The notes beneath the pieces are model-generated. The model was not told the origin of the DNA and did not search any database. It worked only from the letters and a program-made list of their open reading frames with translations. 64,000 nucleotides of DNA. Origin: Nitrososphaerota archaeon (GTDB taxonomy: Archaea > Thermoproteota > EX4484-205 > JAAOZP01). The stretch is taken from NCBI GenBank assembly GCA_011605725.1, contig JAAOZP010000012.1, positions 74,238 to 138,237 of the forward strand, written 5' to 3'. How positions within the stretch are numbered: the stretch's first letter is position 1; each line of letters begins with the position of its first letter. Of the stretch, positions 1 through 64,000 are shown piece by piece. The translations under genes were made by a program, and so were the position numbers.

Positions 1-340
1 TACTAACCGGAACGAATCCAACAAAGTTCGCAGAAAAATTCATCTTAAATCCATCCGGACCCTCAAGGAATCCAGTTTTAAGATGAACCTTTAGATCTTC
101 TCTTCCTACGGTTATGGCGAATTGCGCTGCAGCATACTCATTTCTTACAGCCTCGACATACAAAGAAGTTTTTCCACTCGGCTTTGTATCTTTAAAGATC
201 TTTTCAAGCGGATCTGCAGCCCAAACTAAGAATTCCCCCTCTATTTGATATTCCTCCTTCATTTGATTAATCGATAATAGTGAAACTAGACATAAAAATA
301 TTGCTGAAACTGTCAGTATAATAATCTTCAGTTTTCTCAT
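1..340 (-). CDS. Hypothetical secreted or membrane-anchored protein, N-terminal fragment; gene continues past the window edge
   Basis: Minus-strand ATG at 340 opens a frame that runs to position 1 without a stop (absent from the ORF track for that reason). N-terminus MRKLKIIILTVSAIFLCLVSLLS looks like a signal peptide or TM anchor. Confidence 0.4.
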   Translation of the reverse strand, partial: MRKLKIIILTVSAIFLCLVSLLSINQMKEEYQIEGEFLVWAADPLEKIFKDTKPSGKTSLYVEAVRNEYAAAQFAITVGREDLKVHLKTGFLEGPDGFKMNFSANFVGFVPVS

Positions 341-525
341 TCTTCTATGTTTGTCAGCAGCCCATTCTATTATTAAACTTTTTTACTAATACCCCTAACG
401 CTAACCAGCACATACCGTTCGATTTCAGAACCAATTCTGGTGATTTACCCATAATCGCAATAGCGTTTAGCGAGCCCTGCGGGAAGACGATTATTCGTAA
501 AGTGGAAGCCGCTGTTCCCGAGGGG

Positions 526-1491
526 TTAAACAACAAGCTCCCCCCTCTCCAAGAGGTGTTCTATGCATTCCCGGTAAATATCTTCCGTAGTGTAGCGCGG
601 CCGGTAGCCGAGCAGACGTTGGGCCTTCTCTATGCTGACGCAGGGAGAATGAATAACGTGATCCCTAGTAATGGCAAACGCCTCCTCACCAAGGACATCC
701 GACATTTTCTGCAGCGGGATAAACCTGAGGTTCGGCTTCCTCCCGAAAAGAGACGCTACAAACTCGCAGCAGTATGAGAGGGTTACAGCGTAAGGCGCTG
801 CAACGCTGAACGATTCTCCCAAGGCTGCTTTACGGTTTAGGATCGCCAGTTCAAAAACCTGTGCCACATCATCAGCATGAACATGATGAAGAGTTGCCAG
901 TCCATTATCAGGCAGGTATACAACGTCTCCGCGAGCCAGGCTTCTGTACACATTAACACCGTTTCTAGTCCCCTGAGGATCTATGGGAAGCCATTTCCTA
1001 CCGCAAATGTGGCCCGGATGAATCACTGTTGCCGGAAAACCCTCCCTATCGTATTTCTTAAGGAGGTTGGCTTCAATCATTGCCTTGTTTATACCGTACT
1101 CTGTGATAGGCCTTCTGGGATAGTTCTCCCTGTAGGGTACTCGAGTGCTAGGCCCATATGCCCATATGGTACCACAATGGATAAAATGGCTTACATGACC
1201 CTCAAGGTTCTCAACCATAATCCTGTTCTGCTCAGGAGTAAAACAAATAAGGTCTATCACGACATCAGCCTCAACCTCAGCCATACGCTTCCCCCAGGAG
1301 CCGTTCTCCTCCTCCCTAATCCTGTCAGCAAGGATCCATTCAACCTGACTCCACAAGGCTTCGGTGCCGGCAGAACCATAATATGGCTTAGGGTTTCGCG
1401 CCAGAACCTGCACCTCATATCCATGCAACACTAAGCGTGGCACAAGGTAGCTTCCGATATGCCCGGTTCCACCGATTATTAGGACCTTCAT
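526..1491 (-). CDS. NAD-dependent epimerase/dehydratase family protein (extended SDR)
   Basis: 321 aa ORF; N-terminal Rossmann motif MKVLIIGGTGHIGSYLV, size typical of the family. Confidence 0.7.
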   Translation of the reverse strand: MKVLIIGGTGHIGSYLVPRLVLHGYEVQVLARNPKPYYGSAGTEALWSQVEWILADRIREEENGSWGKRMAEVEADVVIDLICFTPEQNRIMVENLEGHVSHFIHCGTIWAYGPSTRVPYRENYPRRPITEYGINKAMIEANLLKKYDREGFPATVIHPGHICGRKWLPIDPQGTRNGVNVYRSLARGDVVYLPDNGLATLHHVHADDVAQVFELAILNRKAALGESFSVAAPYAVTLSYCCEFVASLFGRKPNLRFIPLQKMSDVLGEEAFAITRDHVIHSPCVSIEKAQRLLGYRPRYTTEDIYRECIEHLLERGELVV

Positions 1492-1569
1492 CCCTAGACC
1501 AGCTGTTGATAAAGATCCCCTACATATAAAGATTTATATTTCCTTCCAAGAATTCGCAACAAGTGTTTA

Positions 1570-3147
1570 ATGAGCGAAAGAGTTGTGATGAGCATCGACC
1601 AGGGGACCACGGGCTCCCGAGTCTCACTGTATAAGCATGATGGAACACCTTATCCCAACGGCTGGTGTTACGTTGAGCATTCGCAATCCTACCCTAAACC
1701 CGGCTGGGTTGAACATGATCCTGTTAAAATATGGCTGAACGTTAAGCACTGCATCAGGAACGTTCTGGATAAGACTGGCGTTAAACCAGGAGAAATTGTT
1801 GCGATAGGCGTCACGAATCAGCGTGAAACAGTCGTGGCTTGGAACCCTAAGACAGGAAGGCCTGTTTCAAACGCCATCGTGTGGCAGGATCGCCGGACAG
1901 CTAAGCTGGTTGACTATCTCCGGGAGAACTTTTTAAAAGACATTGTCGAGAAAACCGGTTTGATTCCAGATAGCTATTTCTCAAGCACAAAGATATGGTG
2001 GATGCTTGAAAACATCAAGGGTCTACGTGAAAAGGCTTTGAAAGGAGAAGTCGTTTTCGGAACGGTAGACACATGGATCATATGGAACCTGACGAATGGT
2101 TCTCGAGATATTCAAACCCCGGAGTACAAGGGTGCATTCGTAACCGATTACAGCAACGCGTCTAGAACAATGCTCTTCAATATTCACGGGCTCATGTGGG
2201 ATGAGGGCCTTGCTGAAATACAGGGTAAAATACCTGTCGAGGCGCTTGCAATACCAAGGCCTAGTAGTGATAAAGAGGTTTACGGATGGACTGGCCCAGA
2301 GGTTTCAAGCCTTTTTGAAGGCTTAAGCAAGCCGGTGACCGGCGACGCTGGAGACCAGCAGGCTGCTTTACTTGGCCAAGCAGGGTTTGAACCCTACGAT
2401 GTGAAATGCACCTATGGCACAGGTAACTTCATACTGATGAATACCGCAGGGAACAAGGTGCACTCCAAGTCCGGGCTGCTGACCACAATACTCTACAGTG
2501 TTGAACCGGGTAAAGCAGTCTATGCTCTCGAGGGAAGCGTTTTCATCACCGGTGCAGCAATCCAATGGCTTCGCGACGGTTTGAAGATAATCGAGGTCTC
2601 GGGGGAAGTGAATCCTCTCGCTGAAGCTGCTGAAGACACAGGCGGTACTTATTTCGTACCGGCCTTCACAGGGCTTGGAGCACCCTACTGGGATCCGTAT
2701 GCGAGGGGCATGATTATAGGTTTAACTAGGGGGACAGGCAGGAGGCATATTGCTAGGGCGGTTTTAGAATCCATCGCATACTTGACTTGCGACGTGGTTG
2801 AAGCAATGAGCAACGATACTGGCAGAAGGGTGGAAAAACTTAAAGCAGACGGCGGCGCATCACGGAGTGACTTCCTGCTTCAATTCCAGTCTGACATACT
2901 TAATGCAACTGTCGTCAGGCCTTTTGTGCAGGAGACAACCAGCCTGGGAGTAGCTTATCTTGCTGGCCTCGCCGTGGGTTTCTGGAGAAGCATAAGCGAA
3001 GCTAGGAAAAACTGGAGGATAGAGAAAGAGTTTTCCCCTAGGATGAGCCGGGAAGTTAGAGAGAGACTGTATGATGGTTGGAAGGCGGCTGTTAAAAGAT
3101 CATTAGGATGGGCTATGGAAGTACCTTGGGCCTATGGCTACGAGTAG
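1570..3147 (+). CDS. glpK: Glycerol kinase
   Basis: 525 aa FGGY kinase; N-terminus SIDQGTTGSRVSLY...YPKPGWVEHDPVKIW is a close match to the GlpK signature; start may be the internal Met at 1588. Confidence 0.9.
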   Translation: MSERVVMSIDQGTTGSRVSLYKHDGTPYPNGWCYVEHSQSYPKPGWVEHDPVKIWLNVKHCIRNVLDKTGVKPGEIVAIGVTNQRETVVAWNPKTGRPVSNAIVWQDRRTAKLVDYLRENFLKDIVEKTGLIPDSYFSSTKIWWMLENIKGLREKALKGEVVFGTVDTWIIWNLTNGSRDIQTPEYKGAFVTDYSNASRTMLFNIHGLMWDEGLAEIQGKIPVEALAIPRPSSDKEVYGWTGPEVSSLFEGLSKPVTGDAGDQQAALLGQAGFEPYDVKCTYGTGNFILMNTAGNKVHSKSGLLTTILYSVEPGKAVYALEGSVFITGAAIQWLRDGLKIIEVSGEVNPLAEAAEDTGGTYFVPAFTGLGAPYWDPYARGMIIGLTRGTGRRHIARAVLESIAYLTCDVVEAMSNDTGRRVEKLKADGGASRSDFLLQFQSDILNATVVRPFVQETTSLGVAYLAGLAVGFWRSISEARKNWRIEKEFSPRMSREVRERLYDGWKAAVKRSLGWAMEVPWAYGYE

Positions 3148-3175
3148 ACAGGGATAGGTTAGCAGGTGGCTCACA

Positions 3176-4687
3176 ATGGTCGGCGAGACCCGTGTCGCGA
3201 TAATAGGTGCCGGAGTCATAGGGGCCTCTATAGCAAGGGTTTTAAGCAGGTTTGAAAACCTGCAGGTCTACGTTTTAGACGAGAACTATGATGTCGGCGG
3301 GGAAGCGAGCAGGGCGAATTCTTCAGTAATACACCCAGGTCACGAAGAGGATCCTGACAACCAGCCTTTGCGCGCGAAGCTCTGCACCGAGGGTAATGCT
3401 CTCTGGAGAAGATGGTGCATGGAGCTTGAGATCCCTGTGAAATGGGTTGGAGAGCTCATGCTTTTCGAGAGAAACGAGGATGAGAAGGAGGCTGAAAAAT
3501 ATGTGGAATGGGCTCATAAAAACAACGTGGCAGGCGTAAGGATTCTGCGAGAGGAGGAACTGTTTGAAATGGACAGCTCCATAAACAGGAATGTTAAAGG
3601 AGGTGTTTATGCTCCCACGGCAGGCCTAATTTCTCCTTTTGAAGCCGTCGTGGCCCTAGTGGAGAACGCTGTGGATAATGGGGTTAGGCTTCTCACGGAG
3701 ACGCGCGTCAAGAGAATCGTCGTCAGGAACAATGTTGTTGTAGGCGTTGAAACCAGTAAGGGGCTTATTGAAACAGATATTGTAATCAACGCGGCAGGAT
3801 TGAATGCTGACGAGGTGTCTCGCTTAGCAGGAGTTGAACCCTGGTTCAGAATAAAGCCTAGGAAGGGGGAATACATTATTTTCGATAAAGAAGCCGAGCC
3901 TAAGCCAAGCCTTGTGCTACACACGATGCCCACACCCATCACTAAAGGAGTTTACGCATCGACGACTGTACATGGTAACCTTATGATAGGGCCGACCGCC
4001 GAGGACCTTCCTTACGAGAAGAAGAAAGACACGTCTACAAGCCTGGAAGGCTTGGAACACTTGGTTAAGGAGGCTGGGAGAATACTTTGCAAAGTACCGC
4101 CGCGCTCGAGAATCATAAAGTTTTTCGCAGGGTTGAGACCTGAACCACCCGATGGGAAATGGTTGATAAAAGCCTATTCTCAACCATACGGGTTCATCAA
4201 CGTCGCAGGCATAAGGTCTCCAGGCTTAACGGCTGCGCCTGCAATAGCAAACCATGTTTTAAGCCTTATTACGGAGACATATGGGCTTAGACTAGTTGAG
4301 AAAAAAGGATGGAGACCATTCAGAAGGCAAATAGCCTGTGTCAGCGAGATGGATTACGACATCCTTGAAAAGCATATCTCAGAGAATCCGGATTACGGTG
4401 AGATAATCTGCTTCTGCAACAATGTTTCTAGGGCAGAGGTTTCAGAAGCCATTGAAAGAATGCGGAGGATCGGTGTGAAGACCATTACTTTCGACGGAGT
4501 GAAGCTTAGGACTACCGCAGGATTCGGAAAATGCCAGGCTTCAAGATGCAAGATACGGATGGCCCTTTTAATATCTGAGGCAACAGGAACACCTCTCTGC
4601 AACATCATCATGAAGAAGTCGAGCATCGGGGTTGGAGGAGTCAAGACACTTTGGACCCAGAACAAGGAGAGTATGAAGAATGATTGA
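3176..4687 (+). CDS. FAD-dependent glycerol-3-phosphate dehydrogenase-like oxidoreductase (GlpA-like) with BFD-type [2Fe-2S] domain
   Basis: N-terminal FAD fold VAIIGAGVIGASIA; C-terminal Cys cluster ICFCNN...GKCQASRC typical of the BFD-like domain; directly downstream of glpK. Confidence 0.7.
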   Translation: MVGETRVAIIGAGVIGASIARVLSRFENLQVYVLDENYDVGGEASRANSSVIHPGHEEDPDNQPLRAKLCTEGNALWRRWCMELEIPVKWVGELMLFERNEDEKEAEKYVEWAHKNNVAGVRILREEELFEMDSSINRNVKGGVYAPTAGLISPFEAVVALVENAVDNGVRLLTETRVKRIVVRNNVVVGVETSKGLIETDIVINAAGLNADEVSRLAGVEPWFRIKPRKGEYIIFDKEAEPKPSLVLHTMPTPITKGVYASTTVHGNLMIGPTAEDLPYEKKKDTSTSLEGLEHLVKEAGRILCKVPPRSRIIKFFAGLRPEPPDGKWLIKAYSQPYGFINVAGIRSPGLTAAPAIANHVLSLITETYGLRLVEKKGWRPFRRQIACVSEMDYDILEKHISENPDYGEIICFCNNVSRAEVSEAIERMRRIGVKTITFDGVKLRTTAGFGKCQASRCKIRMALLISEATGTPLCNIIMKKSSIGVGGVKTLWTQNKESMKND

Positions 4688-5930
4688 GCAGAAGTATGAC
4701 GTTATCATCATAGGTGGAGGCCCAGCCGGATTATCAGCTGCAGCCAAGGCTGTTGAAAACGGCTTGAAAACCCTGCTGCTTGAAAACAGGGAAATGCTGG
4801 GCGGCATCCCGTTTCAATGCGTTCACACAGGCTTCGGAATTCATTGTTTTAAGGAAGACTTAACCGGCGGCGAGTTTATTGCTAGACTCATAGATAGGGC
4901 GGTTGAAAAAGGCGTGGAAACCATGGTTAAAACACATGTTTTAAAGATTCAAGTCTACTCAGCGCTGGAGAAGACTGTTTACGCAGCCAGTCCAAAAGGC
5001 TTTTTAAAAATCCAGGCTAAAGCAATAATTTACGCTGCCGGTGCGCGTGAGAGACACCAGTATGAGATTGGCCTAGCTGGGGATAGGCCTGACGGTGTTT
5101 ACACGGCTGGCGAGGCCCAGGCCTTAATGGATGTTTACGGCGTCCTACCGGGTAAGAAGATAGTTATCATAGGCTCTGGAGACGTGGGACTCATAATGGC
5201 GAGAAGGCTTGCAATGGAGAGGGCTGAGGTTAAGGCTGTGATAGAAGTTTTACCATATCCAGGTGGCTTAACGCGAAACATCGTTCAGTGTTTAAACGAT
5301 TTCAACATTCCGCTTTACCTGAGCCACATGGTTCGCGAGGTTAAGGGGAGTGAAAGGGTTGAAAAAGTAATTGTAACAAGGGTTGGTGAAGACATGAAGC
5401 CGGACGGTAGCTTTGAATTCGAGCTTGAATGCGACACAGTCATTGTTTCAGCCGGGTTAAAGCCAGATGTTGATATTCTCGAGAAGATTGGTGTTGAAAC
5501 TGATCCTGCAACCGGGGGACCGGTTGTGAACGAGTTTTACGAAACCAGTGTGCCACTTGTCTTCACAGCGGGTAACGCGCTTGTCGTAAACGATCTTGTA
5601 GACTACGACGTGGAGCAGGGTGAGGCTGCAGCAACCCATGCTTTAAAACTCCTGGGAGACTACCTATCTCCACGGTTAGAATGGAGGCGGGTCGAAAGGG
5701 GGAGGAACATAAGGCTCATAGTGCCTCAGCTAGTAAGCGGCTCTAAGGACGTCGTGTTTTACAGTAGGGTTCAGTATCCTGAAGACAATGTGCGGCTCAC
5801 AATTCGGGAGACAGGGTTTGAAAAAAGGTTTTTCAAGGTTAAGCCAGCGGAGATGATTAGAATCATGATTCCGGCTGAAGAGCTGGCTAAAGCTCGTAGG
5901 GGAAAGATCACTTTCGAGGTGGTTCGATGA
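4680..5930 (+). CDS. FAD/NAD(P)-binding oxidoreductase (pyridine nucleotide-disulfide oxidoreductase-like partner of GlpA-like protein)
   Basis: N-terminal YDVIIIGGGPAGLSAA and second dinucleotide motif KIVIIGSGDVG; start overlaps the preceding stop by 8 nt. Confidence 0.6.
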   Translation: MIEQKYDVIIIGGGPAGLSAAAKAVENGLKTLLLENREMLGGIPFQCVHTGFGIHCFKEDLTGGEFIARLIDRAVEKGVETMVKTHVLKIQVYSALEKTVYAASPKGFLKIQAKAIIYAAGARERHQYEIGLAGDRPDGVYTAGEAQALMDVYGVLPGKKIVIIGSGDVGLIMARRLAMERAEVKAVIEVLPYPGGLTRNIVQCLNDFNIPLYLSHMVREVKGSERVEKVIVTRVGEDMKPDGSFEFELECDTVIVSAGLKPDVDILEKIGVETDPATGGPVVNEFYETSVPLVFTAGNALVVNDLVDYDVEQGEAAATHALKLLGDYLSPRLEWRRVERGRNIRLIVPQLVSGSKDVVFYSRVQYPEDNVRLTIRETGFEKRFFKVKPAEMIRIMIPAEELAKARRGKITFEVVR

Positions 5931-6304
5931 GTAGAATCGTAGAATATACTTGCATAATCTGCCCTTCCGGATGCTTGTTGAGAGTTGAAGCAGAAGAAAA
6001 CCGTGTGGTGAAGGTAGAGGGCGCGGGTTGTCCAAGGGGCGTTGAATACGCTAAGCAGGAGTTTTCAGACCCAATGAGAATTGTTTTTACGGTGGTTAGA
6101 GTGAGAAACGGAGAGCTGCCTACAGTTTCCGTGAAGACAACTAGACCGATACCTAAGAATAAGGTTTTCAACCTTATGAAGATGCTCGCGTCAATAGAGC
6201 TTGAGGCCCCGGTTGAGATAGGGGAGATTATAGTTGGCGACGCGTATGGCGCCGAAGTGGTTGCTACTAGAAGAGTGGGAAGACGAGAACCTGTAGCCGG
6301 TTGA
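5927..6304 (+). CDS. DUF1667-like small Cys-rich protein
   Basis: 125 aa; CIICPSGC...GAGCPRG motif; start overlaps upstream stop by 4 nt, the usual position of DUF1667 genes next to GlpA-like flavoproteins. Confidence 0.55.
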   Translation: MSRIVEYTCIICPSGCLLRVEAEENRVVKVEGAGCPRGVEYAKQEFSDPMRIVFTVVRVRNGELPTVSVKTTRPIPKNKVFNLMKMLASIELEAPVEIGEIIVGDAYGAEVVATRRVGRREPVAG

Positions 6305-6356
6305 CATACTAGGCTTAACAGTTTAAACAATAAGGCTTATTAGGAAAACGAACAGG

Positions 6357-7469
6357 TTGCCCCCTATGGATTTGGATGAAGCTTTAAAGAGGATTTTCGA
6401 AGAAGCTGGAAAGCTTATACGCAAATGCTTGTTGAAGGCTTCAGACGGGACAACTCTTTTCAGGCCAGACGGTGGAGGAAACTATAACGCGCTCTGGACA
6501 AGAGACTTCTGCTACATGCTTGAAGGTCTTCCAAACCTTATTCCGCACGACGATGCTGTCAAAGCCTATCTCTACATACTTAACCGTCAGAGGAGGGACG
6601 GGGCTATTCCAGATAGAGTTGACCCTGATGGGAAACCATATTACAATGTTTTAGGCTCAAGCCCTCCAACTGATAATCCCCAGTTCGCTGTCAAAATAGC
6701 GTGGAAAATATGGCGTGCTTATGGAGATGTCCACCCCTTCATCCTAACTGCCGACAGGCTTGAGAAAGCCTTAAGCTCACTTCCGTTGAGCAAGGAGGCT
6801 GATTTAATCTGGATCAGCCCCGGCAGCCCGCATTCATCCTACGGTTTTACAGACTGCGTTGCTAAAACCGGTGAAGAACTTTTTTCATCACTACTCCTTT
6901 ACGAGGCGCATGTTAAAATGGCGGAGCTCTATGGTGCTGCGGGAAGAATAGAGGAGGCGAGGATGCATGAGGCTAAAGCGGTAAGAGTAAAAAGCTCGCT
7001 GGGAAAACTGTGGTCTGGGGAAGGCTATTTCTTCGCAGCCTCCGTAGACTGTAGGCAACCTGACGTATGGGGGTCAGCCTATTCCGTATGGGTAGAGGCG
7101 GTTGACAGCAGGAGAGCCCTGGAGATTTCAAAGTGGCTTTCAAACAGCTTCGAAAAGACAGTTAAATGGGGGCAGGTTAGGCATTTGCCTGAGCCCTTTG
7201 TCTGGGAGAAAACCCTCACGGAAATCAAGCCCGGCACCTATCAAAACGGGGCCTATTGGGGGACGGCAGCAGGATGGGTTGCCCACGCTATATCGCTTAC
7301 CAATCGTCAACTGGCTGAGCGAATGTTGATAGACCTGATTGAATTCTGCGAGGCAGAAGGGAAAGCGTGGGAATGTGTCAACCTGGATTACAGGAAGTGC
7401 CCGGACTACGTGGCTACTTTAGCCTGTCCCTCAGCAATAATTGAGAAGCTTAGGAATGACCGGATGTAG
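6357..7469 (+). CDS. Hypothetical protein, possible (alpha/alpha)6-barrel glycosidase-like
   Basis: 370 aa ORF; LWTRDFCYMLEG resembles the W-x-RD motif of six-hairpin glycosidases; weak assignment. Confidence 0.3.
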   Translation: MPPMDLDEALKRIFEEAGKLIRKCLLKASDGTTLFRPDGGGNYNALWTRDFCYMLEGLPNLIPHDDAVKAYLYILNRQRRDGAIPDRVDPDGKPYYNVLGSSPPTDNPQFAVKIAWKIWRAYGDVHPFILTADRLEKALSSLPLSKEADLIWISPGSPHSSYGFTDCVAKTGEELFSSLLLYEAHVKMAELYGAAGRIEEARMHEAKAVRVKSSLGKLWSGEGYFFAASVDCRQPDVWGSAYSVWVEAVDSRRALEISKWLSNSFEKTVKWGQVRHLPEPFVWEKTLTEIKPGTYQNGAYWGTAAGWVAHAISLTNRQLAERMLIDLIEFCEAEGKAWECVNLDYRKCPDYVATLACPSAIIEKLRNDRM

Positions 7470-7487
7470 ACATGGGGGCGACTATTC

Positions 7488-8561
7488 ATGGAGCCGCGTG
7501 AAAGGGTTTACAGTGTTCTTAAAGGAAGAATGCCCGACAAGATCCCTTGGCTAATATATTCAAACCATCTTCCGAGAGGAAGCTTTGAACGTAGGATGAG
7601 AGAAATGGGGCTTGGACTTGATGAAAGATGCAGCATATACAGAGTATCCATGCCGAACGTCAAGATAGAGAGCAGAACAGTGGGCGACTACGTTTACACT
7701 ATTTACCGTACTCCGGTTGGTGAGCTGAAATCAACTACACGAATCGGAATGAGGTTTCAGTTTCCAGGCGGCTCGTGGACTGTTGAGCATCCTGTGAAAA
7801 ACGCGAGCGACATCAATGCTTTAATGTTCATGATAGAGGACACGGTCTACGAGCCGGATTACGAGAACTATGTCAGGATCAGGGAAGAACTTGAGGGAGA
7901 CGGGATTGTCACTGTTTGGGCTGACTACACGCCTCTTATGAAGATAATCATCAGATACATGGGTTTCAAAAACTTTTCAATCATGTATCGGAGAAACAGG
8001 GAGGTAATTGAGGAGCTGGTGGAAGCTCTGGATAAGAGTTTTCTAAAAATGTATAGGATAATAGCCGACTCGCCTGCTGAGATAGTTAGGATCGGTGATA
8101 ACATTGACTCGATGCTCATATCTCCAAGCCTCTTCGAGAAATACTGTTTACCATACTACAATAAGTATGTTGACATTCTTCACGAGAAAGGCAAGATTGT
8201 TATTTCACATATGGACGGTAGGCTTAAAGCACTTAAAAACCTCATCGGAGAAACAAGGCTGGACGCTATAGAGGCTTTCACACCCCCGCCTGGAGGAGAC
8301 CTTTCCCCGAAGGAGGCTAGGGAAGCCTGGAGAAATAAAGTGGTTTGGATGAATTTTCCCGAGGAAGTGTTTCTGAGAACACCGGAAGAAATAAGGAGCT
8401 TCACATTAAGACTACTGGAGGAAATTGCTCCTGGAAAAGGCTTTGTAATAAGTGTTACTGAAGATGCTCATCCAGACCACTATAGAAAAGGGATTGAAAC
8501 AGTTACTGAAACACTTTACAAACACGGCGGCCTGCCGATAAAACCACCGCTAACCAGGTGA
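7488..8561 (+). CDS. Uroporphyrinogen decarboxylase (URO-D) family protein, methyltransferase-like
   Basis: 357 aa; N-terminal PRERVYSVLKGRMPDKIPW pattern and overall length typical of URO-D/MtaA-like TIM-barrel proteins. Confidence 0.5.
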   Translation: MEPRERVYSVLKGRMPDKIPWLIYSNHLPRGSFERRMREMGLGLDERCSIYRVSMPNVKIESRTVGDYVYTIYRTPVGELKSTTRIGMRFQFPGGSWTVEHPVKNASDINALMFMIEDTVYEPDYENYVRIREELEGDGIVTVWADYTPLMKIIIRYMGFKNFSIMYRRNREVIEELVEALDKSFLKMYRIIADSPAEIVRIGDNIDSMLISPSLFEKYCLPYYNKYVDILHEKGKIVISHMDGRLKALKNLIGETRLDAIEAFTPPPGGDLSPKEAREAWRNKVVWMNFPEEVFLRTPEEIRSFTLRLLEEIAPGKGFVISVTEDAHPDHYRKGIETVTETLYKHGGLPIKPPLTR

Positions 8562-8736
8562 CTAGAAGCCTAAGACTTGAAAAACTTTTTGTCAAAGCCG
8601 TTTTTAAAGCGAAGTTTGCTTGAAAAATACACCCGACTCATACGTGTCTAGCCCGGCTTACCCCTATGGGCAGAAACAGGACTACGGTAACCAAAAAGTT
8701 AAAATATTTTCAGTATTCTCGTGTGGATGAGGAGAA

Positions 8737-9492
8737 ATGGGAATAGCGTTGCAGCTCTACTCAGTACGCGAAGACTGCGCTAAGGATTTTGAGGGAACTC
8801 TTAAGGCAGTTGCAGAAATGGGTTACGAGGGGGTTGAGTTCGCAGGATATTACGAGAGAAGCGCTGAAAGCCTTAGAGCAATCCTTGACGATCTTGGTTT
8901 AAAAGTTGCTGGAACACATATAAGTATAGATACTCTGCTCGGCGAAAAGCTTGGTAAGACTGTTGAGTTTAACCGTGTCTTGGAGAACAAGTTTCTAATA
9001 GTTCCAGGCCTGCCTGCTGAAATGCTGAGTTCGAAAAAAAGTTGTCTTGAGACAGCCAATCTTTTCAACGAAATCGCTAGAAAGCTCAGGAAGGAAGGGA
9101 TGAGGGTCGGCTATCACAACCATATGATGGAGTTCAAAACTGTTAACGGTGAGAGAATATGGGACTTGTTCTTCGGCTCCACCATCCCCGAGGTAGTGAT
9201 GCAGCTCGACACGGGGAACGCGATGCATGGAGGAGTTGATGCAGAGGGCATTTTGGAGATAATTCGGAAATACCCAGGCAGGGCATTAACCGTGCACGTT
9301 AAAGAGTATTCCTCTAAAAATCCAAAGGCAGTGGTTGGAGAAGGAGAAATGAAGTGGCGTGAATTCTTCGAGCTGTGTAAAACAACGGGTGGAACCGAAT
9401 GGTATATTGTTGAGCAGGAGAGCTACGCCTATCCGCCTCTAGAATGCGTGAAGCGCTGCCTGGAGAACCTTAGAAGAATGAGGCTCGTGTAA
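8737..9492 (+). CDS. Sugar phosphate isomerase/epimerase (xylose isomerase-like TIM barrel)
   Basis: 251 aa; LQLYSVRED...GYEGVEFAGY and later HNH/E-rich metal-site pattern typical of the family. Confidence 0.7.
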   Translation: MGIALQLYSVREDCAKDFEGTLKAVAEMGYEGVEFAGYYERSAESLRAILDDLGLKVAGTHISIDTLLGEKLGKTVEFNRVLENKFLIVPGLPAEMLSSKKSCLETANLFNEIARKLRKEGMRVGYHNHMMEFKTVNGERIWDLFFGSTIPEVVMQLDTGNAMHGGVDAEGILEIIRKYPGRALTVHVKEYSSKNPKAVVGEGEMKWREFFELCKTTGGTEWYIVEQESYAYPPLECVKRCLENLRRMRLV

Positions 9493-9623
9493 GACTGTCT
9501 TAGATACCAGTTTTCAAATCATTTTTAAAAGACTAAATCAACCGTCTTAGTATATTAAAAGAAACAATTAAAATGCTAAAATTTAAAAAGACACGATTAA
9601 CTTAAAACCTTAGAAAATTGGAA

Positions 9624-9628
9624 GGAGG
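9624..9628 (+). promoter_or_regulatory. Shine-Dalgarno-like ribosome-binding site (GGAGG) 9 nt upstream of the ATG at 9638; AT-rich putative promoter region 9493-9620
   Basis: Sequence gaaGGAGGagtgaacagATG read directly. Confidence 0.4.
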
Positions 9629-9637
9629 AGTGAACAG

Positions 9638-10426
9638 ATGAAAATAATGTACGAATTTATTCCTAAAGCAAACTTTTTAGATTTAGCTGAAGAAATAAAG
9701 GATTTAGTAGATGGCTTTAACATCACGGATAGTGCAGGAGGAATACCTGCCCCCAGTGCTACTGCAGTAGCCTGTGCGATTAAGATAAAATATCCTCAAA
9801 AAATAATAATCCCCATGCTAATTACTAATTATAAGGGACCTGTTGAAATTGCCGCTGCAGCAAGTGCTTGTGAAGCCTTAGATATTTATGGAATGGTGCC
9901 TGATCCGGGAGATGCTCCTAAATACGGATATCCGATAAGGACAAGAAGAGACGGAACCTGTGAAATGCTTTCCGATAAAGAGGAGATTGAAAGATTTAGA
10001 CGTGCAACTGGTCCTGCAGAGGAAGTTAGAGATTTCCTTCGTAATATCGTAAAGATAAAAAAGCTAAAATTAGGCTGTCTTTTAACTAGCCGTAGACCAA
10101 CTGAAGAGGCGGTTGCACGCATAAGAGATGCTTGGGATTTCTGTCTCTTCTTACGCTTAGAAAAGGCTTCTCTACCAAAGTTAAAGGAATTGGCTTTGGA
10201 GTGTAGAAATCTAGGAAAACCCATATATCCCTATTTTGTGGTCGAGACACCTAGAAATAAAAAGATTCTGGAAAGAATCGGATGGCCTTCTACAACAACC
10301 CTGGAAAAAGCAGAAGAATTTTTAGCAGAGCTTCAAGGCGTTGTAGACGGTATAATTTCAACTTGCCTTGGAGACATCGAGGCGGATAAAAAGCTGCTTG
10401 ATAAACTGCAGAAATTTAGGGAATAA
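9638..10426 (+). CDS. Methylenetetrahydrofolate reductase-like protein (short MetF-like)
   Basis: 262 aa; YEFIPKA...FNITDSAGG...MVPDPGD parallels the SFEFFPP / VTDGAGG / LALRGDPP blocks of MTHFR; sits in a folate gene cluster. Confidence 0.55.
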   Translation: MKIMYEFIPKANFLDLAEEIKDLVDGFNITDSAGGIPAPSATAVACAIKIKYPQKIIIPMLITNYKGPVEIAAAASACEALDIYGMVPDPGDAPKYGYPIRTRRDGTCEMLSDKEEIERFRRATGPAEEVRDFLRNIVKIKKLKLGCLLTSRRPTEEAVARIRDAWDFCLFLRLEKASLPKLKELALECRNLGKPIYPYFVVETPRNKKILERIGWPSTTTLEKAEEFLAELQGVVDGIISTCLGDIEADKKLLDKLQKFRE

Positions 10427-10706
10427 AAGGAGAACTTATTTCGTTTACAAGGCGCTTTGAAAGATGAAGCCATACTATTACAATCGAGCGAATAAAAAAT
10501 GCTATAATATTTAATGATTTGATATAGTATGGATACGTGAAAACAATGGTCGATAAGGCTGTTAAAACGCTTAATGCCGGATTTCCATACGTGTGGATGG
10601 AAAGGAACTTGAAGAAGACATATAGAAGTCATTAAAAGACTGATGGCGTAGGGCGTTAATAGCCTCAGAAAGCCTTAAATGTCGGCTATTTGTCATGCAT
10701 GAGAAA

Positions 10707-10711
10707 GGAGG
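10707..10711 (+). promoter_or_regulatory. Shine-Dalgarno-like site (GGAGG) 9 nt upstream of the fhs ATG; TTAAAT TATA-like element at 10675-10680
   Basis: Sequence ccTTAAATgtcggctatttgtcatgcatgagaaaGGAGGcgttgaacaATG read directly. Confidence 0.35.
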
Positions 10712-10720
10712 CGTTGAACA

Positions 10721-12457
10721 ATGCCTGTGAAAAAAAGCTGGCCTGTGCCGAGCGACATTGAAATAGCTTATAAAGCCGAGCTTCATCCAATTAATAAGGT
10801 TGCGGAGGACATTGGGATTCTGGATGAAGAACTTGAGAATTATGGCAAGTATATAGCTAAGGTAGACTATAGGAGCATTCTAAATAGGCTGAAGAATAGG
10901 CCTCGCGGCAAATTGATCATAGTAACTGCAATCACACCTACACCCCTAGGCGAGGGGAAAACAACTGTTTCAATAGGTTTAGGTCAAGCATTCTACGAAA
11001 GGGGTTTTAAAGTTATTAACACTCTGCGCGAACCATCGAAAGGCGTCACCTTCGGAATAAAAGGAGGTGCAACCGGCGGCGGCTACTCTCAAGCCTTACC
11101 TATGGACAGGATTAATCTTAATTTCACTGGAGACATACCAGCAGTAGAAATTGCCCATAACCTTTGTGCAGCAGCTGTAGACGCCAGCATACTTCACGGA
11201 AATCCTTTAAGCATCGACCCCTTATCAATCGAATGGCCCTATTGCATGGATGTTGAAGCTAGGGCTTTAAGACGAGCCGTCATAGGATTGGGGGGAAGGT
11301 CAAACGGCTATCCTAGAGAAGCGCGCTGGAGCATAACTGTAGCGACGGAAACAGCGGCCATTCACGCATTGGCAACTGGGTTGGAAGACTTGAGGAAGAG
11401 GCTGGGAAGAGCCGTCGTCGCCTACACCTATGATAGGAAACCGGTAACGTGTGAAGAGCTTGGAGTAGCAGGAGCAATGGCCGCCCTGCTCGTGGAAGCC
11501 ATTAAACCTAATCTAGTTCAATCTACAGAGGGTCACCCGGTTTTAATCCACGGATTCCCGTTTGCCAACATAGCACACGGAACCAACTCGATCATAGCCG
11601 ATCTAGTAGCTTTGAAGCTTGCGGATTACGTTATCTGCGAAACCGGGTTTGGCTCTGAATGCGGCTTTTCAAAGTTCTGCGACATTGTATGCCGCCAGTC
11701 CCCAGAGATAAGGCCTGACTGCGCCGTCATCGTCTGCACTGTTAGAGCCCTTAAAGAACACGGTGGCGCCTTCATGCTTCGTCCAGGAATGCCCTATAAG
11801 AAAGTTAAGAGGGCTGCGGAAACAGAAAACCTCCAGGCGGTTGAAAAAGGTTGTGAGAATTTAGCTAAACACATAGAAATAGTCCATAAATACGGTATTC
11901 CAGCCGTAGTAGCCATTAACAGGTTTATCACAGACAGCGAGAGGGAGATAAGGCTTGTGTGCGAAAAAGCCGTCGAGGCTGGTGCTGATGAGGTTGCAGT
12001 TGTAGACCCCTGGTCTAAAGGAGGAGAGGGCTGCCAAGAACTTGTTGACAAGGTTCTCGAAGTAATGAAGAAGCCTCGTGAACTGAAGTTTCTTTACCCC
12101 GATAAAGCCACCATCAAGGAGAAGATAGAGAAAATAGCTACTGAGCTCTATGGAGCCGGCGACGTGAAATATTCTCCTGAAGCAGAGGAAAAGATAGAGT
12201 TTTACACCAGCCTAGGGTACGATGGGCTTCCGGTAAACATGGCTAAAACACCCCTCTCCCTTTCGCACGACCCTCTCTTGAAAAACGTGCCTAAGAACTA
12301 TACGTTTCCAGTCAACGATATTTTCGTCTTCGTTGGAGCCGGCTTCCTCATACCGATATGCGGCGAAATACAGCTTATGCCCGGCCTCCCGAGAAAACCG
12401 GCTTTCCTAGGAATTGACGTGGACACGGAAACTGGAAGGATAAGAGGCCTCTTCTAA
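10721..12457 (+). CDS. fhs: Formate--tetrahydrofolate ligase (formyltetrahydrofolate synthetase)
   Basis: 578 aa; diagnostic PTPLGEGKTTVSIGL nucleotide-binding motif and full-length similarity pattern. Confidence 0.95.
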   Translation: MPVKKSWPVPSDIEIAYKAELHPINKVAEDIGILDEELENYGKYIAKVDYRSILNRLKNRPRGKLIIVTAITPTPLGEGKTTVSIGLGQAFYERGFKVINTLREPSKGVTFGIKGGATGGGYSQALPMDRINLNFTGDIPAVEIAHNLCAAAVDASILHGNPLSIDPLSIEWPYCMDVEARALRRAVIGLGGRSNGYPREARWSITVATETAAIHALATGLEDLRKRLGRAVVAYTYDRKPVTCEELGVAGAMAALLVEAIKPNLVQSTEGHPVLIHGFPFANIAHGTNSIIADLVALKLADYVICETGFGSECGFSKFCDIVCRQSPEIRPDCAVIVCTVRALKEHGGAFMLRPGMPYKKVKRAAETENLQAVEKGCENLAKHIEIVHKYGIPAVVAINRFITDSEREIRLVCEKAVEAGADEVAVVDPWSKGGEGCQELVDKVLEVMKKPRELKFLYPDKATIKEKIEKIATELYGAGDVKYSPEAEEKIEFYTSLGYDGLPVNMAKTPLSLSHDPLLKNVPKNYTFPVNDIFVFVGAGFLIPICGEIQLMPGLPRKPAFLGIDVDTETGRIRGLF

Positions 12458-12647
12458 GCGCACCGGTATCTGCTCACTGTTCTTCAAAATATTCTGAGCT
12501 GCTATGGTGAAGCGTCTGGAGAGAACTGTGTAGAAAGTAACACTCTTAGACAGGGAGACTGCTTAAACAACTGCTGCGAGAACAGTCTCCCCTAACCATT
12601 ATAGGGTGAAGCTTTACGAACCTTCTAAAAGTATAAAAAGGGGATAG

Positions 12648-13571
12648 GTGAAATGGATGAGGATGTTCAGGTTTAAGCAGGAACAGAAAATTTTTGATAT
12701 TGCCGGCGTGAAGATTGGCGGCCAGCCTGGTCAACTACCTACTGTCATGATGGGAAGCATATTCTACAGTAAACAGAAAATATTTGAGGATGAGAAGGCG
12801 GGAGTATTCTCTAAAGAGAAGGCTGAAGACTTACTGAATAAGGAGAGGGAGATATCGGACAAAACCGGTAATCCGAGGATTGTAGACGTATGCTGCACAT
12901 GGCCCCAGGCTTTTGGAAAACTCATCGAGTTCGTGGCTGACAAGATCGATGGGCCCCTAGCTATAGATGGAACCACTGAGGAGGCGAGGATTGCTGGAGC
13001 CAAGTATGTCGGCGAAGTCGGGTTGTCTGAACGCGTCGTATACAACTCGATAATGCCGCATATTAAAGAGGTGGAGATAAACGCGATTAGGGAGGCGAGG
13101 ATCAAATCCGCCGTCTTACTTACATATAACGCTAAAAACCCTACGATAACAGGAAGGATGCAGGTGCTTGACGAGCTTTTAGCATTAGCCTCGAAAGCGG
13201 GAGTTGAGAAAACACTGGTGGATACGACTGTCCTCGACATCCCTGATCCAGGACCAGTCAGCAAAGCCGTATACTTGGTGAAGGAGAAATACGGGTTGCC
13301 AGCTGGAGCGGGAACGCATAACGCAGTCCAGAGGTGGAACAAGATGCGTAGAATGGATAAAACACTTTTCTCAATCGCAAGCAGCGTAGCCGACGTGCTT
13401 CCAATATTCATGGGGGCGAACTTTGTAATATACGGGCCGATAGATAATGCCTCAAACGCGTATTTCCACTGTGCACTGGCTGACGCTTACGTAGCCTATA
13501 GCGTGCGGCAGGAGTTTGGAACAAGACCGTTAACCAGTAACCATCCATTGTTCAAAATATTCAAAACATAG
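12648..13571 (+). CDS. MtrH-family pterin methyltransferase (tetrahydromethanopterin S-methyltransferase subunit H-like)
   Basis: 307 aa; N-terminal FRFKQEQKIFDIAGVKIGGQPGQLPTVMMGSIFY resembles the conserved MtrH N-terminus; length fits. Confidence 0.6.
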   Translation: MKWMRMFRFKQEQKIFDIAGVKIGGQPGQLPTVMMGSIFYSKQKIFEDEKAGVFSKEKAEDLLNKEREISDKTGNPRIVDVCCTWPQAFGKLIEFVADKIDGPLAIDGTTEEARIAGAKYVGEVGLSERVVYNSIMPHIKEVEINAIREARIKSAVLLTYNAKNPTITGRMQVLDELLALASKAGVEKTLVDTTVLDIPDPGPVSKAVYLVKEKYGLPAGAGTHNAVQRWNKMRRMDKTLFSIASSVADVLPIFMGANFVIYGPIDNASNAYFHCALADAYVAYSVRQEFGTRPLTSNHPLFKIFKT

Positions 13572-13615
13572 AGGTACGAGCAGTATAGACTCTTTAATTT
13601 GATTTTCATCCCCGT

Positions 13616-14224
13616 TTAACGAAGTATCCTAACCTTCCCATGCTCGACTACGATTCTTCCTTCCTCGAAGAGACGGATACCCTCAACTAAGGCTTCACCC
13701 TCAGCCTCTTGAACCCTCTTCTTCAAAGTCTCCTCATCATCATCCTCCCTGACTTCAACAGCCTTCTGTATTATTATTGGCCCAGCATCCATCTTCTCGT
13801 CAACAAAGTGGAGAGTACAACCTGTAATCTTCACACCGGATTTAAGCACCGCACGGTGTACGTTCAGGTCCCATCCTGGAAAGGCTGGGAGAAGCGAGGG
13901 ATGAATGTTCATAATCCTATTCCTAAACTTTTCCACAAACTTGGAGCTCAGGATCCTGTTGTAACCTATGAGCAGAACTAGGTCAACCCTCCTACGCTCA
14001 AGCTCTGAAGCGACCTGCATATCGTAATCCACGGGATCCTTACCCTTAGGGTCTATGAATATTGCTTCTATACCGTTCCGTCTCGCCCTCTCCAGTGCAT
14101 ACGCGTCCTTCCTATTGCTTATGAGGCAGACTATTTCAGCATTCAACTTCTTGTTTCTAATCGCCTCTAGAATGGGTTCCATGACGGTGGCACGGGTTGA
14201 TGCAAGCACCCCTATTCTCAGCAT
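13616..14224 (-). CDS. purN: Phosphoribosylglycinamide formyltransferase
   Basis: 202 aa; MLRIGVLASTRATVMEPIL and NIHPSLLPAFPG motifs typical of PurN. Confidence 0.8.
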   Translation of the reverse strand: MLRIGVLASTRATVMEPILEAIRNKKLNAEIVCLISNRKDAYALERARRNGIEAIFIDPKGKDPVDYDMQVASELERRRVDLVLLIGYNRILSSKFVEKFRNRIMNIHPSLLPAFPGWDLNVHRAVLKSGVKITGCTLHFVDEKMDAGPIIIQKAVEVREDDDEETLKKRVQEAEGEALVEGIRLFEEGRIVVEHGKVRILR

Positions 14225-14230
14225 TTCAGA

Positions 14231-15064
14231 CTACGAGACCTCTGAGGCACATTCCACCAGATTGCGTATTATGGTTGCAACCGTCACCGGACCCACTCCA
14301 CCTGGAACCGGGGTTATCGCAGACGCTTTTTGAGAGACGCTTTGAAAATCAACATCCCCAACGAGAGTGCCTTCAACGAAGCTGGTTCCAGCATCGATTA
14401 CTACAGCGCCTTCAGCAACCATCTCGTCTGTTATGAGCCTTGGGACACCGGTTGCGGAGATTAAAACATCTGCCTTCAAAGTCTTCTCGCTCAAGTTTTT
14501 AGTCTTGACATGGCAAACAGTGACTGTTGCCATTCGCGAAGTTAGCATTGCGAACAATGGTCTTCCGACGAGAATACTGTTGTTCACAATAACAACGTCA
14601 GCACCCTCTACGTTAATTCCATACCACTCCAAAATCCTGATCACAGCGTTCGCCGTCGCCGTGGGCCTGGCCTCCCGACCAGATAACAATCTTCCCAGAT
14701 TTATCGGATGCAGACCGTCAACATCCTTCTTAACGTCTAAGGCTTCTAATACGTTTAGGGTTGACACGTTTTTCGGAAGCGGTAGTTGGACCACTATTCC
14801 ATGAACACCCGTATCCTCGTTCAACTTCTTTATGAGTGAAATGAGCTCGGCCTCGGAAGGATTGTTAAGCTCATGCACCACTGCTTTCCCCCCTACAGAG
14901 TTGCAGGCTTTAGCCTTCATCTTAACGAAAGAATCTTGGGCCTTTGAGTCCGAGGCCTTTATAATGTGTAGTGACGGCGTGAAACCCAGTTTCTCAATCC
15001 TTGTCTTAGCCTCAGCCAGCATCGCTTCAGCCACTGGCTTGCCGCTCAATATCTTACCCGCCAT
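14231..15064 (-). CDS. folD: Bifunctional methylenetetrahydrofolate dehydrogenase / methenyltetrahydrofolate cyclohydrolase
   Basis: 277 aa; N-terminal ILSGKPVAEAMLAEAK and overall FolD layout. Confidence 0.9.
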   Translation of the reverse strand: MAGKILSGKPVAEAMLAEAKTRIEKLGFTPSLHIIKASDSKAQDSFVKMKAKACNSVGGKAVVHELNNPSEAELISLIKKLNEDTGVHGIVVQLPLPKNVSTLNVLEALDVKKDVDGLHPINLGRLLSGREARPTATANAVIRILEWYGINVEGADVVIVNNSILVGRPLFAMLTSRMATVTVCHVKTKNLSEKTLKADVLISATGVPRLITDEMVAEGAVVIDAGTSFVEGTLVGDVDFQSVSQKASAITPVPGGVGPVTVATIIRNLVECASEVS

Positions 15065-15370
15065 TGGGAATCACCTTGGCTCATTGTAAACCGTAAATCC
15101 CGGCACAAGACCTCTTAAAACAGCGCGCACTCCACGTGCTCTGCTGAGTCTTGCTCTCCAACCCTGGGGGTTACGCCCAACCCTAGTTTCAGCCTCATCA
15201 ACCTTAACCAGTTCCCCGATCAAACGAAGCATCGTGTCCTTCTTCAGACAGAAGCATCCTTATAAATGCTTCGATCCCGTTGCCCTCATCATCCGAAATT
15301 TTAATGAACCGTTTTTCAAGTTCAAATCCAGAATGAGCATGCGCCTTTAAAGCATAGATTCCTATTATTC

Positions 15371-16759
15371 ATGAAATGTTTTTATAGGGAACTTCTTTTG
15401 CAGTTGAGAATGAATAAAGGATCCGGCAACGCTAAGAATGAATTCAGGAAACTAGCAAGGGAAAGGATCTTAGCAATGCCTGATCAGCAGAGGAGGGAGA
15501 AGAGCTCAAGGGTGGTCTCGAATCTTAAAAGTCTAGAGGAGTTTTCGAGAGCGAAGTGCGTCATGGTTTACGTTTCTAAAGAGGATGAAGTTGACACGAT
15601 CAGGCTCATTACTGATATGTTGAAATCAGGTAAAAGAGTTGTGGTGCCCCTTGTTGATGAAGGAAGCGGGGAGCTGGTTCCATGCGAGATATCAGCTCTC
15701 GAAGAGCTGGTTGCCGGAACATTCGGCGTGATGGAGCCGGATCAGAAGAACATGAGAATCGTTAGCATGGATGAAATAGACCTTGTGGTGGTTCCTGGAA
15801 GAGCTTTCGACAGAAATTGCAACAGGCTTGGCAGAGGAAAGGGTTATTTCGACAGGTTTTTAAAGAGGTTTGGTAAAGGGAAGAAGGTAATTGGTTTAGC
15901 CTTTTCTGAACAGGTTTTCGAAAAAATACCGGTTGACGAGAACGATGTGAAGGTTGACATCGTGGTTACTGAATCCAGCATTATACGGCGCGACTCAGGA
16001 GAAACGAGAACAAGCATAAATAGAAAAAAGTTCGACGTACATAAGCTTGCTACCACCTCCCTGTTCACAGCGCTCTTCATCGTGCTAAGGGCAATCCCAG
16101 CATTCCCTATCATAGGTGTACCTGGAGGAAGCTTCCCGGTTTCAGATGCCATTCAGCCGCTTTACGGCGTCTTGCTAGACCCAGTTCACGGTGCAACCGT
16201 AATCCTCCTTGGGACAATTCTCGGTTTCTCAATAAAGCCTCCTAGGTTCCTCTATCTAGACTTCCTACCACCGCTCGTCAACACTTTGACTGTGAGTTTA
16301 CTCTGGAGGGGGAAAACATGGTTAGCACTCCTTATTTATTTTTCCGTATTAACCGCTTTCATGACAAGCCCGTTTAGCCTACTCCTTCTACGCCTCAACC
16401 TTTTTGGCTTAGAGGTGGAACTGCCGTTTCACTGGCTGCACCTAACCGCAATACCCCTATCTCTGATTCTCATCAGACTTAGCAGTTTTAAGCTTAAGGT
16501 TGATCGAATTGTATTGAAGTTTTCAGGATGCGCCCTACTCGGAACCATGGCGCAACACTCTATGGGTAGTTCTCTTTTCGAATACGTGTACGGCTTAACC
16601 GGAATGATAAACAGAGAAGGGTTTGAAAAAATCTGGTATATGGTCTTCTGGATATATCCCATAGAGAGGATGCTTCTAGTCCTAGCCAGCACGCTGGTTG
16701 GAGTACCTGCTACACGAGTATTGACCAAGATAATATGGAGGTCTCAGAATCCATCGTAA
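15371..16759 (+). CDS. 5-formyltetrahydrofolate cyclo-ligase fused to a C-terminal polytopic membrane domain
   Basis: First ~210 aa carry PGRAFDRNCNRLGRGKGYFDRF typical of 5-FCL; the remaining ~245 aa form about six hydrophobic helices in the same uninterrupted frame. Confidence 0.65.
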   Translation: MKCFYRELLLQLRMNKGSGNAKNEFRKLARERILAMPDQQRREKSSRVVSNLKSLEEFSRAKCVMVYVSKEDEVDTIRLITDMLKSGKRVVVPLVDEGSGELVPCEISALEELVAGTFGVMEPDQKNMRIVSMDEIDLVVVPGRAFDRNCNRLGRGKGYFDRFLKRFGKGKKVIGLAFSEQVFEKIPVDENDVKVDIVVTESSIIRRDSGETRTSINRKKFDVHKLATTSLFTALFIVLRAIPAFPIIGVPGGSFPVSDAIQPLYGVLLDPVHGATVILLGTILGFSIKPPRFLYLDFLPPLVNTLTVSLLWRGKTWLALLIYFSVLTAFMTSPFSLLLLRLNLFGLEVELPFHWLHLTAIPLSLILIRLSSFKLKVDRIVLKFSGCALLGTMAQHSMGSSLFEYVYGLTGMINREGFEKIWYMVFWIYPIERMLLVLASTLVGVPATRVLTKIIWRSQNPS

Positions 16760-18072
16760 GGCTCACCTGACCATATTGGTCTTGCTTCCCCAACGGTGAA
16801 AACCGAGCCCGTAACCAGTATTCTACCTTCTTCCCCAGCACGCGATAATGCTAGAGCCACTGCCTCTCTAACAGTCGGCTCAGAACAGTATTTAGCATTC
16901 ATACTCTTCAAAACATCTGCCATGCTCTCAATCGGAAGAGCTCTTCCCATGACGCCATGCTGAGTCAGGATGAACTCGTCCGTGATCCTTGCGACAGACC
17001 TGAGAATCTTATCATACTCTTTATCTGAAGAAATACTAACAACTGTTTTAAACCTGGCTCCCGGCAACATCTCCTCTATGCTCGAAGCTAATGCTTCAGC
17101 AGCCGCCGGATCCTTTGCACAATCCAATATGACTAAAGGGTGTTTGCTAATGGGCTCCAGCCTCCCTGGCCAAACAACGTTAGCAAGACCCCTTCTCACG
17201 GCTTCCTCATTGAAGTTTGATTCACCCCTTAGCTCTGAGAACTTCAGATAGCTAGCTATGGCCGTCGACACGTTTACTGCCTGAAAACTCCCCCTGAGCG
17301 AAACCTTAAGGTTCTCTAACAGTGTTCCCGCAAGTTCAACATTCAAAGTTATCCCGGTCAAGTCAGACTTTAAAACCCTGTGCTTAACATCCCTAGGTAC
17401 TAAGGTGAGCTCTGAGCCCAATTCCCTGCAGCGTTCCTCCACGACCTTAAGCGCTGGGCCTGAACAAGCCGATACAGTTGGGCGTCCACGCCTTATTATG
17501 CCTGCTTTCTCAAAAGCTATTTTCTCAACAGTATCACCCAGGTGCTTCATATGCTCTAAAGAAACATTGGTTATGACTGAGAGCACTGGGTCACACGCGT
17601 TTGTCGCATCAAGCCTGCCTCCCATACCAACCTCGACGACAGCTACATCAACATGCTTCATCGAGAAATATTTATACGCCATGGAGACGTTGCACTCGAA
17701 AAAAGTTGGGAAACGTCCTAACCTTTGCGAAACTTTTTCACCAGCCTTTTTAACCTCCTCATAGGTCTCCACGACTTCTCTCCTAGTTATTTCCCGGCCA
17801 TCTACAACTATTCTCTCTGTGAACCGGCAGAGGTGCGGCTTCGTGAACGTTCCAACCTTAAGACCTTCCTCGCGTAGGATTGAGCTGATCATGCTGACGG
17901 TAGAGCCCTTCCCATTAGTACCTCCTACTAGGATTACAGGATAATCCTGCTCCGGGTTTCCAAGCTCGTTTAAAAGCCCCTTAACGACGTCCAAGCCTAG
18001 TTTTATCCCCCTCAGCTCATAGAGCTCCTTTAGAACCCGCAGGTACTCAAGGTCATCGGTCCAAGCGCTCAA
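16744..18072 (-). CDS. folC: Folylpolyglutamate synthase / dihydrofolate synthase
   Basis: 442 aa; Mur-ligase P-loop ILVGGTNGKGSTVSMI and FolC-like length. Confidence 0.85.
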   Translation of the reverse strand: MSAWTDDLEYLRVLKELYELRGIKLGLDVVKGLLNELGNPEQDYPVILVGGTNGKGSTVSMISSILREEGLKVGTFTKPHLCRFTERIVVDGREITRREVVETYEEVKKAGEKVSQRLGRFPTFFECNVSMAYKYFSMKHVDVAVVEVGMGGRLDATNACDPVLSVITNVSLEHMKHLGDTVEKIAFEKAGIIRRGRPTVSACSGPALKVVEERCRELGSELTLVPRDVKHRVLKSDLTGITLNVELAGTLLENLKVSLRGSFQAVNVSTAIASYLKFSELRGESNFNEEAVRRGLANVVWPGRLEPISKHPLVILDCAKDPAAAEALASSIEEMLPGARFKTVVSISSDKEYDKILRSVARITDEFILTQHGVMGRALPIESMADVLKSMNAKYCSEPTVREAVALALSRAGEEGRILVTGSVFTVGEARPIWSGEPYDGF

Positions 18073-18358
18073 TTATTGGAACACCCCCTTCAGCGCACCG
18101 AGGGAAACGCATCCTCACCATCATTTCGTATCGTTGGAAATCGCCTTGTTTAAATGTCTTACTGAGATGTGTTGAACATTGAAAATATGCTGGTTTCATC
18201 ATTCCCCGCTGGATGGAAGCACGGCTTAAGCCAGGATGAGCTTTGAACAATTCTAAAAGAGTAAACCGTTCACTATTTCGCGGTGAGCAACCGGCATGTG
18301 CCGGTGAAGAAGCATCTGATGAAAATCTTTAAAAAAGCAGGATGAGGAAGGGTTCATC

Positions 18359-19216
18359 ATGGAGTATAGAGTTCTAGGCAGAACAGGCTTCAAGGTAAGC
18401 ATTCTCGCAATAGGGGGCTGCGGCCCTGGGATGGCTCCGAACACGGAGGAGGGTGTTAAGGCGTTTGAAAACGCTGTTGAGAACGGTCTTAACATGGTTG
18501 ACGTAGCACCAAGCTACGGAGACGCGGAGACCAGGCTTGGGCAAGTAATAAGGAGGAACCGTAGCAGGCTGGTCATAACAGAGAAAACGCTTGAGAGAAC
18601 CAGGGAGGGTGCATGGAGGGAACTGCGGCAAACCCTGTCTCGTTTCAACGTTGAAAACCTAGATGTATACCAGTTTCACGCAGTCAGCACGCTGGAGGAG
18701 CTTGAAAAGATTTTCAGCGAAGACGGTGCTATGAAAGCTTTCCTAGAGGCCCGTGAACAGGGATTAATAAGGTACATAGGGATAACAGCCCATTCCGACA
18801 TGAGGATTGTCGTTAAAGCCCTTGAAAAATTCGACTTCGACACCGTGCTGATACCCGTAAACGTTGGAAGCATGATTGCCCCTGCTCCGGAGAACGGTTT
18901 CAACCCGGTTTTAAAAATCGCGAGGGATAGGGATATAGGGGTTATCGCTATAAAGGCGGTTTCAAAAGGAAGGTGGACCGGCGAGAGGAAATACCAGACA
19001 TGGTACGAACCCATGGATGAGCAGGAGGATATTGACAAGGCTGTTTGGTTCACGCTTTCCCAAGAGCCGGTTTCAACCTACTCCATGGCATGCGACGTAA
19101 GGCTTTGGCCGAAGATAATAAGCGCGGGCAAAAGGTTTAGAAGACTCTCTGGAGAAGAGCAGGAAGCAGTTGTAAACTATTTCAAGGCTAAGGGAGTGAA
19201 GCCTCTTTTCCCATAG
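18359..19216 (+). CDS. Aldo/keto reductase
   Basis: 285 aa; MEYRVLGRTGFKVSILAIGG N-terminus typical of AKR family. Confidence 0.75.
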   Translation: MEYRVLGRTGFKVSILAIGGCGPGMAPNTEEGVKAFENAVENGLNMVDVAPSYGDAETRLGQVIRRNRSRLVITEKTLERTREGAWRELRQTLSRFNVENLDVYQFHAVSTLEELEKIFSEDGAMKAFLEAREQGLIRYIGITAHSDMRIVVKALEKFDFDTVLIPVNVGSMIAPAPENGFNPVLKIARDRDIGVIAIKAVSKGRWTGERKYQTWYEPMDEQEDIDKAVWFTLSQEPVSTYSMACDVRLWPKIISAGKRFRRLSGEEQEAVVNYFKAKGVKPLFP

Positions 19217-19270
19217 GGTTTAGCAAGCCAGCACCGCGAACAGCCTTAACCTATCTGCCTTATTTTCAAG

Positions 19271-19948
19271 CTATTTTAAAACCATTTTAGCATCTACAAC
19301 AGTCGCGCTAGTCTGATTCAAAACAACCGGGTTTGCATCTAAGCCAAGAATATGCTTCCCATATTCCTCCCCTATTGCTGAAAACCTTAAAACCAGATTC
19401 ACGAATGCGGCCTTGTTAACCCGTATATTCCTGAAGCCCTCCAGCAGTCCCCTGCCTTTCAACTCGCTTATCATTTCAAGCACGTCCACCCTTGAAACGG
19501 GAACCACTCTGGTCGAAATATCCTTATAGATTTCAGTATATATTCCTCCGATTCCAATCATTATACACATTCCGAAGTAATCGTCGTGAATCAGGCCGCA
19601 GATCATATCTACGTTTCCACTCACCATCTCCTCAACCAGCAGAGTTTCCCCTCCAAACTTCTCTCTGAAAACCTTGACGGAACGCTTGAGCTCAGACATA
19701 CTCCTTATGTTCAGTAAAACTCCACCCACATCCGTCTTATGGATAAACCTGTTGGAAGAAACCTTAAGGACAACGGGGAATCGTAAAACTCCTGCTTTAC
19801 TTAAATCCGAAATTTTCTCGACCACCACAAAACGGGGAACAGTTATTCCTTGGCTTTTCAGAAACGGCTTAACCAGATGCTCCGGTATATTCTTGCTTCC
19901 GGTCTCGGAAGCATAGTTCAAAATCCTTTTAAAAAATTTCTCGCTCAT
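19271..19948 (-). CDS. Acetyl-CoA synthetase (ADP-forming), beta subunit (ATP-grasp)
   Basis: 225 aa ATP-grasp-like ORF whose start overlaps the stop of the alpha-subunit gene by 4 nt. Confidence 0.7.
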   Translation of the reverse strand: MSEKFFKRILNYASETGSKNIPEHLVKPFLKSQGITVPRFVVVEKISDLSKAGVLRFPVVLKVSSNRFIHKTDVGGVLLNIRSMSELKRSVKVFREKFGGETLLVEEMVSGNVDMICGLIHDDYFGMCIMIGIGGIYTEIYKDISTRVVPVSRVDVLEMISELKGRGLLEGFRNIRVNKAAFVNLVLRFSAIGEEYGKHILGLDANPVVLNQTSATVVDAKMVLK

Positions 19949-21444
19949 CCTGCTCCACTTCTGTTCTTCCCTATTTTTAATAAATACTTTCCCCTCTCGT
20001 AAAGAACACGGAGAGAGAGAACTGCACGCCTTATGTCTGGGAAAACAGGCATGCCTCTGGACTCAAGCATCCTTATCACCTCCTCTGAATGCAGCCCTCC
20101 GATGATGCATGGAACCATCGGTTTCTTACCGTTTTTAAACCACCACCATGCAATCTCAACCAGCCTGTCCGTAGTGTAAGGAGTTTGAAGCAGTAGAAAA
20201 GCAAGTATGCCGTCAGTATTCTCATCCTCGTTCACAATCCTGAAAACATGGTCAAACATCTCGTCAGTAACGTTCCCAGTAAGGTCGACGGGATTATTCA
20301 CTGAAGCGAAGCTCGGCAGTTTTTCCCTAAGCCTCTTCTTCGAGTCATGAGAGAGTTCAGCCATTCTCAACTCTCCCCCGACGTTTCTATCCTCAATGTA
20401 ATCAGCCGCGATTACCCCATAGCCTCCACCTGACGTCACCACGACGATGTTTGGACCAAAAATCGGCTTCTGGTAGGCAAGAATACGTGAATAGTCGAAG
20501 AGTTCCAGAAGATCATTCGCCCTGATCACCCCGACTTGCTTTAAGGCTCCATCCATAGCTTGACTCGGCTTAGCCATAGAGCCGGTGTGCAACATAGCTG
20601 CCCTCGCACCCGTCTCGGTTCTTCCGGCTTTAAGTATCACTACAGGTTTGTAGGGAGTAATTTTCCTGCAAAGCTCGAGTAAGCGTCTCCCGTCTGCGAA
20701 GCTTTCAATATGCATGCATAACACCTTAGTTTTATCATCCTTGGAAAAGAATTCGAGCATATCGTTCTCGTTAACGTCCAGCTTGTTGCCCAGGCCGACG
20801 AAGGCGGAAATACCATATTGATGGTACTCAGCCATATCCATGAAGCCACTTGCAGAAGCCCCGCTTTGAGAGATGTAGGCTATTGGACCGTCAGGCGGCC
20901 TCCTAGACTTCTCCCTTAGTACAAACATCGTGTCCAGGCTTTCGCTAGGAACATAAACACCCAGCGTGTTTGGCCCAAGCAACACCATGTTTGTATTAGC
21001 GATCCTATTTTTAATCTCTTCCTCCAGTTTACGCCCCTCCTCCCCCGTTTCGCCGAAGCCTGCGGAGATAACTATAACCGCCTTAACGCTCTTTCTAATG
21101 CAATCATCAATCACGCTTGGAACACTTCTAGCAGGCACAGCAATGACCGCGAGATCAACATCCTCAGGAATATCGCTAACTCTCCCATATGCTTTCACAC
21201 CGTCAATAGTCTCCTGCTTAATGTTGACAGGATATTTCCTACCGGGAAAACTCTGCAGGTAGCTCCACATTATCCCGCCTATTTTAAGCCTGTTTGAAGA
21301 AGCCCCGATTAAAGCAACGCTTCTAGGATGAATTAAATAGTTTAAGTTAGAATACCTCTCTTTTACACGCCTACGAGAGGACATTTCTAATCCGTAAGCC
21401 GGTTGAACCTGGCTTCGCCGACGCTTGCTGTAGCTCACACTCAA
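19945..21444 (-). CDS. Acetyl-CoA synthetase (ADP-forming), alpha subunit (CoA-binding plus succinyl-CoA synthetase-like domains)
   Basis: 499 aa; CoA-binding N-terminus HPRSVALIGASSNRLKIGG; true start may be an internal Met. Confidence 0.75.
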   Translation of the reverse strand: MSVSYSKRRRSQVQPAYGLEMSSRRRVKERYSNLNYLIHPRSVALIGASSNRLKIGGIMWSYLQSFPGRKYPVNIKQETIDGVKAYGRVSDIPEDVDLAVIAVPARSVPSVIDDCIRKSVKAVIVISAGFGETGEEGRKLEEEIKNRIANTNMVLLGPNTLGVYVPSESLDTMFVLREKSRRPPDGPIAYISQSGASASGFMDMAEYHQYGISAFVGLGNKLDVNENDMLEFFSKDDKTKVLCMHIESFADGRRLLELCRKITPYKPVVILKAGRTETGARAAMLHTGSMAKPSQAMDGALKQVGVIRANDLLELFDYSRILAYQKPIFGPNIVVVTSGGGYGVIAADYIEDRNVGGELRMAELSHDSKKRLREKLPSFASVNNPVDLTGNVTDEMFDHVFRIVNEDENTDGILAFLLLQTPYTTDRLVEIAWWWFKNGKKPMVPCIIGGLHSEEVIRMLESRGMPVFPDIRRAVLSLRVLYERGKYLLKIGKNRSGAG

Positions 21445-21567
21445 ACCTGTCCCACAGCATTCCTGAATCAGACTGTTGACCGGACATTGCTATACTGCTC
21501 CTCCGAGCGAGCTAGGGTTTTAACTTTTATAACTTTTACTTAGGACCGGAAGGAAGCATGTTCCATG

Positions 21568-22455
21568 CTATAGGTGTGACGCTATCTTGCTTAAAGAGGC
21601 TCTAGCATCCCTCAAGCCTAGTTCAAAAACTATTGGCCCGGTGAACCCAGTCTCCCTTAAGGCTTTGAAAAAGCCTTCAACATTAAGGTCTCCAGCCCCC
21701 AAGGGTAAATGATCCCTGACAACCAGCCTACCATTCTCGACCCGCCTGTAAGCATCGTGCAGATGTATTTCTCCAAGCCTGCTTGAGCATTTTCTGAGAG
21801 CGTTTTCGACGCTTATCTCTCCAGAGTATCCGGCGAGAATATGGCCAGTATCTATGCAGATTGACGTGTCAAATCTTTCAGCGATTTCAAGCGTTTTTGA
21901 AAACGGGAACTCTATCGACTCTAATGCTATTCTACGCGGCTTCACGCCAGCATCAGCCAAGTATGAAACTATCTGCCCAATGCTTTTAGAAGCATTTAGA
22001 GCAAGCGTCTCGAAAAAGAGCTGCTTATAACCTGGGTTAATCCTCATCCTGTTAACCTCCGCAGCCAAAGGACCTGCTACGTGAAGAACATAAGCGAGCG
22101 GTTTAAGATCCTCCAGCACTGTAACGGGCTTAATGACCGCGCTGACCGAGGCTGCCCGAATATCCTCAACCGGGGAGTCAAGCTCGATAGACCAGATGGG
22201 CAGGTGTGCGGAGAAAGTAATACCCTCCTCTCTCATGGAAACCCATTCATCCAGGTTCTTACTCGAGAATGAAGCTGGAAGAACATAGTAAAGATCGGCG
22301 CTGAGCTCAACATGCTTAAAACCGTTTTCAACAGTCTTCCTAACCAGCTTTGAATAGTCAAGGAACACTGAGCCATCTTCAAGCTCTAAACCTTCTAATA
22401 CTCCCTCCAGCGAGAGAGCTGTAGCCCCAAGCCTTAAGCCAGCCTGGTTACCCAT
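21568..22455 (-). CDS. Sugar phosphate isomerase/epimerase family protein (TIM barrel)
   Basis: 295 aa with xylose-isomerase-like TIM barrel pattern (HLHD, FELG); weak motif match. Confidence 0.5.
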   Translation of the reverse strand: MGNQAGLRLGATALSLEGVLEGLELEDGSVFLDYSKLVRKTVENGFKHVELSADLYYVLPASFSSKNLDEWVSMREEGITFSAHLPIWSIELDSPVEDIRAASVSAVIKPVTVLEDLKPLAYVLHVAGPLAAEVNRMRINPGYKQLFFETLALNASKSIGQIVSYLADAGVKPRRIALESIEFPFSKTLEIAERFDTSICIDTGHILAGYSGEISVENALRKCSSRLGEIHLHDAYRRVENGRLVVRDHLPLGAGDLNVEGFFKALRETGFTGPIVFELGLRDARASLSKIASHL

Positions 22456-22490
22456 GCTACCTCAACCAACTATATATGACGGTTATAAGA

Positions 22491-22796
22491 TTATATTATG
22501 GCCTCAGGCATCAAAACCACTCTACTAGTCTCGTTTAAAACGGTTGACTGAGCCTCATCCACCGGGACCACCCTTCCGTCCAACACTATCGTAAAGTCCT
22601 CTGAGAGTCTTTCTGTTTCCCCGGAGAAAACCCTTTCCTTAAACCTCTTCCCATATTTATCCGCCATTTTCTTAACCAGATCGTAAACAGTACTTCCTTC
22701 TTTCATATCGATAAGCGTCTCAGTAGACCCAACGATATCCCTAAACTGGCCTACGAGCTCCACGCGAATCTTCATCACTCCGTTAACCTTAGGCAC
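22491..22796 (-). CDS. Small hypothetical protein, possible MoaD/ThiS-like beta-grasp fold
   Basis: 101 aa; MKIRVELVG...VLDGRVVPV pattern; no C-terminal Gly-Gly, so assignment is weak. Confidence 0.35.
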   Translation of the reverse strand: MPKVNGVMKIRVELVGQFRDIVGSTETLIDMKEGSTVYDLVKKMADKYGKRFKERVFSGETERLSEDFTIVLDGRVVPVDEAQSTVLNETSRVVLMPEAII

Positions 22797-23226
22797 ACTG
22801 CTTTAAAATAAATGTTTTCATTTAAAGCTAGTTAGGCGCAATATTTCCGGCACATGGCTTGTCACGCATACGTCTTTCCTGCGGGTTAAAATAGCGTTCA
22901 TACCTATTAATGACATGGGGCCTGATCAACATTTTGGAGCCCACGCCAAGGAGGCTTGAACGATAAATTTCCAGGAGGAGGTTGAACGCTACATTATGGC
23001 ACTGCTTGAGGAAACCTCTCCGGAGAAGGCTTCATCACGCGAGAGAGTGGTGGACTGCCTGTAACGCCGCCTTTAGCGGCTGCCGAAGCCTCGCTAACCA
23101 AGGAGTGAAATATGGAAAAAGTAGCAATGCTAAGGGTTTGAAGACATCCGTGGAACAATGAAGCACACCGGCGCGCGGGTTTTCATGAACTATACGCATA
23201 AAAACTTTGCTGAGAGCTTGAAATCC

Positions 23227-23925
23227 CTACAATAAGTCAACTAGCTCCTTTAGGCTAGATATTTTAAGGCACTGCTCGTCCCCATACCTTCCCGTCCTGT
23301 CAATAAGAATGGCGTTCATACCGGCTGAACGCGGACCCAGATAATCCTCCTCATACTTGTCTCCAACGTGTAGAATTTTTTCCAGCGGAGTCTTGGAAAG
23401 CCTGGATGCGACGCGAAATATTTCAGGACTAGGTTTCTCAAACCCGATGTCGCCTGAAGCAATGAGCATGTCGAAATACTCTAAGAGACCTGCTTTTCTC
23501 AAGTATGTTGCTAGGTTCCTGCTGGAAGAAACGTTTGAAATAGTTATCAGCTGGAAACCACTGTTTTTAAGCTCCTTCAAAGTGTGTTCAGCATCTTCAT
23601 AGGCCCGAAAGACTGCTTCAGTCAACCAGTAGTCGCGCAAATGCTCAGCAAGACCCTGGTTAGGGATGGAAAGGTTTGAAACCATTTTTCGAAGCAGCCT
23701 AATCCAAGCATTTTCATTCCAGACTTCTCTAGTCATTGCTTTCTCCTGGCTCCACCATAAGCGAGCATCCTTCAAAGCCTCCTCAACCTCAACCGGTTTA
23801 AACTGATACCCTAGCTTGAGCAGAATCCTGTGGAAAACCATGTGGTCCTCTTCAGCCTCATAATAGAGGGTTCCACCGCAGTCGAAAGAAACCGTTCTAA
23901 CTATATTTTTAAACAATAACCGCAT
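23227..23925 (-). CDS. HAD-superfamily hydrolase
   Basis: 232 aa; motif I FDCGGTL near N-terminus and C-terminal GD motif (HVGDKYEED). Confidence 0.75.
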   Translation of the reverse strand: MRLLFKNIVRTVSFDCGGTLYYEAEEDHMVFHRILLKLGYQFKPVEVEEALKDARLWWSQEKAMTREVWNENAWIRLLRKMVSNLSIPNQGLAEHLRDYWLTEAVFRAYEDAEHTLKELKNSGFQLITISNVSSSRNLATYLRKAGLLEYFDMLIASGDIGFEKPSPEIFRVASRLSKTPLEKILHVGDKYEEDYLGPRSAGMNAILIDRTGRYGDEQCLKISSLKELVDLL

Positions 23926-23943
23926 CTCACGATGCTTGACGAC

Positions 23944-24381
23944 TCAACTTTTCCCCTTCCACCACTGGAACAGCTTTTTACTAAGCTCATGTATCTTCCT
24001 AGCGCTATCTATTGCTTTCTCAGCATCCTCCCTGGAATATAGCTCCCTAGGCGGGATGAAGGCATTCTCATCCCCGTAGAAAGCCGGACCCCTTTCTCCG
24101 GCAAGCCTTTTACTCGCAATACTGATTGTTTCCAGTTCAAATCTAAACCAGTCTGGAAGAACTCTTATGCGAGCGATTTCAGCCAATGCATCGCTGACAT
24201 CGTGCTCGCGTGGATACTCTACGCCAAGTAGTCTGAGAACAGCCTTCAGGCTTAGTTCAACGCTTTCCTGCGCCCTCCTAACAGTTCTGTGATACATCTT
24301 TTTGGCTAAGGCTTCTTCAGCCTCGTAGAGGGAATACTCAGCATCGTCAAGATAGCCTCTAGCCATAGCCTCGGTGTTCAA
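23944..24381 (-). CDS. HEPN domain protein (toxin-antitoxin partner of MNT)
   Basis: 145 aa helical protein immediately downstream of and overlapping the nucleotidyltransferase gene; R-x-x-H-like element in VEYPREHDV. Confidence 0.65.
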   Translation of the reverse strand: MNTEAMARGYLDDAEYSLYEAEEALAKKMYHRTVRRAQESVELSLKAVLRLLGVEYPREHDVSDALAEIARIRVLPDWFRFELETISIASKRLAGERGPAFYGDENAFIPPRELYSREDAEKAIDSARKIHELSKKLFQWWKGKS

Positions 24382-24917
24382 ATCTCAACGACCTCGCCAG
24401 GTTTTATATCGGGTTTCAGATCCCAGAGCCACGTTCCATTCTTAAGGTAAATGCGTCTAGCTTTGAGTTCATCCAGCCTTTTCCTAAGGTTGGTGAAAAT
24501 CGATTCCATAAAGCCATCTTTGTCAACCAAGATAACGGCATCCTCAACCATATCCAAGTATATTGGCCTATGGAACTTTGCCTCCTCCGGAGTAAGAGGG
24601 TAAAATTGCACCCATGTGTTAACACCCTTCTTTCCAAGCTCTTTATACACCGGGGTTTCTCTAAGCTTAATCAGGATCCTAGCCATAATCTCCATTTTTT
24701 CACTAATCCTTTTAGGAAGATTCTCTGCCACAAGGAGGATATCTGTGTCGCTAGTCGGCTTAGCGTCTCCCCTGGCTACGGAACCAAAGACAACTAGGCT
24801 CACCAGTTTTTCTTTAAAAAAATCATTAAGAAGATTAATAATTTCTTTAATGAATTCTCTTCTATCCGGATCTATTATACTGGTTAATCCATATCTTGGC
24901 TTCATCGATCCTTGCAT
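24378..24917 (-). CDS. Minimal nucleotidyltransferase (MNT), Pol-beta superfamily
   Basis: 179 aa; diagnostic LVVFGSVARGDAKPTSDTDILLV (GS...DxD) motif. Confidence 0.85.
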   Translation of the reverse strand: MQGSMKPRYGLTSIIDPDRREFIKEIINLLNDFFKEKLVSLVVFGSVARGDAKPTSDTDILLVAENLPKRISEKMEIMARILIKLRETPVYKELGKKGVNTWVQFYPLTPEEAKFHRPIYLDMVEDAVILVDKDGFMESIFTNLRKRLDELKARRIYLKNGTWLWDLKPDIKPGEVVEI

Positions 24918-25117
24918 TTTGAAATATCTTGACTCATTACACTTTATATACTTTTAGCATCTGAGTAGAAAAACGTAAGCATTAATACGAGATGGTCAGG
25001 TCAACATTAGCGTACTAAACAGATGGTAACCATAGTAAAGTTAATATCGCCAGAAAAAATCCTTCGGCAATATGAACTAGCGCGCGCCCATAATCATGAA
25101 GGAGAACACCATCACCG

Positions 25118-25450
25118 TCAGAGAGCCGTTATAAGCAACAGGGAGACTTTCCCGCCGAAACCCTTCCGGAGCAGGAAAACCCAGAAAACAACGTAAAGTG
25201 CTGAACCTGCAGCAGACTGTATGGGGAACAGGCCTAGAAGATTCAGATACAGCCATGCGAGGAGAAACAGTAAGCATAAGGCGTCTGCCTGAAGCTTCCC
25301 ACGGTTTTTAAAAATCTGAACAATAATGGTTGTCCTGCTGCAGAATGTTGAGCCGATAAGGTAGGAAACCATGCTGAAGAAGAGGAGGCCCCAAAGCCAT
25401 ATATCAGGGTAAGTGAACTTCGAATAAGGGATGTGGAGGATAAGCACCAC
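25118..25450 (-). CDS. Small hypothetical membrane protein
   Basis: 110 aa strongly hydrophobic ORF; no recognisable family; could be spurious. Confidence 0.25.
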   Translation of the reverse strand: MVLILHIPYSKFTYPDIWLWGLLFFSMVSYLIGSTFCSRTTIIVQIFKNRGKLQADALCLLFLLAWLYLNLLGLFPIQSAAGSALYVVFWVFLLRKGFGGKVSLLLITAL

Positions 25451-25665
25451 ATAGGGTGCGGCGTAGAATGATACTAGCGTCAGCGAAAAAATCGCCTTAT
25501 GGTTTACGAATATTCAGACGCTTTCAAGCCGTGATGCATCCTTAGGCTGGCCTTATTAACTTAGCCTGGTTATTATTGATCCATGGGAAACTAGGCCTTA
25601 ACCAGTTATTTGAAGCGCGTCTTTGAAAGGAAGTCGATAATTTCATTAAGAATGAGCAAATGCGC

Positions 25666-26196
25666 TTAACTAATGCTGGCAACCTCTGGTGGGTGAGCTA
25701 AGCTGGAAGTCGAATACTTTTGCTTTCTCCACGGGTTCTTATAAATCTCTATGACCTCCGATATTACGTTTGGCAACTCCTCTGGCCTACCGACGCCGAC
25801 CCCGGGGCATATGAAAGCATATTGATTAAAGTAAACATAGTATGTCTCACCCTTATAGTAAAACTCAGCCTCACCGCAGCTTACGGATTTTGGCTTCCTG
25901 TAAACCAGGAAGGGCCATACCTTACAAGAAAACGGTTTTAGGCCCAGCTCATGCAGACTGCACAACCCGTATTCGTCCAGAAAGACACATCTCCCACCAA
26001 TTTTTCTCAAGTATGGCTTCACATCAACAACCACGGCCTCCGGCATTAGCTCAAAAATTTTCGCATACTCGTAGGGGCTGAGGGTCACTTTAAACTTCGT
26101 GCAACACTCTCCACACCTGAGACAGGCCCAGGACCCCACTCTTCTCCAAGGTATTTCCCCAACCATTTTTTTCCCTACCAGGTGGCAGTAATGCAT
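25666..26196 (-). CDS. YkgJ-family zinc/iron-chelating (CxxCxxCC) domain protein
   Basis: 176 aa; LRCGECCTKF motif and further Cys residues typical of the YkgJ family. Confidence 0.55.
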   Translation of the reverse strand: MHYCHLVGKKMVGEIPWRRVGSWACLRCGECCTKFKVTLSPYEYAKIFELMPEAVVVDVKPYLRKIGGRCVFLDEYGLCSLHELGLKPFSCKVWPFLVYRKPKSVSCGEAEFYYKGETYYVYFNQYAFICPGVGVGRPEELPNVISEVIEIYKNPWRKQKYSTSSLAHPPEVASIS

Positions 26197-26354
26197 TTAA
26201 ATTTGGAACAGAGATATAAAATTTTAAAGTGTGCGCAGCGAATTCTTAGACGTAAATTATTAATTAACTTTAGAATGTGGCGACTCTGCCGATAACAACC
26301 CAGTTAGAAGAGCACGTGCACGGTGTTTAGAGCAACCCACAGCTCTGAGCCTCC

Positions 26355-27362
26355 TCAGAGATCCGTGTAATCAAGCACTACTGGGAGCCCGGGTAGGACC
26401 GGTATTCTAGTTAGGCTGCTCGCCATCCTCCAGGCTTCTATGCTCCACTTACGATGCGCAGGGGTTTCCGAACCCTTATCTTTTATTGAGAAGGCTTTCG
26501 CGAGCATTGGTGATGATGCTATGATTGATGAGACTATTCCGCCTAAGAGGCCCAGCGGATTATTCAGAAAGAATGTTGCTAAAAGCCCAGTTAGCAAGCC
26601 TACTGCGGCGAGGGCTGCTGAGGCGGTTAGCATTGTTGCCCGTGACCTAGTGCTTAACGGGTACTCGACAAAGAGGACCCTGCCCCCGGCCGCGTCCAGG
26701 AGAATCCTGTACGGCTTACCCTTGTAAGCGTACTCCATTAGCCAGAACGGGTAGTGGACTAGCCCAAGATAGTTAACTTCAACCCTCTCAAGCCTCTTTG
26801 AGCCTCCGCAGCTCCTGCTAGCTTCATCCATAGCCTGCCCAGATATTAACCGGTACGCGATATTATAGGCTTCCTCGTAGCTCAAGGTAGGCATGTAGAA
26901 CCTGCTTCTCTGGGCTTGACTCGGGTTGAAGAAGCTTCTCCCCCTCACCGAGAACGAGAGTTCCTTGGCATGGTTGTCGAGCCAGGTGCCTGTGTACGCT
27001 GCCAGAATAGGCGTGTTCCGCGTCTCAAGGTAGCTGGCCTGCCTGTCGCCGTAGGAGCAGGAGGAGTATGCCTTGCAGCTGAAAACATGATAGGGAACGT
27101 TGTAGAGCTCAGCTTTGCGAAGATTAGCCTCAGCGTTGAAATCGTCAGGTACGCCGTACCTCCTGGTTATGAACTGCATTGCTTTACGCCAGGCTGACGG
27201 GCTCTCCACGTAGGCTGGAAACATGTAGTATGTCCAGGTCTTCCCGGTTGAAAGCTCGAAGGTGTGGCCGCAGTAGGGGCAGACGATTATTGAGGCTGAT
27301 TGCGGCGCGTTTATAGAAGCGTTGCAGTTTAGGCACGTGACTGTCTTCATGCTCACTTCCAC
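26355..27362 (-). CDS. Uncharacterised protein: N-terminal zinc ribbon, central conserved domain, C-terminal transmembrane hairpin (paralog A)
   Basis: 335 aa; CLNC...CPYC ribbon, internal W-x3-Y-x-YKG-x2-YR motif (FWLMEYAYKGKPYR), C-terminal hydrophobic segments; start overlaps paralog B by 10 nt. Confidence 0.5.
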   Translation of the reverse strand: MEVSMKTVTCLNCNASINAPQSASIIVCPYCGHTFELSTGKTWTYYMFPAYVESPSAWRKAMQFITRRYGVPDDFNAEANLRKAELYNVPYHVFSCKAYSSCSYGDRQASYLETRNTPILAAYTGTWLDNHAKELSFSVRGRSFFNPSQAQRSRFYMPTLSYEEAYNIAYRLISGQAMDEASRSCGGSKRLERVEVNYLGLVHYPFWLMEYAYKGKPYRILLDAAGGRVLFVEYPLSTRSRATMLTASAALAAVGLLTGLLATFFLNNPLGLLGGIVSSIIASSPMLAKAFSIKDKGSETPAHRKWSIEAWRMASSLTRIPVLPGLPVVLDYTDL

Positions 27363-28315
27363 TTCTCCTCCCTAACGTCGCTAACAGCCTTACTCGCCAG
27401 GAGGGCTCCGGCTGCTGAAACAAGTATGAAGCCGAGTACTGGAAACCATTCTCTGAAAGACGGCAGGAGGGCCAGTATGAAGGCGCCTGCCGCAACTGAC
27501 AGGATGCTTCCGAGTATGTACAGTATTCTCTGGCCTAGGAAGACTGGTTCCGAAACCCTTAGGAATTGAAGGTTGTAGCCTGAGACGCTTGCCCTATACA
27601 TTCCACCCTTATACTTGTATACGAGGCTCCACATCGGAGCCAGCAGTATCCAGAGCGAGTTCACCCTGGCCTCGCAGGAATAATAGTAGAAGCCGTCTAA
27701 GCCGTTGGATGAGCGTGTGCTTTCCCTCAGCTCGTCCTCAACCATGTCCTTAAGCTCGTCCTCAGCCTCCTCAGGGAGAAGCTCAGCGTTTAAAACCTGT
27801 AGCCCAACGTTCCTCCAGTCTACCGCAGCTAGGGGTTGAGGGTCTTTAGCGGACTTCGCCTGGCTCACAAGCTCCTCCAAGCCGTACTCAGCAGCCTCCC
27901 TCCTAGCCGTGAAGGCGAGCCTCATCGAAGTGTTGAAAGACCCTTTCTTCGTCACGGTCCTGGTGACGAACGATTTACCCCTTTTCTCAGTAACCCTCCG
28001 GAAACCGGACCACTCGACGAAAGCGGAAACATCCCCCATGAGAATCGGCACGTAGAAGCCCTGAGCCTCGACAAGCTCAATGTCGCCGTAGACCCTGCTC
28101 ATATCCGGGTCGCTCCTCATCCTGCTCCAGAAGGCGTTCACCACCTCATCCCTTGTCCGAGTCGGCAGTATGAATATTTCAAACCTCCCTGTTGAGAACC
28201 AGTTAACCGTCCCACAGTATTCGCACACGCATGCTATTGTCTCAGGAGTGTAATTCAAGGGAGCACCGCAGTTTGAGCATTTGAAGACCTTTTCAGATAT
28301 GGTTGACTCTGTCAA
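27353..28315 (-). CDS. Uncharacterised protein: N-terminal zinc ribbon, central conserved domain, C-terminal transmembrane hairpin (paralog B)
   Basis: 320 aa; CSNC...CEYC ribbon, motif MWSLVYKYKGGMYR, two C-terminal hydrophobic helices; start overlaps upstream gene by 4 nt. Confidence 0.5.
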   Translation of the reverse strand: MTESTISEKVFKCSNCGAPLNYTPETIACVCEYCGTVNWFSTGRFEIFILPTRTRDEVVNAFWSRMRSDPDMSRVYGDIELVEAQGFYVPILMGDVSAFVEWSGFRRVTEKRGKSFVTRTVTKKGSFNTSMRLAFTARREAAEYGLEELVSQAKSAKDPQPLAAVDWRNVGLQVLNAELLPEEAEDELKDMVEDELRESTRSSNGLDGFYYYSCEARVNSLWILLAPMWSLVYKYKGGMYRASVSGYNLQFLRVSEPVFLGQRILYILGSILSVAAGAFILALLPSFREWFPVLGFILVSAAGALLASKAVSDVREEKWK

Positions 28316-28716
28316 CGCCTACCAATCCTTGAAACCATTACCCCGACCACGACGATTATTATGAGGGATATGCTCAGGTTCAGCGGCAGGTTTCCGGTGA
28401 GAAGTGTTAGTAAGAGTGAGAAACCGAGGCAGCACATCACTAGTCCCCAAATAAGGTAATACTTAAAGTCGGCAGCGTAAATCGAGAAGAAAATAGTGTA
28501 GAACCCAAGCATGATGAGCGGCAGTGAAACTAGAGTAAGCGGTTCACCGTAGCCTGTTGAAAACAGTATGCCGTCTACGCCTATTGAGACTAGCAGGACA
28601 GCCAGCGCGTAGCTCCCATACCCGGCTTTTCTACTCATCTCATTAGCCTCACAACCACAAGGCGAGCTTTGAATATATAACTTTTCCCTCATCTTCGTCA
28701 AGGATTGAAGGGACAT
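28312..28716 (-). CDS. Small polytopic membrane protein
   Basis: 134 aa (or ~108 aa from an internal Met) with 3-4 hydrophobic helices; start shares one nucleotide with the ATPase stop (TAATG). Confidence 0.4.
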   Translation of the reverse strand: MSLQSLTKMREKLYIQSSPCGCEANEMSRKAGYGSYALAVLLVSIGVDGILFSTGYGEPLTLVSLPLIMLGFYTIFFSIYAADFKYYLIWGLVMCCLGFSLLLTLLTGNLPLNLSISLIIIVVVGVMVSRIGRR

Positions 28717-29996
28717 TACGCACCTCGCCTCAATTTCCTCGTTATGCTTGCCAATTCTTCTGGGCCAAGCTCCTCGTGAGAACCCGACACTCTGGGAGGC
28801 TTCTCGCTGAGACTTATGAGCCCTGCCCTCGGTATTCCTTGGGAATGAATTAGTTCTATAGATCTCCTAGCTTCACTCTCGCTGATCTCCCCTATCTTAA
28901 CTTCATACCCTATCATCGGGGCCCTGCCCTTCGAATCCAAGATGACTATATCCACATCCCCCTTCCCCCCAGGCAGAATCATGTAGCTCCTCACCCCTCC
29001 TAGATACTCGGCAAGCATCTCCCCCAGGCTAAACTGTAGCTCCCTACCCAACACGCTTAGAATAATGCCTTCATCTATTTTTACGCGCGGCGATTCGCTG
29101 ATGTTCAGCTTCTGGTCAAGATAATAGACTAGCGAGAGCAGGGGAGACCTGTGCTTGAAATAGTTCCTCGAACCCCTGGTTTTCCATAGCGGGATTTTCT
29201 CTAGAATCCCCATGCAGGTAAGCCTTTCAAGCAAACCGGTTACTGTTGGAAGGCCGCCAGATATCAGGTTGTTCGCGGTTAAAACCCCTGAGATCTCCGC
29301 TGGCATCCATATGCCTCCTCCCACTATCCTGATGACCGCGTCGTAAACCCTTGTTAACATCCTCTCCTCCTCCTCAAAAACCTCTCCGACAAGCCCAGGT
29401 GCTGACGCAACGAAGTATTGAATCTTATTGCGGATTTCTGAAAAAACATCCTTTTCGAATGAGACCATAGGGATCACCCATGGGTCTCGGACAATCAGCC
29501 CCCATAGTAAGGCGTTCCTGAGGGAAGAACATATCTTACTGAGAGAGAGAACAGCGTCAGAGTAGCTTATCAAGTCCACCTTGAATGGCGAGAACAAGCC
29601 TAGGAGAGGACTCTTTCTCTCGAAAACCCTTCTCACGATGCTGAGGCTCGAACCGCTTGCAACCAGCCTTCCGTTCGGATGGTTCGCGGCAATCGAGTCC
29701 CAATACTTATCTGGCAACCTTTGAAACTCATCCAATAGGACAACCCTTCCATCCCTCAAGAGGTTTCCGATACGTCTAACCGCCTCCTCAGGATTAACAT
29801 GTGAAAAACCGTTTTCATCCCAAGCGGCAACGCTGCCAGACCTGGTCACCATAAAGTAGTTAGACTGGGTGAAAACCCTTTTTAGCAGGAAGGTCTTCCC
29901 GGTTTTCCGCCTCCCGTAAACCAGTATCCATCCTCTTAGACCTCTTAATTCGTCTTCCTCTCTCCTGCTTACTACGATATGAGGAATATTCTCCAT
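28716..29996 (-). CDS. Archaeal-type AAA+ ATPase with C-terminal DUF234-like domain
   Basis: 426 aa; Walker A GRRKTGKT, Walker B VVLLDEF; architecture resembles the PF01637 archaeal ATPase plus DUF234 C-terminus. Confidence 0.65.
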   Translation of the reverse strand: MENIPHIVVSRREEDELRGLRGWILVYGRRKTGKTFLLKRVFTQSNYFMVTRSGSVAAWDENGFSHVNPEEAVRRIGNLLRDGRVVLLDEFQRLPDKYWDSIAANHPNGRLVASGSSLSIVRRVFERKSPLLGLFSPFKVDLISYSDAVLSLSKICSSLRNALLWGLIVRDPWVIPMVSFEKDVFSEIRNKIQYFVASAPGLVGEVFEEEERMLTRVYDAVIRIVGGGIWMPAEISGVLTANNLISGGLPTVTGLLERLTCMGILEKIPLWKTRGSRNYFKHRSPLLSLVYYLDQKLNISESPRVKIDEGIILSVLGRELQFSLGEMLAEYLGGVRSYMILPGGKGDVDIVILDSKGRAPMIGYEVKIGEISESEARRSIELIHSQGIPRAGLISLSEKPPRVSGSHEELGPEELASITRKLRRGA

Positions 29997-30094
29997 AGAA
30001 TATTCCCATTAGAATATTCTTATAAACTTTTAGCTTATCCTACACACCAGTTCAGATTTGCTTCTTAACTATCGAGTCTACTTGTTTATTCAAA

Positions 30095-31249
30095 CTATTG
30101 GAGCTTTGCACCACAATTGAGGCAGAACTTTGAACCCTCAGGCACCGTGGACCCGCATTTCGGACAGTTAACACTCTGAGGCTGCAACTGAGCCCCACAG
30201 TTCATGCAGAACTTTGCGCCAGCAGGGTTCTGCGTTCCGCATTTCGGACAATTCACCGTGGCCTGCATGGGTGCACCGCAGCTCATACAGAATTTAGCTG
30301 TGCTCGGGTTCTGCGCCCCGCATTTAGGGCACGCTACTGTTCCTGCTGGAGGCGCGGCAGGTGGCTGCGCCGGCGGCGGAGGTGCTTGGATGGCTGCGCC
30401 GCAGGACGGGCAGAACTTGCTTGTAGAGGGTACTTGAGCTTTGCAGCTTGGACATATGACCATTGGTGCTGCGGCAGCCTGCTGCATTAGCTGGGGCACC
30501 AGAACTATTCCTGTTCCAGCCGCCGCCCCGGGCGACTTGCTTAGGGACTCGGCGACGCTCTTAGTCGTGTCCATCGCCATGACTTGTGTCGCAGCGCCGC
30601 CGGTCTGCTTTATCCAGAACAGCCTATCCCTGTACTCCGGCGTGGTGTCGACGCCCTCAAACTTTAGGTCTATGACGTCTACGCCGACGCGCTTAAACTC
30701 CTCGTCTATCGTTGCCTTAACCTTGAACGAAACCTCCTCAAGCTTTGTGAAGACCGTCACAAGGTCGTATTTCGAGAGCTGCGTTATCAGCCTCTCGTTC
30801 ATGAAGCCCCGTAGAAAGCTGTTTACGGATTCGGTGGTGTAGGCGCTCTGCCCTCCCACGACCTCCATTACGAACGTCTTTGGGTCTCCAACTTTAAACC
30901 AGAATGCCCCGTAGAACTTCAGGGGTGCGAGCTCAACCGTCTGCCCGCTGGCTCCGAACAATCCTTTAAACTGCTTCGTGGAGACGAATATGACTGTGGC
31001 TTTGAAAGGCGTGGTTTCGAAGCCAGCCACCCTTGTTAAGACGCCTGTGAGCAGCGGAAGGTTCATCGTTGTTAAAGTATGTCTGCCAGGCCCGAAGACA
31101 TCGTAGGCTTTGCCGTCCCTGAAGAATATTGCAGCCTCATACTCGTGGACGATCAGCTGAGCACCCCAGGTTATCTCCTCCTTAGGGTATCTCCAGACGA
31201 TGTCTTCAGCCGAGGCCCCTACCCACTCTATTATCTGAGGCATCTTCAA
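30095..31249 (-). CDS. SPFH (stomatin/prohibitin-like) domain protein with four tandem C-terminal zinc ribbons
   Basis: 384 aa; N-terminal ~250 aa SPFH-like; C-terminus carries four CPxCG-x7-KFCxxCGA units separated by a Pro-rich linker. Confidence 0.6.
   Translation of the reverse strand: MKMPQIIEWVGASAEDIVWRYPKEEITWGAQLIVHEYEAAIFFRDGKAYDVFGPGRHTLTTMNLPLLTGVLTRVAGFETTPFKATVIFVSTKQFKGLFGASGQTVELAPLKFYGAFWFKVGDPKTFVMEVVGGQSAYTTESVNSFLRGFMNERLITQLSKYDLVTVFTKLEEVSFKVKATIDEEFKRVGVDVIDLKFEGVDTTPEYRDRLFWIKQTGGAATQVMAMDTTKSVAESLSKSPGAAAGTGIVLVPQLMQQAAAAPMVICPSCKAQVPSTSKFCPSCGAAIQAPPPPAQPPAAPPAGTVACPKCGAQNPSTAKFCMSCGAPMQATVNCPKCGTQNPAGAKFCMNCGAQLQPQSVNCPKCGSTVPEGSKFCLNCGAKLQ
30098..30460 (-). repeat. 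In-frame tandem coding repeats (four ~75 nt units) encoding the zinc-ribbon modules of the SPFH protein
   Basis: Repeated ccgcatttcggaca / ccgcatttagggca-type units read on the plus strand; all inside the CDS. Confidence 0.6.
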
Positions 31250-31782
31250 ACACCTCCCTTAATGGAGACTATCTCCTCCTCCCTGGAGGCTAAGGCTGAT
31301 TCAAGCTCTCTAGCCTTGGCTTCAAGCTGCTTCAAGAGACCGGGGAGAACATCCAGGCTTCCGGCGCTTGCAGCATTTTCAGCCTCCTCAGCTGTTCTAG
31401 AGACCTCTTCACAAGCTCCTAGAAGCCTATAGTCGTGCTCCATCAGCCTGTCGAGCTCAGCCTCACGAACTTTAACAAGGTCGAAGAAGCCCGCGTAACC
31501 GTAGTCAGCATGCTCAATCTTGTTTATAACCCTGTCTAGGACCGCGGAAACCCTGTTCAGATTCTTAAACAATTCGACCGCGTTTGAGTCGGCAGCCTCT
31601 CTTGAAACTGTTTTCAAACGGAACCTGGCTGCCTCAAGCTTTTTAACCATGAAATCTCTTAGAAGCTTATCTGCTTCCCTCCTAACCTCCTTCTGCTTGT
31701 ATCCCCTGTAGCCCGGGATGTAGGAAGCTATCTTCTCAGCCAGCCCTCTTTTCTCCTCATACTCCTTTATGAATTCGCTCAT
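31246..31782 (-). CDS. Coiled-coil protein of unknown function (putative partner of the SPFH protein)
   Basis: 178 aa, highly charged Glu/Lys/Arg-rich helical sequence; stop overlaps the SPFH gene start by 4 nt. Confidence 0.4.
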   Translation of the reverse strand: MSEFIKEYEEKRGLAEKIASYIPGYRGYKQKEVRREADKLLRDFMVKKLEAARFRLKTVSREAADSNAVELFKNLNRVSAVLDRVINKIEHADYGYAGFFDLVKVREAELDRLMEHDYRLLGACEEVSRTAEEAENAASAGSLDVLPGLLKQLEAKARELESALASREEEIVSIKGGV

Positions 31783-31847
31783 GAAAAGACATGATTCATA
31801 ACTAGCTTAAAAACATTACTTATAGAAGAATTTAAAAACACGTTTTC

Positions 31848-32855
31848 TTAAAGGGGGAGTGTAACAGGCCTCCCCTGTCTGATTGACCTGTGTATCGCCA
31901 GCGCAACCTCTACAGCAGCCCTCGCATCCTCAGCTGAAACCAGTGGCTTCTCCACCCCCTTCACGCAGTTTATGAAATGGCTAATCTCGTCCCTGAGATA
32001 CCCTTTGACCTGCCCTTGAACAACTGGATTATAGTAGGACAGGGTTTCCTGCCCCTTCTCCCCCCAGAACAGGAAGCTGTCACTAGGCTGGCTTATCCAG
32101 ATGCTGCCCCTTGTCCCAACGAGTTCAAGCTTGAAGTCGAAAGACATTGTGGAAGGCAGTATCCAAATGTTTTCAAGAGCCCCTATCGTGCCGCCTTTAA
32201 ATCTGAAGACGGACCAGACTGCATCCTTCACACCATATGGCTTGAGAACCCTGCTTCCAGCCTCAGCGTAAACCCGGGTGATATTTCTCCCGATAATCCA
32301 CCTCATCACATCAATATCGTGTACTCCGAGGAATAAGAGCAGAGAGGTTTCCTTAAGCCAGGCTTTCAACCGCATGGGGGAGTTTATCGAGTTGTTTCTC
32401 CTAGCCCATATTGAGACAGGTTCGCCTAGCAGCCCCCTATCCATGTATTCCTTAGCCTTCGCATAATTGTAGTCGAACCTCACTATGTGGCCGACGAGGA
32501 AAGTTATCCCTGCTTTTTTAACAGCCTTCACAATAGCGTCCGCATCTCTCAGAGTTGTCGCGATGGGCTTCTCCAGAAGCACTGCTTTCCCAGCCTCCGC
32601 CGCAGCAATCGTAGGCTCCCGGTGGAGATGATCCGGGACAACGATGCTAACAGCATCAATATCCGGCCTCGCTAAAAGATCGTTGTAATCCGTATACCAT
32701 TTCTCCGCCCCATATTCTCTCGCAGCCTCCCTAGCTTTTTCCTCAAGAACGTCCGCGGTTGCAACAAGCTTAACCCCCGGGAGCTCCGAGTAGACGCGAG
32801 CATGGCACTTCCCCATAACGCCGCAGCCTATTACTCCCACCCTAATCAGACTCAT
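31848..32855 (-). CDS. Gfo/Idh/MocA-family NAD(P)-dependent oxidoreductase
   Basis: 335 aa; N-terminal IRVGVIGCGVMGKCHARVY Rossmann motif typical of the family. Confidence 0.8.
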   Translation of the reverse strand: MSLIRVGVIGCGVMGKCHARVYSELPGVKLVATADVLEEKAREAAREYGAEKWYTDYNDLLARPDIDAVSIVVPDHLHREPTIAAAEAGKAVLLEKPIATTLRDADAIVKAVKKAGITFLVGHIVRFDYNYAKAKEYMDRGLLGEPVSIWARRNNSINSPMRLKAWLKETSLLLFLGVHDIDVMRWIIGRNITRVYAEAGSRVLKPYGVKDAVWSVFRFKGGTIGALENIWILPSTMSFDFKLELVGTRGSIWISQPSDSFLFWGEKGQETLSYYNPVVQGQVKGYLRDEISHFINCVKGVEKPLVSAEDARAAVEVALAIHRSIRQGRPVTLPL

Positions 32856-32866
32856 CTCTCTTCAAT

Positions 32867-33919
32867 TTAAAGCATCTTAACCGTCTCTAAAGGCTTTACT
32901 CTCAAAACCTCAGGATTGAGAAGGCTTGGAGGAGCCTCCCCGCGGAGAATGCTTATAATGTTTTCAGCAGCTTTCTCAGCAAGCCGTCTCCTGGCTTCGA
33001 AAGTTGCGCTCGCTATGTGCGGGGTGAGGACAACGTTATCCATGTTTATCAAAGGATTATCAGGGTCAATAGGCTCCTTCTCGAAAACGTCGAGCGCTGC
33101 TCCAGCTATCCATCCTTCTTTTAAAGCCCTCACCAGAGCCTTCTCATCTATCACAGCCCCTCTGGAGACGTTTATCAAGTAGGAGGTGGGCTTCATGCTT
33201 CTAAGCTCCTGCTCACCAATCATCTTAACGGTTTCAGGAGTTAAAGATGTTGAGAGTACGATGAAGTCAGACTCTCTGAGAAGATCTTTAAGGGGCCTGT
33301 AGGATACGTCTAGCTTAGCTTCAACATCCGGCTTCCTTGTCCTGCTGAAGTATATAACCCTCATGCCTAGACACCTGGCTCTGCTCGCCACAGCTTTCCC
33401 AATGGCTCCAAGCCCAACAATGCCGAGCGTCCTACCGTTAATATCGGGGCCAAGCATGAACATTGGGGACCAGGCTATCCTCCAAGAGCCCTTCCTGAGA
33501 AACCTGTCCGCCTCCACAATCCTCCTGGCGACTGAGAAGAGGAGTGCTAGTGCAAACTCTGCAACAGCATCCGTTAAAACACTCGGCACATTAGTAACGT
33601 AGACTCCTCGCACAGTAGCCTCTTTCAAATCTATATGGTCGTAGCCGGCGCTCATTGTGCTTATAACCCTGAGTTTCTCAGCCTTCTCAAGAACCTCCCT
33701 ATCTATCGTGTCGCTTAGAAGTATGAGCGCAGCATCCTTGTCCTCGAGGCTCTTAACCAGAACGCTTTTAGGAGGCGGGTAGTCGGAATCGTGAAGCTCG
33801 ACGTCGCAGTGTCTCCTGAGAAGCCTTAGAGCAGACTCCTGTATCCTTCTCGAAACATAGACTCTAGGCCTAACCATGCCACGGATTAACCTCGGGGTTT
33901 TATAAGTATTGGTGTACAA
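32867..33919 (-). CDS. D-isomer-specific 2-hydroxyacid dehydrogenase (glyoxylate/hydroxypyruvate reductase-like)
   Basis: 350 aa; NAD-binding GIVGLGAIGKAVASRA and catalytic-region pattern of the family. Confidence 0.8.
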   Translation of the reverse strand: MYTNTYKTPRLIRGMVRPRVYVSRRIQESALRLLRRHCDVELHDSDYPPPKSVLVKSLEDKDAALILLSDTIDREVLEKAEKLRVISTMSAGYDHIDLKEATVRGVYVTNVPSVLTDAVAEFALALLFSVARRIVEADRFLRKGSWRIAWSPMFMLGPDINGRTLGIVGLGAIGKAVASRARCLGMRVIYFSRTRKPDVEAKLDVSYRPLKDLLRESDFIVLSTSLTPETVKMIGEQELRSMKPTSYLINVSRGAVIDEKALVRALKEGWIAGAALDVFEKEPIDPDNPLINMDNVVLTPHIASATFEARRRLAEKAAENIISILRGEAPPSLLNPEVLRVKPLETVKML

Positions 33920-33927
33920 GCCTGAGC

Positions 33928-34956
33928 TTATGAATGTTTTAAAACCATTATGCTAGGACTAGCATCGCCATGTTGAACAGTTCTCTCGTGCTCAAGGCTC
34001 AACCCTATTTTTGAAGAGATTTCCCTCACGTAGCTTGGCTTAATGGTTATGAGCACGATCCGGCCGTTCTCGTTTAGAACCTTCCTCATCTCAGGCAGGC
34101 ACCTGCTGTAGAAAACATACGGATTGATTCTTGCTATCGGCTTAGTGCCATATGGAGGATCCGTAACTATCCTATCTACTTTAAACCTTAAAGCTTTAGA
34201 AAGCCTTCTGCAATCAACCCTCTGAAACACTATTTTTTCTGAAGCACCCATGGCTTCAGCGTTAATAGCAGCACCCTCCAGAAAGTATTCTGAAACGTCG
34301 AACCCGTAGATCTTAACACCATCCGTCGAGAGGGCAGCCTCAATAGGTATGATTCCGCCCCCGCACATCGGGTCGAGAAGAGTCATCCCAGGCTTAAGGT
34401 TGGCGATCCTAATCATTCCATAAGCAATTGAAGGCCTGAGGGCAGCCGGATGAGTGAAAACCAAGTATCTGCCAGAAGCATACTCTCTTCTAGAAAGCCC
34501 GACGAAACACGTGTCTCCAACAATATCGAGGAAAACGTTAGCCTGAAAATTCTCCAAGTCCACTTTTAAACCATACTTGTCCACCAGTGCTTGACCCGCC
34601 TTCCTTTGAACATCCATGCTTGTAAACTCGTGTTCCCCACGTCTCTTGCAGGTCACCCTGAAGGAGGAGGCTTCACGAAACCAGTTGTTGAACTCCATCC
34701 CTATGATCCCGCTGTAAACATCATCTAAGCCCCTTAAACCAGTATCCAAGTTGAAAGCCCCAACATATTCTATGAACCAGTCTACGCTTCTGAGCGACAA
34801 CAGCCTCGGAGAATCGGATTCAGGAATATCTATGACGATCCTTCCCGGAACACCCTGAGGATTCTCTTCGATGATGCTTTTAACACTGATTTTCTCCTCC
34901 AGCTCAGCCTCTACAATATCCTCGAGACCGCATGGGAAGACTAGTAGAAATCTCAC
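33928..34956 (-). CDS. THUMP-domain tRNA (guanine-N2)-methyltransferase (Trm14/TrmN-like)
   Basis: 342 aa; SAM-binding DPMCGGGIIPIEAA and catalytic VTDPPYG motifs after an N-terminal THUMP-like region. Confidence 0.7.
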   Translation of the reverse strand: MRFLLVFPCGLEDIVEAELEEKISVKSIIEENPQGVPGRIVIDIPESDSPRLLSLRSVDWFIEYVGAFNLDTGLRGLDDVYSGIIGMEFNNWFREASSFRVTCKRRGEHEFTSMDVQRKAGQALVDKYGLKVDLENFQANVFLDIVGDTCFVGLSRREYASGRYLVFTHPAALRPSIAYGMIRIANLKPGMTLLDPMCGGGIIPIEAALSTDGVKIYGFDVSEYFLEGAAINAEAMGASEKIVFQRVDCRRLSKALRFKVDRIVTDPPYGTKPIARINPYVFYSRCLPEMRKVLNENGRIVLITIKPSYVREISSKIGLSLEHERTVQHGDASPSIMVLKHS

Positions 34957-34974
34957 GGCAAAGCTGTAAGCATG

Positions 34975-36813
34975 CTAGCCTATAAGATTTATCTTCTTCA
35001 GAAGCTCCAGGGAGACTTCTCGCGTTAGGCTTTCCGGCCTGGAGAGGCTTCTGAAGGCTTGTGAAACATAGAGTAGCGTTGAAACGTCTTCATCGTTTAA
35101 AACACGTATCTTAACGTTTCCAAGTGACTCCAGGGCTTTCTGGAGCTCCGGGCTGACTGGGCTTGTAGTCAGCATCACAATCCTGTCGAGCTTCCTGCTT
35201 CTCGCGAAATCTATAAGCGGCTCAATACTGCTTCTTTTAAGCCCTTCAGAAGGCTTTGGCGCTTTAATCATCACTCCAACCTGGACACCTCCGCTTGACG
35301 TATCTGTGAAAAGAAGGTCTATCTCCCTCTTCCTGGTTAAGGATACGCTTATCCTCTTCCTGCCTATGAGGCTCTGTTTACCGAGAGCTGTTTCAATAAG
35401 GCTTGAAACAGCTTTTTCCAGCAGGATCGCCCTCTCAGAGGATTTTTCAATATTGTAGAACCTTGTGATTATCTGACTTTTAACATCGCTGTCAGGTGTA
35501 ACTGGAGTCACGGCCCTGGCGGCGGGCAGACCCATTTTCATAACGGCCTCCATAGCTATCACGGTGTCAACGTAGTCTGGCTGAGTAATGCCCCTTTCAA
35601 GTCTTTCAGCAAGTATCTCGATGCATGCGAAACACTCCGACAGCAGCCTCCTGATCTCCCCACCCGAGTTCGCCCAGAGGAGTTTAACACTATTCATTGG
35701 AAACAGGTTTGAATATGCTCCCTCATCCTTACCAAGGTAGAGGGCCTTCACATACCTGTCGATTATATCCTTGGCTTCTTCCACACTTATCTTCTCAAGG
35801 CTTATCGGGGTTGAGGAGACCCTGCTTACAATGGCCGGAGCCACTCTGAACCTCTGTCCCTTCAGCTCTTCAAACATAACTGGCGTTAGAAGCAGGAGTA
35901 TGAATAATCCACCAGGACCATTATCCACAATCCTCTTCAAAGTATGGAAGAAAACGTCAATATTATCATGCACAAGCGTCTCAACCTCGTCCACAACGAT
36001 TACGAAAGGAGCGTTGCTGACAAGCTTCGACAGATTCACCAGCGTCGTCAAGAATTTTAAAGCATTCTCGTCTGACTCCTTCAAGTAATCGCTCGAATGC
36101 TTAGCACCCCAGCTCCCATAGTATGGACTCGGAAGCCACAGTATCCATTTCGCAAGGTTAGGATCGATGAACCTCCTTGTTTTCGAAGGCTCAAATCTCG
36201 TTTCAAAAATTTTCCCAAGTTCTTCAAGCTCAAGCCTTACGAGCCCAGTTATTTCAAGCATTCCTTCCTCGACAAGTTTCCTTACAGCCCTGAAATCGTT
36301 TGAAACCATGTTGAAAGCCTCCCTAGCCTTCTCAGCCTTTTTACCCAGCACCGTTGGAATCAGACCGACGCTAACAGTTCTCTGAAAAAGCTCGTAACCC
36401 ATTCTGGAAATCAACACTTGATGGAGCCTCAGGGAAAGCTCCATTAGAAATTCTTCGCTGCCGAGTGTCTCCACGACTTTTGATGCGAAGAAGATTAAGG
36501 ACGGTTTGTAAACAGAGTCTTGAATAGTCGGCATGTAGGAGAAAGGCTGACCCGGTTTCTCCTGGCTCAGAAGATATTGCAGGTGGAGGGCGAGGTGCGT
36601 CTTCCCGCTTCCAGCATCCCCTATAAGCATATCGATCTTTGGCTCTTCAAGCTTGAAAGAATAGTCGATCTCCTCCCTGATTCTTTTCAACGCCCTTATC
36701 CTGGACTCGCCGCCAAGTATCCAGATTCTACTTGGAACAGGAGTCAGTGGAAAAGGGTTGGCTTCAAGCATAAGACGGGAATACTTATTTGACGATTGCA
36801 TAATGGTAGACAC
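34975..36813 (-). CDS. P-loop NTPase with C-terminal PD-(D/E)xK-like (restriction-endonuclease-fold) domain
   Basis: 612 aa; Walker A GDAGSGKT, Walker B FVIVVDEVE; C-terminal EIDLLFTD...VQVGVMIKA resembles a D...(E/Q)xK nuclease core; likely starts at an internal Met (about 36771). Confidence 0.5.
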   Translation of the reverse strand: MSTIMQSSNKYSRLMLEANPFPLTPVPSRIWILGGESRIRALKRIREEIDYSFKLEEPKIDMLIGDAGSGKTHLALHLQYLLSQEKPGQPFSYMPTIQDSVYKPSLIFFASKVVETLGSEEFLMELSLRLHQVLISRMGYELFQRTVSVGLIPTVLGKKAEKAREAFNMVSNDFRAVRKLVEEGMLEITGLVRLELEELGKIFETRFEPSKTRRFIDPNLAKWILWLPSPYYGSWGAKHSSDYLKESDENALKFLTTLVNLSKLVSNAPFVIVVDEVETLVHDNIDVFFHTLKRIVDNGPGGLFILLLLTPVMFEELKGQRFRVAPAIVSRVSSTPISLEKISVEEAKDIIDRYVKALYLGKDEGAYSNLFPMNSVKLLWANSGGEIRRLLSECFACIEILAERLERGITQPDYVDTVIAMEAVMKMGLPAARAVTPVTPDSDVKSQIITRFYNIEKSSERAILLEKAVSSLIETALGKQSLIGRKRISVSLTRKREIDLLFTDTSSGGVQVGVMIKAPKPSEGLKRSSIEPLIDFARSRKLDRIVMLTTSPVSPELQKALESLGNVKIRVLNDEDVSTLLYVSQAFRSLSRPESLTREVSLELLKKINLIG

Positions 36814-37294
36814 CTCTAGCCGTCTTCAAACCACTATTCGATTCGCCACTACCTGCATGAAGTTGAACGACATACGGATCACTACTGTTCAACTCTATTA
36901 TCCTCCTGTCGAATTCATCACCACTTATATTTAATTCTTCAGATACTTTAAGCCGGAGATCAGTTATTCTCACATAAGGTGCTATTGGACTAGACCTTAC
37001 CAAGTCGTTATACTTCAGCCTTAAGGTTTCGAGGAAACTTTGAGGCGACAGTTGCTCAGCCTCTTTAAGCCTAGCGTATTTTAAGAAAGGAAGGTTCCAA
37101 ATGCTCTTCATGCAATAGGCCCTGCCAGCCTCAGAAGTCCTATACTTTTTAACGGTCCTAGTCCTCCCCTCAACCGGTTCAAGATACCCTTTTTTAACTA
37201 GTTCTTTAAACTCTTTTTCAGTAAGCCTGCCAGCCTTCTTAACCATTTTCTCCGTGACCCCTTTAGGAGTGTCGGCGAATACAAGTGCAAGCAA
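36785..37294 (-). CDS. Small basic protein, possible winged-helix DNA-binding protein
   Basis: 169 aa Lys/Arg-rich ORF directly upstream of and overlapping the NTPase gene; fold assignment is inference. Confidence 0.35.
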   Translation of the reverse strand: MLALVFADTPKGVTEKMVKKAGRLTEKEFKELVKKGYLEPVEGRTRTVKKYRTSEAGRAYCMKSIWNLPFLKYARLKEAEQLSPQSFLETLRLKYNDLVRSSPIAPYVRITDLRLKVSEELNISGDEFDRRIIELNSSDPYVVQLHAGSGESNSGLKTARGVYHYAIVK

Positions 37295-37459
37295 TTGAAA
37301 CTCGTTCAGCCGGTATCACCTTATTAAAATGGGCTAAAGTAGTTTTTAAAGCTTGCCTGTCGGCCACAGTAAGCCCCATCTCCAGGGTGTTCAGAGGTTT
37401 AGATAAAGTTAAATCCTAATAGGCGAGACGTTTCTACACAGGAAGGCAAACGGTTAGAG

Positions 37460-37924
37460 ATGAGGGTGAAAAGGAAGCGTAAAATGGTTTTTCCCAGAAC
37501 CATGTTTGAATGCAAAGTGTGCGGGAAATGCTGCGTTGAGGATGTTAAGCGTGGTAGACGGATAGTTCTAACCGAGATTGACGCCTTAGAAATATCTAGC
37601 GCTACCGGAATAGGTTTGAACGAGTTCGCGGAGAAAAACAGTAGTGAAGCCTATCCGTACGCTATTAGGCTTGTCAACGGAAGATGCTTCTTCCTTAATC
37701 AGGACAACAAGTGCAGTATTTACCCGGTTAGACCTCTGGTGTGCAGGTTCTACCCTTTCGTAATGCATAAGATTGGAGAGACATACGTGTTTCACGCTGA
37801 CCCTTTCTGTCCAGGACTTGGGGAAGGCACTTATCTTGACGAAGAATATTTCGAAAGGCTTGTCGAGCTGGCTGAGAAGCGTTTAAAAAAGCCTACTGGG
37901 CTGTTCGAGGCGCGCCGCAGTTAG
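37460..37924 (+). CDS. YkgJ-family zinc/iron-chelating (CxxCxxCC) domain protein
   Basis: 154 aa; CKVCGKCC motif plus downstream CRFYPF and FCPG Cys motifs. Confidence 0.55.
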   Translation: MRVKRKRKMVFPRTMFECKVCGKCCVEDVKRGRRIVLTEIDALEISSATGIGLNEFAEKNSSEAYPYAIRLVNGRCFFLNQDNKCSIYPVRPLVCRFYPFVMHKIGETYVFHADPFCPGLGEGTYLDEEYFERLVELAEKRLKKPTGLFEARRS

Positions 37925-38468
37925 GGCACCTGGTCTCACTCTGCGGGAAAACAGTTCCACAATACTTGCATGAAACAGTGGATAGCACGTGCTGAATCTG
38001 GAGAGGCGGGGAAACATGTATTTCGATTGTTTTACTTGTCGCATCAGGCCGCCCTTCTACAGCAGCAACCCCCTTCAGACTCCAGGCTACGACCCTATCT
38101 AGGCTCTTGAAAGAAGGCTGGGCTCCTGGAGGTATTAGGATTTTAAACTGGTAGCTTTGGACAAAACCCTCGGGAACGTGAAGAGGCCCAGCCAACTGTG
38201 GTCTAGCTGAAAATATGACTGCAGAATCCCAGACCTGTTGCTCAACCTCCCTTTTAAGAGAAGCATTGTAAACCCTCCTGGTTCTACGTACCCGCTCAAT
38301 ACATTCAAGCTCGCACCTTATCTCCGTGCAGTCGAACTCTTCCTGAGACTCAACCTGTACTGCGCCCTCCACAGTGTCGCCAAGATAGAAGACCTGTTTA
38401 CTCAGAAACAGAGAGATGTTTACCCTGGGCGGTGTAACCTTATCCCTGAGTTTCTTAAACAGGCTCAC
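37893..38468 (-). CDS. Hypothetical protein with beta-rich N-terminal domain (possibly arrestin/Spo0M-like) and C-terminal zinc ribbon
   Basis: 191 aa; C-terminal CKYCGTVFPQSETRCPNCG zinc ribbon; 3' end overlaps the convergent YkgJ gene by 32 nt. Confidence 0.35.
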   Translation of the reverse strand: MSLFKKLRDKVTPPRVNISLFLSKQVFYLGDTVEGAVQVESQEEFDCTEIRCELECIERVRRTRRVYNASLKREVEQQVWDSAVIFSARPQLAGPLHVPEGFVQSYQFKILIPPGAQPSFKSLDRVVAWSLKGVAAVEGRPDATSKTIEIHVSPPLQIQHVLSTVSCKYCGTVFPQSETRCPNCGAPRTAQ

Positions 38469-38528
38469 AGCAGGATTTTTTCAACGGGGGGATTTAAGTT
38501 TTAAACGGCGCTGAATTAAAACGCGTGC

Positions 38529-39686
38529 TTACAATGGTATTAGCAGAAGGCTTGACAAGATTATAACCAGCCCGCCGATTAAAAAAGGCAGATTTATACT
38601 AATGGAGCCGGAGTATCCAGCTAAGAGGGGTCCGATAATGTTCCCCAAGGAGCCTACAAAGTTGACTACATTGAAGTCCCTCGCCCTGGCTTCATCACTA
38701 CAATGTTTTTGAATCAAGTAGCTTCTAAGCGGGAGCCATACTGAAGCCCCGAGAGGATCATGCATAAGCCATAGTGCTGCAGACGTTGTGAAATCACTCG
38801 GCGCAGTGGCTAATGCTGTGAAAACCCCCTGTACGCATGTGAAAAGGATCAGGGATGATTTGTAAGAAAACTTTTTCAAGCCTGTGACAATCCTGCTGCT
38901 GAACAACATGGGTATTCCCAGACTAAGCCTGTGAACAGTCATCAGGATTGAAAGCGTCTCTGGAGATAGTGAGAATTTCTTTGAAAAGAACATTGGTGTG
39001 ATGAAGCAGTGCGTAGCTGAGCCTCCAATCGTTACAACAAGCCCTGAGGCAGCCAGAATAATAAGCCCCCTGTTTAAACCCTTGCCTCCAGCCTTTTCCA
39101 CAAGGGGCTTCTCAACATGCCGTACTCCTGCAGAATCCTGTTCGCTGAAGAATAAAGCGATCACTAGGAAGCCTATTACTTGAAGAAGCCCAGAAAAAAC
39201 GAAGGGAAGCCAGTAACCATAGATGCTTATTAATAGCCCGGAGGATGCGAGGCCCAATGCTTGAGAGATGAACTCGAGCCCCGATACTTTAGAGTAGGAG
39301 GCAATGAATCCCCGACGATCCTGCTCGTAGACCATGGTTGTGAAAACAGCGTTCCTGATCGCAACCGCGGAGTCGAAGAGAATCTTGACAACACCCATTA
39401 TAATCACCGATTTAAAGTAGGGTGTTAGAAGGTGGGAGAGCCCTCCGAGCAGTAGAGCTAACGCAATGAAAATTTTCCTACCGTACTTATCTGACGCAGC
39501 CCCTAGAAGGATGCTGAGGAAGGCGATGAATATTGCTGAGGCTGTGAAAACATACCCGATTTCCATAAGCGGAATGGAAACATAGTCCATGTAAAGGGGA
39601 AACAGGATTTCGTAAAGCCCGAAGGAGAAGCCGAAGAGCCATGTGGATGCGGTCAGCGCAGTCAGTCCTTTTTTTCTGCCTGACAT
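38529..39686 (-). CDS. Major facilitator superfamily (MFS) transporter
   Basis: 385 aa, ~12 hydrophobic helices; MFS signature GAASDKYGRK in loop 2-3. Confidence 0.75.
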   Translation of the reverse strand: MSGRKKGLTALTASTWLFGFSFGLYEILFPLYMDYVSIPLMEIGYVFTASAIFIAFLSILLGAASDKYGRKIFIALALLLGGLSHLLTPYFKSVIIMGVVKILFDSAVAIRNAVFTTMVYEQDRRGFIASYSKVSGLEFISQALGLASSGLLISIYGYWLPFVFSGLLQVIGFLVIALFFSEQDSAGVRHVEKPLVEKAGGKGLNRGLIILAASGLVVTIGGSATHCFITPMFFSKKFSLSPETLSILMTVHRLSLGIPMLFSSRIVTGLKKFSYKSSLILFTCVQGVFTALATAPSDFTTSAALWLMHDPLGASVWLPLRSYLIQKHCSDEARARDFNVVNFVGSLGNIIGPLLAGYSGSISINLPFLIGGLVIILSSLLLIPL

Positions 39687-39762
39687 GTGCTACGGGCCGT
39701 TCAGCAAGAGGCTTATAAGCATTGACAACAAAGTTTTTAAAAGGCTTTTAAGCAATAATAAC

Positions 39763-40311
39763 ATGGCCAAGTACAGTACGGGTGCGAAATATTTTGCTCA
39801 ACCAGGCCCAGGAAATACTGGTAAAGTGATTAAGGCGGTTGCGGAAAGAATAGAGAAAGGCGGTGTTACGCAGGTTGTTGTCGCAAGCACTTCCGGAAGG
39901 ACGGGAGTCAGGTTTGCCAAGGCTTTAAAGGGTAGAGCACAGGTTGTAGCCGTATCCCATGAGAAGATGGAGCCTAAGCTGAAGGAGAAGATAATTAGCC
40001 TGGGCGGAATAGCTGAGGACGGTACGCACCTGCCGCTCCACGGAAGGGGCATGGATAAGGTTAGGGATGCCTTCTACACGCTGGGACAAGGATTCAAAGT
40101 AGCTTTAGAAGTCGTTCTGATAGCTGCAGATAGGGGGCTTGTTAAACCCTATAGGGACGTCGTAGGCGTCGGTGGAAGTGGAGAGGGTGCTGACACAGCA
40201 GTAGTGGCGAGAGCAACCCCGACGAAGGAGGTTTTCAGCAGCGATAAGTCGAAGAGGCTTGAAGTAAGGGAAGTAATCTGCATGCCGCTGAAGAAGAAGT
40301 GGTGGGACTGA
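39763..40311 (+). CDS. Pyruvate-kinase C-terminal (alpha/beta) domain-like protein
   Basis: Start set at the internal ATG at 39763 (MAKYS...), because the longer ORF from 39643 overlaps the MFS gene; KYFAQPGPGNTGKV...VVASTSGRTG resembles standalone PK_C-domain proteins. Confidence 0.4.
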   Translation: MAKYSTGAKYFAQPGPGNTGKVIKAVAERIEKGGVTQVVVASTSGRTGVRFAKALKGRAQVVAVSHEKMEPKLKEKIISLGGIAEDGTHLPLHGRGMDKVRDAFYTLGQGFKVALEVVLIAADRGLVKPYRDVVGVGGSGEGADTAVVARATPTKEVFSSDKSKRLEVREVICMPLKKKWWD

Positions 40312-40447
40312 TCATCCTAGGAGCAGTTTAAACCGAACAGTTAAGCCGGCGTAGACCATTAGAAAGCTTCTAACAGCGTAAACTTTTAGAAATAATATTC
40401 TTGACTAAATCCATATATCCTGTTCATTAGCAGGTTTTTGTTTAGAA

Positions 40448-41122
40448 ATGGTCAGGAGGCTGCCGGACAGGTTTCTTAAATGGGCTTACTTCGACAGAGT
40501 CCGCTTCATCAAATCCATTCTGGACACCGGTAATCCGGATAAAGCGATGCTTCTCATAGAGTCGACAAGACACAACCCAGCGCTCTGCACAGCCCGGATT
40601 AAGAGCTCTGGGATAGAGTTGAACGCTAAGATAGTTGGCGCCGGCTTCGTGCCTAAGCAAAGCTTTCTTGAAGACGCAGTTAGAGAACTGAGGTCACATG
40701 TGGAGGCAGGCAGCTCAATGACGAGGGAGGACTATGCTGAAAAAGGACTGCAAATTCTGCTTAGACACGTGTACTTCGAAAGCGAGGATGAGGCGAATCG
40801 TAGAGTCGACTTTACGAAAATAGCAACCCTAGAAATAGGTGCAGGAATAGCGGGATCCTCCAGACACACATGGGAGAACGTTCAGAGTTACAGGCGAGCA
40901 GTCATGCTTTACTACATGCCTCCCAACACCAGCTTCGAGGTCAGGGGCATGCTCGACGTATTGACCGAGGGAAACTATTTTGAATTCGTCAATTTAGCCC
41001 ATGATGCATTCCATTACACACCCGTTGAGAAGAGGGTCTTCAAACCATGCTATATTTTGAATGTTGAAGAGGTTTATGATAACAGTGCTACGCAGGAGGG
41101 TTTTGGCCGTCTGCTTGAATAA
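40448..41122 (+). CDS. Hypothetical protein
   Basis: 224 aa ORF with no recognisable motif; gene-like composition. Confidence 0.35.
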   Translation: MVRRLPDRFLKWAYFDRVRFIKSILDTGNPDKAMLLIESTRHNPALCTARIKSSGIELNAKIVGAGFVPKQSFLEDAVRELRSHVEAGSSMTREDYAEKGLQILLRHVYFESEDEANRRVDFTKIATLEIGAGIAGSSRHTWENVQSYRRAVMLYYMPPNTSFEVRGMLDVLTEGNYFEFVNLAHDAFHYTPVEKRVFKPCYILNVEEVYDNSATQEGFGRLLE

Positions 41123-41237
41123 TTGTGAGCACGATGAAAGACTCCTGACGTTCTCATAATGGTTCATTAAGCCTATTCCCAATACCCTTTCTCCGCCAGC
41201 GCGCGATACATGTAAGCCGATTAAACGCATTAAGAGT

Positions 41238-42557
41238 CTATAGAAACATCTTGGCTTCAGAGTTCACTTTCCGCCAATAGAGTTCAAACAATAAGCCTGA
41301 AGGCTTAGGCTTCACTTCATTGATGAAGCCTTTTTCAAGCTCTAATGATTTTGCAAAGGCTTCCTCAGTAAGTCTCTTCAATTCCTCGACGGATGCTTCC
41401 CCTTCTAGAAATCTAGACCTTAATTCCTCGGCCTTCGAATGGAGATAAGCCTCTAAAGACTCTACTTGGCTACGTATCTTTAAGAAGTATTCTTTAAAGG
41501 AGCCCAGCATCCTCCTGCTCAACCTTTCATGAATCCACCAGACCGAGTCGGAATCGTAAAGCCTGTCTGGGACAAGTTTTAAATCCGGTAGACCAGCCTC
41601 CATGAAAACCGGCTTGTAGACGCTTATACACGGCGTCGAGGTAGCTGTAAACCAGTGTATCTGCACCTTTTCAAAAAGCTGCCCCACGTAGGAGGCTGCA
41701 GTCTGGGAAGGTCTTGTAAGCACTCCGGCATGCATACAGACATCTCTCATAGATCCTTTAGCTGGGGTAAAGTTCTCTCCTAGCCTGTGGCTTCTCATAA
41801 TGTTCTTGACGATATGCACATCGATCTCACCTGTTTTCTGCTCCAGAAGGCCCTGGGTATAGGCTTGTCTCTCCCTACCTCTTGCAAAATGCGTGTAAAA
41901 CTTGTCTGAATAGCAGTTCGAAAAGTCGAAGTCCCTATCATCCTTACACCACCCTTTTTCAACAGCATGTTCAACAACGTTTTTCGAGGCTAAGTCCCAT
42001 TTGTTTTTAATAGTTAAAGCGTTGGAAATACTTCTCACATTCTTCACTTTCTCAGCAACCCAGTATTTCCCAGCGGTCTCTAAAACCCACGCCTCGTTAG
42101 GGTCGGAGATTATGAACGAATTATGGTAATACGTCTTGCTTTTAAACCCGCAGTTACCACCCTGCCCAAATTCCTCCAAATATCTAACTATGAAAAGCAG
42201 GGCCTCATAGGAGTCCCTACATCTCTCCAAGGCTAGCCTCAGCAAATCCATTCCAGTGAGACCCTTCTCCAGCTTCTTTTCCCTTGTGAATACAGCTTCG
42301 TTTCCTATAGCCAAGCCGAATTCGTTAACACCCATTTCAGCACCCCACATCCAAACCGGCCTTGAAACAATTATGGCATTCGTCCTCTTTACTTGCGGAA
42401 CCTTTACATACGTGCAGTTTACAAATTCTTCGTCGTGCTCCATCCTAGGATAAAACTCTAAAGCCTGAGGCTCGTTAGGCTCCCTGTCACTATTCTTAGC
42501 GAAAATCGTAACCCTCTCTTTAGTTGAATTCTTAAGCGCTACTAGAGTGTCGCACAT
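41238..42557 (-). CDS. Ntn-hydrolase, C69-family-like peptidase (dipeptidase-like)
   Basis: 439 aa; N-terminus MCDTLVALKNSTKERVTIFAKNSDRE matches the Cys2-nucleophile start of C69 peptidases. Confidence 0.55.
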   Translation of the reverse strand: MCDTLVALKNSTKERVTIFAKNSDREPNEPQALEFYPRMEHDEEFVNCTYVKVPQVKRTNAIIVSRPVWMWGAEMGVNEFGLAIGNEAVFTREKKLEKGLTGMDLLRLALERCRDSYEALLFIVRYLEEFGQGGNCGFKSKTYYHNSFIISDPNEAWVLETAGKYWVAEKVKNVRSISNALTIKNKWDLASKNVVEHAVEKGWCKDDRDFDFSNCYSDKFYTHFARGRERQAYTQGLLEQKTGEIDVHIVKNIMRSHRLGENFTPAKGSMRDVCMHAGVLTRPSQTAASYVGQLFEKVQIHWFTATSTPCISVYKPVFMEAGLPDLKLVPDRLYDSDSVWWIHERLSRRMLGSFKEYFLKIRSQVESLEAYLHSKAEELRSRFLEGEASVEELKRLTEEAFAKSLELEKGFINEVKPKPSGLLFELYWRKVNSEAKMFL

Positions 42558-42646
42558 GCCTTAGTAGAGTCATTTAAAGAAAATAAACCTTTATGCTGGT
42601 TCAAGTGGAAACGTTTTAAAAATTTTAAAGAGAGTTATTAACACTA

Positions 42647-43645
42647 TCAGCGAGTTATTGAAGCCCCTAGAATTTTCGGGCATAACGGATCCGGATTGCT
42701 GAATGTTCCGTAAAGCCTGTATGATCTAGCGTAACATCCCCCTCTACAAGTCTCTCTCAGAGAACAATCTGGGCAAGGGTTATTCTCGACGATTTTCCTA
42801 AGGATTCTGCTTGAACGCAGCTCCCGCCATGCTTCTGAAAGACTCTTACTCCTAACGCTTGAGACAACAATGTCAAGAGTATCGCAGAGAAGAACCTCCC
42901 CTCCTGGACCTATATCCATGTTTTTCTCAATCCTGCACGAGTCCCATGAAACATAGTGGGATCTCACTATGAGGCTGGCGAACGGCATACACCACAGTAT
43001 GATGTTGAAACCAAGCCTATCCGCAGCCTCATCAGCCAAGCGTAGAGCTTTAACGCAAGAGTAGGCGTCAGCATTCCAATCCTTGTCCGCCGCCCTTCCG
43101 AAAGGCATTACGGGAAGCAGTACTGCAGAGGAGGCTCCAAGTTTCTCCGCCAGTTGCACAAACCCTCCGGCTTCACTGGCATTCAGGCGGGAAATCGAAA
43201 AGATAGGTGTGAAACTAACCCCCTCCTCCTTGAGAACCCTTATGTTCCGCATCAAAACATCCCACGTTCCTGGGCCGCGCACAGCCTCATGCGTATTCTT
43301 AACTGCGCCGTCAATGCTTGTGAAAACGCGGATACCCTGCGAACCTAGCCTCCTTGCCTTCTCCCGGCTTATTGCGGAAAGATTTGTGAAAAGAGAAACG
43401 TTTACACCTTCTTCCGCGGCCGCAAGTATTTCGAAAATACCCTCCCTTAAAAGAGGCTCGCCACCCGTTAAATGAAGGTTTTTAACACCCATTTCACAAG
43501 CCTCCTCAACCAGTTTTAAAACCCGGTTCTTGCTTAGTTCACCACTCCAAGAGCGGGAGGAAACATAGCAATGTTCGCATCTAAAGTTGCACCTTGCCGT
43601 AAGCAGCCATGTCACGTAATCTGGGGGGCTTGGAATCGGACTCAT
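42647..43645 (-). CDS. Radical SAM protein with C-terminal SPASM-like Cys cluster
   Basis: 332 aa; CNFRCEHCY (CxxxCxxC) near N-terminus; C-terminal CPDCSLRETCRGGC auxiliary-cluster motif. Confidence 0.8.
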   Translation of the reverse strand: MSPIPSPPDYVTWLLTARCNFRCEHCYVSSRSWSGELSKNRVLKLVEEACEMGVKNLHLTGGEPLLREGIFEILAAAEEGVNVSLFTNLSAISREKARRLGSQGIRVFTSIDGAVKNTHEAVRGPGTWDVLMRNIRVLKEEGVSFTPIFSISRLNASEAGGFVQLAEKLGASSAVLLPVMPFGRAADKDWNADAYSCVKALRLADEAADRLGFNIILWCMPFASLIVRSHYVSWDSCRIEKNMDIGPGGEVLLCDTLDIVVSSVRSKSLSEAWRELRSSRILRKIVENNPCPDCSLRETCRGGCYARSYRLYGTFSNPDPLCPKILGASITR

Positions 43646-43933
43646 GATCCCACCTGAGAATTATTGAAAGATTACTCGGATTGTTTGGAAACGGGTTATT
43701 AATACGTTTTTGTGAAAAGAATCCCACTTAATTCATATGGGAAGACTATGGGAATAACCTTATTAAGACACCCGTAGATCATCTAAGTTTAATAAGCTTA
43801 ACGTCGAAAAAGCAGCGCTGTAAAATCCCAGCCTCCAGCCCATAGCAGATGCGTACGCTCCTCTTCCGCAATGATCCATGCTCAAGTTTAATACATTTCT
43901 TGACGTGATGAAGCCTCAGGTTAATGAACCGGG

Positions 43934-44812
43934 TTGTGGCTTACGCGGAGTTTAAAACTTATATTGCTACAGAGTCTTCCGCCTTCCATGAACCTGGCTG
44001 AAGCCATAAGCCTCATCCTTGTCGCATTCGCATCTACAACGCTGCTTTCAGCCGTCGGGTTGGCGGGTGGCGTGGTAATAGTTCCAACATTGGTTCTGCT
44101 TTTCGGTCTGGAATCAAGGTATGCTTCAGGCACAGGTATTTTCGCAATAATCTTCGGAATATTTTCAGCAGCATTCACGTATTTCAGGCAGAGAAGAGTC
44201 GATGTTAAGCTGGCTCTGCTCTTCGACACGCTGGATGTGGTTGGGGTTGTGGCCGGAGCATACTTAGTCGTTGTTCTACCATCCCTGGTCACAGCCCTAC
44301 TCATGGGGTTTTTCCTACTGACTTCAGCATGGAGGCTCTGGGCGGGCAGTGTTAATCAACCTAGAAAAGTCGAGAAGAAAAGCCGGAGACCATGCATTAA
44401 GCGGCGTCTCACAGATAGGGATGGAAACATTTATGAGTATGAGCTTGGCGTACCTGAGCTCGTCCTATCCCAGCTTGCAAGCGTTTTAAGCGGCATTGCA
44501 ACAGGTCTGTTTGGAATAGGAGGGGGAGCAGTAGATACTACCGTGATGATGCTGATCGGAGTACCGCCTCACATCGCCGTTGCCACAGCAGTCTTCGGAA
44601 TGACAGTAACTAAGATTGCTGGAGTAATCTCGCATCTTGCATTAGGAAACGTTTTAATAGAATACGGTGTCCCCCTAGCAATTGGGACAACGGTAGGAGG
44701 ATTACTCGGCCCAAGGATTTCCAAGAGGCTGAGGCCCTTAGCGTTGAGAAGGGTTCTAAGCATACTTATTCTGATCATTGGTCTCAGGATGGTCGCGTTA
44801 TGGTTTGAATGA
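43934..44812 (+). CDS. TauE/SafE-family (sulfite exporter-like) membrane transporter
   Basis: Polytopic membrane protein with two repeated 4-helix halves and Gly-rich helices; probable start at the internal Met at 43988. Confidence 0.6.
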   Translation: MWLTRSLKLILLQSLPPSMNLAEAISLILVAFASTTLLSAVGLAGGVVIVPTLVLLFGLESRYASGTGIFAIIFGIFSAAFTYFRQRRVDVKLALLFDTLDVVGVVAGAYLVVVLPSLVTALLMGFFLLTSAWRLWAGSVNQPRKVEKKSRRPCIKRRLTDRDGNIYEYELGVPELVLSQLASVLSGIATGLFGIGGGAVDTTVMMLIGVPPHIAVATAVFGMTVTKIAGVISHLALGNVLIEYGVPLAIGTTVGGLLGPRISKRLRPLALRRVLSILILIIGLRMVALWFE

Positions 44813-44838
44813 GTCGAAAACTAGCGCTAACAATTGTT

Positions 44839-45903
44839 TTAAGCATCGCATTCACCATAATAATTCATGAGGCTTTCGAAAGCCGTGCAAACCGCGTCTA
44901 TGTTTTCAAGCGGAACATCTGCATGAATCTCTGAATACATCATTAATCCTCCTTTCTCAGAACCGAGCTTGACAACAGCCTCATGAATGTGGCTCCTGAT
45001 TTCCTCAGGATTGCCGAAGGGGACAAGGAGTTGACGGTCTATATCCAGGTCGATGCAAACCCTCCCCTTGATCTCCTCTCTAATATTGTCTAGCCCGTTA
45101 ACCCGGTCCTGAATATTTAAGACTGAAACACCCGCTTCCATAAGGGCATCAGCCACCTCCATTATGTGGCCGTCAGTATGCAGGTAAACCCTTATCCCTG
45201 AATCCCTGACTCTCCCGAATATTTTCCTGTATGAAGGATAGATAAACCTTCTGAACGTCTTAGGGCTTATTGGCATCCTGTCTTGAAGACCAAGATCGTC
45301 CCCGAAGGAAACCATGTCAACCCTGAGCCTGATGAATCTTTCAACAAGAGCAAGATTATACTCGGTCAACATCTCTATTAGTTTTTCAAGCTGACTAGTG
45401 TTTCTCACGAAGTCCATCATCAGGTTTTCAAATCCTCTCAGATAATAGAGCCTTTGGAAGAAGAAGCCGTGAGGCATACTTCCGACAATAACATCATCCA
45501 TTTTCCTAGCATTTTCTATTCTCTCCTCAATCGCATCCCACGGGTCTAACCCACCACCCTCCTGAACAATGCCTTTCTCCGGATCGGGTAGACTATAGTG
45601 CGCAAAGTCAGACCAATCCTTCAAAGGGTGCTTCACAACCTGACCCTGCAACCCGCTTATGTTAAACCTCCATAAGCATCCGAAGTCATCCAAAACCTCT
45701 CTACCCTTCAACCTGCTTCCGAAGTTGTTAAAGTCGACACTTCCCTTCTTGAACGTTGGGAAAAGCCTAGGATGCCTAGCGAGCAGGTCCTCAAGCTTAT
45801 CCCTATACTTGCTCCAAGTCGTTGGGAAAATTCCCACTCTACAAGGGATCCACCCGCAACCATTCATGTCTATGACTCTAAGCTTTTTCACTCTGATGCT
45901 CAA
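44839..45903 (-). CDS. URO-D family protein (uroporphyrinogen decarboxylase-like, putative methyltransferase)
   Basis: 354 aa; C-terminal half (YLHTDGHIMEV...) follows the URO-D TIM-barrel pattern. Confidence 0.5.
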   Translation of the reverse strand: MSIRVKKLRVIDMNGCGWIPCRVGIFPTTWSKYRDKLEDLLARHPRLFPTFKKGSVDFNNFGSRLKGREVLDDFGCLWRFNISGLQGQVVKHPLKDWSDFAHYSLPDPEKGIVQEGGGLDPWDAIEERIENARKMDDVIVGSMPHGFFFQRLYYLRGFENLMMDFVRNTSQLEKLIEMLTEYNLALVERFIRLRVDMVSFGDDLGLQDRMPISPKTFRRFIYPSYRKIFGRVRDSGIRVYLHTDGHIMEVADALMEAGVSVLNIQDRVNGLDNIREEIKGRVCIDLDIDRQLLVPFGNPEEIRSHIHEAVVKLGSEKGGLMMYSEIHADVPLENIDAVCTAFESLMNYYGECDA

Positions 45904-46012
45904 ATCGAAGGGTATGCTTCCCCCGCTAAGCTTTAAACATTTCTCGTTTAAAGCTGGAGCCTAAATCATAAGATTTAAAAGATTTAAGTATTATTGAGGA
46001 AAGCGAGGGAAA

Positions 46013-47122
46013 GTGTCAAGGAACCCGAATATAGGTAGACTGCTTAAAGTCCTTCTGAGAGAGGGAGAGCCGGATAGAGTACCTTTCTACGAGCATTTCG
46101 TCGATAACGAGGTTATTGAAGCCTTGACAGGTAAGCCTGTATCTAAGGCTTTAGCTGAAGAAGGCTTGAGCTCAGAGAAATACCTTAACACCTTGATTGA
46201 GTTCTATTCTAGGCTCGGGTACGACTATGTTCCGATGGAGGTTTCTCCTAAACTCCCCAGGACTAATGTTCTTCAGACGAACGATGTCGCTTATCTTTCC
46301 CGTGGGAAAAGAACCTGGCAGGATGAGAACAAGGGGACGATTGAAACAATTGAGGATTTTGAAAAATACCCCTGGCCCAGTCCAGATGAAGCACTGGATT
46401 TTTCAGTGTTTGAAAGACTGAGGAGAAAACTGCCTGAAGGCATGGGGGTTGTTGGGGGAGTCGCCGGAGGATTCTTCGAGCATGTGAGCTGGCTGATGGG
46501 CATTGGAAAACTCTGCAGGGCCGTGTACTTGGACAAGAGGCTTGTTGAAAAAATGTTCAGCAAAATCGCCATGCTAATAATTTCCCTAGACGAGAGGATA
46601 GTTAAGGAAGGGTATGTTGATGCCTTGAGGATGGGTGACGACTTAGGGTATAAGACGGGCACGTTTCTGCCGCCCAGAATCCTACGGGAATACGTTTTCC
46701 CAAACTACAGGAGGCTCGCCGACTTGGCGCATTCGAAAGGACTTCCATTTATAATTCATTCCTGCGGAAACCTGTATACTCCTGACGAAACAGGGAGAAC
46801 AGTGATGGATGATCTTGTGAACAGTGTTAGGATAGATGCTAAACATTCTTTTGAAGACAATATAATGCCAGTATACGAGGTTAAGGAGAAGTATGGGAAT
46901 AAGGTAGCGGTGCTGGGCGGTGTAGACATGAATAAGCTTGTTCAACTTCCTGAGAAAAGCCTGAGGGAGTACGTCAGGCTAATAATTAAGAAGTGCGCAC
47001 CAGGAGGCGCATATGCTTTAGGCTCTGGAAACACGATAGCCAACTATGTGCCCTTAGAAAACTATCTCGCGATGCTCGACGAAGGTTTTAGAAGCGGAGT
47101 ATATCCGATAAGGATTAGTTGA
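46013..47122 (+). CDS. URO-D family protein (uroporphyrinogen decarboxylase-like, putative methyltransferase)
   Basis: 369 aa; IIHSCGNLYTP and downstream pattern typical of URO-D/MtaA-like proteins. Confidence 0.55.
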   Translation: MSRNPNIGRLLKVLLREGEPDRVPFYEHFVDNEVIEALTGKPVSKALAEEGLSSEKYLNTLIEFYSRLGYDYVPMEVSPKLPRTNVLQTNDVAYLSRGKRTWQDENKGTIETIEDFEKYPWPSPDEALDFSVFERLRRKLPEGMGVVGGVAGGFFEHVSWLMGIGKLCRAVYLDKRLVEKMFSKIAMLIISLDERIVKEGYVDALRMGDDLGYKTGTFLPPRILREYVFPNYRRLADLAHSKGLPFIIHSCGNLYTPDETGRTVMDDLVNSVRIDAKHSFEDNIMPVYEVKEKYGNKVAVLGGVDMNKLVQLPEKSLREYVRLIIKKCAPGGAYALGSGNTIANYVPLENYLAMLDEGFRSGVYPIRIS

Positions 47123-47133
47123 GAAACAGGTTT

Positions 47134-48300
47134 TCAACACGCGTCAGGCTTAATCCTGTCTAAATGTTTGAAGCGCTCTCTCCTTATCGGATACCTTCCA
47201 ACCTTTTTAGCGTATTCAACCTCATACTTCAAGCGTTCAGGAGGCACTTTGGCATATGTCTCACCGCCATTGTCGAAAACATAGCCGCCGCCGGGTGCAG
47301 CATGAAAAATGCATTTCTCAACCTCAAGCTCAATGCTTTCAAAAGATCCGTCTACTAGAACCCTCCAGTCAGCGTTGCCGTTGAAGAACACTTTCCCCTT
47401 AAACGCTTCACTAATTGTTTTAATATTGTTCTCAACACCTACATCAGCCTCCTTTATCCTGTAAACGTTTACAAGTATGTCTGTTATGTGATCCATGTGT
47501 GAATCCATGTGTAAATACCGGTGGTTGGCGCCGTGCCGCTCGTAAAGCCGAAGGTTATAAGGCATCGCGAACTCCTCGTACATCCTCCTATTCAAGTAGC
47601 CTGAATGATCGTCAGCCAAGCCTAGGCTTCCTGGCCCCGACCCGGAAAGCTCATAATAGTATTCTTGGAGAACGTTGAAAGCCTCCTCCAGTTTTCGGAA
47701 AAGCCTATGCATTTCACTAGGATTCTCATAGAGCCACCGATATAGTTTTCCCGGGCCCAGTAGAGAGCCGGCTGCTGAAACCGGCGGATGTATCTGGAGC
47801 CGGCCTTCGACAGGAAGACCATCATAGTTTTTACGAACAAGCTCCCTGAACTTTTCAAGCTTCTCATAGTAGGCTTGAACCCCTTTGTGGCGATGCGGGT
47901 CCGGAACCTCCAGCTTATCAATATCCTCAAGAGTCTTAATGCGGGGAATTATCCATGGGCTGAGCCAAGGGTTTCTCTCATCAGGCATTTCAATCTTGCA
48001 GTCGAAAACAATGCCTTCAGATACGGCTCCAAGGTCTAGATGCACCCCTATACTTGTTAAATCATCTTCAAGCCATTTCAGCCTCCATTTCAATCCTTTC
48101 ACTTGAGCATCCAGCATTATACTCGTATCGTTATAGTATTCGGCGAAAGTATAGCCAAAAAGCATCGCGTAATATGGTCCTCCCAGCCCTATGATAACCG
48201 GAACCCTATCAGGCTCCTTAAACTGAGCAGCTTTCTCAACGCGCTTCCTATTCTCCTCCAGGAGACTCGAATACTTGGCTTTGTTGAAAGGCTCCATCAA
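47134..48300 (-). CDS. URO-D family protein (uroporphyrinogen decarboxylase-like, putative methyltransferase)
   Basis: 388 aa; C-terminal LHMDSHMDHITD...AAPGGGYVFDNG pattern typical of the family. Confidence 0.5.
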   Translation of the reverse strand: MMEPFNKAKYSSLLEENRKRVEKAAQFKEPDRVPVIIGLGGPYYAMLFGYTFAEYYNDTSIMLDAQVKGLKWRLKWLEDDLTSIGVHLDLGAVSEGIVFDCKIEMPDERNPWLSPWIIPRIKTLEDIDKLEVPDPHRHKGVQAYYEKLEKFRELVRKNYDGLPVEGRLQIHPPVSAAGSLLGPGKLYRWLYENPSEMHRLFRKLEEAFNVLQEYYYELSGSGPGSLGLADDHSGYLNRRMYEEFAMPYNLRLYERHGANHRYLHMDSHMDHITDILVNVYRIKEADVGVENNIKTISEAFKGKVFFNGNADWRVLVDGSFESIELEVEKCIFHAAPGGGYVFDNGGETYAKVPPERLKYEVEYAKKVGRYPIRRERFKHLDRIKPDAC

Positions 48301-48433
48301 TGATGTTGAATAAAGCGTCTTTTTAAAATTTAGCTGTTGAAGGAAAACATACTGGGAATGCGGTAGGCTTGTTTCTCAGTCGCGGCGATGCTCTTAAATA
48401 CGTCTGGAGGCGAGTGGGAACCGTGACAGGCTG

Positions 48434-50392
48434 ATGAAGGATAGGGTCTTCCCAGTTTTCAAGAAACCCGGGAAGCTCAGGGTACTTGACGTCCGGCCGT
48501 ATTCTTGGCATGAACAGATGACAATAACCTGCGCGCAAGGATTGATAAACCGTGTGAAGCCAAGGGTTTACCTAGTGTTCGACGATTATGTTGACAGACT
48601 ATGGCTGTCAATCTACGGGAAAAGATACGGAGTGAAGCATGAGGAGGTTAACAATATTTACGAGCTACTGTCATCCTTTAGAAGGGAAATAGCAGGGTTC
48701 GTGGTTTACGATGAGAACATGCTGCATTCTGCAAACGTAGCAATGACGTATGGAAGCATCCATAATGCGGTTCCAGCGTCCCCAGGGGTTGCGGAAAAGC
48801 TTTCGGAAGCAGGCTTCAGGAAGATAGCTGATTTCAGAGGCAAATGGGGAAATAGGATTGAAGCCTACGAATGGGCTTTTCAAAACCTGATGCAGCAGTG
48901 CAATAAAAGGATTGTTGGAAGCATGTGTGTAGACCCTCCTTTAACATCATTCACGAATAAGCATCATGTTAGAGACTATCTCGTTGCAGTGAAAGCATTC
49001 TCCTTCGACCTCTCCACTAAGATTAGGGACCGCCGTGAAGTAGAATTGTTCGACAGGATACTTAGCTCTTTCGACTCGCTAGGAGTGGTTTTAGGATGGC
49101 ACTGCATCAGGGACCTTGAGTCGGAGGCTGTTGCAAGAGCATCTGCAAACGGCTTCTTCGTGCTTTGCAACCTGCATTCTCCAAACCTGACTGTCCACTC
49201 AGGCGTGAAGACCAGTTTCAAGTTTAAACAGAGGCATGTTAAGAAAGTAATGCTGGAGGAAAAGGTTTACGTGGCCTTCATACAGTCTGATGGAGACGCT
49301 GTTTGGGCAATGAACAATTTTCAAAACCTTAACTGGCTTGACAGCCAGAGGGGAAGATTCCCCTACACATGGGAGATTCAACCCTTGCTGCTGGACCTAG
49401 CACCCGGGATTCTGGAACACTATTACAGGACTGCGACTTTAAACGATTATTTTATAGCTGGACCTTCGGGAGCAGGCTATACTGCACCCAGTGTTAACAA
49501 GCGTCTTGACGAGTTCCTTGAGCACACTAAGAGGTATATGGAGGCATGTGATTTAAGGTCAATATTAATCATGAACCGTAACCCCCGGGTGGCCTACCAG
49601 GAGCTTGAAGACCCTAAGGTTTCTGAGGCTTTTGCTAAAAAGCTTGAAAACTGTTACGGGTTTCTGCATGGCTACTCAGGATCGGCTTTCGAGCCAGCGT
49701 TCTTCTTTAACAGTAAGCCGTATTTTCACACAACGCTCTACGCCTCCGCTTCAACAGATATTTTGAAAGAGCTGAAGCGGCTTGTGGAAGACTGCGAAAC
49801 ACGACCATTATTCGTCTCAATCCACGTTAGAGAAGAGGTTAAAATGCCAGTCTTACGCAGCGTGATAGAGAAGCTTGACAGTGAAACATATAGGGTTGTG
49901 AAAATGGATGAGTTCATGCTTACCTTGAAAAAGGCTTATGAAAAAGGCCTGTTTAAACAGGGCTTTTCAGAATCAGCCAGGGAATCTCTTAGGGAAAACG
50001 GTAAAACAATTTGGGAAACATACCACCGAAGAGTTGAACGCTTGGAGAGGCTTGTCGAAATGGATGAGCAAAGAATGCTGGCGGAGTACAACTCGGACGG
50101 ATACGGTTTCACCGTAGAGGAGTTGCCGGATCTTCTGGCTTACGATGCGGTTGAGATAGCACTACGGCTTGTTCAGGCAGCGTTAAACATGAAGGGTGTT
50201 TACGTGAATAATGTTGAGAAGAGCGTTAAGGACTTTCTGAAGGAGTATAGCGAGCTTCCAGGCGCCCAGATTGTTGAAACAGTTTTCGAAACCTGGAGGA
50301 ACTGGGAGAGAACCAGGAGTAGCATGGAGGAAGCAAGGACACTGGCGAGAAGAGTAGTTGGGTTTGCGAAGGCTCTTGAGGAGAAAATTTAG
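48434..50392 (+). CDS. GxGYxYP-like putative glycoside hydrolase with C-terminal helical extension
   Basis: 652 aa; contains AGPSGAGYTAP, close to the family-defining GxGYxYP motif; weak assignment. Confidence 0.4.
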   Translation: MKDRVFPVFKKPGKLRVLDVRPYSWHEQMTITCAQGLINRVKPRVYLVFDDYVDRLWLSIYGKRYGVKHEEVNNIYELLSSFRREIAGFVVYDENMLHSANVAMTYGSIHNAVPASPGVAEKLSEAGFRKIADFRGKWGNRIEAYEWAFQNLMQQCNKRIVGSMCVDPPLTSFTNKHHVRDYLVAVKAFSFDLSTKIRDRREVELFDRILSSFDSLGVVLGWHCIRDLESEAVARASANGFFVLCNLHSPNLTVHSGVKTSFKFKQRHVKKVMLEEKVYVAFIQSDGDAVWAMNNFQNLNWLDSQRGRFPYTWEIQPLLLDLAPGILEHYYRTATLNDYFIAGPSGAGYTAPSVNKRLDEFLEHTKRYMEACDLRSILIMNRNPRVAYQELEDPKVSEAFAKKLENCYGFLHGYSGSAFEPAFFFNSKPYFHTTLYASASTDILKELKRLVEDCETRPLFVSIHVREEVKMPVLRSVIEKLDSETYRVVKMDEFMLTLKKAYEKGLFKQGFSESARESLRENGKTIWETYHRRVERLERLVEMDEQRMLAEYNSDGYGFTVEELPDLLAYDAVEIALRLVQAALNMKGVYVNNVEKSVKDFLKEYSELPGAQIVETVFETWRNWERTRSSMEEARTLARRVVGFAKALEEKI

Positions 50393-50397
50393 AAGCT

Positions 50398-50781
50398 TCA
50401 GCATGCTAGAAGCAAAGCGATAGCTATCGCAACGTCACTCGTCCTATCATGGCTTAAGCTGATTAAAACTCTTCTAGCACCCTTCTCGCGGAGAAGATTG
50501 AGAAGCGGTTCACTCATAACTATTCTGACCTCCGAGTTGACCGTTTCAGTCTCAACACCCCTCCACCCTAGCCGGCTTCTGCTAGCATGACCTATGGCTT
50601 TGAAAACCGCCTCTTTGGCTGCAAACCTTGCGGCTAGCTTCTCGTAGGGACAGCCCGATTGAAAACAGTATTCAATCTCCCTATCTGTGAAAACCCTTTT
50701 TAGAAAACGTTCACCGCCCTTCTCTATAGCCTTCTTAACCCTGTTTATCGAAACAGCATCAACGCCAACCCCGGTTATCAA
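50398..50781 (-). CDS. acpS: Holo-[acyl-carrier-protein] synthase (4'-phosphopantetheinyl transferase)
   Basis: 127 aa; MITGVGVDAVSINRV...KEAVFKAIG pattern typical of AcpS. Confidence 0.7.
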   Translation of the reverse strand: MITGVGVDAVSINRVKKAIEKGGERFLKRVFTDREIEYCFQSGCPYEKLAARFAAKEAVFKAIGHASRSRLGWRGVETETVNSEVRIVMSEPLLNLLREKGARRVLISLSHDRTSDVAIAIALLLAC

Positions 50782-50795
50782 GCCTATCTGAAAGT

Positions 50796-51041
50796 TCAGC
50801 AGCCTGCTTGAGCCAGCTTCCTCTTTATGTATTCAACAACCTGACCCACTGTCTGGTTTTTCTCAGCCTCCTCCTCAGGAATCTCCAGGTTGAAAGCCTC
50901 TTCGAAGGCTGCGATCAGCTCAACAGTATCTATTGACTCAGCCATAAGGTCGTCCACGAGAGAAGTGTCGTCCTTCAAGCTTTCAACACTAACACGGAAG
51001 TGTTCAGCTATAATCTTCTTAACCTTCTCCTCAACCGACAT
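50796..51041 (-). CDS. Acyl carrier protein
   Basis: 81 aa acidic four-helix protein; phosphopantetheine-attachment context DDLMAESIDTVEL. Confidence 0.65.
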   Translation of the reverse strand: MSVEEKVKKIIAEHFRVSVESLKDDTSLVDDLMAESIDTVELIAAFEEAFNLEIPEEEAEKNQTVGQVVEYIKRKLAQAGC

Positions 51042-51042
51042 T

Positions 51043-52323
51043 CTACATACCTCCTCGCTCCATTCTCATCTCCGCCTTCCTTATTAAAGTTTCCCTCTCC
51101 TCTCTAGTGTCCTGATATATTTTCTCAAGCATCCTGACGTAGCTCTCCGACATTACGACAGACCTTCTCGACATGACTCTCTTCTCCGCTTCAACAGTCC
51201 TTCTGAAGCCAGCACCCCTTCTCAACCTTCCTTCAGCATACCAAGAGAAGCTTGGAATATACTTGGGAAGAACCTCCCCGCCTAGGAGGACGCATGCTAC
51301 TCCGACAACGGTTCCAGTGTTCAGCAGGCAACCTATGCCGAACTTCGTATGGTCTCCTATGAAGCTGCCAACCTTCAGGTCACCAGTATCCATTAACCTA
51401 CCTTTCACGTAGACGTCGACATTACTGTAATCATTCTTAAGATCACTATTAGTAGTCAGGGCGCCGATGTTAACCCATTCACCAACGTAAGCATGGCCCA
51501 GGAAACCAGTGTGATACTTGTTAGAATAACCGTGGATGATGCTTGCCTCAACCTCTCCCCCAACCCTGCAGACAGGCCCTATCGTTGTCTCCTCCCTTAT
51601 GTTTCCACGGACAATCCAAGTATTCCTCCCAATGTAGCAGGGTCCTTCGACACGGCTGAACGGATATATGCGTGCATCCTCGTCAACTATTATTGGGCCG
51701 GAGCTAGTGTCTAGAACAACGAAAGGATGTATAACTGCATTTTTACTAACGTGAAGCATACTCTTTTCTCCGACGACAGCAACCTTCTCGTCTAAGGATC
51801 CAGCCCCCTCCTGCTTAGACCAGTATGCTTCAAAATCCTCCTTCAGCATTTCGTGATTATACTGGATAAGGTGCCACGGGTATTCTACCATCCGGGCGTC
51901 AACCTGCTTAACGCTCAGCTCAGACCTAAGATTCTCAACAGTCTTCTGAAAAGTATCTGAAAGTTTTCTTCTAACTGTTTCCCTCTTGACGTGAATATAT
52001 ACTATATCATCCTTGCACATCGCGATGACCTCGTCTTTCTCAAACGGGAGATGGCCGTGCTCAGGAAGCCACCTACCGTTAACCAGAATAGCATCATCCC
52101 TACTCAGATCCTGAAGGCTGTTCACAACAACGTCTCCAAGCCTTTCTCTCAGAACAGGAGCCAAATAGTCCCTTAGGAAGAAAGAGGTCTCGACACCGGG
52201 ATGAGTCCTCCTGATTCTTTCAACAAGCGTCATCGACCCGCATCTCAGCTCGAAAGTAGCTCTTGTAAGCGTCAACGGGTAGAGAAGGTCATACTTCTCA
52301 TCCTCGAACACGCAGACCTTCAA
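51043..52323 (-). CDS. Left-handed beta-helix (hexapeptide-repeat) protein with nucleotidyltransferase-like N-terminal domain
   Basis: 426 aa; N-terminus MKVCVFEDEKYDLLYPLT resembles sugar-nucleotidyltransferase-like domains; central region has hexapeptide-like repeats. Confidence 0.5.
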   Translation of the reverse strand: MKVCVFEDEKYDLLYPLTLTRATFELRCGSMTLVERIRRTHPGVETSFFLRDYLAPVLRERLGDVVVNSLQDLSRDDAILVNGRWLPEHGHLPFEKDEVIAMCKDDIVYIHVKRETVRRKLSDTFQKTVENLRSELSVKQVDARMVEYPWHLIQYNHEMLKEDFEAYWSKQEGAGSLDEKVAVVGEKSMLHVSKNAVIHPFVVLDTSSGPIIVDEDARIYPFSRVEGPCYIGRNTWIVRGNIREETTIGPVCRVGGEVEASIIHGYSNKYHTGFLGHAYVGEWVNIGALTTNSDLKNDYSNVDVYVKGRLMDTGDLKVGSFIGDHTKFGIGCLLNTGTVVGVACVLLGGEVLPKYIPSFSWYAEGRLRRGAGFRRTVEAEKRVMSRRSVVMSESYVRMLEKIYQDTREERETLIRKAEMRMERGGM

Positions 52324-52358
52324 TTCGCCTCACCACTGCCACAACATGGGATTCTTTT

Positions 52359-53570
52359 TTAATGGTTTAATAAGTGTTTCCTAGTCTCCTCAGCTATAGC
52401 AAGCTCCTCATCAGTCGGTATAACTAGAACCTTAACCCTAGACTGCCTACTGCTTATCACCCCAGTTCTGCCCACTGTCACCCTATTCGCATCCTCGTCA
52501 ATCATTAAACCTAGGAAACTCATGTTGTCACATATCATTCTCCTTATGAGAGGATCGTTCTCACCTATCCCGCCTGTGAAAACAAGTATGTCGAGCCCAC
52601 CCAACACTACGGTGTAAGCACCTATATACTTTTTAGCCCTGTAGGCAAAGATATCTAGGGCAAGCCTAGCCCTTTTGCTGCCAGCCTCAGCCTCCCTCTC
52701 CACATCCCTAATATCGTTGCTAACACCCGAGACACCAAGGAGCCCACTCTTCTTGTTAAGAATGTCTTCAACCTCCCTGGGGGAGAAGCCCTCGCCGATC
52801 AGGTAGAAAACTATCGACGGGTCTATGTCCCCGCTTCTAGTACCCATGACCAGGCCTTCCAACGGGGTGAAACCCATGCTAGTATCTATTGACCGTCCGT
52901 TTTTAATAGCGGTTATGCTGCAGCCGTTTCCGAGATGACAAGTCACCATCCTGAGCTTCTCAAGAGGCTTGCCAAGTATCTCGGCAGCCCTGTGAGCAAC
53001 ATACCTGTGGCTTGTCCCGTGAAACCCGTATCTCCTTATTCCGAACTTCTCGTAAAGCTCGTAAGGTATGGCGTAGAGATAAGCTGTCTCCGGCATAGTC
53101 TGGTGGAAAGCGGTGTCGAACACCGCTACCTGGGGGACTTTTGGAAGAAGGCTTCGCGCAGCCTCTATACCAGCTATGTTCGGAGGATTATGGAGCGGAG
53201 CCAGGTAAGCCCATTTCCTAAGGGCCTCCAGAACCTTTTCGTCGACAACCGTGGCTTCGAAGAAAGAATCCCCGCCGTGAACAACCCTGTGTCCAACTGC
53301 AACTATTTCCTCGAGTGAAGCAATAGCCTTCGGCTCAGCATCGAGGAGAACCCTGAGAATAAGCTCAAGGCCCTGCCTGTGGTTGGAAACATCAACCTCG
53401 CTTCTAGACACGATTCCACGAACCTCATGTTTTAAAACCGCCGGCCTGCTTCCGATTCTCTCCAGCAGGCCGCTGGCAACACCCGTCAATAAATCAGCGT
53501 CGAAAAGCTTGTACTTTATTGATGAGCTACCGCAGTTCACGACAAGTATTTTCCCCGGCAACCCTTTCAC
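52359..53570 (-). CDS. ackA: Acetate kinase
   Basis: 403 aa; N-terminal [16 protein letters not shown] and full-length ASKHA-fold pattern. Confidence 0.9.
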
Positions 53571-54571
53571 CCGGCTGACTGCGCTAGAACGGAGACAACA
53601 GCCATAGCTCCAACGATGTCTTCAACCTTAGCACCCCTTGAAAGATCGCTGACGGGCTTCTTGAAACCCTGGAGAATAGGACCGTAGGCTCCTGCTCCAG
53701 CCACGTGTTGAGTAAGCTTGTACGCTATGTTTCCAGCATTCAGATCGGGAAATATAAGGATGTTAGCCCTGCCGGCTACCGGGCCGAGATCTTTCATCTT
53801 CTTCCTGGCAACATCCATCACGAGCGCCGCGTCAGCCTGAAGCTCCCCGTCAACCTTGATCTCGGGCGCCCGCTTCTTAACGATCTCGGTTGCTCGAACC
53901 ACCTTATCCACAAGAGGATGTACTGCACTACCCTTGGTTGAGAATGAGAGCATCGCTACCCTCGGCTCCCAGCCTAGGAGCCTACTGACGCTTCTAGCTG
54001 TGGATACAGCTATGTCCGCAAGCTGCTCAGGAGTTGGATCCGGATTTACCGCAGCGTCAGCGTAAACCAGGACACCGTTTTCACCAATATTCTTGTTCCC
54101 GGTCTCCATTATGAAGAAGCTTGAAGGTGTTTCAACCCCCTTCTCATACCCAATTACAAGATGGCTGGCTTTAATAACGTTTGCAGTAGTGGTGGAGGCA
54201 CCGGCAACCATCGCGTCAGCCAAACCCGTCTTAACCATCATGCAGGCAAAATAAAGCGGCTTGCTGAGTATTCTTCTCGCAACAGCCTCGCTGACACTCT
54301 TCTCCTCCCGGGCCCTGCAATACTCCTTGACAAAACCGTCTAAATAGCCGGAGGCCGCTAAGTCTACGACTTCAACACCGGTTAAGGATAAGCCCAGCGA
54401 AGCAGCGTTCTTCTCCACGGTTTCTCTCGAGCCTAACAGTATTGGTTTTGCAATACCCTGCTCCACGGAGGCGGCGGCTGCCCTCAGTATCCTTTCATCC
54501 TCAGGCTCAGGTAGAATAATCCTCATAGGCTTCTCCCTAGCCCTGTTCTTTATCAGCTGGATTACTGACAA
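53567..54571 (-). CDS. pta: Phosphate acetyltransferase (short form)
   Basis: 334 aa; N-terminus [16 protein letters not shown]...KPILLG typical of Pta; stop overlaps the ackA start by 4 nt. Confidence 0.85.
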
Positions 54572-54772
54572 TCTGCGGCTGGAAACCCGGAGAATTTAAT
54601 AAACTTTTTGCGTTAAGCGTCTCATCACCTGGTGTGCAGCATTGCTGGGCGTAACACTATCTTAGGCGGAACATGGTTCATCTTTCTAATCTTCAGCTGC
54701 ATGCATCAACATTAACTCAGAAATAACTGGTTAGAAAGCCTTTTAAAAGGAGGAACCAGTAGTATTTTCGGG

Positions 54773-55837
54773 ATGAAAATAAGGTCCATAACGCTTTTCG
54801 CAGCATCCGGGGAAATGCAGAGCGTTAGAGAACGCGTCTCAAACCTGGGCTCAATGCTTTCATTCAACATAGAATCAATGTTTCTGTCGGAAAGCGTTTG
54901 GAGCACGAGGGTTGCGCTTCCACCCTTAAGCGAGCAGGAAACCCCTATGAAGAGAGCCTCTCAGCTTCTTGATCTAAACGTTGTAAACTATGCTTCAATA
55001 GGTCAGGTTGAGGATGCGCATCCGGCTTTAGAGGAGGTTGTGGAGGTTGTTGAAAACGGGCTCTACGTTTCTATAAACATGAGGAGCACAGATAGGATTA
55101 AGAGTATTGAAAAGGTTTTGAGAAAAGCATGTGAGAAAAACCCTTCTAACGGAAGCCGGATATGTGTCAACATGGGTGGAGACATATTTACACCATATTT
55201 TCCTTCAGCATGCAACCTGCATGGTGAAGAAGGATTAGCAATATCTCTACTGTATCCCAGTCTCCTCAGACACAAGCATTTAAACCAGTTTCAAGACATT
55301 CTCGCCGAAGTTTACGCTTCAACCGAAAAAGTTGGTCTAAAGCTTTCCGAAAGGCTTGGGATCAATTACTACGGGGTTGACGCCTCACTGTCACCCTGGA
55401 TGGAGGAGAGCGTCGCAGAGATCATTGAGTTCGCCTCAGGGGTTAGAATACCGCTTCCAGGAACCCTCAGCACGATTAGAGAGATAAACAGCCTTATAAG
55501 GAGTGCTGTTAAAACGGCTGGGATAAGGGCGACAGGCTACAATGAGGTCATGCTGCCGGTTGCTGAAGATAATGTTTTGAAGGAGAGGGTTGCGGCGGGA
55601 GACGTTAAGCTCAGGGACCTTGTATACTTGGCTTCAGCATGCGTCTCCGGAGTCGATATGGTTGTGGTCTCAGACAATGCTCCTAGCAGGATTATAGAGG
55701 GAGTTTTTAAAGACCTTTTTGAAATAAGCATGTTGAAAGGCAGAGCCACCGGGTTGAGAATGATTTTCGCATCAGCAGAACCGGGTGAAACAGTTAAACT
55801 TAATTTCTTCGGGTGGACACCCGTTATATCGCCCTAA
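54773..55837 (+). CDS. Hypothetical protein, possibly DUF711/UPF0210-like
   Basis: 354 aa; N-terminal KIRSITLF resembles the IRTITMG start of UPF0210 proteins; weak. Confidence 0.3.
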   Translation: MKIRSITLFAASGEMQSVRERVSNLGSMLSFNIESMFLSESVWSTRVALPPLSEQETPMKRASQLLDLNVVNYASIGQVEDAHPALEEVVEVVENGLYVSINMRSTDRIKSIEKVLRKACEKNPSNGSRICVNMGGDIFTPYFPSACNLHGEEGLAISLLYPSLLRHKHLNQFQDILAEVYASTEKVGLKLSERLGINYYGVDASLSPWMEESVAEIIEFASGVRIPLPGTLSTIREINSLIRSAVKTAGIRATGYNEVMLPVAEDNVLKERVAAGDVKLRDLVYLASACVSGVDMVVVSDNAPSRIIEGVFKDLFEISMLKGRATGLRMIFASAEPGETVKLNFFGWTPVISP

Positions 55838-55868
55838 AGCTTTATATTCAGAGCAGGAGTATTAGGAG

Positions 55869-56084
55869 GTGATGGGGATAGTTCACAGGCCGGATGATAT
55901 TCTTAACAGGAGAAGACGTGTAGAGGTTGCTTTAAGAGACCTTAACCCCGGGGTTAGAGAGCTTGTTTTAAACATAGTGAACTCCTGGAAAGGAAGCAAA
56001 TCCATGGAGGATTTGAAGCGTGCCGTCGGTGAAGAAAAAGCTGTTAGAATTGTTGAAGAGCTAAGCCTGCCTGTAGACCAGTAG
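55869..56084 (+). CDS. Small hypothetical protein
   Basis: 71 aa ORF directly downstream of the preceding gene; no motif recognised. Confidence 0.25.
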   Translation: MMGIVHRPDDILNRRRRVEVALRDLNPGVRELVLNIVNSWKGSKSMEDLKRAVGEEKAVRIVEELSLPVDQ

Positions 56085-56188
56085 GCTGCGATAAACCATT
56101 TGAAGGTTAACGCTACCCACATCCGTATCATCGATACGTGTCAACAGCTTACGGTGAGGAAAACGGTTTCTCACAGATATTCCGAGGC

Positions 56189-57703
56189 TTAGCTTTTCTC
56201 AGCCGCGGATTTTTCAATCATAGAGCAGAAACGGACATAGGCTTCTTCGACAGCGTCATCATGCTCCGGCTCGAATTCTCTCAATTCAAACGAGTCTCCA
56301 ACTATCCGCCTAATATCCTTATGTGATTTAACAAAACCCATAGCGTATGCTTGCATAAGGATGTTGCCGATAGATGTTGCCTCCACCGGTCCAGCAACCA
56401 CTTTAACCCCGGTGAAATCAGCAGTAAGCTGGTTCAGCAACCAGTTTCTAGAACCGCCTCCGATAATGTTAATCCGGTTTATTTTTCTCCCAGTCAGTTC
56501 CATTATCCTTTCCAGAACAAGCCTGTATTTGAAGGCCAGGCTTTCAAGTATTACTCTAACAAGCTCACCCTCATCCCTAGGTTTCTCTTGGCTAGTTTCC
56601 TCTAAGTAGCTCACTATCTCCTCAACCATGTTTGCCGGAGCCATGAACCTCTCGTCGTCAGGATCGATGAAGGCTATGAATCTTCTCGACTTGCTTGCAA
56701 TCCTTGTTAGCTCATCGTAAGAATACTCCCGTCCTTGGCCCGCCCAGATCCTCCTGCATTGTTGAACCAGCCACATCCCCTGAACGTTACGCAGAAACCT
56801 GAATTTTCCGAAAACACCCCCCTCATTAGTGAAGTTATACTCGAGTGATTTTCTGCTTATTATTGGCTTATCCACCTCAACGCCTACTAGGGACCATGTT
56901 CCGGAACTAATGTAGGCTGAGCCTTCATCCTCCAGAAGCGCCGCCGCGACAGCTGAAGCCGTGTCATGGCAGGCAGGGGCTACGATTGAAACCCTGCTGC
57001 TAATGCCAAGCTCGCCAGCAAGACTCGTAGAAATCCCTTCAAGCACGGTTCCCGGTTTAACAATCTCGGGCAGAAAATGGGTTGGAATCCCGAGGTTCTC
57101 TAAGAGTTCATAATCCCAGTTGTTCTTAGAAGGGTTGAGGAACTGGGTTGTCGTAGCATCTGTAAACTCAGAGACCTTGACGCCGGATAGCCAGTAGTTG
57201 AACAAGTCCGGCATCATCAGGAACCTGCTTGCAGCGTTGAGAATCGAAGACCTGCTTAAAACCAGCGAGTACAACTGGTAGAGGGTGTTCAGCCGGAGAA
57301 ACTGTATACCTGTTCTGAAGTAGATTTCCTCCCTCGAAACCTTTTTAAAGATCTCTTCAAAAGCTCGCTCCGTCCTAGGATCCCTATAATGGTGAGGGTT
57401 TCCGAGGAGCTCGCCATTGCTGTCGAGAAAAGCAAAATCAACTCCCCACGTGTCGACACCGATGGACTCAAGGCTTCCGTTAAGCTTTGAATACGCCAGT
57501 GAAGCAGCATTCTTAATTTCACCCCATATCCTTAAAACATCCCAGAAAATACTTTCCCCCACCTTCACCGGTATGTTTGGAAACCTGTAAACCTCCTCCA
57601 CCGTTATCTTTCTCTCAGCCAGTATTCCGATTAAGGCTCTACCGCTCTCGGCCCCAAGGTCGAAGGCTAGAAAGGCAGGATGCCCCATGAGTCTTAAAAA
57701 CAT
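56189..57703 (-). CDS. FGGY-family carbohydrate kinase (rhamnulokinase-like)
   Basis: 504 aa; N-terminal FLAFDLGAESGRALIG typical of rhamnulokinase-type FGGY kinases. Confidence 0.7.
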   Translation of the reverse strand: MFLRLMGHPAFLAFDLGAESGRALIGILAERKITVEEVYRFPNIPVKVGESIFWDVLRIWGEIKNAASLAYSKLNGSLESIGVDTWGVDFAFLDSNGELLGNPHHYRDPRTERAFEEIFKKVSREEIYFRTGIQFLRLNTLYQLYSLVLSRSSILNAASRFLMMPDLFNYWLSGVKVSEFTDATTTQFLNPSKNNWDYELLENLGIPTHFLPEIVKPGTVLEGISTSLAGELGISSRVSIVAPACHDTASAVAAALLEDEGSAYISSGTWSLVGVEVDKPIISRKSLEYNFTNEGGVFGKFRFLRNVQGMWLVQQCRRIWAGQGREYSYDELTRIASKSRRFIAFIDPDDERFMAPANMVEEIVSYLEETSQEKPRDEGELVRVILESLAFKYRLVLERIMELTGRKINRINIIGGGSRNWLLNQLTADFTGVKVVAGPVEATSIGNILMQAYAMGFVKSHKDIRRIVGDSFELREFEPEHDDAVEEAYVRFCSMIEKSAAEKS

Positions 57704-57712
57704 AGTTATTTT

Positions 57713-58669
57713 TTAAGCTTTTTCCCGTTTAACTTTAAAGGATTTCGAGGCGTTCACAAGGTTTTCTAGAATGAGGAAAGCCAAGTCGTGTTTAGTCCTC
57801 CTCAACCCGCAATCAGGATGAATATAAGCCACGTTATCGATACCGATTTTCGAAGACACCTTGCTCACGATCTCCGCAGCCATTTCAGGAACTGTCAGAT
57901 CATCCTTCGATAAGACGTTTACCTTCATGCATCCTACTCCAATTTTCTTCCCAACCTCCTCCATAACGCTTCTAGACAGGAGATCAATGTTTCCAGAGGA
58001 GCCTGCAAACTCTAAACTGAGAATACTCACGTTTTTCGTCGCGCTTAGAGATTTTATTGTTTTCGCACTTAGCCTTCCGCAGACATGTATACTCGTCAGC
58101 TTAGGATCCAGGCCTTCGGTCGCAATGCTAAGGGGCTCCAATATTCTATCGGGGTCAAGAAAACCCGCGCTGATCCCGGGCTCATCTATCTGCGTCAAAC
58201 CGTCGTACGATTGAATAAGCTTAGCCACCTTGTTCACAACATGCGCAACATCATTATAGAGTTCGATATTCCTCACATTACCGTATGGTCCAGCGTTCTT
58301 CATCGCCGCTGAAAAAGCGAAGGTTATAGGCCCTGTTATACCAACTTTTAAACTATTTGAATAACCTTTTTCAGCAATATGCCTCCTCGCCTCAAGGAAA
58401 TCCACAACCTTGAAAGACTCTCCGATATTCGCCACTGGCTTTATTCTTCCAGTTAAGCAAATCCTCTCACCAGCCACCGTCACACCATGCATAGAGTTCG
58501 AAAGATAGGAGAGCATGTCTGTCCTCTGCTCTCCGTCGGACACTATATCTATGCCTGTCTTAACCTGAAGGTCCACGGCAAGCCTGATCGATGTTTCAAG
58601 GTCCTGGTGGAGCCTTGGGAGGCTTCCGATAACGGTCGTGGTTAAACGCATTAGTAGGGAATTCGCCAA
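57713..58669 (-). CDS. Cobalamin-independent methionine synthase-like protein (MetE C-terminal-domain type)
   Basis: 318 aa; N-terminal TTVIGSLPR matches the MetE catalytic-domain start; Zn-ligand-like Cys/His near the C-terminus. Confidence 0.6.
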   Translation of the reverse strand: MANSLLMRLTTTVIGSLPRLHQDLETSIRLAVDLQVKTGIDIVSDGEQRTDMLSYLSNSMHGVTVAGERICLTGRIKPVANIGESFKVVDFLEARRHIAEKGYSNSLKVGITGPITFAFSAAMKNAGPYGNVRNIELYNDVAHVVNKVAKLIQSYDGLTQIDEPGISAGFLDPDRILEPLSIATEGLDPKLTSIHVCGRLSAKTIKSLSATKNVSILSLEFAGSSGNIDLLSRSVMEEVGKKIGVGCMKVNVLSKDDLTVPEMAAEIVSKVSSKIGIDNVAYIHPDCGLRRTKHDLAFLILENLVNASKSFKVKREKA

Positions 58670-58710
58670 GCTTTCTTTTAAGCGTTTCAGCCCCGTGGAT
58701 ATAAAGCGGC

Positions 58711-59769
58711 TCAGAACCTTCCGTTAACAACCTCGAAGTGAGTCGGCTTATTAAAAGTACGACCCCCTATTAGAACCCAGTGTGCAACCCATTTAATCAT
58801 CCGATCCAGCGTGACTGTTGGAGGGCCGAATATCCTGAAGCATTTTGAAGCATTGCTTAACAAAGCATTCCCCGTCTCGCTGTTTTTGAAAACCGGCTTC
58901 TTACCGAAGATAGCTCCGAATTTCTCCGCCAACCATCTGACGGAAACTGTTTCAGAACCAGTCACGTTTATCACCTCAGGAGGGGAGCTGCAGAGCTCAA
59001 GGGAGCGAACAGCTATGTTGTTAACGTCCCCTTGCCATATAACGTTGACGTACCCCATTCTCAAGTCTATAGGCAAGCCTTCGAAAACTTTCCTAGCCAC
59101 ATCCAGTAGAACACCGTATCTAAGGTCTATCGCGTAGTTAAGCCTTAAGAGCAAGGTTTTCAAACCGTATTTTCTAGAGAAGTATTCAAATATTCTTTCA
59201 CGTCCTAAACAGGATTGAGCATACTCACCCACCGGGTCTGGAGGAGTAGACTCGTCCGCGCCCCCAGAAGACACCGGGACCAATGGATAAACATTCCCCG
59301 TTGAGAACACTACTATCCTCGACTTCTTAAACCTCCTTGAAACAATAGCCGGGATATACGTGTTTACAGCCCAGGTTAGCGAGGAGTCCTCCTGCGTGCC
59401 GAACTTCCTACCAACCATGTAGATCACGTTTGAGGCCTCTGGAAGCCTCTCCACCTCTTCCTCCTCCAGCAGGTCGCATGAAAAAGTTTCCACACCTATT
59501 TTTTCCAGTTCTTCTCTTAATCCTGGTGTTGAAAACCTGGATACTCCTATAACCCTTTTATTCAAGCCGCCTTCGTCCACAGCCCTCTTAACAAGCCTCG
59601 CAAGAGTAGGGCCGATTTTACCTGAAACACCCAGGATGAGAATGTCGCCCCCAAGCCTGGAAACAGCCTTCACAGTTTCAGGCATAGGCCTCGACAAAAT
59701 TTCTTCGAGCTCAGGCTCGCTTCCAACAAGGTCTGGAAGACAGGCTGGTTTAAAGCTGCTGCAAGCCAT
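58711..59769 (-). CDS. NAD(P)-dependent epimerase/dehydratase-like oxidoreductase
   Basis: 352 aa; Rossmann motif ILILGVSGKIGPTLA; weak beyond fold level. Confidence 0.5.
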   Translation of the reverse strand: MACSSFKPACLPDLVGSEPELEEILSRPMPETVKAVSRLGGDILILGVSGKIGPTLARLVKRAVDEGGLNKRVIGVSRFSTPGLREELEKIGVETFSCDLLEEEEVERLPEASNVIYMVGRKFGTQEDSSLTWAVNTYIPAIVSRRFKKSRIVVFSTGNVYPLVPVSSGGADESTPPDPVGEYAQSCLGRERIFEYFSRKYGLKTLLLRLNYAIDLRYGVLLDVARKVFEGLPIDLRMGYVNVIWQGDVNNIAVRSLELCSSPPEVINVTGSETVSVRWLAEKFGAIFGKKPVFKNSETGNALLSNASKCFRIFGPPTVTLDRMIKWVAHWVLIGGRTFNKPTHFEVVNGRF

Positions 59770-59859
59770 TGATAGTTAAACAGTGTCTCGACGTGTAATA
59801 TAAACGATACGCGTCGAAATCGTGAGACGGGCAAAGGTTTTTTAAGGCTTTAAAGCCTT

Positions 59860-61755
59860 TTGGAAACAGTCTTGCCGACTCGCATAGTGGATACTTCAAA
59901 CAGTCCCTACGCGAAGCTACGTCCTGTGCCAATTGAAGAAGTCGAGTTGAAACACGGCTTCTGGGCGAAACGCTTGAAGAGGATTAGGGAAGTGACTGTT
60001 CCATCCCAGTATGAGCTTCTTGAAAAAACCGGCAGGATTTACAATTTCAGAAGGGCAGCTGGAAGGGAGAAAGGCGGTTTCCAAGGGCTAGTTTTCAACG
60101 ATTCAGATGTTTACAAGTGGGTTGAGGCCGCCGGGTTCCTTCTCGCATCCCGGTTTGACGAGAAGCTTCACAGTCTGGTTGAGAAAGTTGTTGACGATAT
60201 ATGTGCAGCCCAGGATGAGGACGGCTATCTGAATACTTTCTTCACGTTTGGGAACAAGGCTAAACGCTGGTCGAACCTTGCGCGCGACCATGAACTGTAT
60301 TGCGCTGGACACTTGATTCAGGCCGCTATTGCTCTTCACAGAGCCACGGGAGACCAGAAGCTTTTCAACGCTGCCGTGCGTTTCGCAAACCACATATTGA
60401 GAGTCTTCGGCCCAGACGGGAAGCCGGGGGCACCGGGACATCCTGAGATAGAGATGGCGATGGTTGAACTCTACAGGGAGACGGGTGACCCTGCATACTT
60501 AAGCATGGCTAGAAAATTCATAGATAACCGTGGAAGGGGAATAGCGGGTGGAGATGTCAACAGGATAGACCATAAGCCGTTCAAGGAGCTCGAAGAGATC
60601 GTTGGACATGCCGTTAGATCGCTGTATCTGAACAGTGGAGCTACGGACCTTTACATGGAGACTGGGGACAAAGAGGTCTGGAGCGTTTTAGAACGGCTCT
60701 GGAACAACATGGTGAAGTGCAAAATGTACGTTACTGGAGGCGTAGGCTCCCGTTACGATGGGGAAGCCTTCGGCCTCAACTATGAGCTTCCCAGCGCTCA
60801 GGCCTATGCTGAAACATGCGCCTCGGTAGCGAACTTCATGTGGAACTGGAGAATGTTTCTCGCAAGCGGGGAAGCTAAATACGTAGACGTGATGGAGCTT
60901 ACTCTATATAACGGCGTGTTGGCAGGCATATCGCTCGACGGTGAGGAGTATTTCTATGTGAACCCGCTTGCGAGCCGTGGGAACCATAGGCGGAGGAAAT
61001 GGTTTGAATGCGCCTGTTGCCCACCGAACGTGGCTAGGCTTCTAGCGGGCTTACCCGGCTACTTCTACAGTATTTCTGAAGAAGGCGTATGGGTGAACCT
61101 GTATGATCAGAATGAAGCCCGCATCAGGTTTAAAGACGATGTTGTAGAGATTGCTCAGACCACTGATTATCCATGGGACGGGAAGGTTGAAATACTTCTC
61201 GGCTTAAAGCGTGAACTAGCCTTCTCAATAAATCTTCGAATACCGGCTTGGAGTAACAGAACAGAAGTGAGCCTGAACGGTAGTAGAGTTAATGGTGACG
61301 TTAAGCCAGGGTCATACTTTAGGCTGGACAGAACCTGGAGCAACGGCGATAGAATAAGGGTGAATTTTCAGATGGAGGTTAGAAAAATATCCTGCAACCC
61401 GCTTGTCTACGAGAACACTGGAAGAATATCTTTAGGCAGGGGTCCCCTAGTGTATTGCATCGAGGGTGTTGACAACCCCGGGTTTGACGTGTGGGACCTG
61501 TTGATTCCCGAGGATGCGGTGCTCAGCGTGGAGTGGATCCCATCCCTGCTTGACGGCGTAATGGTGATAAGGGGAGAGGGTTACGTGGCTGATTCGGACT
61601 GGATTCAGGACTCCCTGTATAGAGTTTTCAACCCGGCTGGGACACGGAGAACAGAGTTTTTAGCAATACCCTACTACGCCTGGGCTAACCGTGATCCAAG
61701 CCCCATGATCACCTGGGTCAGGTCAATACCCAGGCTGGAGAACATTCAGAAGTAA
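59860..61755 (+). CDS. Glycoside hydrolase family 127-like protein (DUF1680, beta-L-arabinofuranosidase-like)
   Basis: 631 aa; characteristic Cys-rich zinc/catalytic motif WFECACCPPNVARLL and six-hairpin N-terminal region. Confidence 0.8.
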   Translation: METVLPTRIVDTSNSPYAKLRPVPIEEVELKHGFWAKRLKRIREVTVPSQYELLEKTGRIYNFRRAAGREKGGFQGLVFNDSDVYKWVEAAGFLLASRFDEKLHSLVEKVVDDICAAQDEDGYLNTFFTFGNKAKRWSNLARDHELYCAGHLIQAAIALHRATGDQKLFNAAVRFANHILRVFGPDGKPGAPGHPEIEMAMVELYRETGDPAYLSMARKFIDNRGRGIAGGDVNRIDHKPFKELEEIVGHAVRSLYLNSGATDLYMETGDKEVWSVLERLWNNMVKCKMYVTGGVGSRYDGEAFGLNYELPSAQAYAETCASVANFMWNWRMFLASGEAKYVDVMELTLYNGVLAGISLDGEEYFYVNPLASRGNHRRRKWFECACCPPNVARLLAGLPGYFYSISEEGVWVNLYDQNEARIRFKDDVVEIAQTTDYPWDGKVEILLGLKRELAFSINLRIPAWSNRTEVSLNGSRVNGDVKPGSYFRLDRTWSNGDRIRVNFQMEVRKISCNPLVYENTGRISLGRGPLVYCIEGVDNPGFDVWDLLIPEDAVLSVEWIPSLLDGVMVIRGEGYVADSDWIQDSLYRVFNPAGTRRTEFLAIPYYAWANRDPSPMITWVRSIPRLENIQK

Positions 61756-62051
61756 CTTGTTATTGCCATCCATAACGAAGTTTCCTGTAGCACGCTTAGA
61801 TCAGCTGGATATAGGCAACTCATAGTGTGCATCAGGTGGACATGAGCATGAAGCCGACTGTTCAACCAACGCGAGTCTGAATCTTTCAACCGTAGCCTTG
61901 GAAACCATCTTGCTCAAGAATCTTTAACGAGGGTTGAAGGTGTTGTAAATAAGGTCCCTGCTGGGGCTCAAGCATCGTAGAGCAGTTAAGCCGCTTTTTA
62001 AACGGTTATAAAGCTGAAGAAATGTTTAAGAAAAAGCGCGGTTTTACTTGG

Positions 62052-62942
62052 TTACTCTTCTGTCCTAAGCCTCGGGTTGAATATCTCTTCTAATGCCGAG
62101 GATATTAGTACGAAGCCTGTCTGAAGCAGAACTATGCATACTATTGGGGAGAAAAGATAAATCCATGCCTTCGGATTGATCAAAGCTGCTTCACCCAGCG
62201 CGATGTTTATCATCACTCCCCAGTTTACGGATGTGAACCTGAGGATGCCGAGGGAGAACAATACGACCTGTGAATATATACCGCCGGTAAGTGCTAAGAC
62301 GAAACTCATAACCAAGTAGGGCATCAGGTTAGGTATTATTTCTCTGAAGATTATGTGCATACGCCCCAGGTTTAGACATCTAGCAGCCTCTATGAAAGGC
62401 CTCTCCCTAATCGCCAGAACCTGAGACCTGATCGCCCTAGCAGTAGCCGGCCACTGCACTATACCTATTATCAGCGAGACTTCGAACAGGTTGAGCTCCC
62501 TCGGGAGGCTGGCGGCTATAAGTATGAGAAGCGGGTACTGCGGAAGCATCAGGAATATTTCAGTAATCCTCATCATCACCTCGTCGAAAATCCCTCCAAG
62601 TATCCCTGAGGAAACACCTATGAGCGTCGCGATGGAAATAGTTACTAAACCAGTCATCGCGGCGATTAGCAGAGCCTCCCTAGAGCCGTTGATTATCTGC
62701 ATAAGCACATCCCTCCCGTAGGCATCTGTGCCCAAAGGATGCTCAAGGGAGGGTGGAAGATACCTTTTCGCCGGATAGGCCCTTATGTCGAGCGGGAAGA
62801 AGAAAGGGCCGATGAGCGCCATCAGTAGGAAGAACGTGACGATTATGAAGCCAGCCATGGTTGAAGGCTTCTTCCTAATCACGTTGAAGGCGAGCATCAG
62901 CCTTTTAGACATTCTTCGCCCCCTCTCACTCATTTCCCTCAC
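62052..62942 (-). CDS. ABC transporter permease, peptide/nickel type (DppC/OppC-like)
   Basis: 296 aa; N-terminal TM helix followed by HPLGTDAYGRDVLMQI signature and six TM helices. Confidence 0.8.
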   Translation of the reverse strand: MREMSERGRRMSKRLMLAFNVIRKKPSTMAGFIIVTFFLLMALIGPFFFPLDIRAYPAKRYLPPSLEHPLGTDAYGRDVLMQIINGSREALLIAAMTGLVTISIATLIGVSSGILGGIFDEVMMRITEIFLMLPQYPLLILIAASLPRELNLFEVSLIIGIVQWPATARAIRSQVLAIRERPFIEAARCLNLGRMHIIFREIIPNLMPYLVMSFVLALTGGIYSQVVLFSLGILRFTSVNWGVMINIALGEAALINPKAWIYLFSPIVCIVLLQTGFVLISSALEEIFNPRLRTEE

Positions 62943-62945
62943 CTA

Positions 62946-63929
62946 TTACTCAAACCTTATTCTCGGGTCAAGCCTACTGTAGAGCAGGTCCGCCATGAAG
63001 TTAGCAGCCACGACGGCGACAGCAGTTATCAAGAACAGTCCAGATATCAGCGGGTAGTCCCTAGCATAGACAGCCTGGTTGAGAAACCTGCCTATACCCG
63101 GGTAGAGGAAAAGATTCTCGATTAAGAGTACTCCTCCAAACATGAAGCCTAGGGCGATGGCGAACCTGGTGAACAACGGTAGCATAGCATTCCTACCGAC
63201 GTAGGCGGTCACTATCCTCCTATCCTTCAAACCCCTTGCCTCCGCAGCAGTAACATAGTATTCTCCAAGCACAGAGATCGTGCTACTCTTCATCGTGAGA
63301 ATCCATCCTCCGACTGTTGTCAAAACATAAGTTAGGATCGGCAGGACTGCATGCCGTAGCACGCTGATCACGAAATCCAGGTTGAAAACCCGTGGGTCAA
63401 CCCCGCTGTACGGGCCTGAGGCGGGAAGCCATTTCAACTGTATTGCGAAAACCCATATCATGAAGAAACCAAGTATGTTCTGCGGCATAGCTGTTGTGAT
63501 AGAGGAGTAGAATGACAATACCTTGTCGATGATTGAACCCCTCCTGTAGGCCATGTGCATTCCTAATACGATGCCGAGCAGGAAGCTTATAACTAGGGAA
63601 ATAGATACTGAGAACACTGTCCACGGTATGCCATAGCCCAGTATCGTTGCCACGGGAGTGGCAAGCCAGATGGAGTAGCCCAGGTTACCGGTTAAAACCC
63701 CCTTTAGGAAACTTACGTATTGTTCGTGAAGCGGAGCCGTAGGGACGAAGGAGAGAGCCATGGAAACCCTCGTCAAAGCCTCCTCGTAGGAGTAGCCCAG
63801 TGCGAGAAACTGTTGAATCATCATGTCAACAGGGTTCCCGGGCATCATCCTGTAGAGGAAGAAGTTTATCGTTATCGCGCAGAATAGGGTGAACAATGAG
63901 AGAGCAGCCTTCCTGAATATCCACCTCAT
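62946..63929 (-). CDS. ABC transporter permease, peptide/nickel type (DppB/OppB-like)
   Basis: 327 aa; N-terminal LYRMMPGNPVDMM and polytopic layout typical of DppB/OppB. Confidence 0.8.
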   Translation of the reverse strand: MRWIFRKAALSLFTLFCAITINFFLYRMMPGNPVDMMIQQFLALGYSYEEALTRVSMALSFVPTAPLHEQYVSFLKGVLTGNLGYSIWLATPVATILGYGIPWTVFSVSISLVISFLLGIVLGMHMAYRRGSIIDKVLSFYSSITTAMPQNILGFFMIWVFAIQLKWLPASGPYSGVDPRVFNLDFVISVLRHAVLPILTYVLTTVGGWILTMKSSTISVLGEYYVTAAEARGLKDRRIVTAYVGRNAMLPLFTRFAIALGFMFGGVLLIENLFLYPGIGRFLNQAVYARDYPLISGLFLITAVAVVAANFMADLLYSRLDPRIRFE

Positions 63930-64000
63930 TCACAATGCACCTCGTTCACAATAGGGTCTTAAAAAGGGTGTTAAAAAAACTTTCGTATACGGGGAGAGTT

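Follow-up and report, generated by a model that had tools for sequence, protein, structure and literature searches.

A conserved tetrahydrofolate one-carbon gene cluster from a Brockarchaeota-type archaeon encodes a widespread, divergent relative of methylene-tetrahydrofolate reductase

Non-methanogenic one-carbon (C1) metabolism that runs on tetrahydrofolate (THF) without CODH/ACS has been proposed for the archaeal phylum Brockarchaeota (De Anda 2021, PMC8065059), with the same Fhs and FolD enzymes as in the locus reported here. In that study, an "undescribed protein" was postulated to hand methyl groups from corrinoid to THF, mtrH is listed in the tables, and the MTHFR KO matches score 62 to 63 bits on a 249-aa gene beside MetE. 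Missing metF or mer genes have been reported for most Brockarchaeota MAGs, as well as for Bathyarchaeia (Qi 2021) and most Methanomassiliicoccales, and the authors of such reconstructions therefore judge the C1 pathways to be incomplete. For the methyl transfer step, described soluble MtrH-family enzymes that work outside the membrane Mtr complex include MtgA of Desulfitobacterium hafniense (6sj8), which links a corrinoid protein and THF by methyl transfer, and the proposed MtrAH of Methanomassiliicoccales (Speth & Orphan 2018, PMC6147122).

We analyzed a 64-kb stretch of DNA (the window) and found a conserved THF one-carbon module of a hot-spring Brockarchaeota-type archaeon. All seven C1 and folate ORFs that an earlier note had placed within 8.5 kb were recovered exactly there, at positions 9638 to 18072. 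Six of the seven, encoding Fhs, an MtrH/MtgA-family protein, PurN, FolD, a 5-formyl-THF cyclo-ligase (5-FCL) fusion, and FolC, pass curated HMM thresholds; the MetF-like ORF, here called X, does not pass in Pfam or NCBIfam. The island and about 8 kb upstream are syntenic across seven independent related species genomes labeled Brockarchaeota or Thermoproteota, so the clustering is not due to chance. X is 88 to 93% identical to its counterparts in DRTY-6.bins.80, GD2_1, and five other MAGs (labeled Thermoproteota, Nitrososphaerota, or uncultured archaeon), and all share the gene order of the window. Given this synteny with seven related MAGs, the contig is archaeal rather than bacterial, the latter having been named earlier as a possible objection; the window contains no rRNA or tRNA for an independent taxonomic check. 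Judged by near-identity and synteny with classified MAG contigs, the source lineage is Brockarchaeota-type. The published contigs that carry the block are DRTY-6.80 NODE_9 and GD2_1 scaffold_5776. The 2021 study did not recognize X on them and assigned MTHFR to three MAGs only, neither of these two among them although both carry X; its available part does not describe the clustered gene arrangement or the 5-FCL fusion. The THF methyl branch in Brockarchaeota was already published in 2021, and the island adds little beyond that description; what is new is that the MetF-like gene of the cluster is a widespread, unnamed, and very divergent MTHFR relative missed by standard annotation.

The core folate enzymes are readily assigned. 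Fhs, a formate-tetrahydrofolate ligase (10721..12457, + strand), matches PF01268 at 756.9 bits and NF010030 at 696.5 (cutoff, 652). On the opposite strand, folD (14231..15064, − strand; methylene-THF dehydrogenase/methenyl-THF cyclohydrolase; PF02882, 190.7 bits; PF00763, 101.1 bits) lies 6 bp upstream of purN (13616..14224, − strand), which encodes a GAR formyltransferase that consumes 10-formyl-THF (TIGR00639, 192.7; cutoff, 150.1). FolC, a folylpolyglutamate/dihydrofolate synthase, is encoded at 16744..18072 (− strand; TIGR01499, 333.5; cutoff, 162.65). Between folD and folC, the ORF at 15371..16759 (+ strand) encodes 5-FCL fused to a putative ECF-type S-component-like membrane domain. The 5-FCL model (TIGR02727, 163.7; cutoff, 84.9) covers its N-terminal part, which in a structural model matches 5-FCL 2jcb (E = 1.5e-11). 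The C-terminal domain, at about residues 220 to 455, is multi-pass and matches PF12822 (22.8; cutoff, 30.7) and PF07155 (22.0) below their cutoffs, and TIGR04518 at 17; most homologues have a precomputed PF12822 match, and the top membrane-protein matches in PDB to this part of the model are ECF S components, all weak (E = 0.03 to 0.4; TM-score, 0.56 to 0.67). The fusion is kept in about 20 protein clusters, and all of those with a named source are from Thermoproteota or Nitrososphaerota.

X (9638..10426, + strand) encodes a 262-aa protein identified by remote profile, fold, and context as a non-canonical MTHFR-like (beta-alpha)8 barrel. Pfam, NCBIfam, and PDB sequence searches with X returned no match (for Pfam and NCBIfam, even at E ≤ 0.01), and the profile of its close family alone gave no signal against Escherichia coli MetF. 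Homology to MTHFR was bridged via relatives that are roughly 30% identical. A superfamily profile of 66 sequences matched 18 PDB chains at E ≤ 10, 16 of them MTHFRs, as were all 13 with E < 0.01; in the best match, 1v93 (E = 2.2e-6), the segment "hlrl..lrGDkP" is aligned to "HLT..LRGDPP" of MetF. By hhalign, X and E. coli MetF are related with a probability of 80% (E = 1.4e-5) over the N-terminal half only, and one distant relative (P0150) exceeds the Pfam MTHFR threshold (30.6 bits versus 24). The AF2 model of X (pLDDT, 93.8) is a TIM barrel that resembles MTHFR, Mfr, and Mer structures, and its (beta-alpha)8 barrel is superimposable on solved MTHFRs. Profile search, hhalign, and fold establish X as a remote MTHFR homologue. 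The MetF-like label in the earlier note therefore finds no backing in Pfam or NCBIfam, the searches on which that note would have let it fall, but is borne out in substance by the deeper profile and fold evidence.

The hhalign alignment places Met60 and Pro90 of the X clade opposite His88 and Arg118 of E. coli MetF, which we take to be FAD contacts; the H...RGD pattern is kept in distant relatives of ~238 aa. It also pairs E6 of X with E28 of MetF and G91-D92 with G119-D120. Few residues are conserved superfamily-wide, E6, G91, and D92 among them (at least 90% or invariant among the 66 members). E28, the catalytic Glu, and D120, the pterin-binding Asp, are catalytic positions A and D (Gehl et al. 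2024). From homology, fold, and genomic context, we conclude that X probably acts as a non-canonical methylene-THF reductase.

At least 269 species-level genomes carry X (about 670 protein clusters), spanning Bathyarchaeia, Brockarchaeota, Hadesarchaea, Nitrospirota, Acidobacteriota, Actinomycetota, Chloroflexota, Acetothermia, and Desulfatiglans, with 53 to 72% identity between lineages. In several of these, it occupies positions typical of metF. Two bacterial contigs carry X inside a true CODH/ACS cluster (AcsE-Fhs-(CODH/ACS)-X-FchA-...-FolD-AcsD), and two Acidobacteriota have X between SHMT (glyA, divergent strand) and MetH. One Acetothermia locus (L025) and one labeled Thermotogaceae (L029) encode MttB, a pterin-binding methyltransferase, a B12 corrinoid protein, RACo, X, and Fhs, and a further Acetothermia locus (L021) has RACo-X-Fhs. 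Many other X neighborhoods carry no folate information, and X adjoins Archease-RtcB in Desulfatiglans and one Actinomycetota genome. In one Actinomycetota genome, canonical MetF is encoded 2.5 kb from X, which therefore does not replace it in every case. No MetV or Hdr partner was found beside X in the loci examined.

One set of neighborhoods points elsewhere. In about 25 species of Bathyarchaeia, the genes flanking X encode CofE, CofD, a nitroreductase, and an FrhB-like protein, a context of F420 biosynthesis, and X could accordingly be an F420-linked enzyme of luciferase-like fold, either F420 dependent or F420 biosynthetic, with incidental folate neighbors. We consider this improbable. The between-lineage identity of X spans several lineages in which it has folate, Wood-Ljungdahl, MetH, or methyltransferase contexts, and its sequence-profile matches are to MTHFR rather than to luciferase-like families. 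Four groups that host X (Nitrospirota, Acetothermia, Acidobacteriota, and Kiritimatiellia) are, to our knowledge, not known to produce F420. Moreover, Mer shows that dependence on F420 can go together with MTHFR activity.

The methyltransferase of the island (12648..13571, + strand) is a probably soluble MtrH/MtgA-family protein. It scores above the curated cutoffs of PF02007 (293.5 bits), NF002142 (298.9; cutoff, 287), and TIGR01114 (273.6; cutoff, 271.4), so the MtrH-like label given to it earlier is sound; translation probably begins a few codons after the GTG. Matches to MtrA-G are lacking from the genes annotated in the window. The protein scores higher against solved MtgA (6sj8, 228 bits) than against the MtrH that belongs to the Mtr complex (9qtp, 175 bits), but it reaches 267.8 with the MtgA model, under the equivalog cutoff of 550. 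It differs from both MtgA and MtrAH in setting, being encoded among folate enzymes and not beside an MttB/MtgB-type partner and a corrinoid protein. We propose that it moves methyl groups between THF, its presumed pterin, and a corrinoid protein; it would then be a candidate for the corrinoid-to-THF transfer left open in De Anda 2021.

Taken together, the genes suggest the following chain. Fhs would convert formate, ATP, and THF reversibly to 10-formyl-THF, FolD would interconvert 10-formyl-, methenyl-, and methylene-THF, and X would interconvert methylene-THF and methyl-THF, any electron donor or acceptor assigned to it being putative. The MtrH/MtgA-type enzyme would exchange methyl groups between methyl-THF and a corrinoid protein; the window contains none, and its gene would lie elsewhere in the genome. 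PurN would draw 10-formyl-THF into purine synthesis, and the 5-FCL/S-component fusion and FolC may serve cofactor salvage and addition of the polyglutamate tail. Such a chain could run either way: it could oxidize methyl groups carried by corrinoid to formate, gaining ATP at Fhs, or build methyl groups up from formate. We favor, at a probability of about 70%, a THF one-carbon module with X as a divergent MTHFR relative and with corrinoid-linked methyl transfer, rather than part of an acetogenic Wood-Ljungdahl pathway. THF-dependent C1 interconversion, as anticipated from the sequence, is well supported by Fhs, FolD, and the remaining island genes, and the methyl-group-oxidizing role suggested for it, or a methyl-assimilating one, fits both the methyltransferase and the model published for the phylum (De Anda 2021).

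The acetogenic, Wood-Ljungdahl-type role that the earlier note had offered alongside fares differently. Under this explanation, the island would be the methyl branch of a reductive acetyl-CoA pathway, with acetate formed via Ack-Pta (52359-54571) or ACD (19271-21444), both of which are present in the window as that note had it. The association of Fhs, FolD, and an MTHFR-like gene would suit such a pathway, as would the embedding of X in true CODH/ACS clusters of bacteria. However, the genes annotated in the 64-kb window include neither CODH/ACS nor AcsE nor a corrinoid Fe-S protein, and Brockarchaeota MAGs are reported to lack CODH/ACS (De Anda 2021, PMC8065059). An acetogenic role is therefore unsupported, and we regard it as very improbable; fermentation to acetate would account for Ack-Pta and ACD equally well.

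A purely housekeeping island is unlikely but deserves more weight. It would provide purine synthesis with 10-formyl-THF, dTMP and serine synthesis with methylene-THF, and methionine synthesis with methyl groups, and no catabolic methylotrophy would take place; X would be a reductive, biosynthetic MTHFR, and methyl groups would pass from the MtrH-like enzyme to a corrinoid protein and on to a core-MetE methionine synthase (57713-58669). The latter, a 318-aa protein with the Meth_synt_2 domain only, belongs to a type predicted to accept corrinoid-bound methyl groups (Price 2021). PurN, FolC, and 5-FCL serve biosynthesis or cofactor maintenance, the genes are each preceded by a separate gap of 145 to 306 bp instead of forming a single operon, and X of Acidobacteriota lies between glyA and metH. 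On the other hand, in L025 and L029 the X-Fhs pair comes directly after an MttB-corrinoid demethylation operon, L021 has RACo-X-Fhs, and Brockarchaeota have MtaB, MttB, and corrinoid proteins but no MtaA. The window also encodes four URO-D-family paralogues, including one at 7488..8561 (+ strand; PF01208, 65.4 bits) that is distantly MtaA/CmuA-like, scores far under the cutoffs of MtaA-type NCBIfam models, and belongs to the Brockarchaeota block conserved with the island. Next to it, directly upstream of X, lies a gene for a xylose-isomerase-like TIM-barrel protein (8737..9492, + strand; PF01261, 65 bits), whose synteny is likewise conserved in Brockarchaeota. The two roles are not mutually exclusive, and with PurN, FolC, and 5-FCL in the island, a biosynthetic housekeeping role and a catabolic one are not separable.

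An unannotated MTHFR-type family such as X could close many of the metF and mer gaps in published reconstructions, and recognizing it would change the scoring of which organisms can carry out acetogenesis, methylotrophy, or methionine synthesis. A more speculative proposal, which we regard as unlikely as a whole, is that X constitutes a fourth class of methylene-tetrahydropterin reductase beside FAD-dependent MTHFR, Mfr, and Mer: a compact, probably flavin-free barrel that would take hydride from a diffusible carrier or from a separate flavin or Fe-S partner. The X of Bathyarchaeia would be F420 linked and would supply the "missing" Mer/MetF of their Wood-Ljungdahl pathway, and that of Brockarchaeota would be bacterial, horizontally acquired for methyl-THF oxidation. 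Among the known classes, Mer (F420-dependent methylene-H4MPT reductase, 1f07) differs from X in its luciferase-like family and H4MPT substrate and has no sequence-profile link to it; Bathyarchaeia are the only group in which X is linked to F420 genes. X was considered as a member of that luciferase-like family and by sequence did not belong to it, its profile matches being MTHFRs. The mycobacterial flavin-independent Mfr (MSMEG_6649; 7wmz, 8bgr) shows no detectable sequence relationship to X, and close Mfr homologues from early jackhmmer rounds are all from Actinobacteria (Price 2021). From FAD-dependent MetF (PF02219), X differs in giving no significant PF02219 match, in its identity of about 12 to 14% and shorter length, in a 20-residue insertion after strand 4, and in the replaced residues at the positions of His88 and Arg118. 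X nevertheless shares with MetF the (beta-alpha)8 barrel, a Glu that follows strand 1, a Gly-Asp that follows strand 4, and the same genomic niches, in a Wood-Ljungdahl cluster, beside metH and glyA, and after methyltransferase operons.

The earlier note had placed seven genes of tetrahydrofolate (THF) one-carbon metabolism within 9638-18072, and the ORF list bears this out. Six of the seven labels held in profile searches, with scores above curated thresholds: Fhs (10721-12457; PF01268, 757 bits; NF010030, 696.5 for a cut-off of 652), an MtrH-family protein (12648-13571; PF02007, 293.5 bits; NF002142, 298.9, cut-off 287; TIGR01114, 273.6, cut-off 271.4), PurN (13616-14224, minus strand; TIGR00639, 192.7), FolD (14231-15064, minus strand; both Pfam domains matched), a 462-aa fusion protein (15371-16759) that opens with a 5-formyl-THF cyclo-ligase of ∼200 residues (5-FCL; TIGR02727, 163.7), and FolC (16744-18072, minus strand; TIGR01499, 333.5). 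The remaining label, for the 262-aa “MetF-like” ORF at 9638-10426 on the plus strand (hereafter X), found no such backing: searched directly, X matched nothing in Pfam or NCBIfam at E≤0.01, and phmmer against PDB gave chance matches only (E≥0.34). Gaps of 145 to 306 bp separate the genes, except that folD and purN are 6 bp apart and that the 5-FCL gene converges on folC and overlaps it; we therefore regard the genes as a cluster and not a single operon.

Scanning one genome per GTDB species, we found X at 88 to 93% identity in seven MAGs, labeled Candidatus Brockarchaeota (DRTY-6.bins.80 and GD2_1), Thermoproteota, Nitrososphaerota, or uncultured archaeon. Gene order matches that of the window in all seven as far as each contig reaches (FGGY kinase, DAO, Pyr_redox, DUF1667, an ORF of unknown function, URO-D, xylose-isomerase-like, X, Fhs, MtrH, PurN/FolD, 5-FCL, and FolC), which marks the window as archaeal and the cluster as a trait that the lineage has conserved. 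We rejected a mis-binned bacterial fragment on the strength of 16 kb of synteny in these seven independently assembled, archaeal-labeled MAGs, whose contigs reach 181 kb. Hot-spring metagenome assemblies at JGI and ENA contain the window's contig as well. Scans of the window for tRNAs and Rfam families returned no match and thus no taxonomic placement, a scan for bacterial promoters and terminators gave signals at background level, and a Shine-Dalgarno/TATA count did not tell the domains apart. Directly upstream is a glycerol-type module (1570-6304; FGGY kinase, DAO/BFD flavoprotein, Pyr_redox_2 protein, and DUF1667), syntenic with the folate island in those Brockarchaeota-type loci whose contigs reach it. 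The 370-aa ORF at 6357-7469 had no Pfam match and PDB matches at chance level only; six of the seven Brockarchaeota-type loci conserve it beside URO-D.

X belongs to a family that annotation has largely passed over. About 670 clusters (90% identity) match it, all “hypothetical” and without Pfam domains except one named by JGI as methylene-THF reductase (MTHFR); members are 58 to 80% identical between phyla and share 43 invariant residues. A search of 1.84 billion representative proteins gave only 86 matches at E≤1e-3, most of them ∼225- to 255-aa relatives with 21 to 36% identity. One of these distant relatives (P0150) scores above the Pfam MTHFR threshold, at 30.6 bits. With hhalign, the close-family alignment gave no signal to E. 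coli MetF, which emerged only after widening with ∼30%-identical relatives (80% probability, E=1.4e-5). Searched against PDB, a profile of 66 family and superfamily members matched 18 chains at E≤10, 16 of them MTHFRs, including all 13 at E<0.01 (best 1v93, E=2.2e-6). The hhalign pairing sets E6 of X against the catalytic Glu28 of MetF and G91-D92 against G119-D120; very few residues are kept throughout the superfamily, E6, G91, and D92 among them. The pairing puts E6 and D92 at positions A and D, shown to be common to MTHFR, Mfr, and Mer (Gehl et al. 2024).

The AlphaFold2 model of X is a confident (beta-alpha)8 barrel (pLDDT 93.8) whose best Foldseek matches in PDB are MTHFRs, namely Haemophilus and E. 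coli MetF and their fungal, yeast, and human counterparts, together with mycobacterial Mfr, which is flavin-independent. Close structural matches include E. coli MTHFR (17.6) and the yeast (17.5), Thermus (17.2, 20% identity), and Mfr (17.0) enzymes. The X clade has Met60 and Pro90 in place of His88 and Arg118 of MetF, which we take to be FAD contacts, and the distant relatives retain the motif H..RL...RGD; this replacement makes it possible that X works without a flavin. A literature search of partial coverage found no description of the family, which is not proof of novelty.

Outside Brockarchaeota, X occupies each usual metF site. On two bacterial contigs the order is AcsE, Fhs, (CODH/ACS), X, FchA, ..., FolD, and AcsD; in two Acidobacteriota, X stands between glyA, on the divergent strand, and metH; and one Acetothermia locus (L021) reads RACo-X-Fhs. 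At two further loci (L025, Acetothermia; L029, labeled Thermotogaceae), MttB, a pterin-binding methyltransferase, a B12 corrinoid protein, RACo, X, and Fhs follow in order, a methyl-THF-producing demethylation operon with X and Fhs behind it. Counting X-Fhs-MtrH of Brockarchaeota, X has at least four independent associations with makers or users of methylene- or methyl-THF. Based on these, we assign X as a predicted methylene-THF/methyl-THF oxidoreductase, with a probability of roughly 0.7.

X is not always a MetF replacement. In one Actinomycetota genome (L031, 4920-8385), RtcB and Archease lie upstream of X and a canonical MetF (258 bits) 2.5 kb downstream, and in four Desulfatiglans-type genomes X directly follows Archease-RtcB-hybrid histidine kinase (loci L036, L038, L039, L041, and L097-L099). 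Across ∼25 Bathyarchaeia species (in L046-L083; e.g., L073, 7000-11300), X has CofE on one side, on the divergent strand, and on the other a nitroreductase and CofD, often together with an FrhB-like gene. Based on this cof-gene neighborhood, F420 may be the redox partner in Bathyarchaeia, for which published reconstructions report a missing mer or metF (Qi 2021). In the sister clade (P0121, 43% identical to X; L090-L093, 4252-5771), a same-strand gene for a 238-aa flavoprotein (PF02441) plus 4Fe-4S ferredoxin lies 33 bp upstream and, by analogy with MetV, may encode an electron-transfer partner. Among the remaining neighborhoods, several were uninformative or contained mobile-element genes, and those of P0034, P0075, P0056, P0112, P0135, P0126, and P0150 gave no useful information. 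Combined, the neighborhoods suggest that X is a catalytic barrel that stands alone and has different redox partners in different lineages.

X was the one island gene that we placed on a tree. In this neighbor-joining tree, which carries no support values, the Brockarchaeota sequences fall inside the bacterial clade, beside Nitrospirota, and not with the clade of Bathyarchaeia and Hadesarchaea. Identities agree, at ∼72% to Nitrospirota X versus 51 to 55% to Bathyarchaeia X (window versus L011-L045 and L046-L083), the latter lacking a 20-residue insertion. Together, tree position and identities suggest that the X gene moved between domains.

The proposal of THF-based C1 metabolism in an archaeon was correct and had already been published for the phylum. 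De Anda et al. (2021; PMC8065059) proposed non-methanogenic methylotrophy for Brockarchaeota, by way of the methyl branch on THF and the reductive glycine pathway; in the published model, methyl groups are oxidized to formate and ATP is made at Fhs. They describe a phylum without CODH/ACS and MtaA, with MTHFR in three MAGs only, and call for “an undescribed protein” to transfer methyl groups from corrinoid proteins to THF. The K00297 (metF) matches reported there (62 to 63 bits) belong to a 249-aa COG0685 gene adjoining two MetE genes and glyA, and so are not X. For this phylum the island is not a new finding; what merits pursuit is the hidden MTHFR-like family, whose function is testable by simple genetics and enzymology.

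The acetogenic variant put forward in the earlier note is unsupported, as the annotated gene set of the 64-kb window includes no CODH/ACS, AcsE, or corrinoid Fe-S protein. The Ack-Pta and ACD genes taken to fit acetogenesis are present (52359-54571, minus strand, and 19271-21444, respectively), but fermentative acetate explains them equally well. The observation stands, and its interpretation is supported in part. The acetate kinase-phosphotransacetylase pair is of bacterial type on this archaeal contig, and both subunits of the ADP-forming acetyl-CoA synthetase are encoded; the organism thus has two acetate routes.

In the working that we propose for the island, Fhs would be the entry or exit point for formate and ATP, FolD and X would take one-carbon units from the formyl to the methyl level or back, and the MtrH/MtgA-type enzyme would connect methyl-THF with corrinoid proteins encoded elsewhere. 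PurN would draw on the formyl pool, and 5-FCL and FolC would keep up the cofactor. The direction of flux cannot be read from sequence. A serious rival, although the less likely reading, holds that the island is purely biosynthetic and that its duties include methyl supply to the core MetE at 57713-58669 (minus strand). This 318-aa methionine synthase has the Meth_synt_2 catalytic domain only, a type predicted to draw its methyl group from corrinoid proteins and not from methyl-THF (Price 2021).

The fusion of 5-FCL to a membrane domain resembling ECF S components is genuine. It is kept in only ∼20 protein clusters, and all those with a named source are Thermoproteota or Nitrososphaerota. Its C-terminal half contains hydrophobic helices, and its top PDB matches besides 5-FCL are, with weak scores, the ECF S components PanT, BioY, RibU, and FolT. 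These features suggest folate/folinate salvage coupled to uptake, and we infer a folate-salvage device working with FolC.

Four URO-D-family paralogues, one syntenic with the folate island (7488-8561) and three clustered together (44839-45903, 46013-47122, and 47134-48300), are weakly similar to MtaA/CmuA methyltransferases and may be corrinoid-dependent methyltransferases acting on methylated compounds of some kind. No genes for Mtr partners lie near that of the MtrH-like protein, which scores higher against MtgA, a methylcorrinoid:THF methyltransferase of solved structure (228 bits), than against MtrH of the Mtr complex (175 bits); against the MtgA model it reaches 267.8, under the cut-off of 550. 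Supplementary tables of PMC8065059 list mtrH on two island-bearing contigs (GD2_1 scaffold_5776 and DRTY-6.80 NODE_9), and the main text names no MtrH. Based on its position among folate enzymes, the protein is the obvious candidate for the “undescribed” corrinoid-to-THF methyl transfer. Comparable MtrAH/THF ideas have been published for Methanomassiliicoccales (Speth & Orphan 2018, PMC6147122) and appear in the literature on Culexarchaeia.

Follow-up and report, generated by a model that had tools for sequence, protein, structure and literature searches.

The window, a stretch of 64,000 nucleotides (64 kb) from a hot-spring archaeon, carries at positions 15371–16759 of its forward strand a single unbroken frame of 462 codons that encodes both a 5-formyltetrahydrofolate cyclo-ligase (5-FCL, also called MTHFS) and a membrane domain. 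The original prediction had described one 462–amino acid frame without interruption, which is borne out by the open reading frame (ORF) listing and by the raw sequence. In public annotation, the fusion protein is called simply "5-formyltetrahydrofolate cyclo-ligase".

The longest form of the ORF starts with the ATG at 15371 and yields 462 amino acids; the 453–amino acid form called in P0001 starts with the TTG at 15398. The orthologs are 444 to 453 amino acids long, mostly 449, and in the protein clusters the majority of them begin at the equivalent of codon 14. In all fused loci in which the equivalent start was located, a GTTTTTATA box lies ~24 to 27 nt 5′ of this ATG, and it is kept even in those that share only 55 to 60% protein identity. 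Because most orthologs begin at this position and the GTTTTTATA box is conserved upstream of it, the true start is most likely the ATG at 15410 (codon 14). On this basis, the fusion is most likely encoded by 15410–16759 (+), as a protein of 449 amino acids followed by the stop codon, in keeping with the ortholog lengths, the conserved TATA box, and the conserved start position. Within the GTTTTTATA box of the window, a TATA-box–like element, TTTTATA (15380–15386, +), has its center ~27 nt upstream of the ATG at 15410. We infer that this element is the promoter, and the transcript would most likely be leaderless. Upstream of the fusion gene, no tetrahydrofolate (THF) riboswitch or other RNA was found, and the only match, to a snoRNA, was a chance one (E = 7.7); to our knowledge, no THF riboswitch would be expected in archaea. 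Residue numbers given below are those of the 462–amino acid ORF, from which 13 is subtracted to obtain the likely mature numbering.

The 5-FCL domain occupies ORF residues 22 to 201 (15434–15973, +), as delimited by its matches to PF01812, TIGR02727, and PDB chains. It scored 148.6 bits against PF01812 (cut-off 27), covering profile positions 1 to 186 of 186, and 163.7 bits against the equivalog model TIGR02727 (MTHFS_bact; cut-off 84.9). Its best solved relative is the Aquifex MTHFS (1sou; E = 1e-34), and human MTHFS (3hxt) matched with an E value of 2e-27. MTHFS enzymes carry three signature motifs: an N-terminal K-x3-R, PGxAFD, and GxGxGY[YF]D. All of them are intact in the fusion protein, where they align to 1sou as K22-x3-R26, PGRAFD (142 to 147), and GRGKGYFD (154 to 161). 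The signature by which the original prediction had recognized the enzyme, PGRAFDRNCNRLGRGKGYFDRF, corresponds to residues 142 to 163 (15794–15859), and the assignment stands, with family scores far above the cut-offs. Judged by its sequence, the N-terminal domain is a canonical, motif-complete 5-FCL, with a predicted activity of converting 5-formyl-THF to 5,10-methenyl-THF in an ATP-dependent manner; we know of no other substrate of 5-FCL than 5-formyl-THF. The canonical enzymes (E. coli YgfA, human 3HXT, and Aquifex 1SOU) align end to end with the N-terminal 180 residues. However, they are stand-alone, soluble proteins of ~190 to 200 amino acids, whereas the protein described here bears a C-terminal membrane domain of 240 amino acids. 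A thiamin-linked 5-FCL–like paralog, the COG0212 paralog, also exists (PMC3223725, PMC5041015). This reading of the domain is disfavored by the MTHFS equivalog score and by the FolD, FolC, PurN, and SHMT context; no thiamin genes were found near the fusion gene.

The fusion gene sits within a dense folate/C1 island. Upstream of it, the forward strand carries Fhs, a formate-tetrahydrofolate ligase (10721–12457; PF01268, 756.9 bits), and an MtrH-family methyltransferase (12648–13571; PF02007, 293.5 bits; NF002142, 298.9 bits with a cut-off of 287) that also scored 267.8 bits against the model of the MtgA methyl-corrinoid:THF methyltransferase. Both genes are conserved in the loci of the closest relatives. 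They are followed on the reverse strand by a PurN-type, 10-formyl-THF–dependent formyltransferase (13616–14224; PF00551, 172 bits) with conserved synteny and by FolD, the methylene-THF dehydrogenase/methenyl-THF cyclohydrolase (14231–15064; PF02882 and PF00763), which is divergent from the fusion gene. FolD consumes the product of 5-FCL, and wherever the flanking sequence is long enough, its gene is retained upstream of the fusion. On the other side lies FolC, a member of the folylpolyglutamate/dihydrofolate synthase family with Mur ligase domains (16744–18072, −; TIGR01499, 333.5 bits with a cut-off of 162.65). It is convergent with the fusion gene, the 3′ ends of the two overlapping by 16 nt, and a convergent FolC was present in all 27 of the 27 loci of the 5-FCL–linked clade. 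The complete arrangement, with PurN-FolD(-SHMT) reading away from the 5-FCL and membrane part and FolC(-PurH) reading toward it, is invariant: every fused or split locus whose flanks are long enough shows it.

The two domains are joined by a basic linker of ~20 amino acids (residues 202 to 222, ESSIIRRDSGETRTSINRKKF...; 15974–16036, +), which was modeled with low confidence. In the full-length AF2 model (pLDDT 72, pTM 0.49), residues 210 to 221 have pLDDT values below 50; with the linker disordered, the inter-domain geometry of this model is unreliable and was not used for the mechanism. The length of the linker is conserved among the fused forms despite their diverged nucleotide sequences. 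A comparison of the junction with loci L001 and L003 placed the stop codon and the new start of split-gene relatives within the linker.

The presence of such separate-gene versions in relatives, together with an A-rich run in the junction region (AGAAAAAAG, at ~16021–16029), would be in keeping with an artifact, in which a frameshift, an assembly error, or a mis-joined ORF merged two genes. By scanning six-frame ORFs with HMMs, we found one frame for both domains in 13 loci including the window, as well as in further metagenome contigs. Together with the 20 protein clusters that share this frame, these loci show, at the junction, no sign of the frameshift or sequencing error that the original prediction had considered. 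The frame is continuous in independent assemblies and samples (NCBI, JGI, ENA, and Logan), and the split forms make up a distinct sister clade with genuine stop and start codons. The recurrence of the single-frame fusion is far beyond chance, and the fusion is real and conserved. We regard an artifact as exceedingly improbable, and this explanation is effectively refuted already.

The distribution of the fusion was assessed by a search of 5.8 billion proteins, which retrieved the same two-domain architecture in 20 clusters (90% clustering) that are 55 to 100% identical. The clusters come from metagenome-assembled genomes (MAGs) of Brockarchaeota and related Thermoproteota, drawn from the four sources named above. 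Reference genomes with the fusion include the Candidatus Brockarchaeota MAGs DRTY-6.80, JZZ.4, and GD2_1, and others are labeled Thermoproteota or Nitrososphaerota; a metagenome scan added more loci, one of which, on the 438-kb contig Ga0080004_1124718, matches at 100%. Hence, the fusion recurs in related genomes, where the original prediction had proposed looking for it, at the level of protein clusters, reference genomes, and metagenomes alike. In the literature that could be searched, we found no description of this 5-FCL/membrane fusion.

In a sister clade (P0021 and P0184, 55 to 57% identical; loci L001 to L004 and L040), the 5-FCL and the membrane protein are encoded by separate, adjacent, and co-directional genes. 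In these pairs, the 5-FCL frame ends in a stop codon, and the membrane gene lies in another frame, beginning either with a 20-nt overlap (GTG start) or 4 nt downstream (TTG start); the two genes are translationally coupled. The original prediction had allowed for a membrane part that would turn out, as a separate gene in relatives, to belong to an unrelated family. Instead, the split relatives carry the same two families next to each other in the same folate synteny. Because the families are the same, coupled, and placed in the same synteny, the split relatives strengthen the functional link between the two parts. A rough neighbor-joining tree built from the membrane domain groups the fused forms in one clade, with the split forms as the sister group. 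This sister relationship points to one fusion (or fission) event that joined a translationally coupled gene pair. Two further proteins that combine 5-FCL with a membrane part, P0023 (TatA/B-like, in a tatA-tatC operon) and P0029 (Rce1-like), were set aside as independent events, as their membrane parts are N-terminal and unrelated.

The membrane domain of the fusion protein spans residues 223 to 462 (16037–16756, +), and its confident model contains seven helical segments and two β-hairpins. Thus, the membrane domain itself had been predicted correctly, but the count of about six hydrophobic helices was too simple. In the model, the domain has the six-helix fold of the S-components of ECF transporters. 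The earlier suggestion that size and hydropathy would fit an S-component holds for the fold, but the domain is ~60 to 80 amino acids longer than solved S-components. The fold assignment comes from fold comparison only, as a sequence search with the family profile of the membrane domain retrieved nothing among the PDB chains, the best E value being 2.1, to a hexosaminidase. The search against S-component families that had been suggested yielded matches, but these were weak and all sub-threshold (PF12822, 24.8 bits with a cut-off of 30.7; PF07155, 23.5 bits with a cut-off of 26.7). The window domain lies below the curated thresholds of every S-component model, and by sequence, its formal membership in these families is not supported. 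It is not a member of the FolT family, as TIGR04518 gave 17.0 to 17.6 bits versus a cut-off of 60. The weak matches to PF12822 were found in 7 of 7 tested family members, and the matches to PF12822 and PF07155 span helices 1 to 5. Furthermore, distant family members exceed the curated cut-offs: P0039 scored 40.9 bits against PF12822, and P0168 and P0050 scored 32.9 and 30.0 bits, respectively, against PF07155. Because these relatives pass the S-component cut-offs, the homology of the window domain is supported transitively.

Although 1.84 billion representatives (50% clustering) were searched exhaustively with the family profile, only 293 emerged as relatives at E ≤ 0.001. Of these representatives, nearly all are stand-alone proteins of 235 to 275 amino acids that lack an informative annotation, and the fusion accounts for one representative only. 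In the Pfam and NCBIfam copies that we searched, no model covers the family. Throughout the family, ~25 residues are near-invariant, including R240 at the end of helix 1 as well as D259, D297, W355, H357, Q395-H396, W422, Y429-P430, and E432-R433. The invariant motifs of the family are PxFP..G..G..F..D, PPxFLxLDFLP, PFxWLH, GTMxQH, and WxxxFWxYPxER. Helix 1 contains a small-xxx-small pair at domain positions 16 and 20, with A or S at the former in 31 of 43 members and A at the latter in 35 of 43. In the window protein, this stretch reads S230-L-F-T-A234, i.e., SxxxA and not the strict AxxxA. An AxxxA motif in helix 1 docks S-components on EcfT (PMC11109136), and the [A/S]xxxA pair of the family appears at least to resemble it. 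Compared to PF12822 (ECF_trnsprt) and PF07155 (ECF-ribofla_trS), the family shows weak but consistent matches, has some relatives above the cut-off, and contains the [A/S]xxxA pair in helix 1; in contrast, the window protein is sub-threshold, and the family's invariant motifs are absent from the descriptions of those models.

Other clades of the family occur next to genes for different cofactors. In the largest clade, ~27 loci have the genes of a beta-ribofuranosylaminobenzene-5′-phosphate (beta-RFAP) synthase (NF040726, 341 versus 328 bits) and of a dihydropteroate-synthase (DHPS)–like protein (TIGR00284, 399.5 versus 256.65 bits) immediately upstream of, and co-directional with, the membrane gene, a set that we take to be a methanopterin-biosynthesis operon. 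LarC lies directly upstream of the membrane gene in six loci. In four members of the family, the membrane gene is followed by SHMT. One family member overlaps the gene of an F420-type LLM oxidoreductase, and in one distant member (P0277), a CofE gene is convergent and overlapping. A folate-type FolC2 identity was considered for this last neighbor (PF01996) and rejected, as it passes the CofE equivalog (193.6 versus 180.65) and fails the folate-type model (118 versus 350). Clade-specific cofactor contexts of this kind are typically seen with S-components for vitamins or precursors, and they tie the family to pterin-type C1 carriers.

We lean, with some reserve, toward a model in which the fusion protein is an S-component–type folate importer tethered to 5-FCL that works with a shared ECF module and combines uptake, activation, and metabolic trapping. 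The C-terminal, divergent S-fold domain would reside in the membrane with its N terminus in the cytoplasm. S-components have cytoplasmic N termini, as seen in the structures of RibU, ThiT, and BioY, so the N-terminal fusion would put 5-FCL in the cytoplasm. The S-fold domain would bind a reduced folate from outside the cell. The most plausible candidate is 5-formyl-THF (folinate), since this is the only 5-FCL substrate known to us and the most stable natural reduced folate. The folate would then be carried inward, probably via docking on a shared EcfAA′T encoded elsewhere in the genome ("group II"). At the cytoplasmic face, 5-FCL, tethered by the ~20–amino acid linker, would use ATP to convert the incoming 5-formyl-THF to 5,10-methenyl-THF, which FolD would move into the C1 pool, while FolC would polyglutamylate the delivered folate and so retain it. 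The same 5-FCL domain may also recycle intracellular 5-formyl-THF arising from the side reaction of SHMT. The fusion thus probably couples folate uptake to activation; a coupling of folate salvage to uptake, which the original prediction had put forward, fits every context result. Pterin recognition by FolT-type proteins involves an aromatic stack, an Asp, and an Arg located where helix 1 ends; the folate-binding residues of EfFolT are Arg26, Lys36, Asp64, Phe80, and Arg142 (PMC4525288). R240 at the end of helix 1, the invariant D259/D297, and the conserved aromatics may loosely resemble this folate site, a likeness that we treat as a lead only.

Within the 64-kb window, we found no ABC ATPase signature, EcfT, or EcfA, and none of the ~25 fused or split loci has an EcfT or EcfA homolog at a distance of 10 kb or less. 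This absence favors a solitary, ECF-independent importer, in which the S-fold domain would act alone as a facilitator, like BtuM or solitary BioY, and the ATP-dependent and effectively irreversible cyclization by the tethered 5-FCL, followed by FolC, would be the only drive. It would amount to a group-translocation–like folinate system, with the invariant polar network and the extra elements serving as its own translocation machinery. The lack of a strict AxxxA in the window protein is consistent with this reading, as are the ~60 to 80 extra residues and the family-wide charged and polar set that is not seen in canonical S-components. Moreover, a covalent tether of the trapping enzyme is most sensible if trapping drives uptake, and BtuM provides a precedent of a solitary S-fold transporter co-localized with a trapping enzyme. 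However, the genes of group II S-components usually lie apart from those of their energizing module, and of 15 Brockarchaeota MAGs, 14 are reported to encode EcfT; because of this, the absence of the module nearby carries little weight. The small-xxx-small pair in helix 1 is conserved, an EcfA-A′-T operon lies 4.5 kb from one stand-alone family member (L012), and an EcfA pair lies ~3.4 kb from two others. It is plausible that the membrane domain depends on an ECF module, and a solitary importer appears unlikely to us. Just as doubtful is the wider proposal of a new ECF-independent S-fold class, marked by an extra structural element and an invariant polar network (D259, D297, H357, Q395-H396, and E432-R433), that would hand external 5-formyl-THF to its own cyclo-ligase, the enzyme reaction itself driving uptake. 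The wider family would then fill a gap in Thermoproteota archaea, that of a system to take up or handle the pterin-type C1 carriers folate and methanopterin. The published KEGG table of Brockarchaeota lists ecfT in those 14 of 15 MAGs, ecfA1/A2 in few, and recognized S-components essentially in none (PMC8065059). The supplementary tables of the same study list no folate-biosynthesis KOs and give no ground for judging auxotrophy.

It is also conceivable that the protein is not a folate transporter. The S-fold domain could be an anchor, a scaffold, a sensor, or a membrane enzyme with a part in pterin-cofactor metabolism, or it could carry a precursor such as pterin, pABA, or pABA-glutamate; 5-FCL would then be simply tethered to it, or the two would have become fused when the coupled pair lost a stop codon by neutral change. 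The near-invariant polar residues are common to the folate-, methanopterin-, F420-, and LarC-linked clades, which suggests a common function and not binding sites that are specific to each clade. For S-components, it is unusual that ~25 residues stay near-invariant while the cofactor context differs from clade to clade; this could point to a shared function other than transport and speaks against the folate-importer model, as do the sub-threshold S-component scores, the lack of ECF genes nearby, and the SxxxA in place of AxxxA. In addition, the largest clade sits inside a biosynthetic (methanopterin) operon and not in a salvage context. A 5-FCL gene is independently expected in a folate cluster; having its own reason to be there with SHMT, namely to recycle endogenous 5-formyl-THF, it could have been fused by neutral read-through, a further point against the importer. 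The S-component fold is known to serve nontransport roles as well, as in MreD scaffolds and 5TMR sensor kinases (PMC11109136). We judge this alternative as a whole rather improbable, and the folate importer tethered to 5-FCL, with a shared ECF module, remains the model toward which we lean.

Compared to FolT (PDB 4Z7F, 5D0Y, and 4HUQ chain S; TIGR04518), the membrane domain is only 11 to 12% identical and fails the family model, and its similarity to FolT does not exceed that to RibU or BioY. Unlike FolT, it has the ~60 to 80 additional residues, two β-hairpins, and an extra helical element, is archaeal, and is fused to 5-FCL. Pairing of a transporter with an enzyme has been described for BtuM, a solitary S-fold transporter paired with the trapping enzyme BtuR (PMC6072759), and a conceptually similar pairing is that of Pnu-family facilitators with kinases (PMC5749112). 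In both systems, the enzyme is a separate protein, whereas here it is covalently fused, and the chemistry differs in being the predicted ATP-dependent cyclization of 5-formyl-THF. Thus, FolT-type folate S-components, soluble 5-FCL, and transporter-enzyme pairing are already known. What is new is a divergent, uncharacterized archaeal S-fold family that is linked to folate and methanopterin genes, together with the covalent fusion of one of its members to the enzyme that acts on its presumed cargo.

Brockarchaeota are predicted to use the H4F methyl branch, and a catabolic C1 metabolism on tetrahydrofolate, unusual for archaea, has been proposed for them and their relatives (PMC8065059). The fusion suggests a specific route of folate salvage, leading from uptake through 5-FCL to FolD and FolC, and the S-fold family is a candidate for the missing substrate-binding partners of the Brockarchaeota EcfT. 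If our model is true, the protein, an S-component fused to the enzyme that converts its presumed cargo, would illustrate cleanly how nature couples transport to metabolic trapping. The fusion would also offer a handle on the function of an archaeal membrane family whose largest clade sits in methanopterin operons.

The gene fusing 5-FCL to an ECF S-component-fold membrane domain is preceded by a GTTTTTATA box (window 15380-15386), from which the ATG at 15410 is ~24-27 nt downstream. Both the box and its position are strictly conserved at the equivalent site in relatives (loci L010, L015-L024, and L037). This implies that the transcript is probably leaderless and that the product has 449 aa, not the 462 aa of the maximal ORF. 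At its 3' end, the fusion gene shares exactly 16 nt with the convergent folC (window 16744-16759), and an identical overlap was found in distant relatives (L010 11323-11338 and L001 2322-2337). Such an overlap leaves no space for terminators and implies that the two convergent transcripts overlap. A similar arrangement was present in the most distant member of the membrane family (27% identity; L013 7001-8513), which has a 23-nt convergent overlap with the gene for CofE, the F420-0:glutamate ligase. The L013 locus mirrors the fusion/FolC pair because CofE and FolC are both gamma-glutamyl ligases acting on cofactors.

We also found 5-FCL fused to other membrane segments, at L032 1020-1838 and L031 4144-5439. 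These segments are N-terminal and unrelated. At L032, the segment is a TatA/B-like helix and the gene belongs to a tatA-tatC operon; at L031, it is an Rce1-like CPBP domain. Thus, the tethering of 5-FCL to the membrane has arisen more than once.

Between Fhs and PurN/FolD, a placement kept in the closest relatives, the window encodes an MtrH-family methyltransferase (12648-13571, + strand; NF002142, 298.9 bits versus a cut-off of 287), which also scored 267.8 bits against the model of MtgA, a methyl-corrinoid:tetrahydrofolate methyltransferase. In the paper on Brockarchaeota (PMC8065059), the protein that transfers methyl groups to H4F from the corrinoid protein was termed "undescribed"; the MtrH-family protein is an obvious candidate for this role. 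The 64-kb window further carries four URO-D-family paralogues (7488-8561, +; 44839-45903, -; 46013-47122, +; and 47134-48300, -) with weak similarity to MtaA/methylcobalamin:CoM-methyltransferase, which is of note given that MtaA was reported to be missing from Brockarchaeota. Elsewhere, this archaeal contig harbors paired genes for an acetate kinase and a phosphotransacetylase of bacterial type (52359-54571, -; PF00871, 517 bits; PF01515, 371 bits). It also encodes an Arrestin_N-like domain protein (37893-38468, -; 38.3 bits versus a cut-off of 24.9) and a protein that combines an SPFH/Band-7 domain with several zinc ribbons (30095-31249, -). Several ORFs near the latter two genes (26355-28315, 31246-31782, and 36785-37294) gave no Pfam match.

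The closest membrane-family relatives of the fusion clade that lack 5-FCL come from the same hot-spring metagenomes as the fusion itself. Their genes share a tightly packed operon with those for two radical-SAM enzymes, a small methyltransferase-like protein, and a nucleotidyl transferase (L046 7143-11513; likewise in L048, L050, and L070). In other loci, the gene immediately after the membrane-family gene encodes SHMT and has the same orientation (L030 3-1983, L080 7245-9559, L093 537-2703, and L101 151-1747). The L030 contig is labeled Candidatus Acidoferrum (Acidobacteriota); thus, the family may extend beyond the archaea, or this bin may contain contaminating sequence.

A separate clade always lies directly downstream of LarC, the nickel-pincer cofactor cyclometallase (L007/L008 5621-7696, L009 5715-7783, L014 5723-7819, L027, and L028), whose identity was confirmed with the NCBIfam LarC1 and LarC2 models; its members may be nickel or cofactor-precursor carriers. 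Last, stand-alone members share an operon with the genes for beta-RFAP synthase and a DHPS-like protein (TIGR00284) in ~27 loci within L053-L113 (for example, L064 1893-4403 and L107 8292-10738) and in L005/L006 and L012. This operon looks like a methanopterin-biosynthesis cluster, which suggests that these members act in the methanopterin pathway as a membrane component, or as an importer of precursors, that had not been recognised.

Follow-up and report, generated by a model that had tools for sequence, protein, structure and literature searches.

How should a row of closely spaced genes be read when one of them encodes an ATPase and its neighbours encode membrane proteins? The question is raised by a locus in the 64,000-nt stretch of DNA from a Nitrososphaerota archaeon that was analysed here as a whole and is called the window. 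A sequence-only reading had described four genes, for an AAA+ ATPase, a small membrane protein and two paralogous zinc-ribbon membrane proteins (here A and B), as one translationally coupled operon encoding a membrane-anchored, ATP-driven module; all four minus-strand open reading frames are present in the window (Table 1). Comparison with related loci leads to another answer, which we consider probable: A and B are relatives of YdjG encoded in an SPFH membrane-scaffold operon, and the ATPase is an optional insertion with its own putative promoter.

Table 1. Features of the locus (positions in the window)
Feature	Position	Strand	Remark
p178 gene	31246..31782	minus	178 aa; first gene of conserved module
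SPFH (Band_7_1) gene	30095..31249	minus	upstream of ATPase
ATPase promoter/operator-like region	29984..30031	minus	TATA-like box and three GAATATTC
ATPase presence/absence segment	28684..30021	minus	~1.34 kb; carries ATPase gene
ATPase ORF	28716-29996	minus	426 aa
Second TATA-like box AAAAGTTATATATTC	28671..28685	minus	~39 nt upstream of likely small-gene start
Small membrane protein, longest ORF	28312-28716	minus	134 aa
Small membrane protein, supported start	28312..28638	minus	108 aa from Met27
Paralog A	27353-28315	minus	320 aa
Paralog B	26355-27362	minus	335 aa

The overlaps on which the operon had been based are not of equal weight. Those between the small gene and A (4 nt) and between A and B (10 nt) are confirmed and recur at homologous loci, supporting a tight coupling of these three genes; for B an alternative start is also available, an ATG at 27350, 2 nt past the stop codon of A. 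The ATPase and small genes, on the other hand, share the 1 nt of TAATG only if the small gene is read as its longest ORF. In an alignment of five, all homologs of the small protein start with MS(R)K.GYG, which corresponds to Met27 of the window protein (MSRK.GYG), and the 26-codon N-terminal extension is found in no homolog; 77 nt separate the ATPase stop codon from the conserved start downstream of it. Since the TAATG overlap is unsupported, the 77-nt gap contains a TATA-like box and the ATPase sits in a presence/absence indel, a single operon of four genes is not supported. The start/stop overlap of the longest ORF had made an inserted, self-contained ATPase gene look operonic, and this calls for caution in the use of such overlaps. 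At the other end the cassette had been drawn too narrowly, as the SPFH and p178 genes belong to the conserved unit.

Across ~45 related archaeal loci the module has the order p178, SPFH/Band_7_1 protein with zinc ribbons, small protein (not always present), A and B. This order occurs without the ATPase in L001-3 (a Thermofilaceae MAG), L006/7 and L009, the last of which also shares the upstream neighbours of the window, housekeeping dehydrogenase/oxidoreductase genes; the same order is found in L017 and L020-23, and in L025, where the SPFH/small-gene junction holds one more small ORF. More distant lineages show the order A-B-p178-SPFH (L040, L041, L043, L046-49). Wherever a locus reaches past A, B is the next gene, while a small gene separating SPFH from A is confined to closer relatives; in ATPase-less operons small, A and B are start/stop-coupled directly after the SPFH gene. 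The core module consists of p178, a soluble SPFH protein, a lineage-specific small polytopic protein and the paralogs A and B.

The paralogy of A and B, proposed from their shared motifs, is confirmed by BLASTP (22% identity over 294 aa, E 1e-7) and by comparison of the two family profiles (A5 vs A6; hhalign 98.8%, E 5e-17). Each protein carries the N-terminal CxxC...CxxC ribbon, of the Cys4 zinc type, whose cysteines are invariant across the alignments, and the P-x-W-x3-Y-x-Y-x-G-x2-Y motif is kept throughout the family. Behind the ribbon come two alpha+beta modules, preceded by neither a signal peptide nor a transmembrane segment, and then a C-terminal pair of hydrophobic helices (A ~260-282 and 291-311; B ~242-288), which supports the proposed membrane anchoring; in A the transmembrane hairpin is succeeded by a conserved C-terminal SDVRxE strand. 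It is this C-terminal hairpin that keeps A and B in the membrane. Profile comparison identifies their family: the A profile (A1) matches YdjG of Bacillus stercoris (L011 2725-3750) with hhalign 99.7%, E 1e-25, over 259 columns, and the B-family profile (A6) matches YdjG with 95.1%, E 3e-8, over 226 columns. A and B, with one ribbon each, are an architectural variant of the YdjG family: two zinc ribbons are present in 91, and one in 55, of the 150 best family hits. The ribbon of YdjG itself matches the TFIIB-type model of Pfam. The YdjG-like family is very large (8598 clusters at 50% identity) and its core domain is without a Pfam model; some members are fused to a TPM domain (P0106, P0122, P0196, P0164), and at the locus of the bacterial relative P0054 the gene order is zinc-ribbon membrane protein, TPM protein, Band_7_1 protein. 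To our knowledge there is no solved structure for any family member, and we know of no functional data beyond a single B. subtilis study.

The SPFH protein (Pfam Band_7_1, E 1.4e-32) bears four C-terminal zinc ribbons (four Zn_Ribbon_1 stretches), and no transmembrane segment was detected in it by hydropathy scan; its BLASTP match to Bacillus YdjI (E 5e-18) spans the whole protein and takes in the C-terminal ribbon. The statement that the locus maps to no named pathway is therefore not supported, A and B being members of the YdjG family and their SPFH neighbour YdjI-like; the expectation that the paralogs would match no known family failed in so far as the family is a described one, and stood in so far as it is only partly studied. 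The p178 protein is soluble and helical, with the conserved motifs PGYRGYKxKExRRExD and ASYGYAGFFD and a predicted four-helix bundle fold (AF2 pLDDT 84). Its 163 homologs (alignment A4) come from archaea and bacteria; its gene adjoins the SPFH gene at most loci, and the p178-SPFH pair is found also in bacteria, making the p178 family a new candidate SPFH partner in both domains. Two assignments of p178 were rejected. NCBIfam NF047596, the "LIMLP_15305 family" of likewise small, soluble, helical proteins, is matched over the full length (E 1.7e-14), but 54 bits fall far short of the family cut-off of 210, and by the criterion of NCBI p178 is no member; no function is described for it, and the literature mention found is a bare locus-tag listing. 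As for the PspA/ESCRT-III superfamily, p178 showed neither profile similarity nor an ESCRT-III-like helical hairpin. The small protein is polytopic, with ~3-4 hydrophobic segments by hydropathy scan.

Whether A and B belong functionally with the SPFH protein can be asked, as they are not always encoded beside it. Eight loci (L026-30, L038, L042, L050) have an A-B pair with no SPFH gene within 6 kb, and the pair is multiplied in tandem independently of SPFH: L047 has three pairs, L008 and L044 have two each, and in L051 one pair is followed by an additional copy of A. A and B are evidently encodable apart from SPFH and perhaps act apart as well. They could then be, for instance, a membrane-tethered zinc-ribbon signalling or regulatory pair, and p178-SPFH a mere neighbourhood. 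The TFIIB-type match of the YdjG ribbon and the regulatory role suggested by Popp et al. (PMC9239133) are in line with such independence, and so is the finding that in B. subtilis a cell-shape phenotype is seen in ydjG and ydjH mutants but not in ydjI and pspA mutants (PMC8581546). However, the p178-SPFH linkage to A-B persists in two gene orders across deep archaeal divergence, down to ~28% identity of A, and extends to Bacillota, which would be difficult to account for if no functional link existed; moreover, the small-A-B coupling lies directly behind the SPFH gene in the operons that lack the ATPase. We consider an independent function of the pair unlikely.

The ATPase shows a very different distribution from that of the core genes. 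It was found only in L016, which is the contig of the window itself, and in L008 and L024, where its orthologs are 75% identical and occupy the same site. It is missing from L017, although A and SPFH of this locus are 97% and 99% identical to those of the window; in the blastn alignment positions 3-235 of L017 correspond to 30250-30021 of the window and 225-662 to 28684-28250, with an 11-nt overlap at the junction that is due to the TATA-like direct repeats flanking the indel. Comparison with L009 also reveals a clean indel at the ATPase site. At the junction of the SPFH and small genes, TATA-like direct repeats enclose an inserted, dispensable ATPase gene, which brings elements of its own. 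A TATA-like box, AAAAGTTTATAA (30020-30031), is centred ~27 nt upstream of its ATG, and three exact GAATATTC palindromes with 14-nt spacing straddle the start codon; three of the four GAATATTC sites of the window lie at this start, whereas 1.1 would be expected in the whole window, and the array is exactly kept in L024 and L008. Box and palindromes are a putative promoter and operator. The AAAAGTTATATATTC element, at the other end of the insertion, is a direct repeat of the TATA-like box ahead of the ATPase, and L017 retains a single TATA-like copy at the junction without the ATPase.

As for the protein, the Walker A (GRRKTGKT, residues 28-35) and Walker B (VVLLDEF, 85-91) motifs reported before are present. 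It matches Pfam AAA_14 (E 8e-8, 32.8 bits against a cut-off of 27) and shares 32% identity (E 6e-13) with the N-terminal part of an ATPase_2+DUF234 protein of L029, while a canonical AAA_14+DUF4143 protein encoded in L008 showed no similarity to it. Residues 184-426 have no Pfam match even at E 10, so that the C-terminal half corresponds neither to DUF234, the C-terminal domain accompanying ATPase_2 (PF01637), nor to DUF4143, which accompanies AAA_14 (PF13173); no sequence relative was found in the PDB. Its sequence places the protein, as a divergent case, in the "archaeal ATPase" (AAA_14/ATPase_2) group, with which it shares the P-loop with Walker A and B motifs and a dispersed, patchy occurrence. 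Inspection of the sequence by eye also suggests a segment of winged-helix type and, in GDVDIVILD...YEVK, a nuclease-like D...ExK motif. PADLOC yielded no system-level match: the ATPase weakly matches the candidate families PDC-S01 (E 2.7e-8) and PDC-S27, B has one weak match (E 0.025), and A and the small protein have none.

The insertion might nonetheless serve the lineages that carry it, as an acquired accessory such as a wHTH and ATPase regulator or a signal sensor for small-A-B. The same insertion site in three lineages and a divergence (75%) like that of the neighbouring genes in L008 and L024 would suit this, and the ATPase may be a long resident with an accessory role in these two lineages; the insertion also puts a second TATA-like box ahead of small-A-B, and comparative genomics has repeatedly connected PSP-type systems with AAA+ ATPases (PMC11237479). 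Against it stand the patchy distribution, with L017 looking like a simple deletion between the repeats, and the operator-like palindromes, which lie at the start of the ATPase itself and not before the small gene. Furthermore, the same SPFH/small-gene junction holds a different small ORF in L025 and remnants in L024 and L008, suggesting that insertions recur at this site without a functional link, and the ATPase_2+DUF234 gene of L029 is split from A-B by unrelated genes and absent in the related L026. An accessory role is, on balance, improbable.

Lastly, it is highly improbable that the four genes make up a single ATP-driven membrane machine with coupled translation, perhaps a defence system not described before: same strand, close spacing, the same order of all four together in L008 and L024, the weak PADLOC matches of the ATPase and a HEPN/nucleotidyltransferase pair ~1.4 kb downstream are outweighed by the absence of the ATPase from most orthologous operons, including the one with a 97% identical A, by its own promoter-like and operator-like elements, by a TAATG overlap that depends on a non-conserved extension, by core genes homologous to an envelope-stress operon, by housekeeping upstream neighbours conserved in L009, and, for defence, by the near-absence of PADLOC matches among the other proteins and the absence of any close relative in viral contigs. 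Its distribution, the indel and its own elements mean that an ATPase-driven four-gene module is not supported; the presence/absence pattern contradicts such a machine, which is largely refuted.

Returning to the SPFH-scaffold reading, A and B would, by analogy, anchor the soluble SPFH scaffold to the membrane, probably as heteromeric anchors, while SPFH and p178 may together build a scaffold beneath the membrane that acts in membrane maintenance or under envelope stress. The ATPase would stand outside this machine, probably as a self-regulated DNA-binding ATPase. More tentatively, p178 and the zinc-ribbon SPFH protein with heteromeric YdjG-like anchors could possibly represent a widespread PspA-free system for membrane scaffolding or surveillance in Thermoproteota and other archaea, with p178 in the effector or adaptor role of PspA. 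If so, YdjG and Band_7_1 proteins would have been partners for much longer, and much more widely, than the published "Firmicutes coupling" suggests. The module offers concrete targets for work on the membrane attachment of soluble SPFH scaffolds and on membrane stress in archaea, of which little is known.

The closest known system is the pspA-ydjGHI operon of B. subtilis, which encodes YdjG and belongs to the sigma-W envelope-stress regulon (Scholz et al. 2021, PMC8581546; Ravi et al. 2024, PMC11237479). There the membrane foci of YdjI and PspA need both YdjG and YdjH, and YdjG and YdjH interact in two-hybrid tests (PMC8581546); its central alpha+beta domain, in YdjG, is described as YpeB-related and NTF2-like by Ravi et al. 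(2024). Common to ydjGHI and the window is the gene of a YdjG-family membrane protein beside that of a soluble Band_7_1 SPFH protein ending in zinc ribbon, an adjacency seen in the window, at most archaeal loci surveyed, at the bacterial locus L004 and in Bacillus. The differences are also clear. B. subtilis has PspA and the TPM-domain protein YdjH, whereas the window encodes neither: tblastn of PspA against the window gave no match at E up to 10, that of YdjH a best match of only E 0.95, and no TPM_phosphatase domain was found in the cassette proteins. Conversely, p178 and the small polytopic protein are partners found in the window and not in ydjGHI. In the window, duplication has turned the YdjG-like gene into an obligate pair, A and B; these have one ribbon each and a transmembrane hairpin, followed in A by the conserved SDVRxE tail, YdjG two ribbons and a single transmembrane segment, while the SPFH protein carries four ribbons and YdjI one. 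Gene order differs too, and the hosts of the module are archaea, whereas the published description speaks of coupling in Firmicutes. The B. subtilis analogy covers only two of the four components.

The pairing of an SPFH scaffold gene with a dedicated membrane-partner gene is known also from the stomatin/NfeD and flotillin/YqiJ-YuaF operons (cf. PMC11237479). Compared with these by description, the SPFH protein of the window has no transmembrane segment and its partners are YdjG-like, not NfeD- or YuaF-like. The window thus appears to hold an archaeal variant of the ydjGHI envelope-stress module; since archaea keep the A-B pair beside a YdjI-like SPFH protein without PspA or YdjH, the contact between YdjG and SPFH proteins would be its conserved core.

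Analysis of the contig located four minus-strand ORFs where the sequence-only reading had placed them, and two of these, A and B, code for paralogous zinc-ribbon membrane proteins, as it had claimed: the two are 22% identical over 294 aa by BLASTP (E 1e-7), and the family profiles align by hhalign at 98.8% (E 5e-17). Both proteins contain an invariant Cys4 ribbon, a P-x-W-x3-Y-x-Y-x-G-x2-Y motif and two C-terminal hydrophobic helices; the overlaps of 4 nt (small gene/A) and 10 nt (A/B) are present in the sequence and recur in homologous loci. No Pfam or NCBIfam model matches the core of A and B, and no solved relative of A was found in the PDB by Foldseek and sequence searches; its matches to pore toxins and secretins are noise, with TM-scores of about 0.1. 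AF2 models A with confidence (pLDDT 89.3, pTM 0.79) and predicts a ribbon, two modules in each of which a helix packs against a long antiparallel sheet, and two TM helices. The N-terminal regions of both proteins are large and contain neither a signal peptide nor a TM segment, the tether being the C-terminal TM hairpin. In the model of A the hairpin is followed by a short C-terminal strand (residues 314-318), which corresponds to the conserved SDVRxE tail; in the family alignment A1 this motif is present in the archaeal-type, single-ribbon members and was not found in the YdjG-like bacterial sequences.

Features of the archaeal locus (window positions)
Feature	Position	Strand
HEPN-domain gene and nucleotidyltransferase gene	23944-24917	minus
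CxxCxxCC-domain (PF03692) gene	25666-26196	minus
Paralog B ORF	26355-27362	minus
Paralog A ORF	27353-28315	minus
C-terminus of A, with the S-D-V-R-x-E motif	27353-27400	
Small ORF, longest form	28312-28716	minus
ATPase ORF	28716-29996	minus
TATA-like box of the ATPase and GAATATTC palindrome array	29984-30031	
SPFH gene (Band_7_1 domain and four zinc ribbons)	30095-31249	
C-terminal third of SPFH, with four tandem zinc ribbons	30095-30500	
p178 gene	31246-31782	

Contigs encoding relatives of A were compared with the window, namely 40 metagenome loci from a tblastn survey together with L001-3, L006/7 and L009, and they revealed a conserved operon other than the four-gene unit first proposed, whose boundaries were wrong. 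In a Thermofilaceae MAG (L001-3) the ATPase is absent, and A and B are preceded, in this order, by genes for a 177-aa protein, a Band_7_1/zinc-ribbon protein and a 107-aa protein; in a more distant lineage (L006/7) a 170-aa protein and a Band_7_1/zinc-ribbon protein come before A and B. L009 has the five genes without the ATPase and shares with the window its upstream neighbours, a 2-hydroxyacid dehydrogenase and a GFO/IDH/MocA oxidoreductase. Since the operons of related loci include genes for p178, a 178-aa helical protein, and for SPFH, a flotillin-like Band_7_1 protein with zinc ribbons, their window counterparts are members of the module.

B directly follows A in every surveyed locus long enough to show it. 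The p178-SPFH pair lies directly upstream of the A-B genes in close relatives, and directly downstream in distant ones (L040, L041, L043, L046-49), giving the order A-B-p178-SPFH. A-B pairs can also be repeated in tandem: three precede p178-SPFH in L047 (1-6596), two each are found in L044 and L008 (2974-7362), with a flavodoxin-like gene between those of L008, and L051 has one pair followed by an additional copy of A. In eight loci of the tblastn survey A-B occurs without an SPFH gene within 6 kb. One A-B pair without a nearby SPFH gene, that of L029, is preceded at a distance of 2-4 kb (positions 1962-4057) by two genes: one encodes a CdvA-like coiled-coil protein of 146 aa (PF18822, E 2e-15), the other a 500-aa protein of the canonical ATPase_2+DUF234 type. 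Downstream are sufC- and sufBD-like genes.

Directly downstream of the window's cassette, past an AT-rich spacer, is a 176-aa PF03692 protein, whose gene is not conserved beside A-B in the other loci compared. About 1.4 kb downstream of B, the HEPN-domain (145 aa) and nucleotidyltransferase (179 aa) genes, overlapping by 4 nt, are a typical HEPN/MNT toxin-antitoxin pair.

The SPFH protein is soluble and has no TM segment; its ribbons follow a Pro/Ala-rich linker, and their number differs among orthologs, which range from 316 to 384 aa. The p178 family, characterized in the alignment by two nearly invariant motifs, is widespread both in archaea (Thermoproteota, Brockarchaeota, Nitrososphaeria, Pyrobaculum) and in bacteria (Coatesbacteria, Anaerolineae); its gene adjoins a Band_7_1/zinc-ribbon gene in a Coatesbacteria genome and is near one in Pyrobaculum. 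The NCBIfam family LIMLP_15305 matches p178 below its cut-off, and literature searches found no published function for either. A 322-aa gene after p178-SPFH in Coatesbacteria (L015), considered as a YdjG relative, is not YdjG-like. The small protein is polytopic and occurs only in closer relatives. Its homologs all begin at Met27 of the window's longest form, so the true start of the gene is at 28638, downstream of a second TATA-like box; the 1-nt TAATG coupling proposed between ATPase and small gene is thus an artefact of the longest ORF. A 99-aa gene following SPFH in Pyrobaculum (L014) has no detectable relationship to the small protein.

Only the window's own contig (L016), L008 and L024 were found to carry the ATPase; its position at the junction does not vary among them, and the orthologs are 75% identical. 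L017 lacks it, yet its A and SPFH are 97% and 99% identical to those of the window. By blastn, window positions 30021-28684 (about 1.34 kb) are missing from L017. The alignments of its two flanks share 11 nt where they meet, and this shared stretch corresponds to a direct repeat of TATA-like sequence, with one copy, AAAAGTTTATAA, at 30020-30031 and the other, AAAAGTTATATATTC, at 28671-28685. The indel is clean against L009, and only about 5-10 nt separate the SPFH stop from the small-gene start in L009, L021 and L001. L017 retains flanking sequences absent from L009 and would thus seem to have arisen by deletion between the repeats. In L025 (5304-5633) the SPFH/small-gene junction is occupied by another small ORF, whose C-terminus is hydrophobic, and degraded remnants of this ORF are found in L024 (3952-4324) and L008 (837-1301), on the upstream side of the ATPase; the junction therefore seems to behave as an insertion hot spot.

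The ATPase carries the Walker A (GRRKTGKT) and Walker B (VVLLDEF) motifs and exceeds the cut-off of Pfam AAA_14. Its N-terminal domain shares 32% identity (E 6e-13) with the corresponding domain of the ATPase_2+DUF234 protein of L029; the C-terminal half gave no match in Pfam (E up to 10), in the PDB sequence search or against an AAA_14+DUF4143 protein, and a putative winged-helix segment and D...ExK motif can be read in the ATPase sequence. The start codon lies about 27 nt downstream of the gene's own TATA-like box and is surrounded by three exact GAATATTC palindromes with 14-nt spacing. Three of the four such sites in the window, where 1.1 would be expected, fall in this array, which is kept exactly in L024 (4301, 4315, 4329) and L008 (1278, 1292, 1306). 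It looks like a putative operator, perhaps serving autoregulation through the putative winged-helix segment. With its own TATA-like box and the conserved array, the ATPase gene thus looks like a self-contained transcription unit, probably self-regulated.

A profile search with the A family, run exhaustively, retrieved 8598 clusters with E-values up to 1e-3, of which 4284 had values up to 1e-10; most of the top matches combine two ribbons at the N-terminus with a single TM segment at the C-terminus. The ydj operon of Bacillus was retrieved via a published ydjG primer sequence (PMC8581546). By hhalign, YdjG matches the A profile at 99.7% (E 1e-25, 259 columns) and the B profile at 95.1% (E 3e-8), while the window's SPFH aligns with YdjI from end to end, terminal ribbon included (E 5e-18). 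That A and B belong to the YdjG family, and likewise that the ATPase is a facultative insertion, can be held with very high confidence. Among the bacterial matches, the YdjG-like region and a TPM_phosphatase domain are fused in single proteins (P0106, P0122, P0196, P0164); these Rosetta-stone fusions confirm the link between YdjG and the TPM-domain protein YdjH.

In B. subtilis the membrane foci of YdjI and PspA are lost on deleting ydjG or ydjH, and the proteins interact in two-hybrid assays (PMC8581546). In the archaeal loci, the linkage between the A-B and the p178-SPFH genes is conserved. By analogy, A and B, which probably form a heteromer because their pairing is invariable, would hold the SPFH protein to the membrane's inner face, and p178 may be the partner of SPFH in a scaffold for membrane maintenance or envelope stress. 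We consider this overall explanation fairly probable; for the anchoring function of A and B taken by itself, the balance is only slightly favourable. An independent signalling role of A and B is improbable, and an accessory or regulatory contribution of the ATPase, where present, is equally so. The original proposal of an ATP-driven or defence module is very improbable. As to defence, neither PADLOC nor PHROGs returned a match for the core proteins, apart from one weak PADLOC hit for B (E 0.025), and the ATPase is without a close relative in viral contigs.

In the NCBI annotation these genes, from a MAG labelled 'Thaumarchaeota/Nitrososphaerota archaeon', code for hypothetical proteins and an ATP-binding protein (NHV99105.1, NHV99108.1). 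No description of the archaeal operon was found in the literature, including searches on Band_7_1/PF13421, LIMLP_15305 and DUF7351; in the literature found, the version with a duplicated A-B pair, a single ribbon, a TM hairpin and the SDVRxE tail is undescribed, and so are the p178 partner and the absence of PspA and YdjH, neither of which is encoded in the window. The YdjG-YdjI partnership, however, has been published as a Firmicutes coupling (PMC11237479). At the locus of P0054, a bacterial relative of the kind with two ribbons and one TM segment, genes for a zinc-ribbon TM protein, a TPM-domain protein and a Band_7_1 protein follow one another as ydjG, ydjH and ydjI do in B. subtilis. The window's SPFH carries four ribbons against the one of Bacillus YdjI. 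The archaeal module is a variant of this known partnership, rather than a new system.

What the first reader, a model, noticed from the sequence alone, without database searches (positions are those of the whole stretch)
34975..37294. Small basic (winged-helix-like) protein plus P-loop NTPase with nuclease-like C-terminus: candidate nucleic-acid-targeting pair
Seen: the two genes overlap (29 nt from the annotated start, ~15 nt if the NTPase starts at the Met at about 36771). The NTPase has Walker A GDAGSGKT, Walker B FVIVVDEVE and a C-terminal EIDLLFTD...VQVGVMIKA segment resembling a PD-(D/E)xK core. Inference: ATPase-plus-nuclease proteins with a DNA-binding partner are a recurrent layout of defence or DNA-processing modules; the pair sits directly upstream of a housekeeping tRNA methyltransferase operon.
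Basis: partly seen in the sequence, partly recalled or inferred. Interest (0 to 1): 0.55.

Follow-up and report, generated by a model that had tools for sequence, protein, structure and literature searches.

The report
Winged-helix protein plus ATPase–dead-nuclease pair
Two overlapping archaeal genes encode a double winged-helix DNA-binding protein and a BREX-type ATPase fused to a restriction-nuclease-like domain that has lost a key catalytic residue; the pair looks like a former DNA-restriction module that has become a fixed, slowly evolving chromosomal gene pair, not an active defence island.

Summary

The defence reading is only partly supported. Distant relatives carry the canonical D…ExK motif. 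All 28 sequences of this clade (Brockarchaeota-type Thermoproteota) have Met/Ile/Val in place of the Glu, and five have Arg in place of the Lys. The pair sits at one syntenic position among metabolic genes. It evolves more slowly than the adjacent Trm14-like tRNA methyltransferase (dN/dS 0.04–0.10 versus 0.11–0.16).

The winged-helix partner plus ATPase pairing is much older than this clade. It recurs with a fused, intact nuclease. It also recurs next to an N6/N4 DNA methyltransferase beside type I R-M genes, and in haloarchaeal plasmid DpdA (7-deazaguanine) clusters.

Best reading: a domesticated, nuclease-impaired, ATP-driven DNA-binding or loading complex derived from a restriction/modification-type module. 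The family is very rare (about 30 clusters among 5.8 billion). It is a new variant of a known kind, of moderate interest.

The parts
36785..37294 (-). Gene for the 169-aa basic tandem winged-helix partner protein (TTG start; stop 36785-36787).
   Evidence: ORF. 21 homologues at 56-99% identity. AF2 model pLDDT 83 with two WH domains. pI 9.6.
37097..37294 (-). N-terminal winged-helix domain (aa 1-66), basic (pI 9.9).
   Evidence: Secondary structure. PadR/MarR/Sso10a/Cdt1-type WH hits. pI.
36788..37045 (-). C-terminal winged-helix domain (aa 84-169) carrying the family signature SPIAPYV.I..LR..V...L.I...FD..L..LN...PY.VQL..GSG....G..T.RG..HY.I.K.
   Evidence: Conserved in the partners of relatives whose ATPases are only 20-39% identical. 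hhalign to the partners of standalone ATPases gives 96% probability, E 2.6e-9 and 3.3e-9. hhalign to the haloarchaeal plasmid partner gives 91%, E 1.1e-6.
34975..36801 (-). Gene for the 608-aa AAA+ ATPase / Mrr-like fusion protein. The ATG at 36801 is supported by homologues; the mechanical ORF start is the GTG at 36813. It overlaps the partner gene by 17 nt (29 nt from the GTG).
   Evidence: The same overlap or abutment is seen in relatives L012 (23 nt), L017 (4 nt) and L018 (abutting).
36733..36759 (-). N-terminal NPFPLTPVP motif (aa 19-27) preceding the ATPase core.
   Evidence: Invariant in 28/28 sequences. NPFP is also invariant in the standalone BrxD-like ATPases.
35548..36795 (-). BrxD-type (ORC/Cdc6-clade) AAA+ ATPase module, aa 7-422, with a ~160-aa helical insert between Walker A and Walker B and a helical lid.
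36598..36621 (-). Walker A, GDAGSGKT (aa 65-72).
   Evidence: G65, D66, G68, G70, K71 and T72 are invariant in 28/28.
35980..36006 (-). Walker B, FVIVVDEVE (aa 270-278).
   Evidence: D275, E276 and E278 are invariant in 28/28.
35821..35823 (-). R331 in PAIVSRV, the candidate box VII arginine finger.
   Evidence: Invariant in 28/28 and in 9 of 10 distant relatives. The assignment rests on motif resemblance to Cdc6 box VII and is an inference.
35647..35652 (-). R388-R389 in GGEIRRLL, the candidate sensor-2 arginines in the lid.
   Evidence: Invariant in 28/28. Aligned to G..R.IL in standalone ATPases. The assignment is an inference.
35089..35496 (-). Mrr-type PD-(D/E)xK-fold domain (aa 440-575), basic, with a degenerate active site.
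35263..35325 (-). Remnant of the catalytic motif: E497-I-D499 ... V-M515-I-K517. D499 is kept; the Glu of ExK is Met.
   Evidence: Position 515 is M6/I19/V3 in the 28 clade members and E in 7 of 8 outgroup sequences. K517 is K23/R5. The ExK of relatives aligns to LEAKCY of AspBHI.
34978..35088 (-). C-terminal helical tail (aa 576-612) with family-wide Y582 and R592.
   Evidence: Y582 and R592 are nearly invariant even in relatives at 20-25% identity.
37343..37352 (-). Conserved GCTTTAAAAA (BRE/TATA-like) in the 165-bp divergent intergenic region upstream of the pair.
   Evidence: Near-invariant (the TTTAAAAA core identical in 9 of 9; G->T in L003) upstream regions whose proteins are only 55-62% identical. 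The promoter function is an inference.

Best explanation
The locus encodes a two-protein, ATP-driven DNA-binding module.

Components. A tandem winged-helix protein is translationally coupled to a fusion protein. The fusion joins a BrxD-type (ORC/Cdc6-clade) AAA+ ATPase to an Mrr-type PD-(D/E)xK domain.

Origin. The WH-partner plus ATPase pairing is an old, reusable unit. Elsewhere it accompanies DNA-acting effectors: a fused Mrr nuclease with an intact D...ExK motif, an N6/N4 DNA methyltransferase cassette beside type I R-M genes, and DpdA 7-deazaguanine clusters on haloarchaeal plasmids.

State in this lineage. In this Brockarchaeota-type lineage the ATPase site is intact. The nuclease's metal-binding Glu has been replaced by Met/Ile/Val, and the Lys is sometimes Arg. 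The pair is fixed at one chromosomal position and evolves slowly.

Most likely mechanism (inferred). The WH protein binds DNA and docks onto the ATPase. ATP binding drives ORC/Cdc6-like assembly on DNA. The basic, catalytically impaired Mrr-like domain acts as a DNA-binding or sensing module rather than a cutter. On this reading the pair is a domesticated former restriction-type module with a chromosomal role such as DNA loading, remodelling, surveillance or regulation, not an active defence nuclease.

Shown: the domain identities, the loss of the active-site residue, the conservation of the pairing, the synteny and the selective constraint. Inferred: complex formation, DNA as the substrate, loss of cleavage, and the cellular role.

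For: Active site: E is replaced by M/I/V in 28/28, K by R in 5/28, and D499 is kept. Seven of 8 outgroup sequences have ExK. The ExK aligns with the AspBHI catalytic LEAKCY.

ATPase motifs are invariant.

Fixed and constrained: the order CxxCxxCC | partner | ATPase | Trm14-like | 2-hydroxyacid dehydrogenase holds in loci at 68-93% identity. The ATPase is 68-72% identical where the Trm14-like protein is 56-60%. dN/dS is 0.04-0.065 for the ATPase, 0.07-0.10 for the nuclease-like domain, 0.07-0.15 for the partner and 0.11-0.16 for Trm14-like.

No defence or mobile neighbours in the window. No relatives in IMG/VR or PLSDB.

The pairing is ancient. A partner gene lies immediately upstream of the fused relatives at 20-39% identity whose upstream sequence could be read (L012, L014, L017, L018, L019; only L015/L016 lack it). 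It also lies upstream of standalone ATPases in the X-ATPase-Y(+N6_N4 methyltransferase) cassette (hhalign 96%) and in haloarchaeal DpdA clusters.

Analogy from the literature: the ORC/Cdc6-clade ATPase MtsA loads the methyltransferase in MANTIS (10.64898/2026.09.23.753747). BrxD is proposed as a loader for BrxHI (PMC12839542).
Against: Inactivity of the nuclease is inferred from one missing residue. PD-(D/E)xK enzymes sometimes recruit acidic residues from other positions, and the clade-invariant D504, E497 and E531 were not examined in 3D. The N-terminal 100 residues of the ATPase model are low confidence. Whether every genome of the lineage carries exactly one copy was not tested. The cellular role is unknown. 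The close spacing to the Trm14-like gene (18 nt) could mean an RNA-related role instead.
Confidence: 0.45

Rival explanations
1. It is an active defence or restriction system analogous to McrBC or a type IV enzyme. The WH protein recognises foreign, perhaps modified, DNA. The AAA+ motor assembles or translocates. The Mrr-like domain cuts, using a non-canonical active site.
Against: The ExK Glu is absent in all 28 clade members and the Lys is Arg in 5. The pair has a fixed syntenic position and a lower dN/dS than the neighbouring tRNA methyltransferase. There are no defence or mobile genes in 64 kb. No defence-library model covers more than the ATPase core.
Confidence: 0.2
2. The small protein is simply a transcription factor, an autoregulator of this operon or of the divergent CxxCxxCC gene. 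The ATPase-nuclease-like protein works on its own.
For: The N-terminal WH resembles PadR/MarR/Sso10a regulators. The divergent 165-bp promoter region contains strongly conserved blocks.
Against: The partner gene stays immediately upstream, overlapping or abutting, across ATPases as low as 20-27% identical and in two other cassette types. The second WH domain carries a family-specific signature that is more conserved than the DNA-reading N-terminal WH. This pattern fits a stoichiometric subunit better than a regulator. The two roles are not mutually exclusive.
Confidence: 0.15
3. It is a replication-initiation or licensing-like pair: an ORC/Cdc6-clade ATPase with a Cdt1/WhiP-like double winged-helix partner, marking an origin or an integrated replicon.
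Confidence: 0.06
4. The pair acts on RNA together with the adjacent Trm14-like THUMP methyltransferase, for example by delivering or checking tRNA. The nuclease-fold domain would serve as an RNA-binding module.
For: The Trm14-like gene follows 18 nt downstream and is the downstream neighbour in all Brockarchaeota-type loci. Elsewhere the same pairing accompanies nucleic-acid-modifying enzymes, including TGT-family proteins.
Against: The spacing grows to 103-317 nt in relatives, and an opposite-strand peptidase gene is inserted in L004. Fused relatives outside the lineage have no such methyltransferase. The TGT homologue in the plasmids is DpdA, a DNA-modifying enzyme.
Confidence: 0.05

Closest known systems
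BrxD (type 2/6 BREX ATP-binding protein; Pfam PF10923 BrxC_BrxD, NCBIfam NF033438)
   Same: An ORC/Cdc6-clade AAA+ ATPase with a helical insert after strand 2, an arginine finger and a C-terminal helical lid. Homology holds over the full ATPase length through standalone PF10923 members (hhalign 99.8%). BrxD is proposed in the literature to act as a loader for a partner enzyme (PMC12839542).
   Different: The window protein itself scores far below the curated cutoffs (NF033438: 15 bits vs 350; PF10923 not reported). No BREX genes (PglW/X/Y/Z, BrxHI) lie nearby. It carries a fused Mrr-like domain and has a dedicated tandem-WH partner, whereas BrxD is described as a standalone ATPase paired with a helicase.
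Mrr-type PD-(D/E)xK nucleases (Pfam PF04471 Mrr_cat; AF1548 PDB 1y88; the nuclease domains of LlaBIII, MspJI and AspBHI)
   Different: The Glu/Gln of the (E/Q)xK motif is Met here, and Ile or Val in relatives of this clade. The Lys is Arg in some. The window sequence itself is below the Pfam cutoff (14.4 vs 21 bits).
McrBC (AAA+ GTPase McrB with a DNA-reading domain, plus the PD-(D/E)xK nuclease McrC)
   Different: The AAA+ clade differs (ORC/Cdc6/BrxD-like rather than McrB/AAA_5). The nuclease is fused to the motor rather than being a separate subunit. Recognition is supplied in trans by a WH protein. The nuclease site is degenerate here.
Orc1/Cdc6 with Cdt1/WhiP (archaeal and eukaryotic replication initiators)
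   Different: The Orc1/Cdc6 model is not met. The C-terminal WH of Orc1 is replaced by a nuclease fold. No origin features were found. The phyletic distribution is extremely narrow.
ScpB / YceH-type tandem winged-helix proteins
   Same: A two-WH architecture in a protein of ~165 aa. Foldseek top hits are ScpB (E 2.9e-4) and YceH.
   Different: TM-scores are only 0.23-0.31 and there is no sequence similarity. No SMC or kleisin partner is present. The resemblance is architectural only.
MANTIS MtsA/MtsB/MtsC and Dpd DpdA/DpdB (ATPase-assisted DNA modification)
   Same: An ATPase loads or activates a DNA-modifying enzyme: the ORC/Cdc6-clade MtsA with the small MtsB loads the methyltransferase. Sister loci of this family place the WH-partner plus ATPase pairing next to an N6/N4 methyltransferase or DpdA.
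   Different: There is no methyltransferase or transglycosylase in this window's module. No homology to MtsB or DpdB was tested or claimed.

Membership tests
PF10923 BrxC_BrxD / BREX BrxD | Score above the curated family cutoff (PF10923 22.2 bits; NF033438 350 bits) | tested here: not met
   For the window protein, PF10923 is not reported at E<=1, NF033438 scores 15 bits and PADLOC BrxD has E 0.002. The distant fused relative P0054 reaches 31 bits on PF10923.
PF10923 BrxC_BrxD / BREX BrxD | Full-length homology of the ATPase module to bona fide family members | tested here: met
   hhalign of A1 against 12 standalone ATPases gives 99.8%, E 3.9e-30, residues 7-422 aligned to 16-414. 11 of those 12 match PF10923 (E<=0.001, best 55.9 bits vs cutoff 22.2).
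PF10923 BrxC_BrxD / BREX BrxD | Intact Walker A, Walker B, arginine finger and sensor-2 of an ORC/Cdc6-clade AAA+ | tested here: met
   GDAGSGKT, VVDEVE, R331 and R388/R389 are invariant in 28/28. The functional assignment of the arginines is by motif resemblance only.
PF10923 BrxC_BrxD / BREX BrxD | Genomic association with BREX genes (PglX, PglZ, BrxC/PglY, PglW, BrxHI) | tested here: not met
   None is found in the 64-kb window or in 19 related loci.
PF04471 Mrr_cat (PD-(D/E)xK restriction endonuclease) | Score above the Pfam cutoff (21 bits) | tested here: not met
   The window C-terminus scores 14.4 bits, E 0.04. P0025 scores 20.6 bits. The relative P0051 scores 26.4 bits, which passes.
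PF04471 Mrr_cat (PD-(D/E)xK restriction endonuclease) | Restriction-endonuclease-like alpha-beta-beta-beta-alpha-beta fold | tested here: met
PF04471 Mrr_cat (PD-(D/E)xK restriction endonuclease) | Catalytic D ... (E/Q)xK triad | tested here: not met
   D499 is present. Position 515 is Met (M6/I19/V3 in the clade) and K517 is K23/R5. Outgroup relatives have ExK.
Orc1/Cdc6 replication initiator (TIGR02928) | Family model score, plus a C-terminal winged-helix DNA-binding domain | tested here: not met
   TIGR02928 scores 11.6 bits against a cutoff of 181.3. The C-terminus is a nuclease fold, not a WH domain.
ScpB / kite proteins | Tandem WH protein acting with an SMC ATPase and a kleisin | tested here: not met
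   The tandem WH architecture is present, but TM-scores are 0.23-0.26. No SMC or ScpA gene is adjacent, and the partner ATPase is AAA+, not SMC.
Known defence systems in PADLOC (MADS mad8, Shango SngB, BREX, Septu, Gabija and others) | Significant match of every component to a system's models | tested here: not met
   Only the ATPase core matches (mad8 E 2.5e-8 over aa 50-293; BrxD 0.002). The partner has no hit. There are no Septu or Gabija hits.
Variable defence island | Patchy presence, variable neighbours, and co-location with defence or mobile genes | tested here: not met
   The position is syntenic in all 10 or more loci of the lineage. Neighbours are metabolic or housekeeping genes. Outside the lineage the contexts do vary.
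Single-copy core gene of the lineage | Present once in every complete genome of the lineage | not testable with these tools
   Only MAG contigs are available. Seven GTDB species representatives carry it, but the denominator is unknown.

The most novel reading that the evidence does not exclude
The tandem-WH protein plus BrxD-like ATPase is an undescribed, ancient 'loader' pairing that delivers different DNA-acting effectors. These are a fused Mrr nuclease, an N6/N4 methyltransferase cassette with a membrane protein, and DpdA 7-deazaguanine machinery on haloarchaeal plasmids. The Brockarchaeota copy would then be a clear case of such a restriction-type module being disarmed and fixed as a core chromosomal gene pair with a new cellular function. 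The sister cassettes would be new defence or modification systems.
Probability: 0.3. Interest if true: 0.6.

Novelty: new variant of a known kind. Interest (0 to 1): 0.42.

Why it matters
If the reading holds, three things follow. First, the locus documents a defence-type AAA+/nuclease module that lost its cutting residue yet stayed under strong selection at a fixed chromosomal site in a whole archaeal lineage; such exaptation is often proposed and rarely this clear. Second, it defines a conserved partner for BrxD-like ATPases, whose role in BREX is still unknown (PMC12839542), and links that pairing to methyltransferase and DpdA systems. That makes the idea of an ORC-like ATPase acting as an effector loader testable in a simple two-protein system. 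Third, it flags two unannotated cassette types as candidate defence or modification systems. Against this, the family is very rare and confined to uncultured archaea, and no function is demonstrated.

Tried and rejected
- Sequence searches of PDB with profiles of both proteins gave nothing significant. The C-terminal profile gave only a weak AspBHI hit, E 0.31.
- Pfam, NCBIfam and PADLOC on the window proteins gave only sub-threshold ATPase hits and nothing for the partner. PHROGs gave only a weak AAA+ 'DNA transposition protein' hit, E 1.4e-5.
- The search for related loci with the 12-sequence alignment failed because no block was conserved enough. It was repeated with 5 sequences.
- The third homologue search, with the divergent alignment, returned no new distant members.
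- Gene Y, downstream of the standalone ATPases, was tested as a possible split-off nuclease and rejected. hhalign gave 0.1% probability, and Y has a predicted TM helix and no nuclease motif.
- No relatives were found in IMG/VR. The fused protein has no match in PLSDB.
- No tRNA genes and no Rfam families occur in the window.
- No origin-like repeat arrays occur around the locus.
- The ScpB/kite reading was rejected as architectural resemblance only. The Orc1/Cdc6 reading was rejected on model score and on the absence of the C-terminal WH domain.
Full report
**1. Observation**

One is 36785..37294 (169 aa, TTG start). The other is 34975..36813 (612 aa from a GTG). The quoted motifs are all there: GDAGSGKT (aa 65-72), FVIVVDEVE (aa 270-278) and EIDLLFTD...VQVGVMIKA (aa 497-518).

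Most homologues start at MQSSNKY, which is the ATG at 36801. That gives a 17-nt overlap with the stop of the small gene at 36785-36787. The Met at 36771 would leave a 13-nt gap rather than an overlap. It is also unlikely to be the start, because the (K/D)Y..L.L..NPFP motif upstream of it is conserved even in distant standalone ATPases.

The small protein is basic, with pI 9.6. Eighteen nucleotides downstream of the ATPase lies a THUMP+UPF0020 methyltransferase. Its best match is Trm14_Arch at 188.8 bits, below the 280 cutoff. A glyoxylate-reductase-like dehydrogenase follows.

**2. What the proteins are**

*Library searches.* Curated libraries give only sub-threshold ATPase hits for the large protein: AAA_22, NACHT, AAA_16 and KAP from Pfam; PADLOC mad8 at E 2.5e-8 and BrxD at 0.002; NCBIfam BrxD at 15 bits. 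They give nothing for the small protein.

*How rare the family is.* A word-indexed search of 5.8 billion clusters finds only 29 relatives of the ATPase and 21 of the partner. All are from Thermoproteota / 'Candidatus Brockarchaeota' MAGs, at 68-93% and 56-99% identity. Adjacent locus tags show that the pair is kept together. An exhaustive HMMER search of 1.84 billion representatives finds only 48 hits. About six of them are full-length fused relatives: P0051-P0055 and P0089, at 20-39% identity. The rest are ATPases of about 400-470 aa that match only the ATPase part.

**3. The active site**

In the outgroup fused relatives the nuclease motif is canonical: REIDI...G(V/I/L)E(V/I)K(A/T/C)(Y/H). 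The ExK aligns with the catalytic LEAKCY of AspBHI.

In all 28 sequences of the window's clade the Glu position is Met (6), Ile (19) or Val (3). The Lys is Arg in five. D499 is invariant. All the ATPase motifs are also invariant.

Loss of cleavage is an inference, because the geometry of other conserved acidic residues (E497, D504, E531) was not examined.

**4. Context and evolution**

*Synteny.* In every locus of the lineage that was recovered (L001-L011, L013) the order is the same: CxxCxxCC (divergent) | partner | ATPase | Trm14-like | 2-hydroxyacid dehydrogenase. There is one exception, an opposite-strand peptidase gene inserted in L004.

*Rate of change.* The ATPase is 68-72% identical in loci where the Trm14-like protein is 56-60% and CxxCxxCC is 49-60%. 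Against the closest three loci, dN/dS values are as follows:
- ATPase module: 0.04-0.065
- Nuclease-like domain: 0.07-0.10
- Partner: 0.07-0.15
- Trm14-like methyltransferase: 0.11-0.16

*Surroundings.* The other annotated genes of the 64-kb window are metabolic or housekeeping. They include glycerol kinase, FTHFS, folate enzymes, an ADP-forming acyl-CoA synthetase, glycoside hydrolases, an SPFH protein and a radical SAM enzyme. There are no tRNA genes or Rfam hits. No relatives occur in IMG/VR and the fused protein is absent from PLSDB. This is not a variable defence island.

*Outside the lineage.* The fused relatives have different neighbours in each case: PUA/HDAC/VapBC; an EVE-plus-nuclease-like gene; ABC transporter genes; RadA and XPD; HicA and eIF2-gamma. 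This is typical of sporadic accessory genes.

**5. The pairing is older than the fusion**

A gene homologous to the partner lies immediately upstream of every fused relative where upstream sequence could be read, overlapping or abutting it. These are L012, L014, L017, L018 and L019. Only P0054 lacks one. The signature of the second WH domain is conserved throughout.

The standalone PF10923-type ATPases also have an upstream gene X of 259-296 aa that overlaps them. X is homologous to the partner (hhalign 96%, E 2.6e-9 and 3.3e-9). In these loci the ATPase is followed by a gene Y of about 250 aa with a predicted TM helix. Y is not a nuclease. A convergent N6/N4 DNA methyltransferase is often present as well. 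In L020 the cassette lies next to type I hsdR/hsdS genes.

On haloarchaeal plasmids the same pairing lies directly downstream of a DpdA homologue and a second TGT gene. The DpdA homologue scores 279.7 bits on NF041059 against a cutoff of 200. QueD or a queuosine-precursor transporter, and Csa3, are nearby. The partner homology there is 91%, E 1.1e-6.

So the pairing repeatedly accompanies DNA-modifying or DNA-cutting effectors.

**6. Interpretation**

The most economical reading is that the WH partner plus BrxD-like ATPase is an ATP-dependent DNA-targeting or loading unit. This is comparable to the ORC/Cdc6-clade MtsA loading the MANTIS methyltransferase (10.64898/2026.09.23.753747).

In one branch this unit acquired a fused Mrr nuclease, which gives a McrBC-like restriction logic. 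In the Brockarchaeota-type lineage that module lost the catalytic Glu, became fixed at one chromosomal site, and is maintained by strong purifying selection across the ATPase, the nuclease-like domain and the partner. I therefore favour a domesticated, nuclease-impaired DNA-binding or loading complex (confidence 0.45).

The rivals, with my confidence in each, are:
- An active defence nuclease: 0.2.
- A mere transcription factor next to an independent ATPase: 0.15.
- A replication-initiator-like pair: 0.06.
- An RNA or Trm14-linked role: 0.05.

Complex formation, the substrate and the cellular role are all inferred.

**7. Novelty and score**

Both domains belong to known superfamilies, and the architecture has analogues such as McrBC and BrxD with a helicase. 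It does not meet the membership criteria of BrxD proper, of active Mrr_cat nucleases, of Orc1/Cdc6 or of any PADLOC system.

As far as the searched libraries and papers show, three things are undescribed: the dedicated tandem-WH partner, the fusion, and the disarmed and fixed state of the module. I class it as a new variant of a known kind.

Interest is moderate (0.42). The evolutionary story is clean and it gives a handle on BrxD-like ATPases. Against that, the family is very rare, is confined to uncultured archaea, and has no demonstrated function.

Noticed in passing
L020:6225-9911 (also L021, L022, L023:185-3817, L024:5211-8005 and 8971-11032, L025): A recurrent unannotated cassette: X (259-296 aa, homologous to the WH partner), a BrxD-like ATPase (~415 aa), and Y (~250 aa with a predicted TM helix). 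A convergent N6_N4 DNA methyltransferase is often present. In L020 the cassette lies next to type I R-M hsdR/hsdS genes. In L024/L025 two copies sit in one locus. X and Y have no PADLOC hit. This is a candidate new defence or modification system.
   Followed up: partly
L027:1073-7131 (Haloferax alexandrinus plasmid pBNX82-4) and L028:1058-7125 (Natronorubrum aibiense plasmid): Haloarchaeal plasmids carry this gene order: a DpdA homologue (NF041059, 279.7 bits against a cutoff of 200), a second TGT gene, a 298-aa partner-like protein, then a 'BREX system ATP-binding domain-containing protein'. QueD or a queuosine-precursor transporter, and Csa3, flank the cluster. It looks like an archaeal Dpd-like 7-deazaguanine DNA-modification cluster that uses the same WH-partner plus ATPase pairing.
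   Followed up: partly
L014:2017-3003 (-): Divergently next to a fused relative (P0052) lies a 328-aa protein with an N-terminal EVE domain. Its C-terminal segment (...ELDVAW...IAIEIQVEG...) looks like a PD-(D/E)xK motif, suggesting a type IV-like reader-nuclease. It has no PADLOC hit.
   Followed up: no
window 37295-37352 (- strand): The region upstream of the small gene has blocks that are invariant in nine loci despite 55-62% protein identity: GCTTTAAAAA (37343-37352) and GGTGATA..GGCTGAACGAGTT.CAA.TG. An in-frame, invariant CTG at 37307-37309 lies 5 nt after the Shine-Dalgarno-like GGTGAT. The protein may therefore start five codons earlier at a non-canonical CTG, or this block is a regulatory site.
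   Followed up: partly
window 37893-38468 (-) and 37460-37924 (+): A conserved neighbour encodes an Arrestin_N-like domain fused to a C-terminal zinc ribbon (191 aa). Its 3' end overlaps the convergent CxxCxxCC (PF03692) gene by 32 nt. Both genes are syntenic with the pair across the lineage.
   Followed up: no
P0102: A 120-aa fragment labelled 'hypothetical protein, partial [Escherichia coli]', from a 361-bp contig, is 81% identical to the window ATPase. This is probably contamination or mislabelling in a public E. coli assembly.
   Followed up: no
L015:2157-3500 and L016:1-1127: The fused relative P0054 has about 1.3 kb upstream with no ORF longer than 91 aa and no partner gene. It is the only family member seen without a partner. 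Either the partner was lost, or gene calling or the genetic code is unusual there.
   Followed up: no
L004:7429-9177 (-): In one sub-lineage a Peptidase_M56/M48 gene on the opposite strand is inserted between the ATPase and the Trm14-like gene. The ATPase-Trm14 adjacency is therefore not an obligatory operon.
   Followed up: no
window 28716-29996 (-) and 30095-31249 (-): An AAA_14-type ATPase lies here, followed by an SPFH/Band-7 protein with four C-terminal zinc ribbons. The SPFH gene block (with three unannotated genes downstream) is also syntenic in related loci.
   Followed up: no
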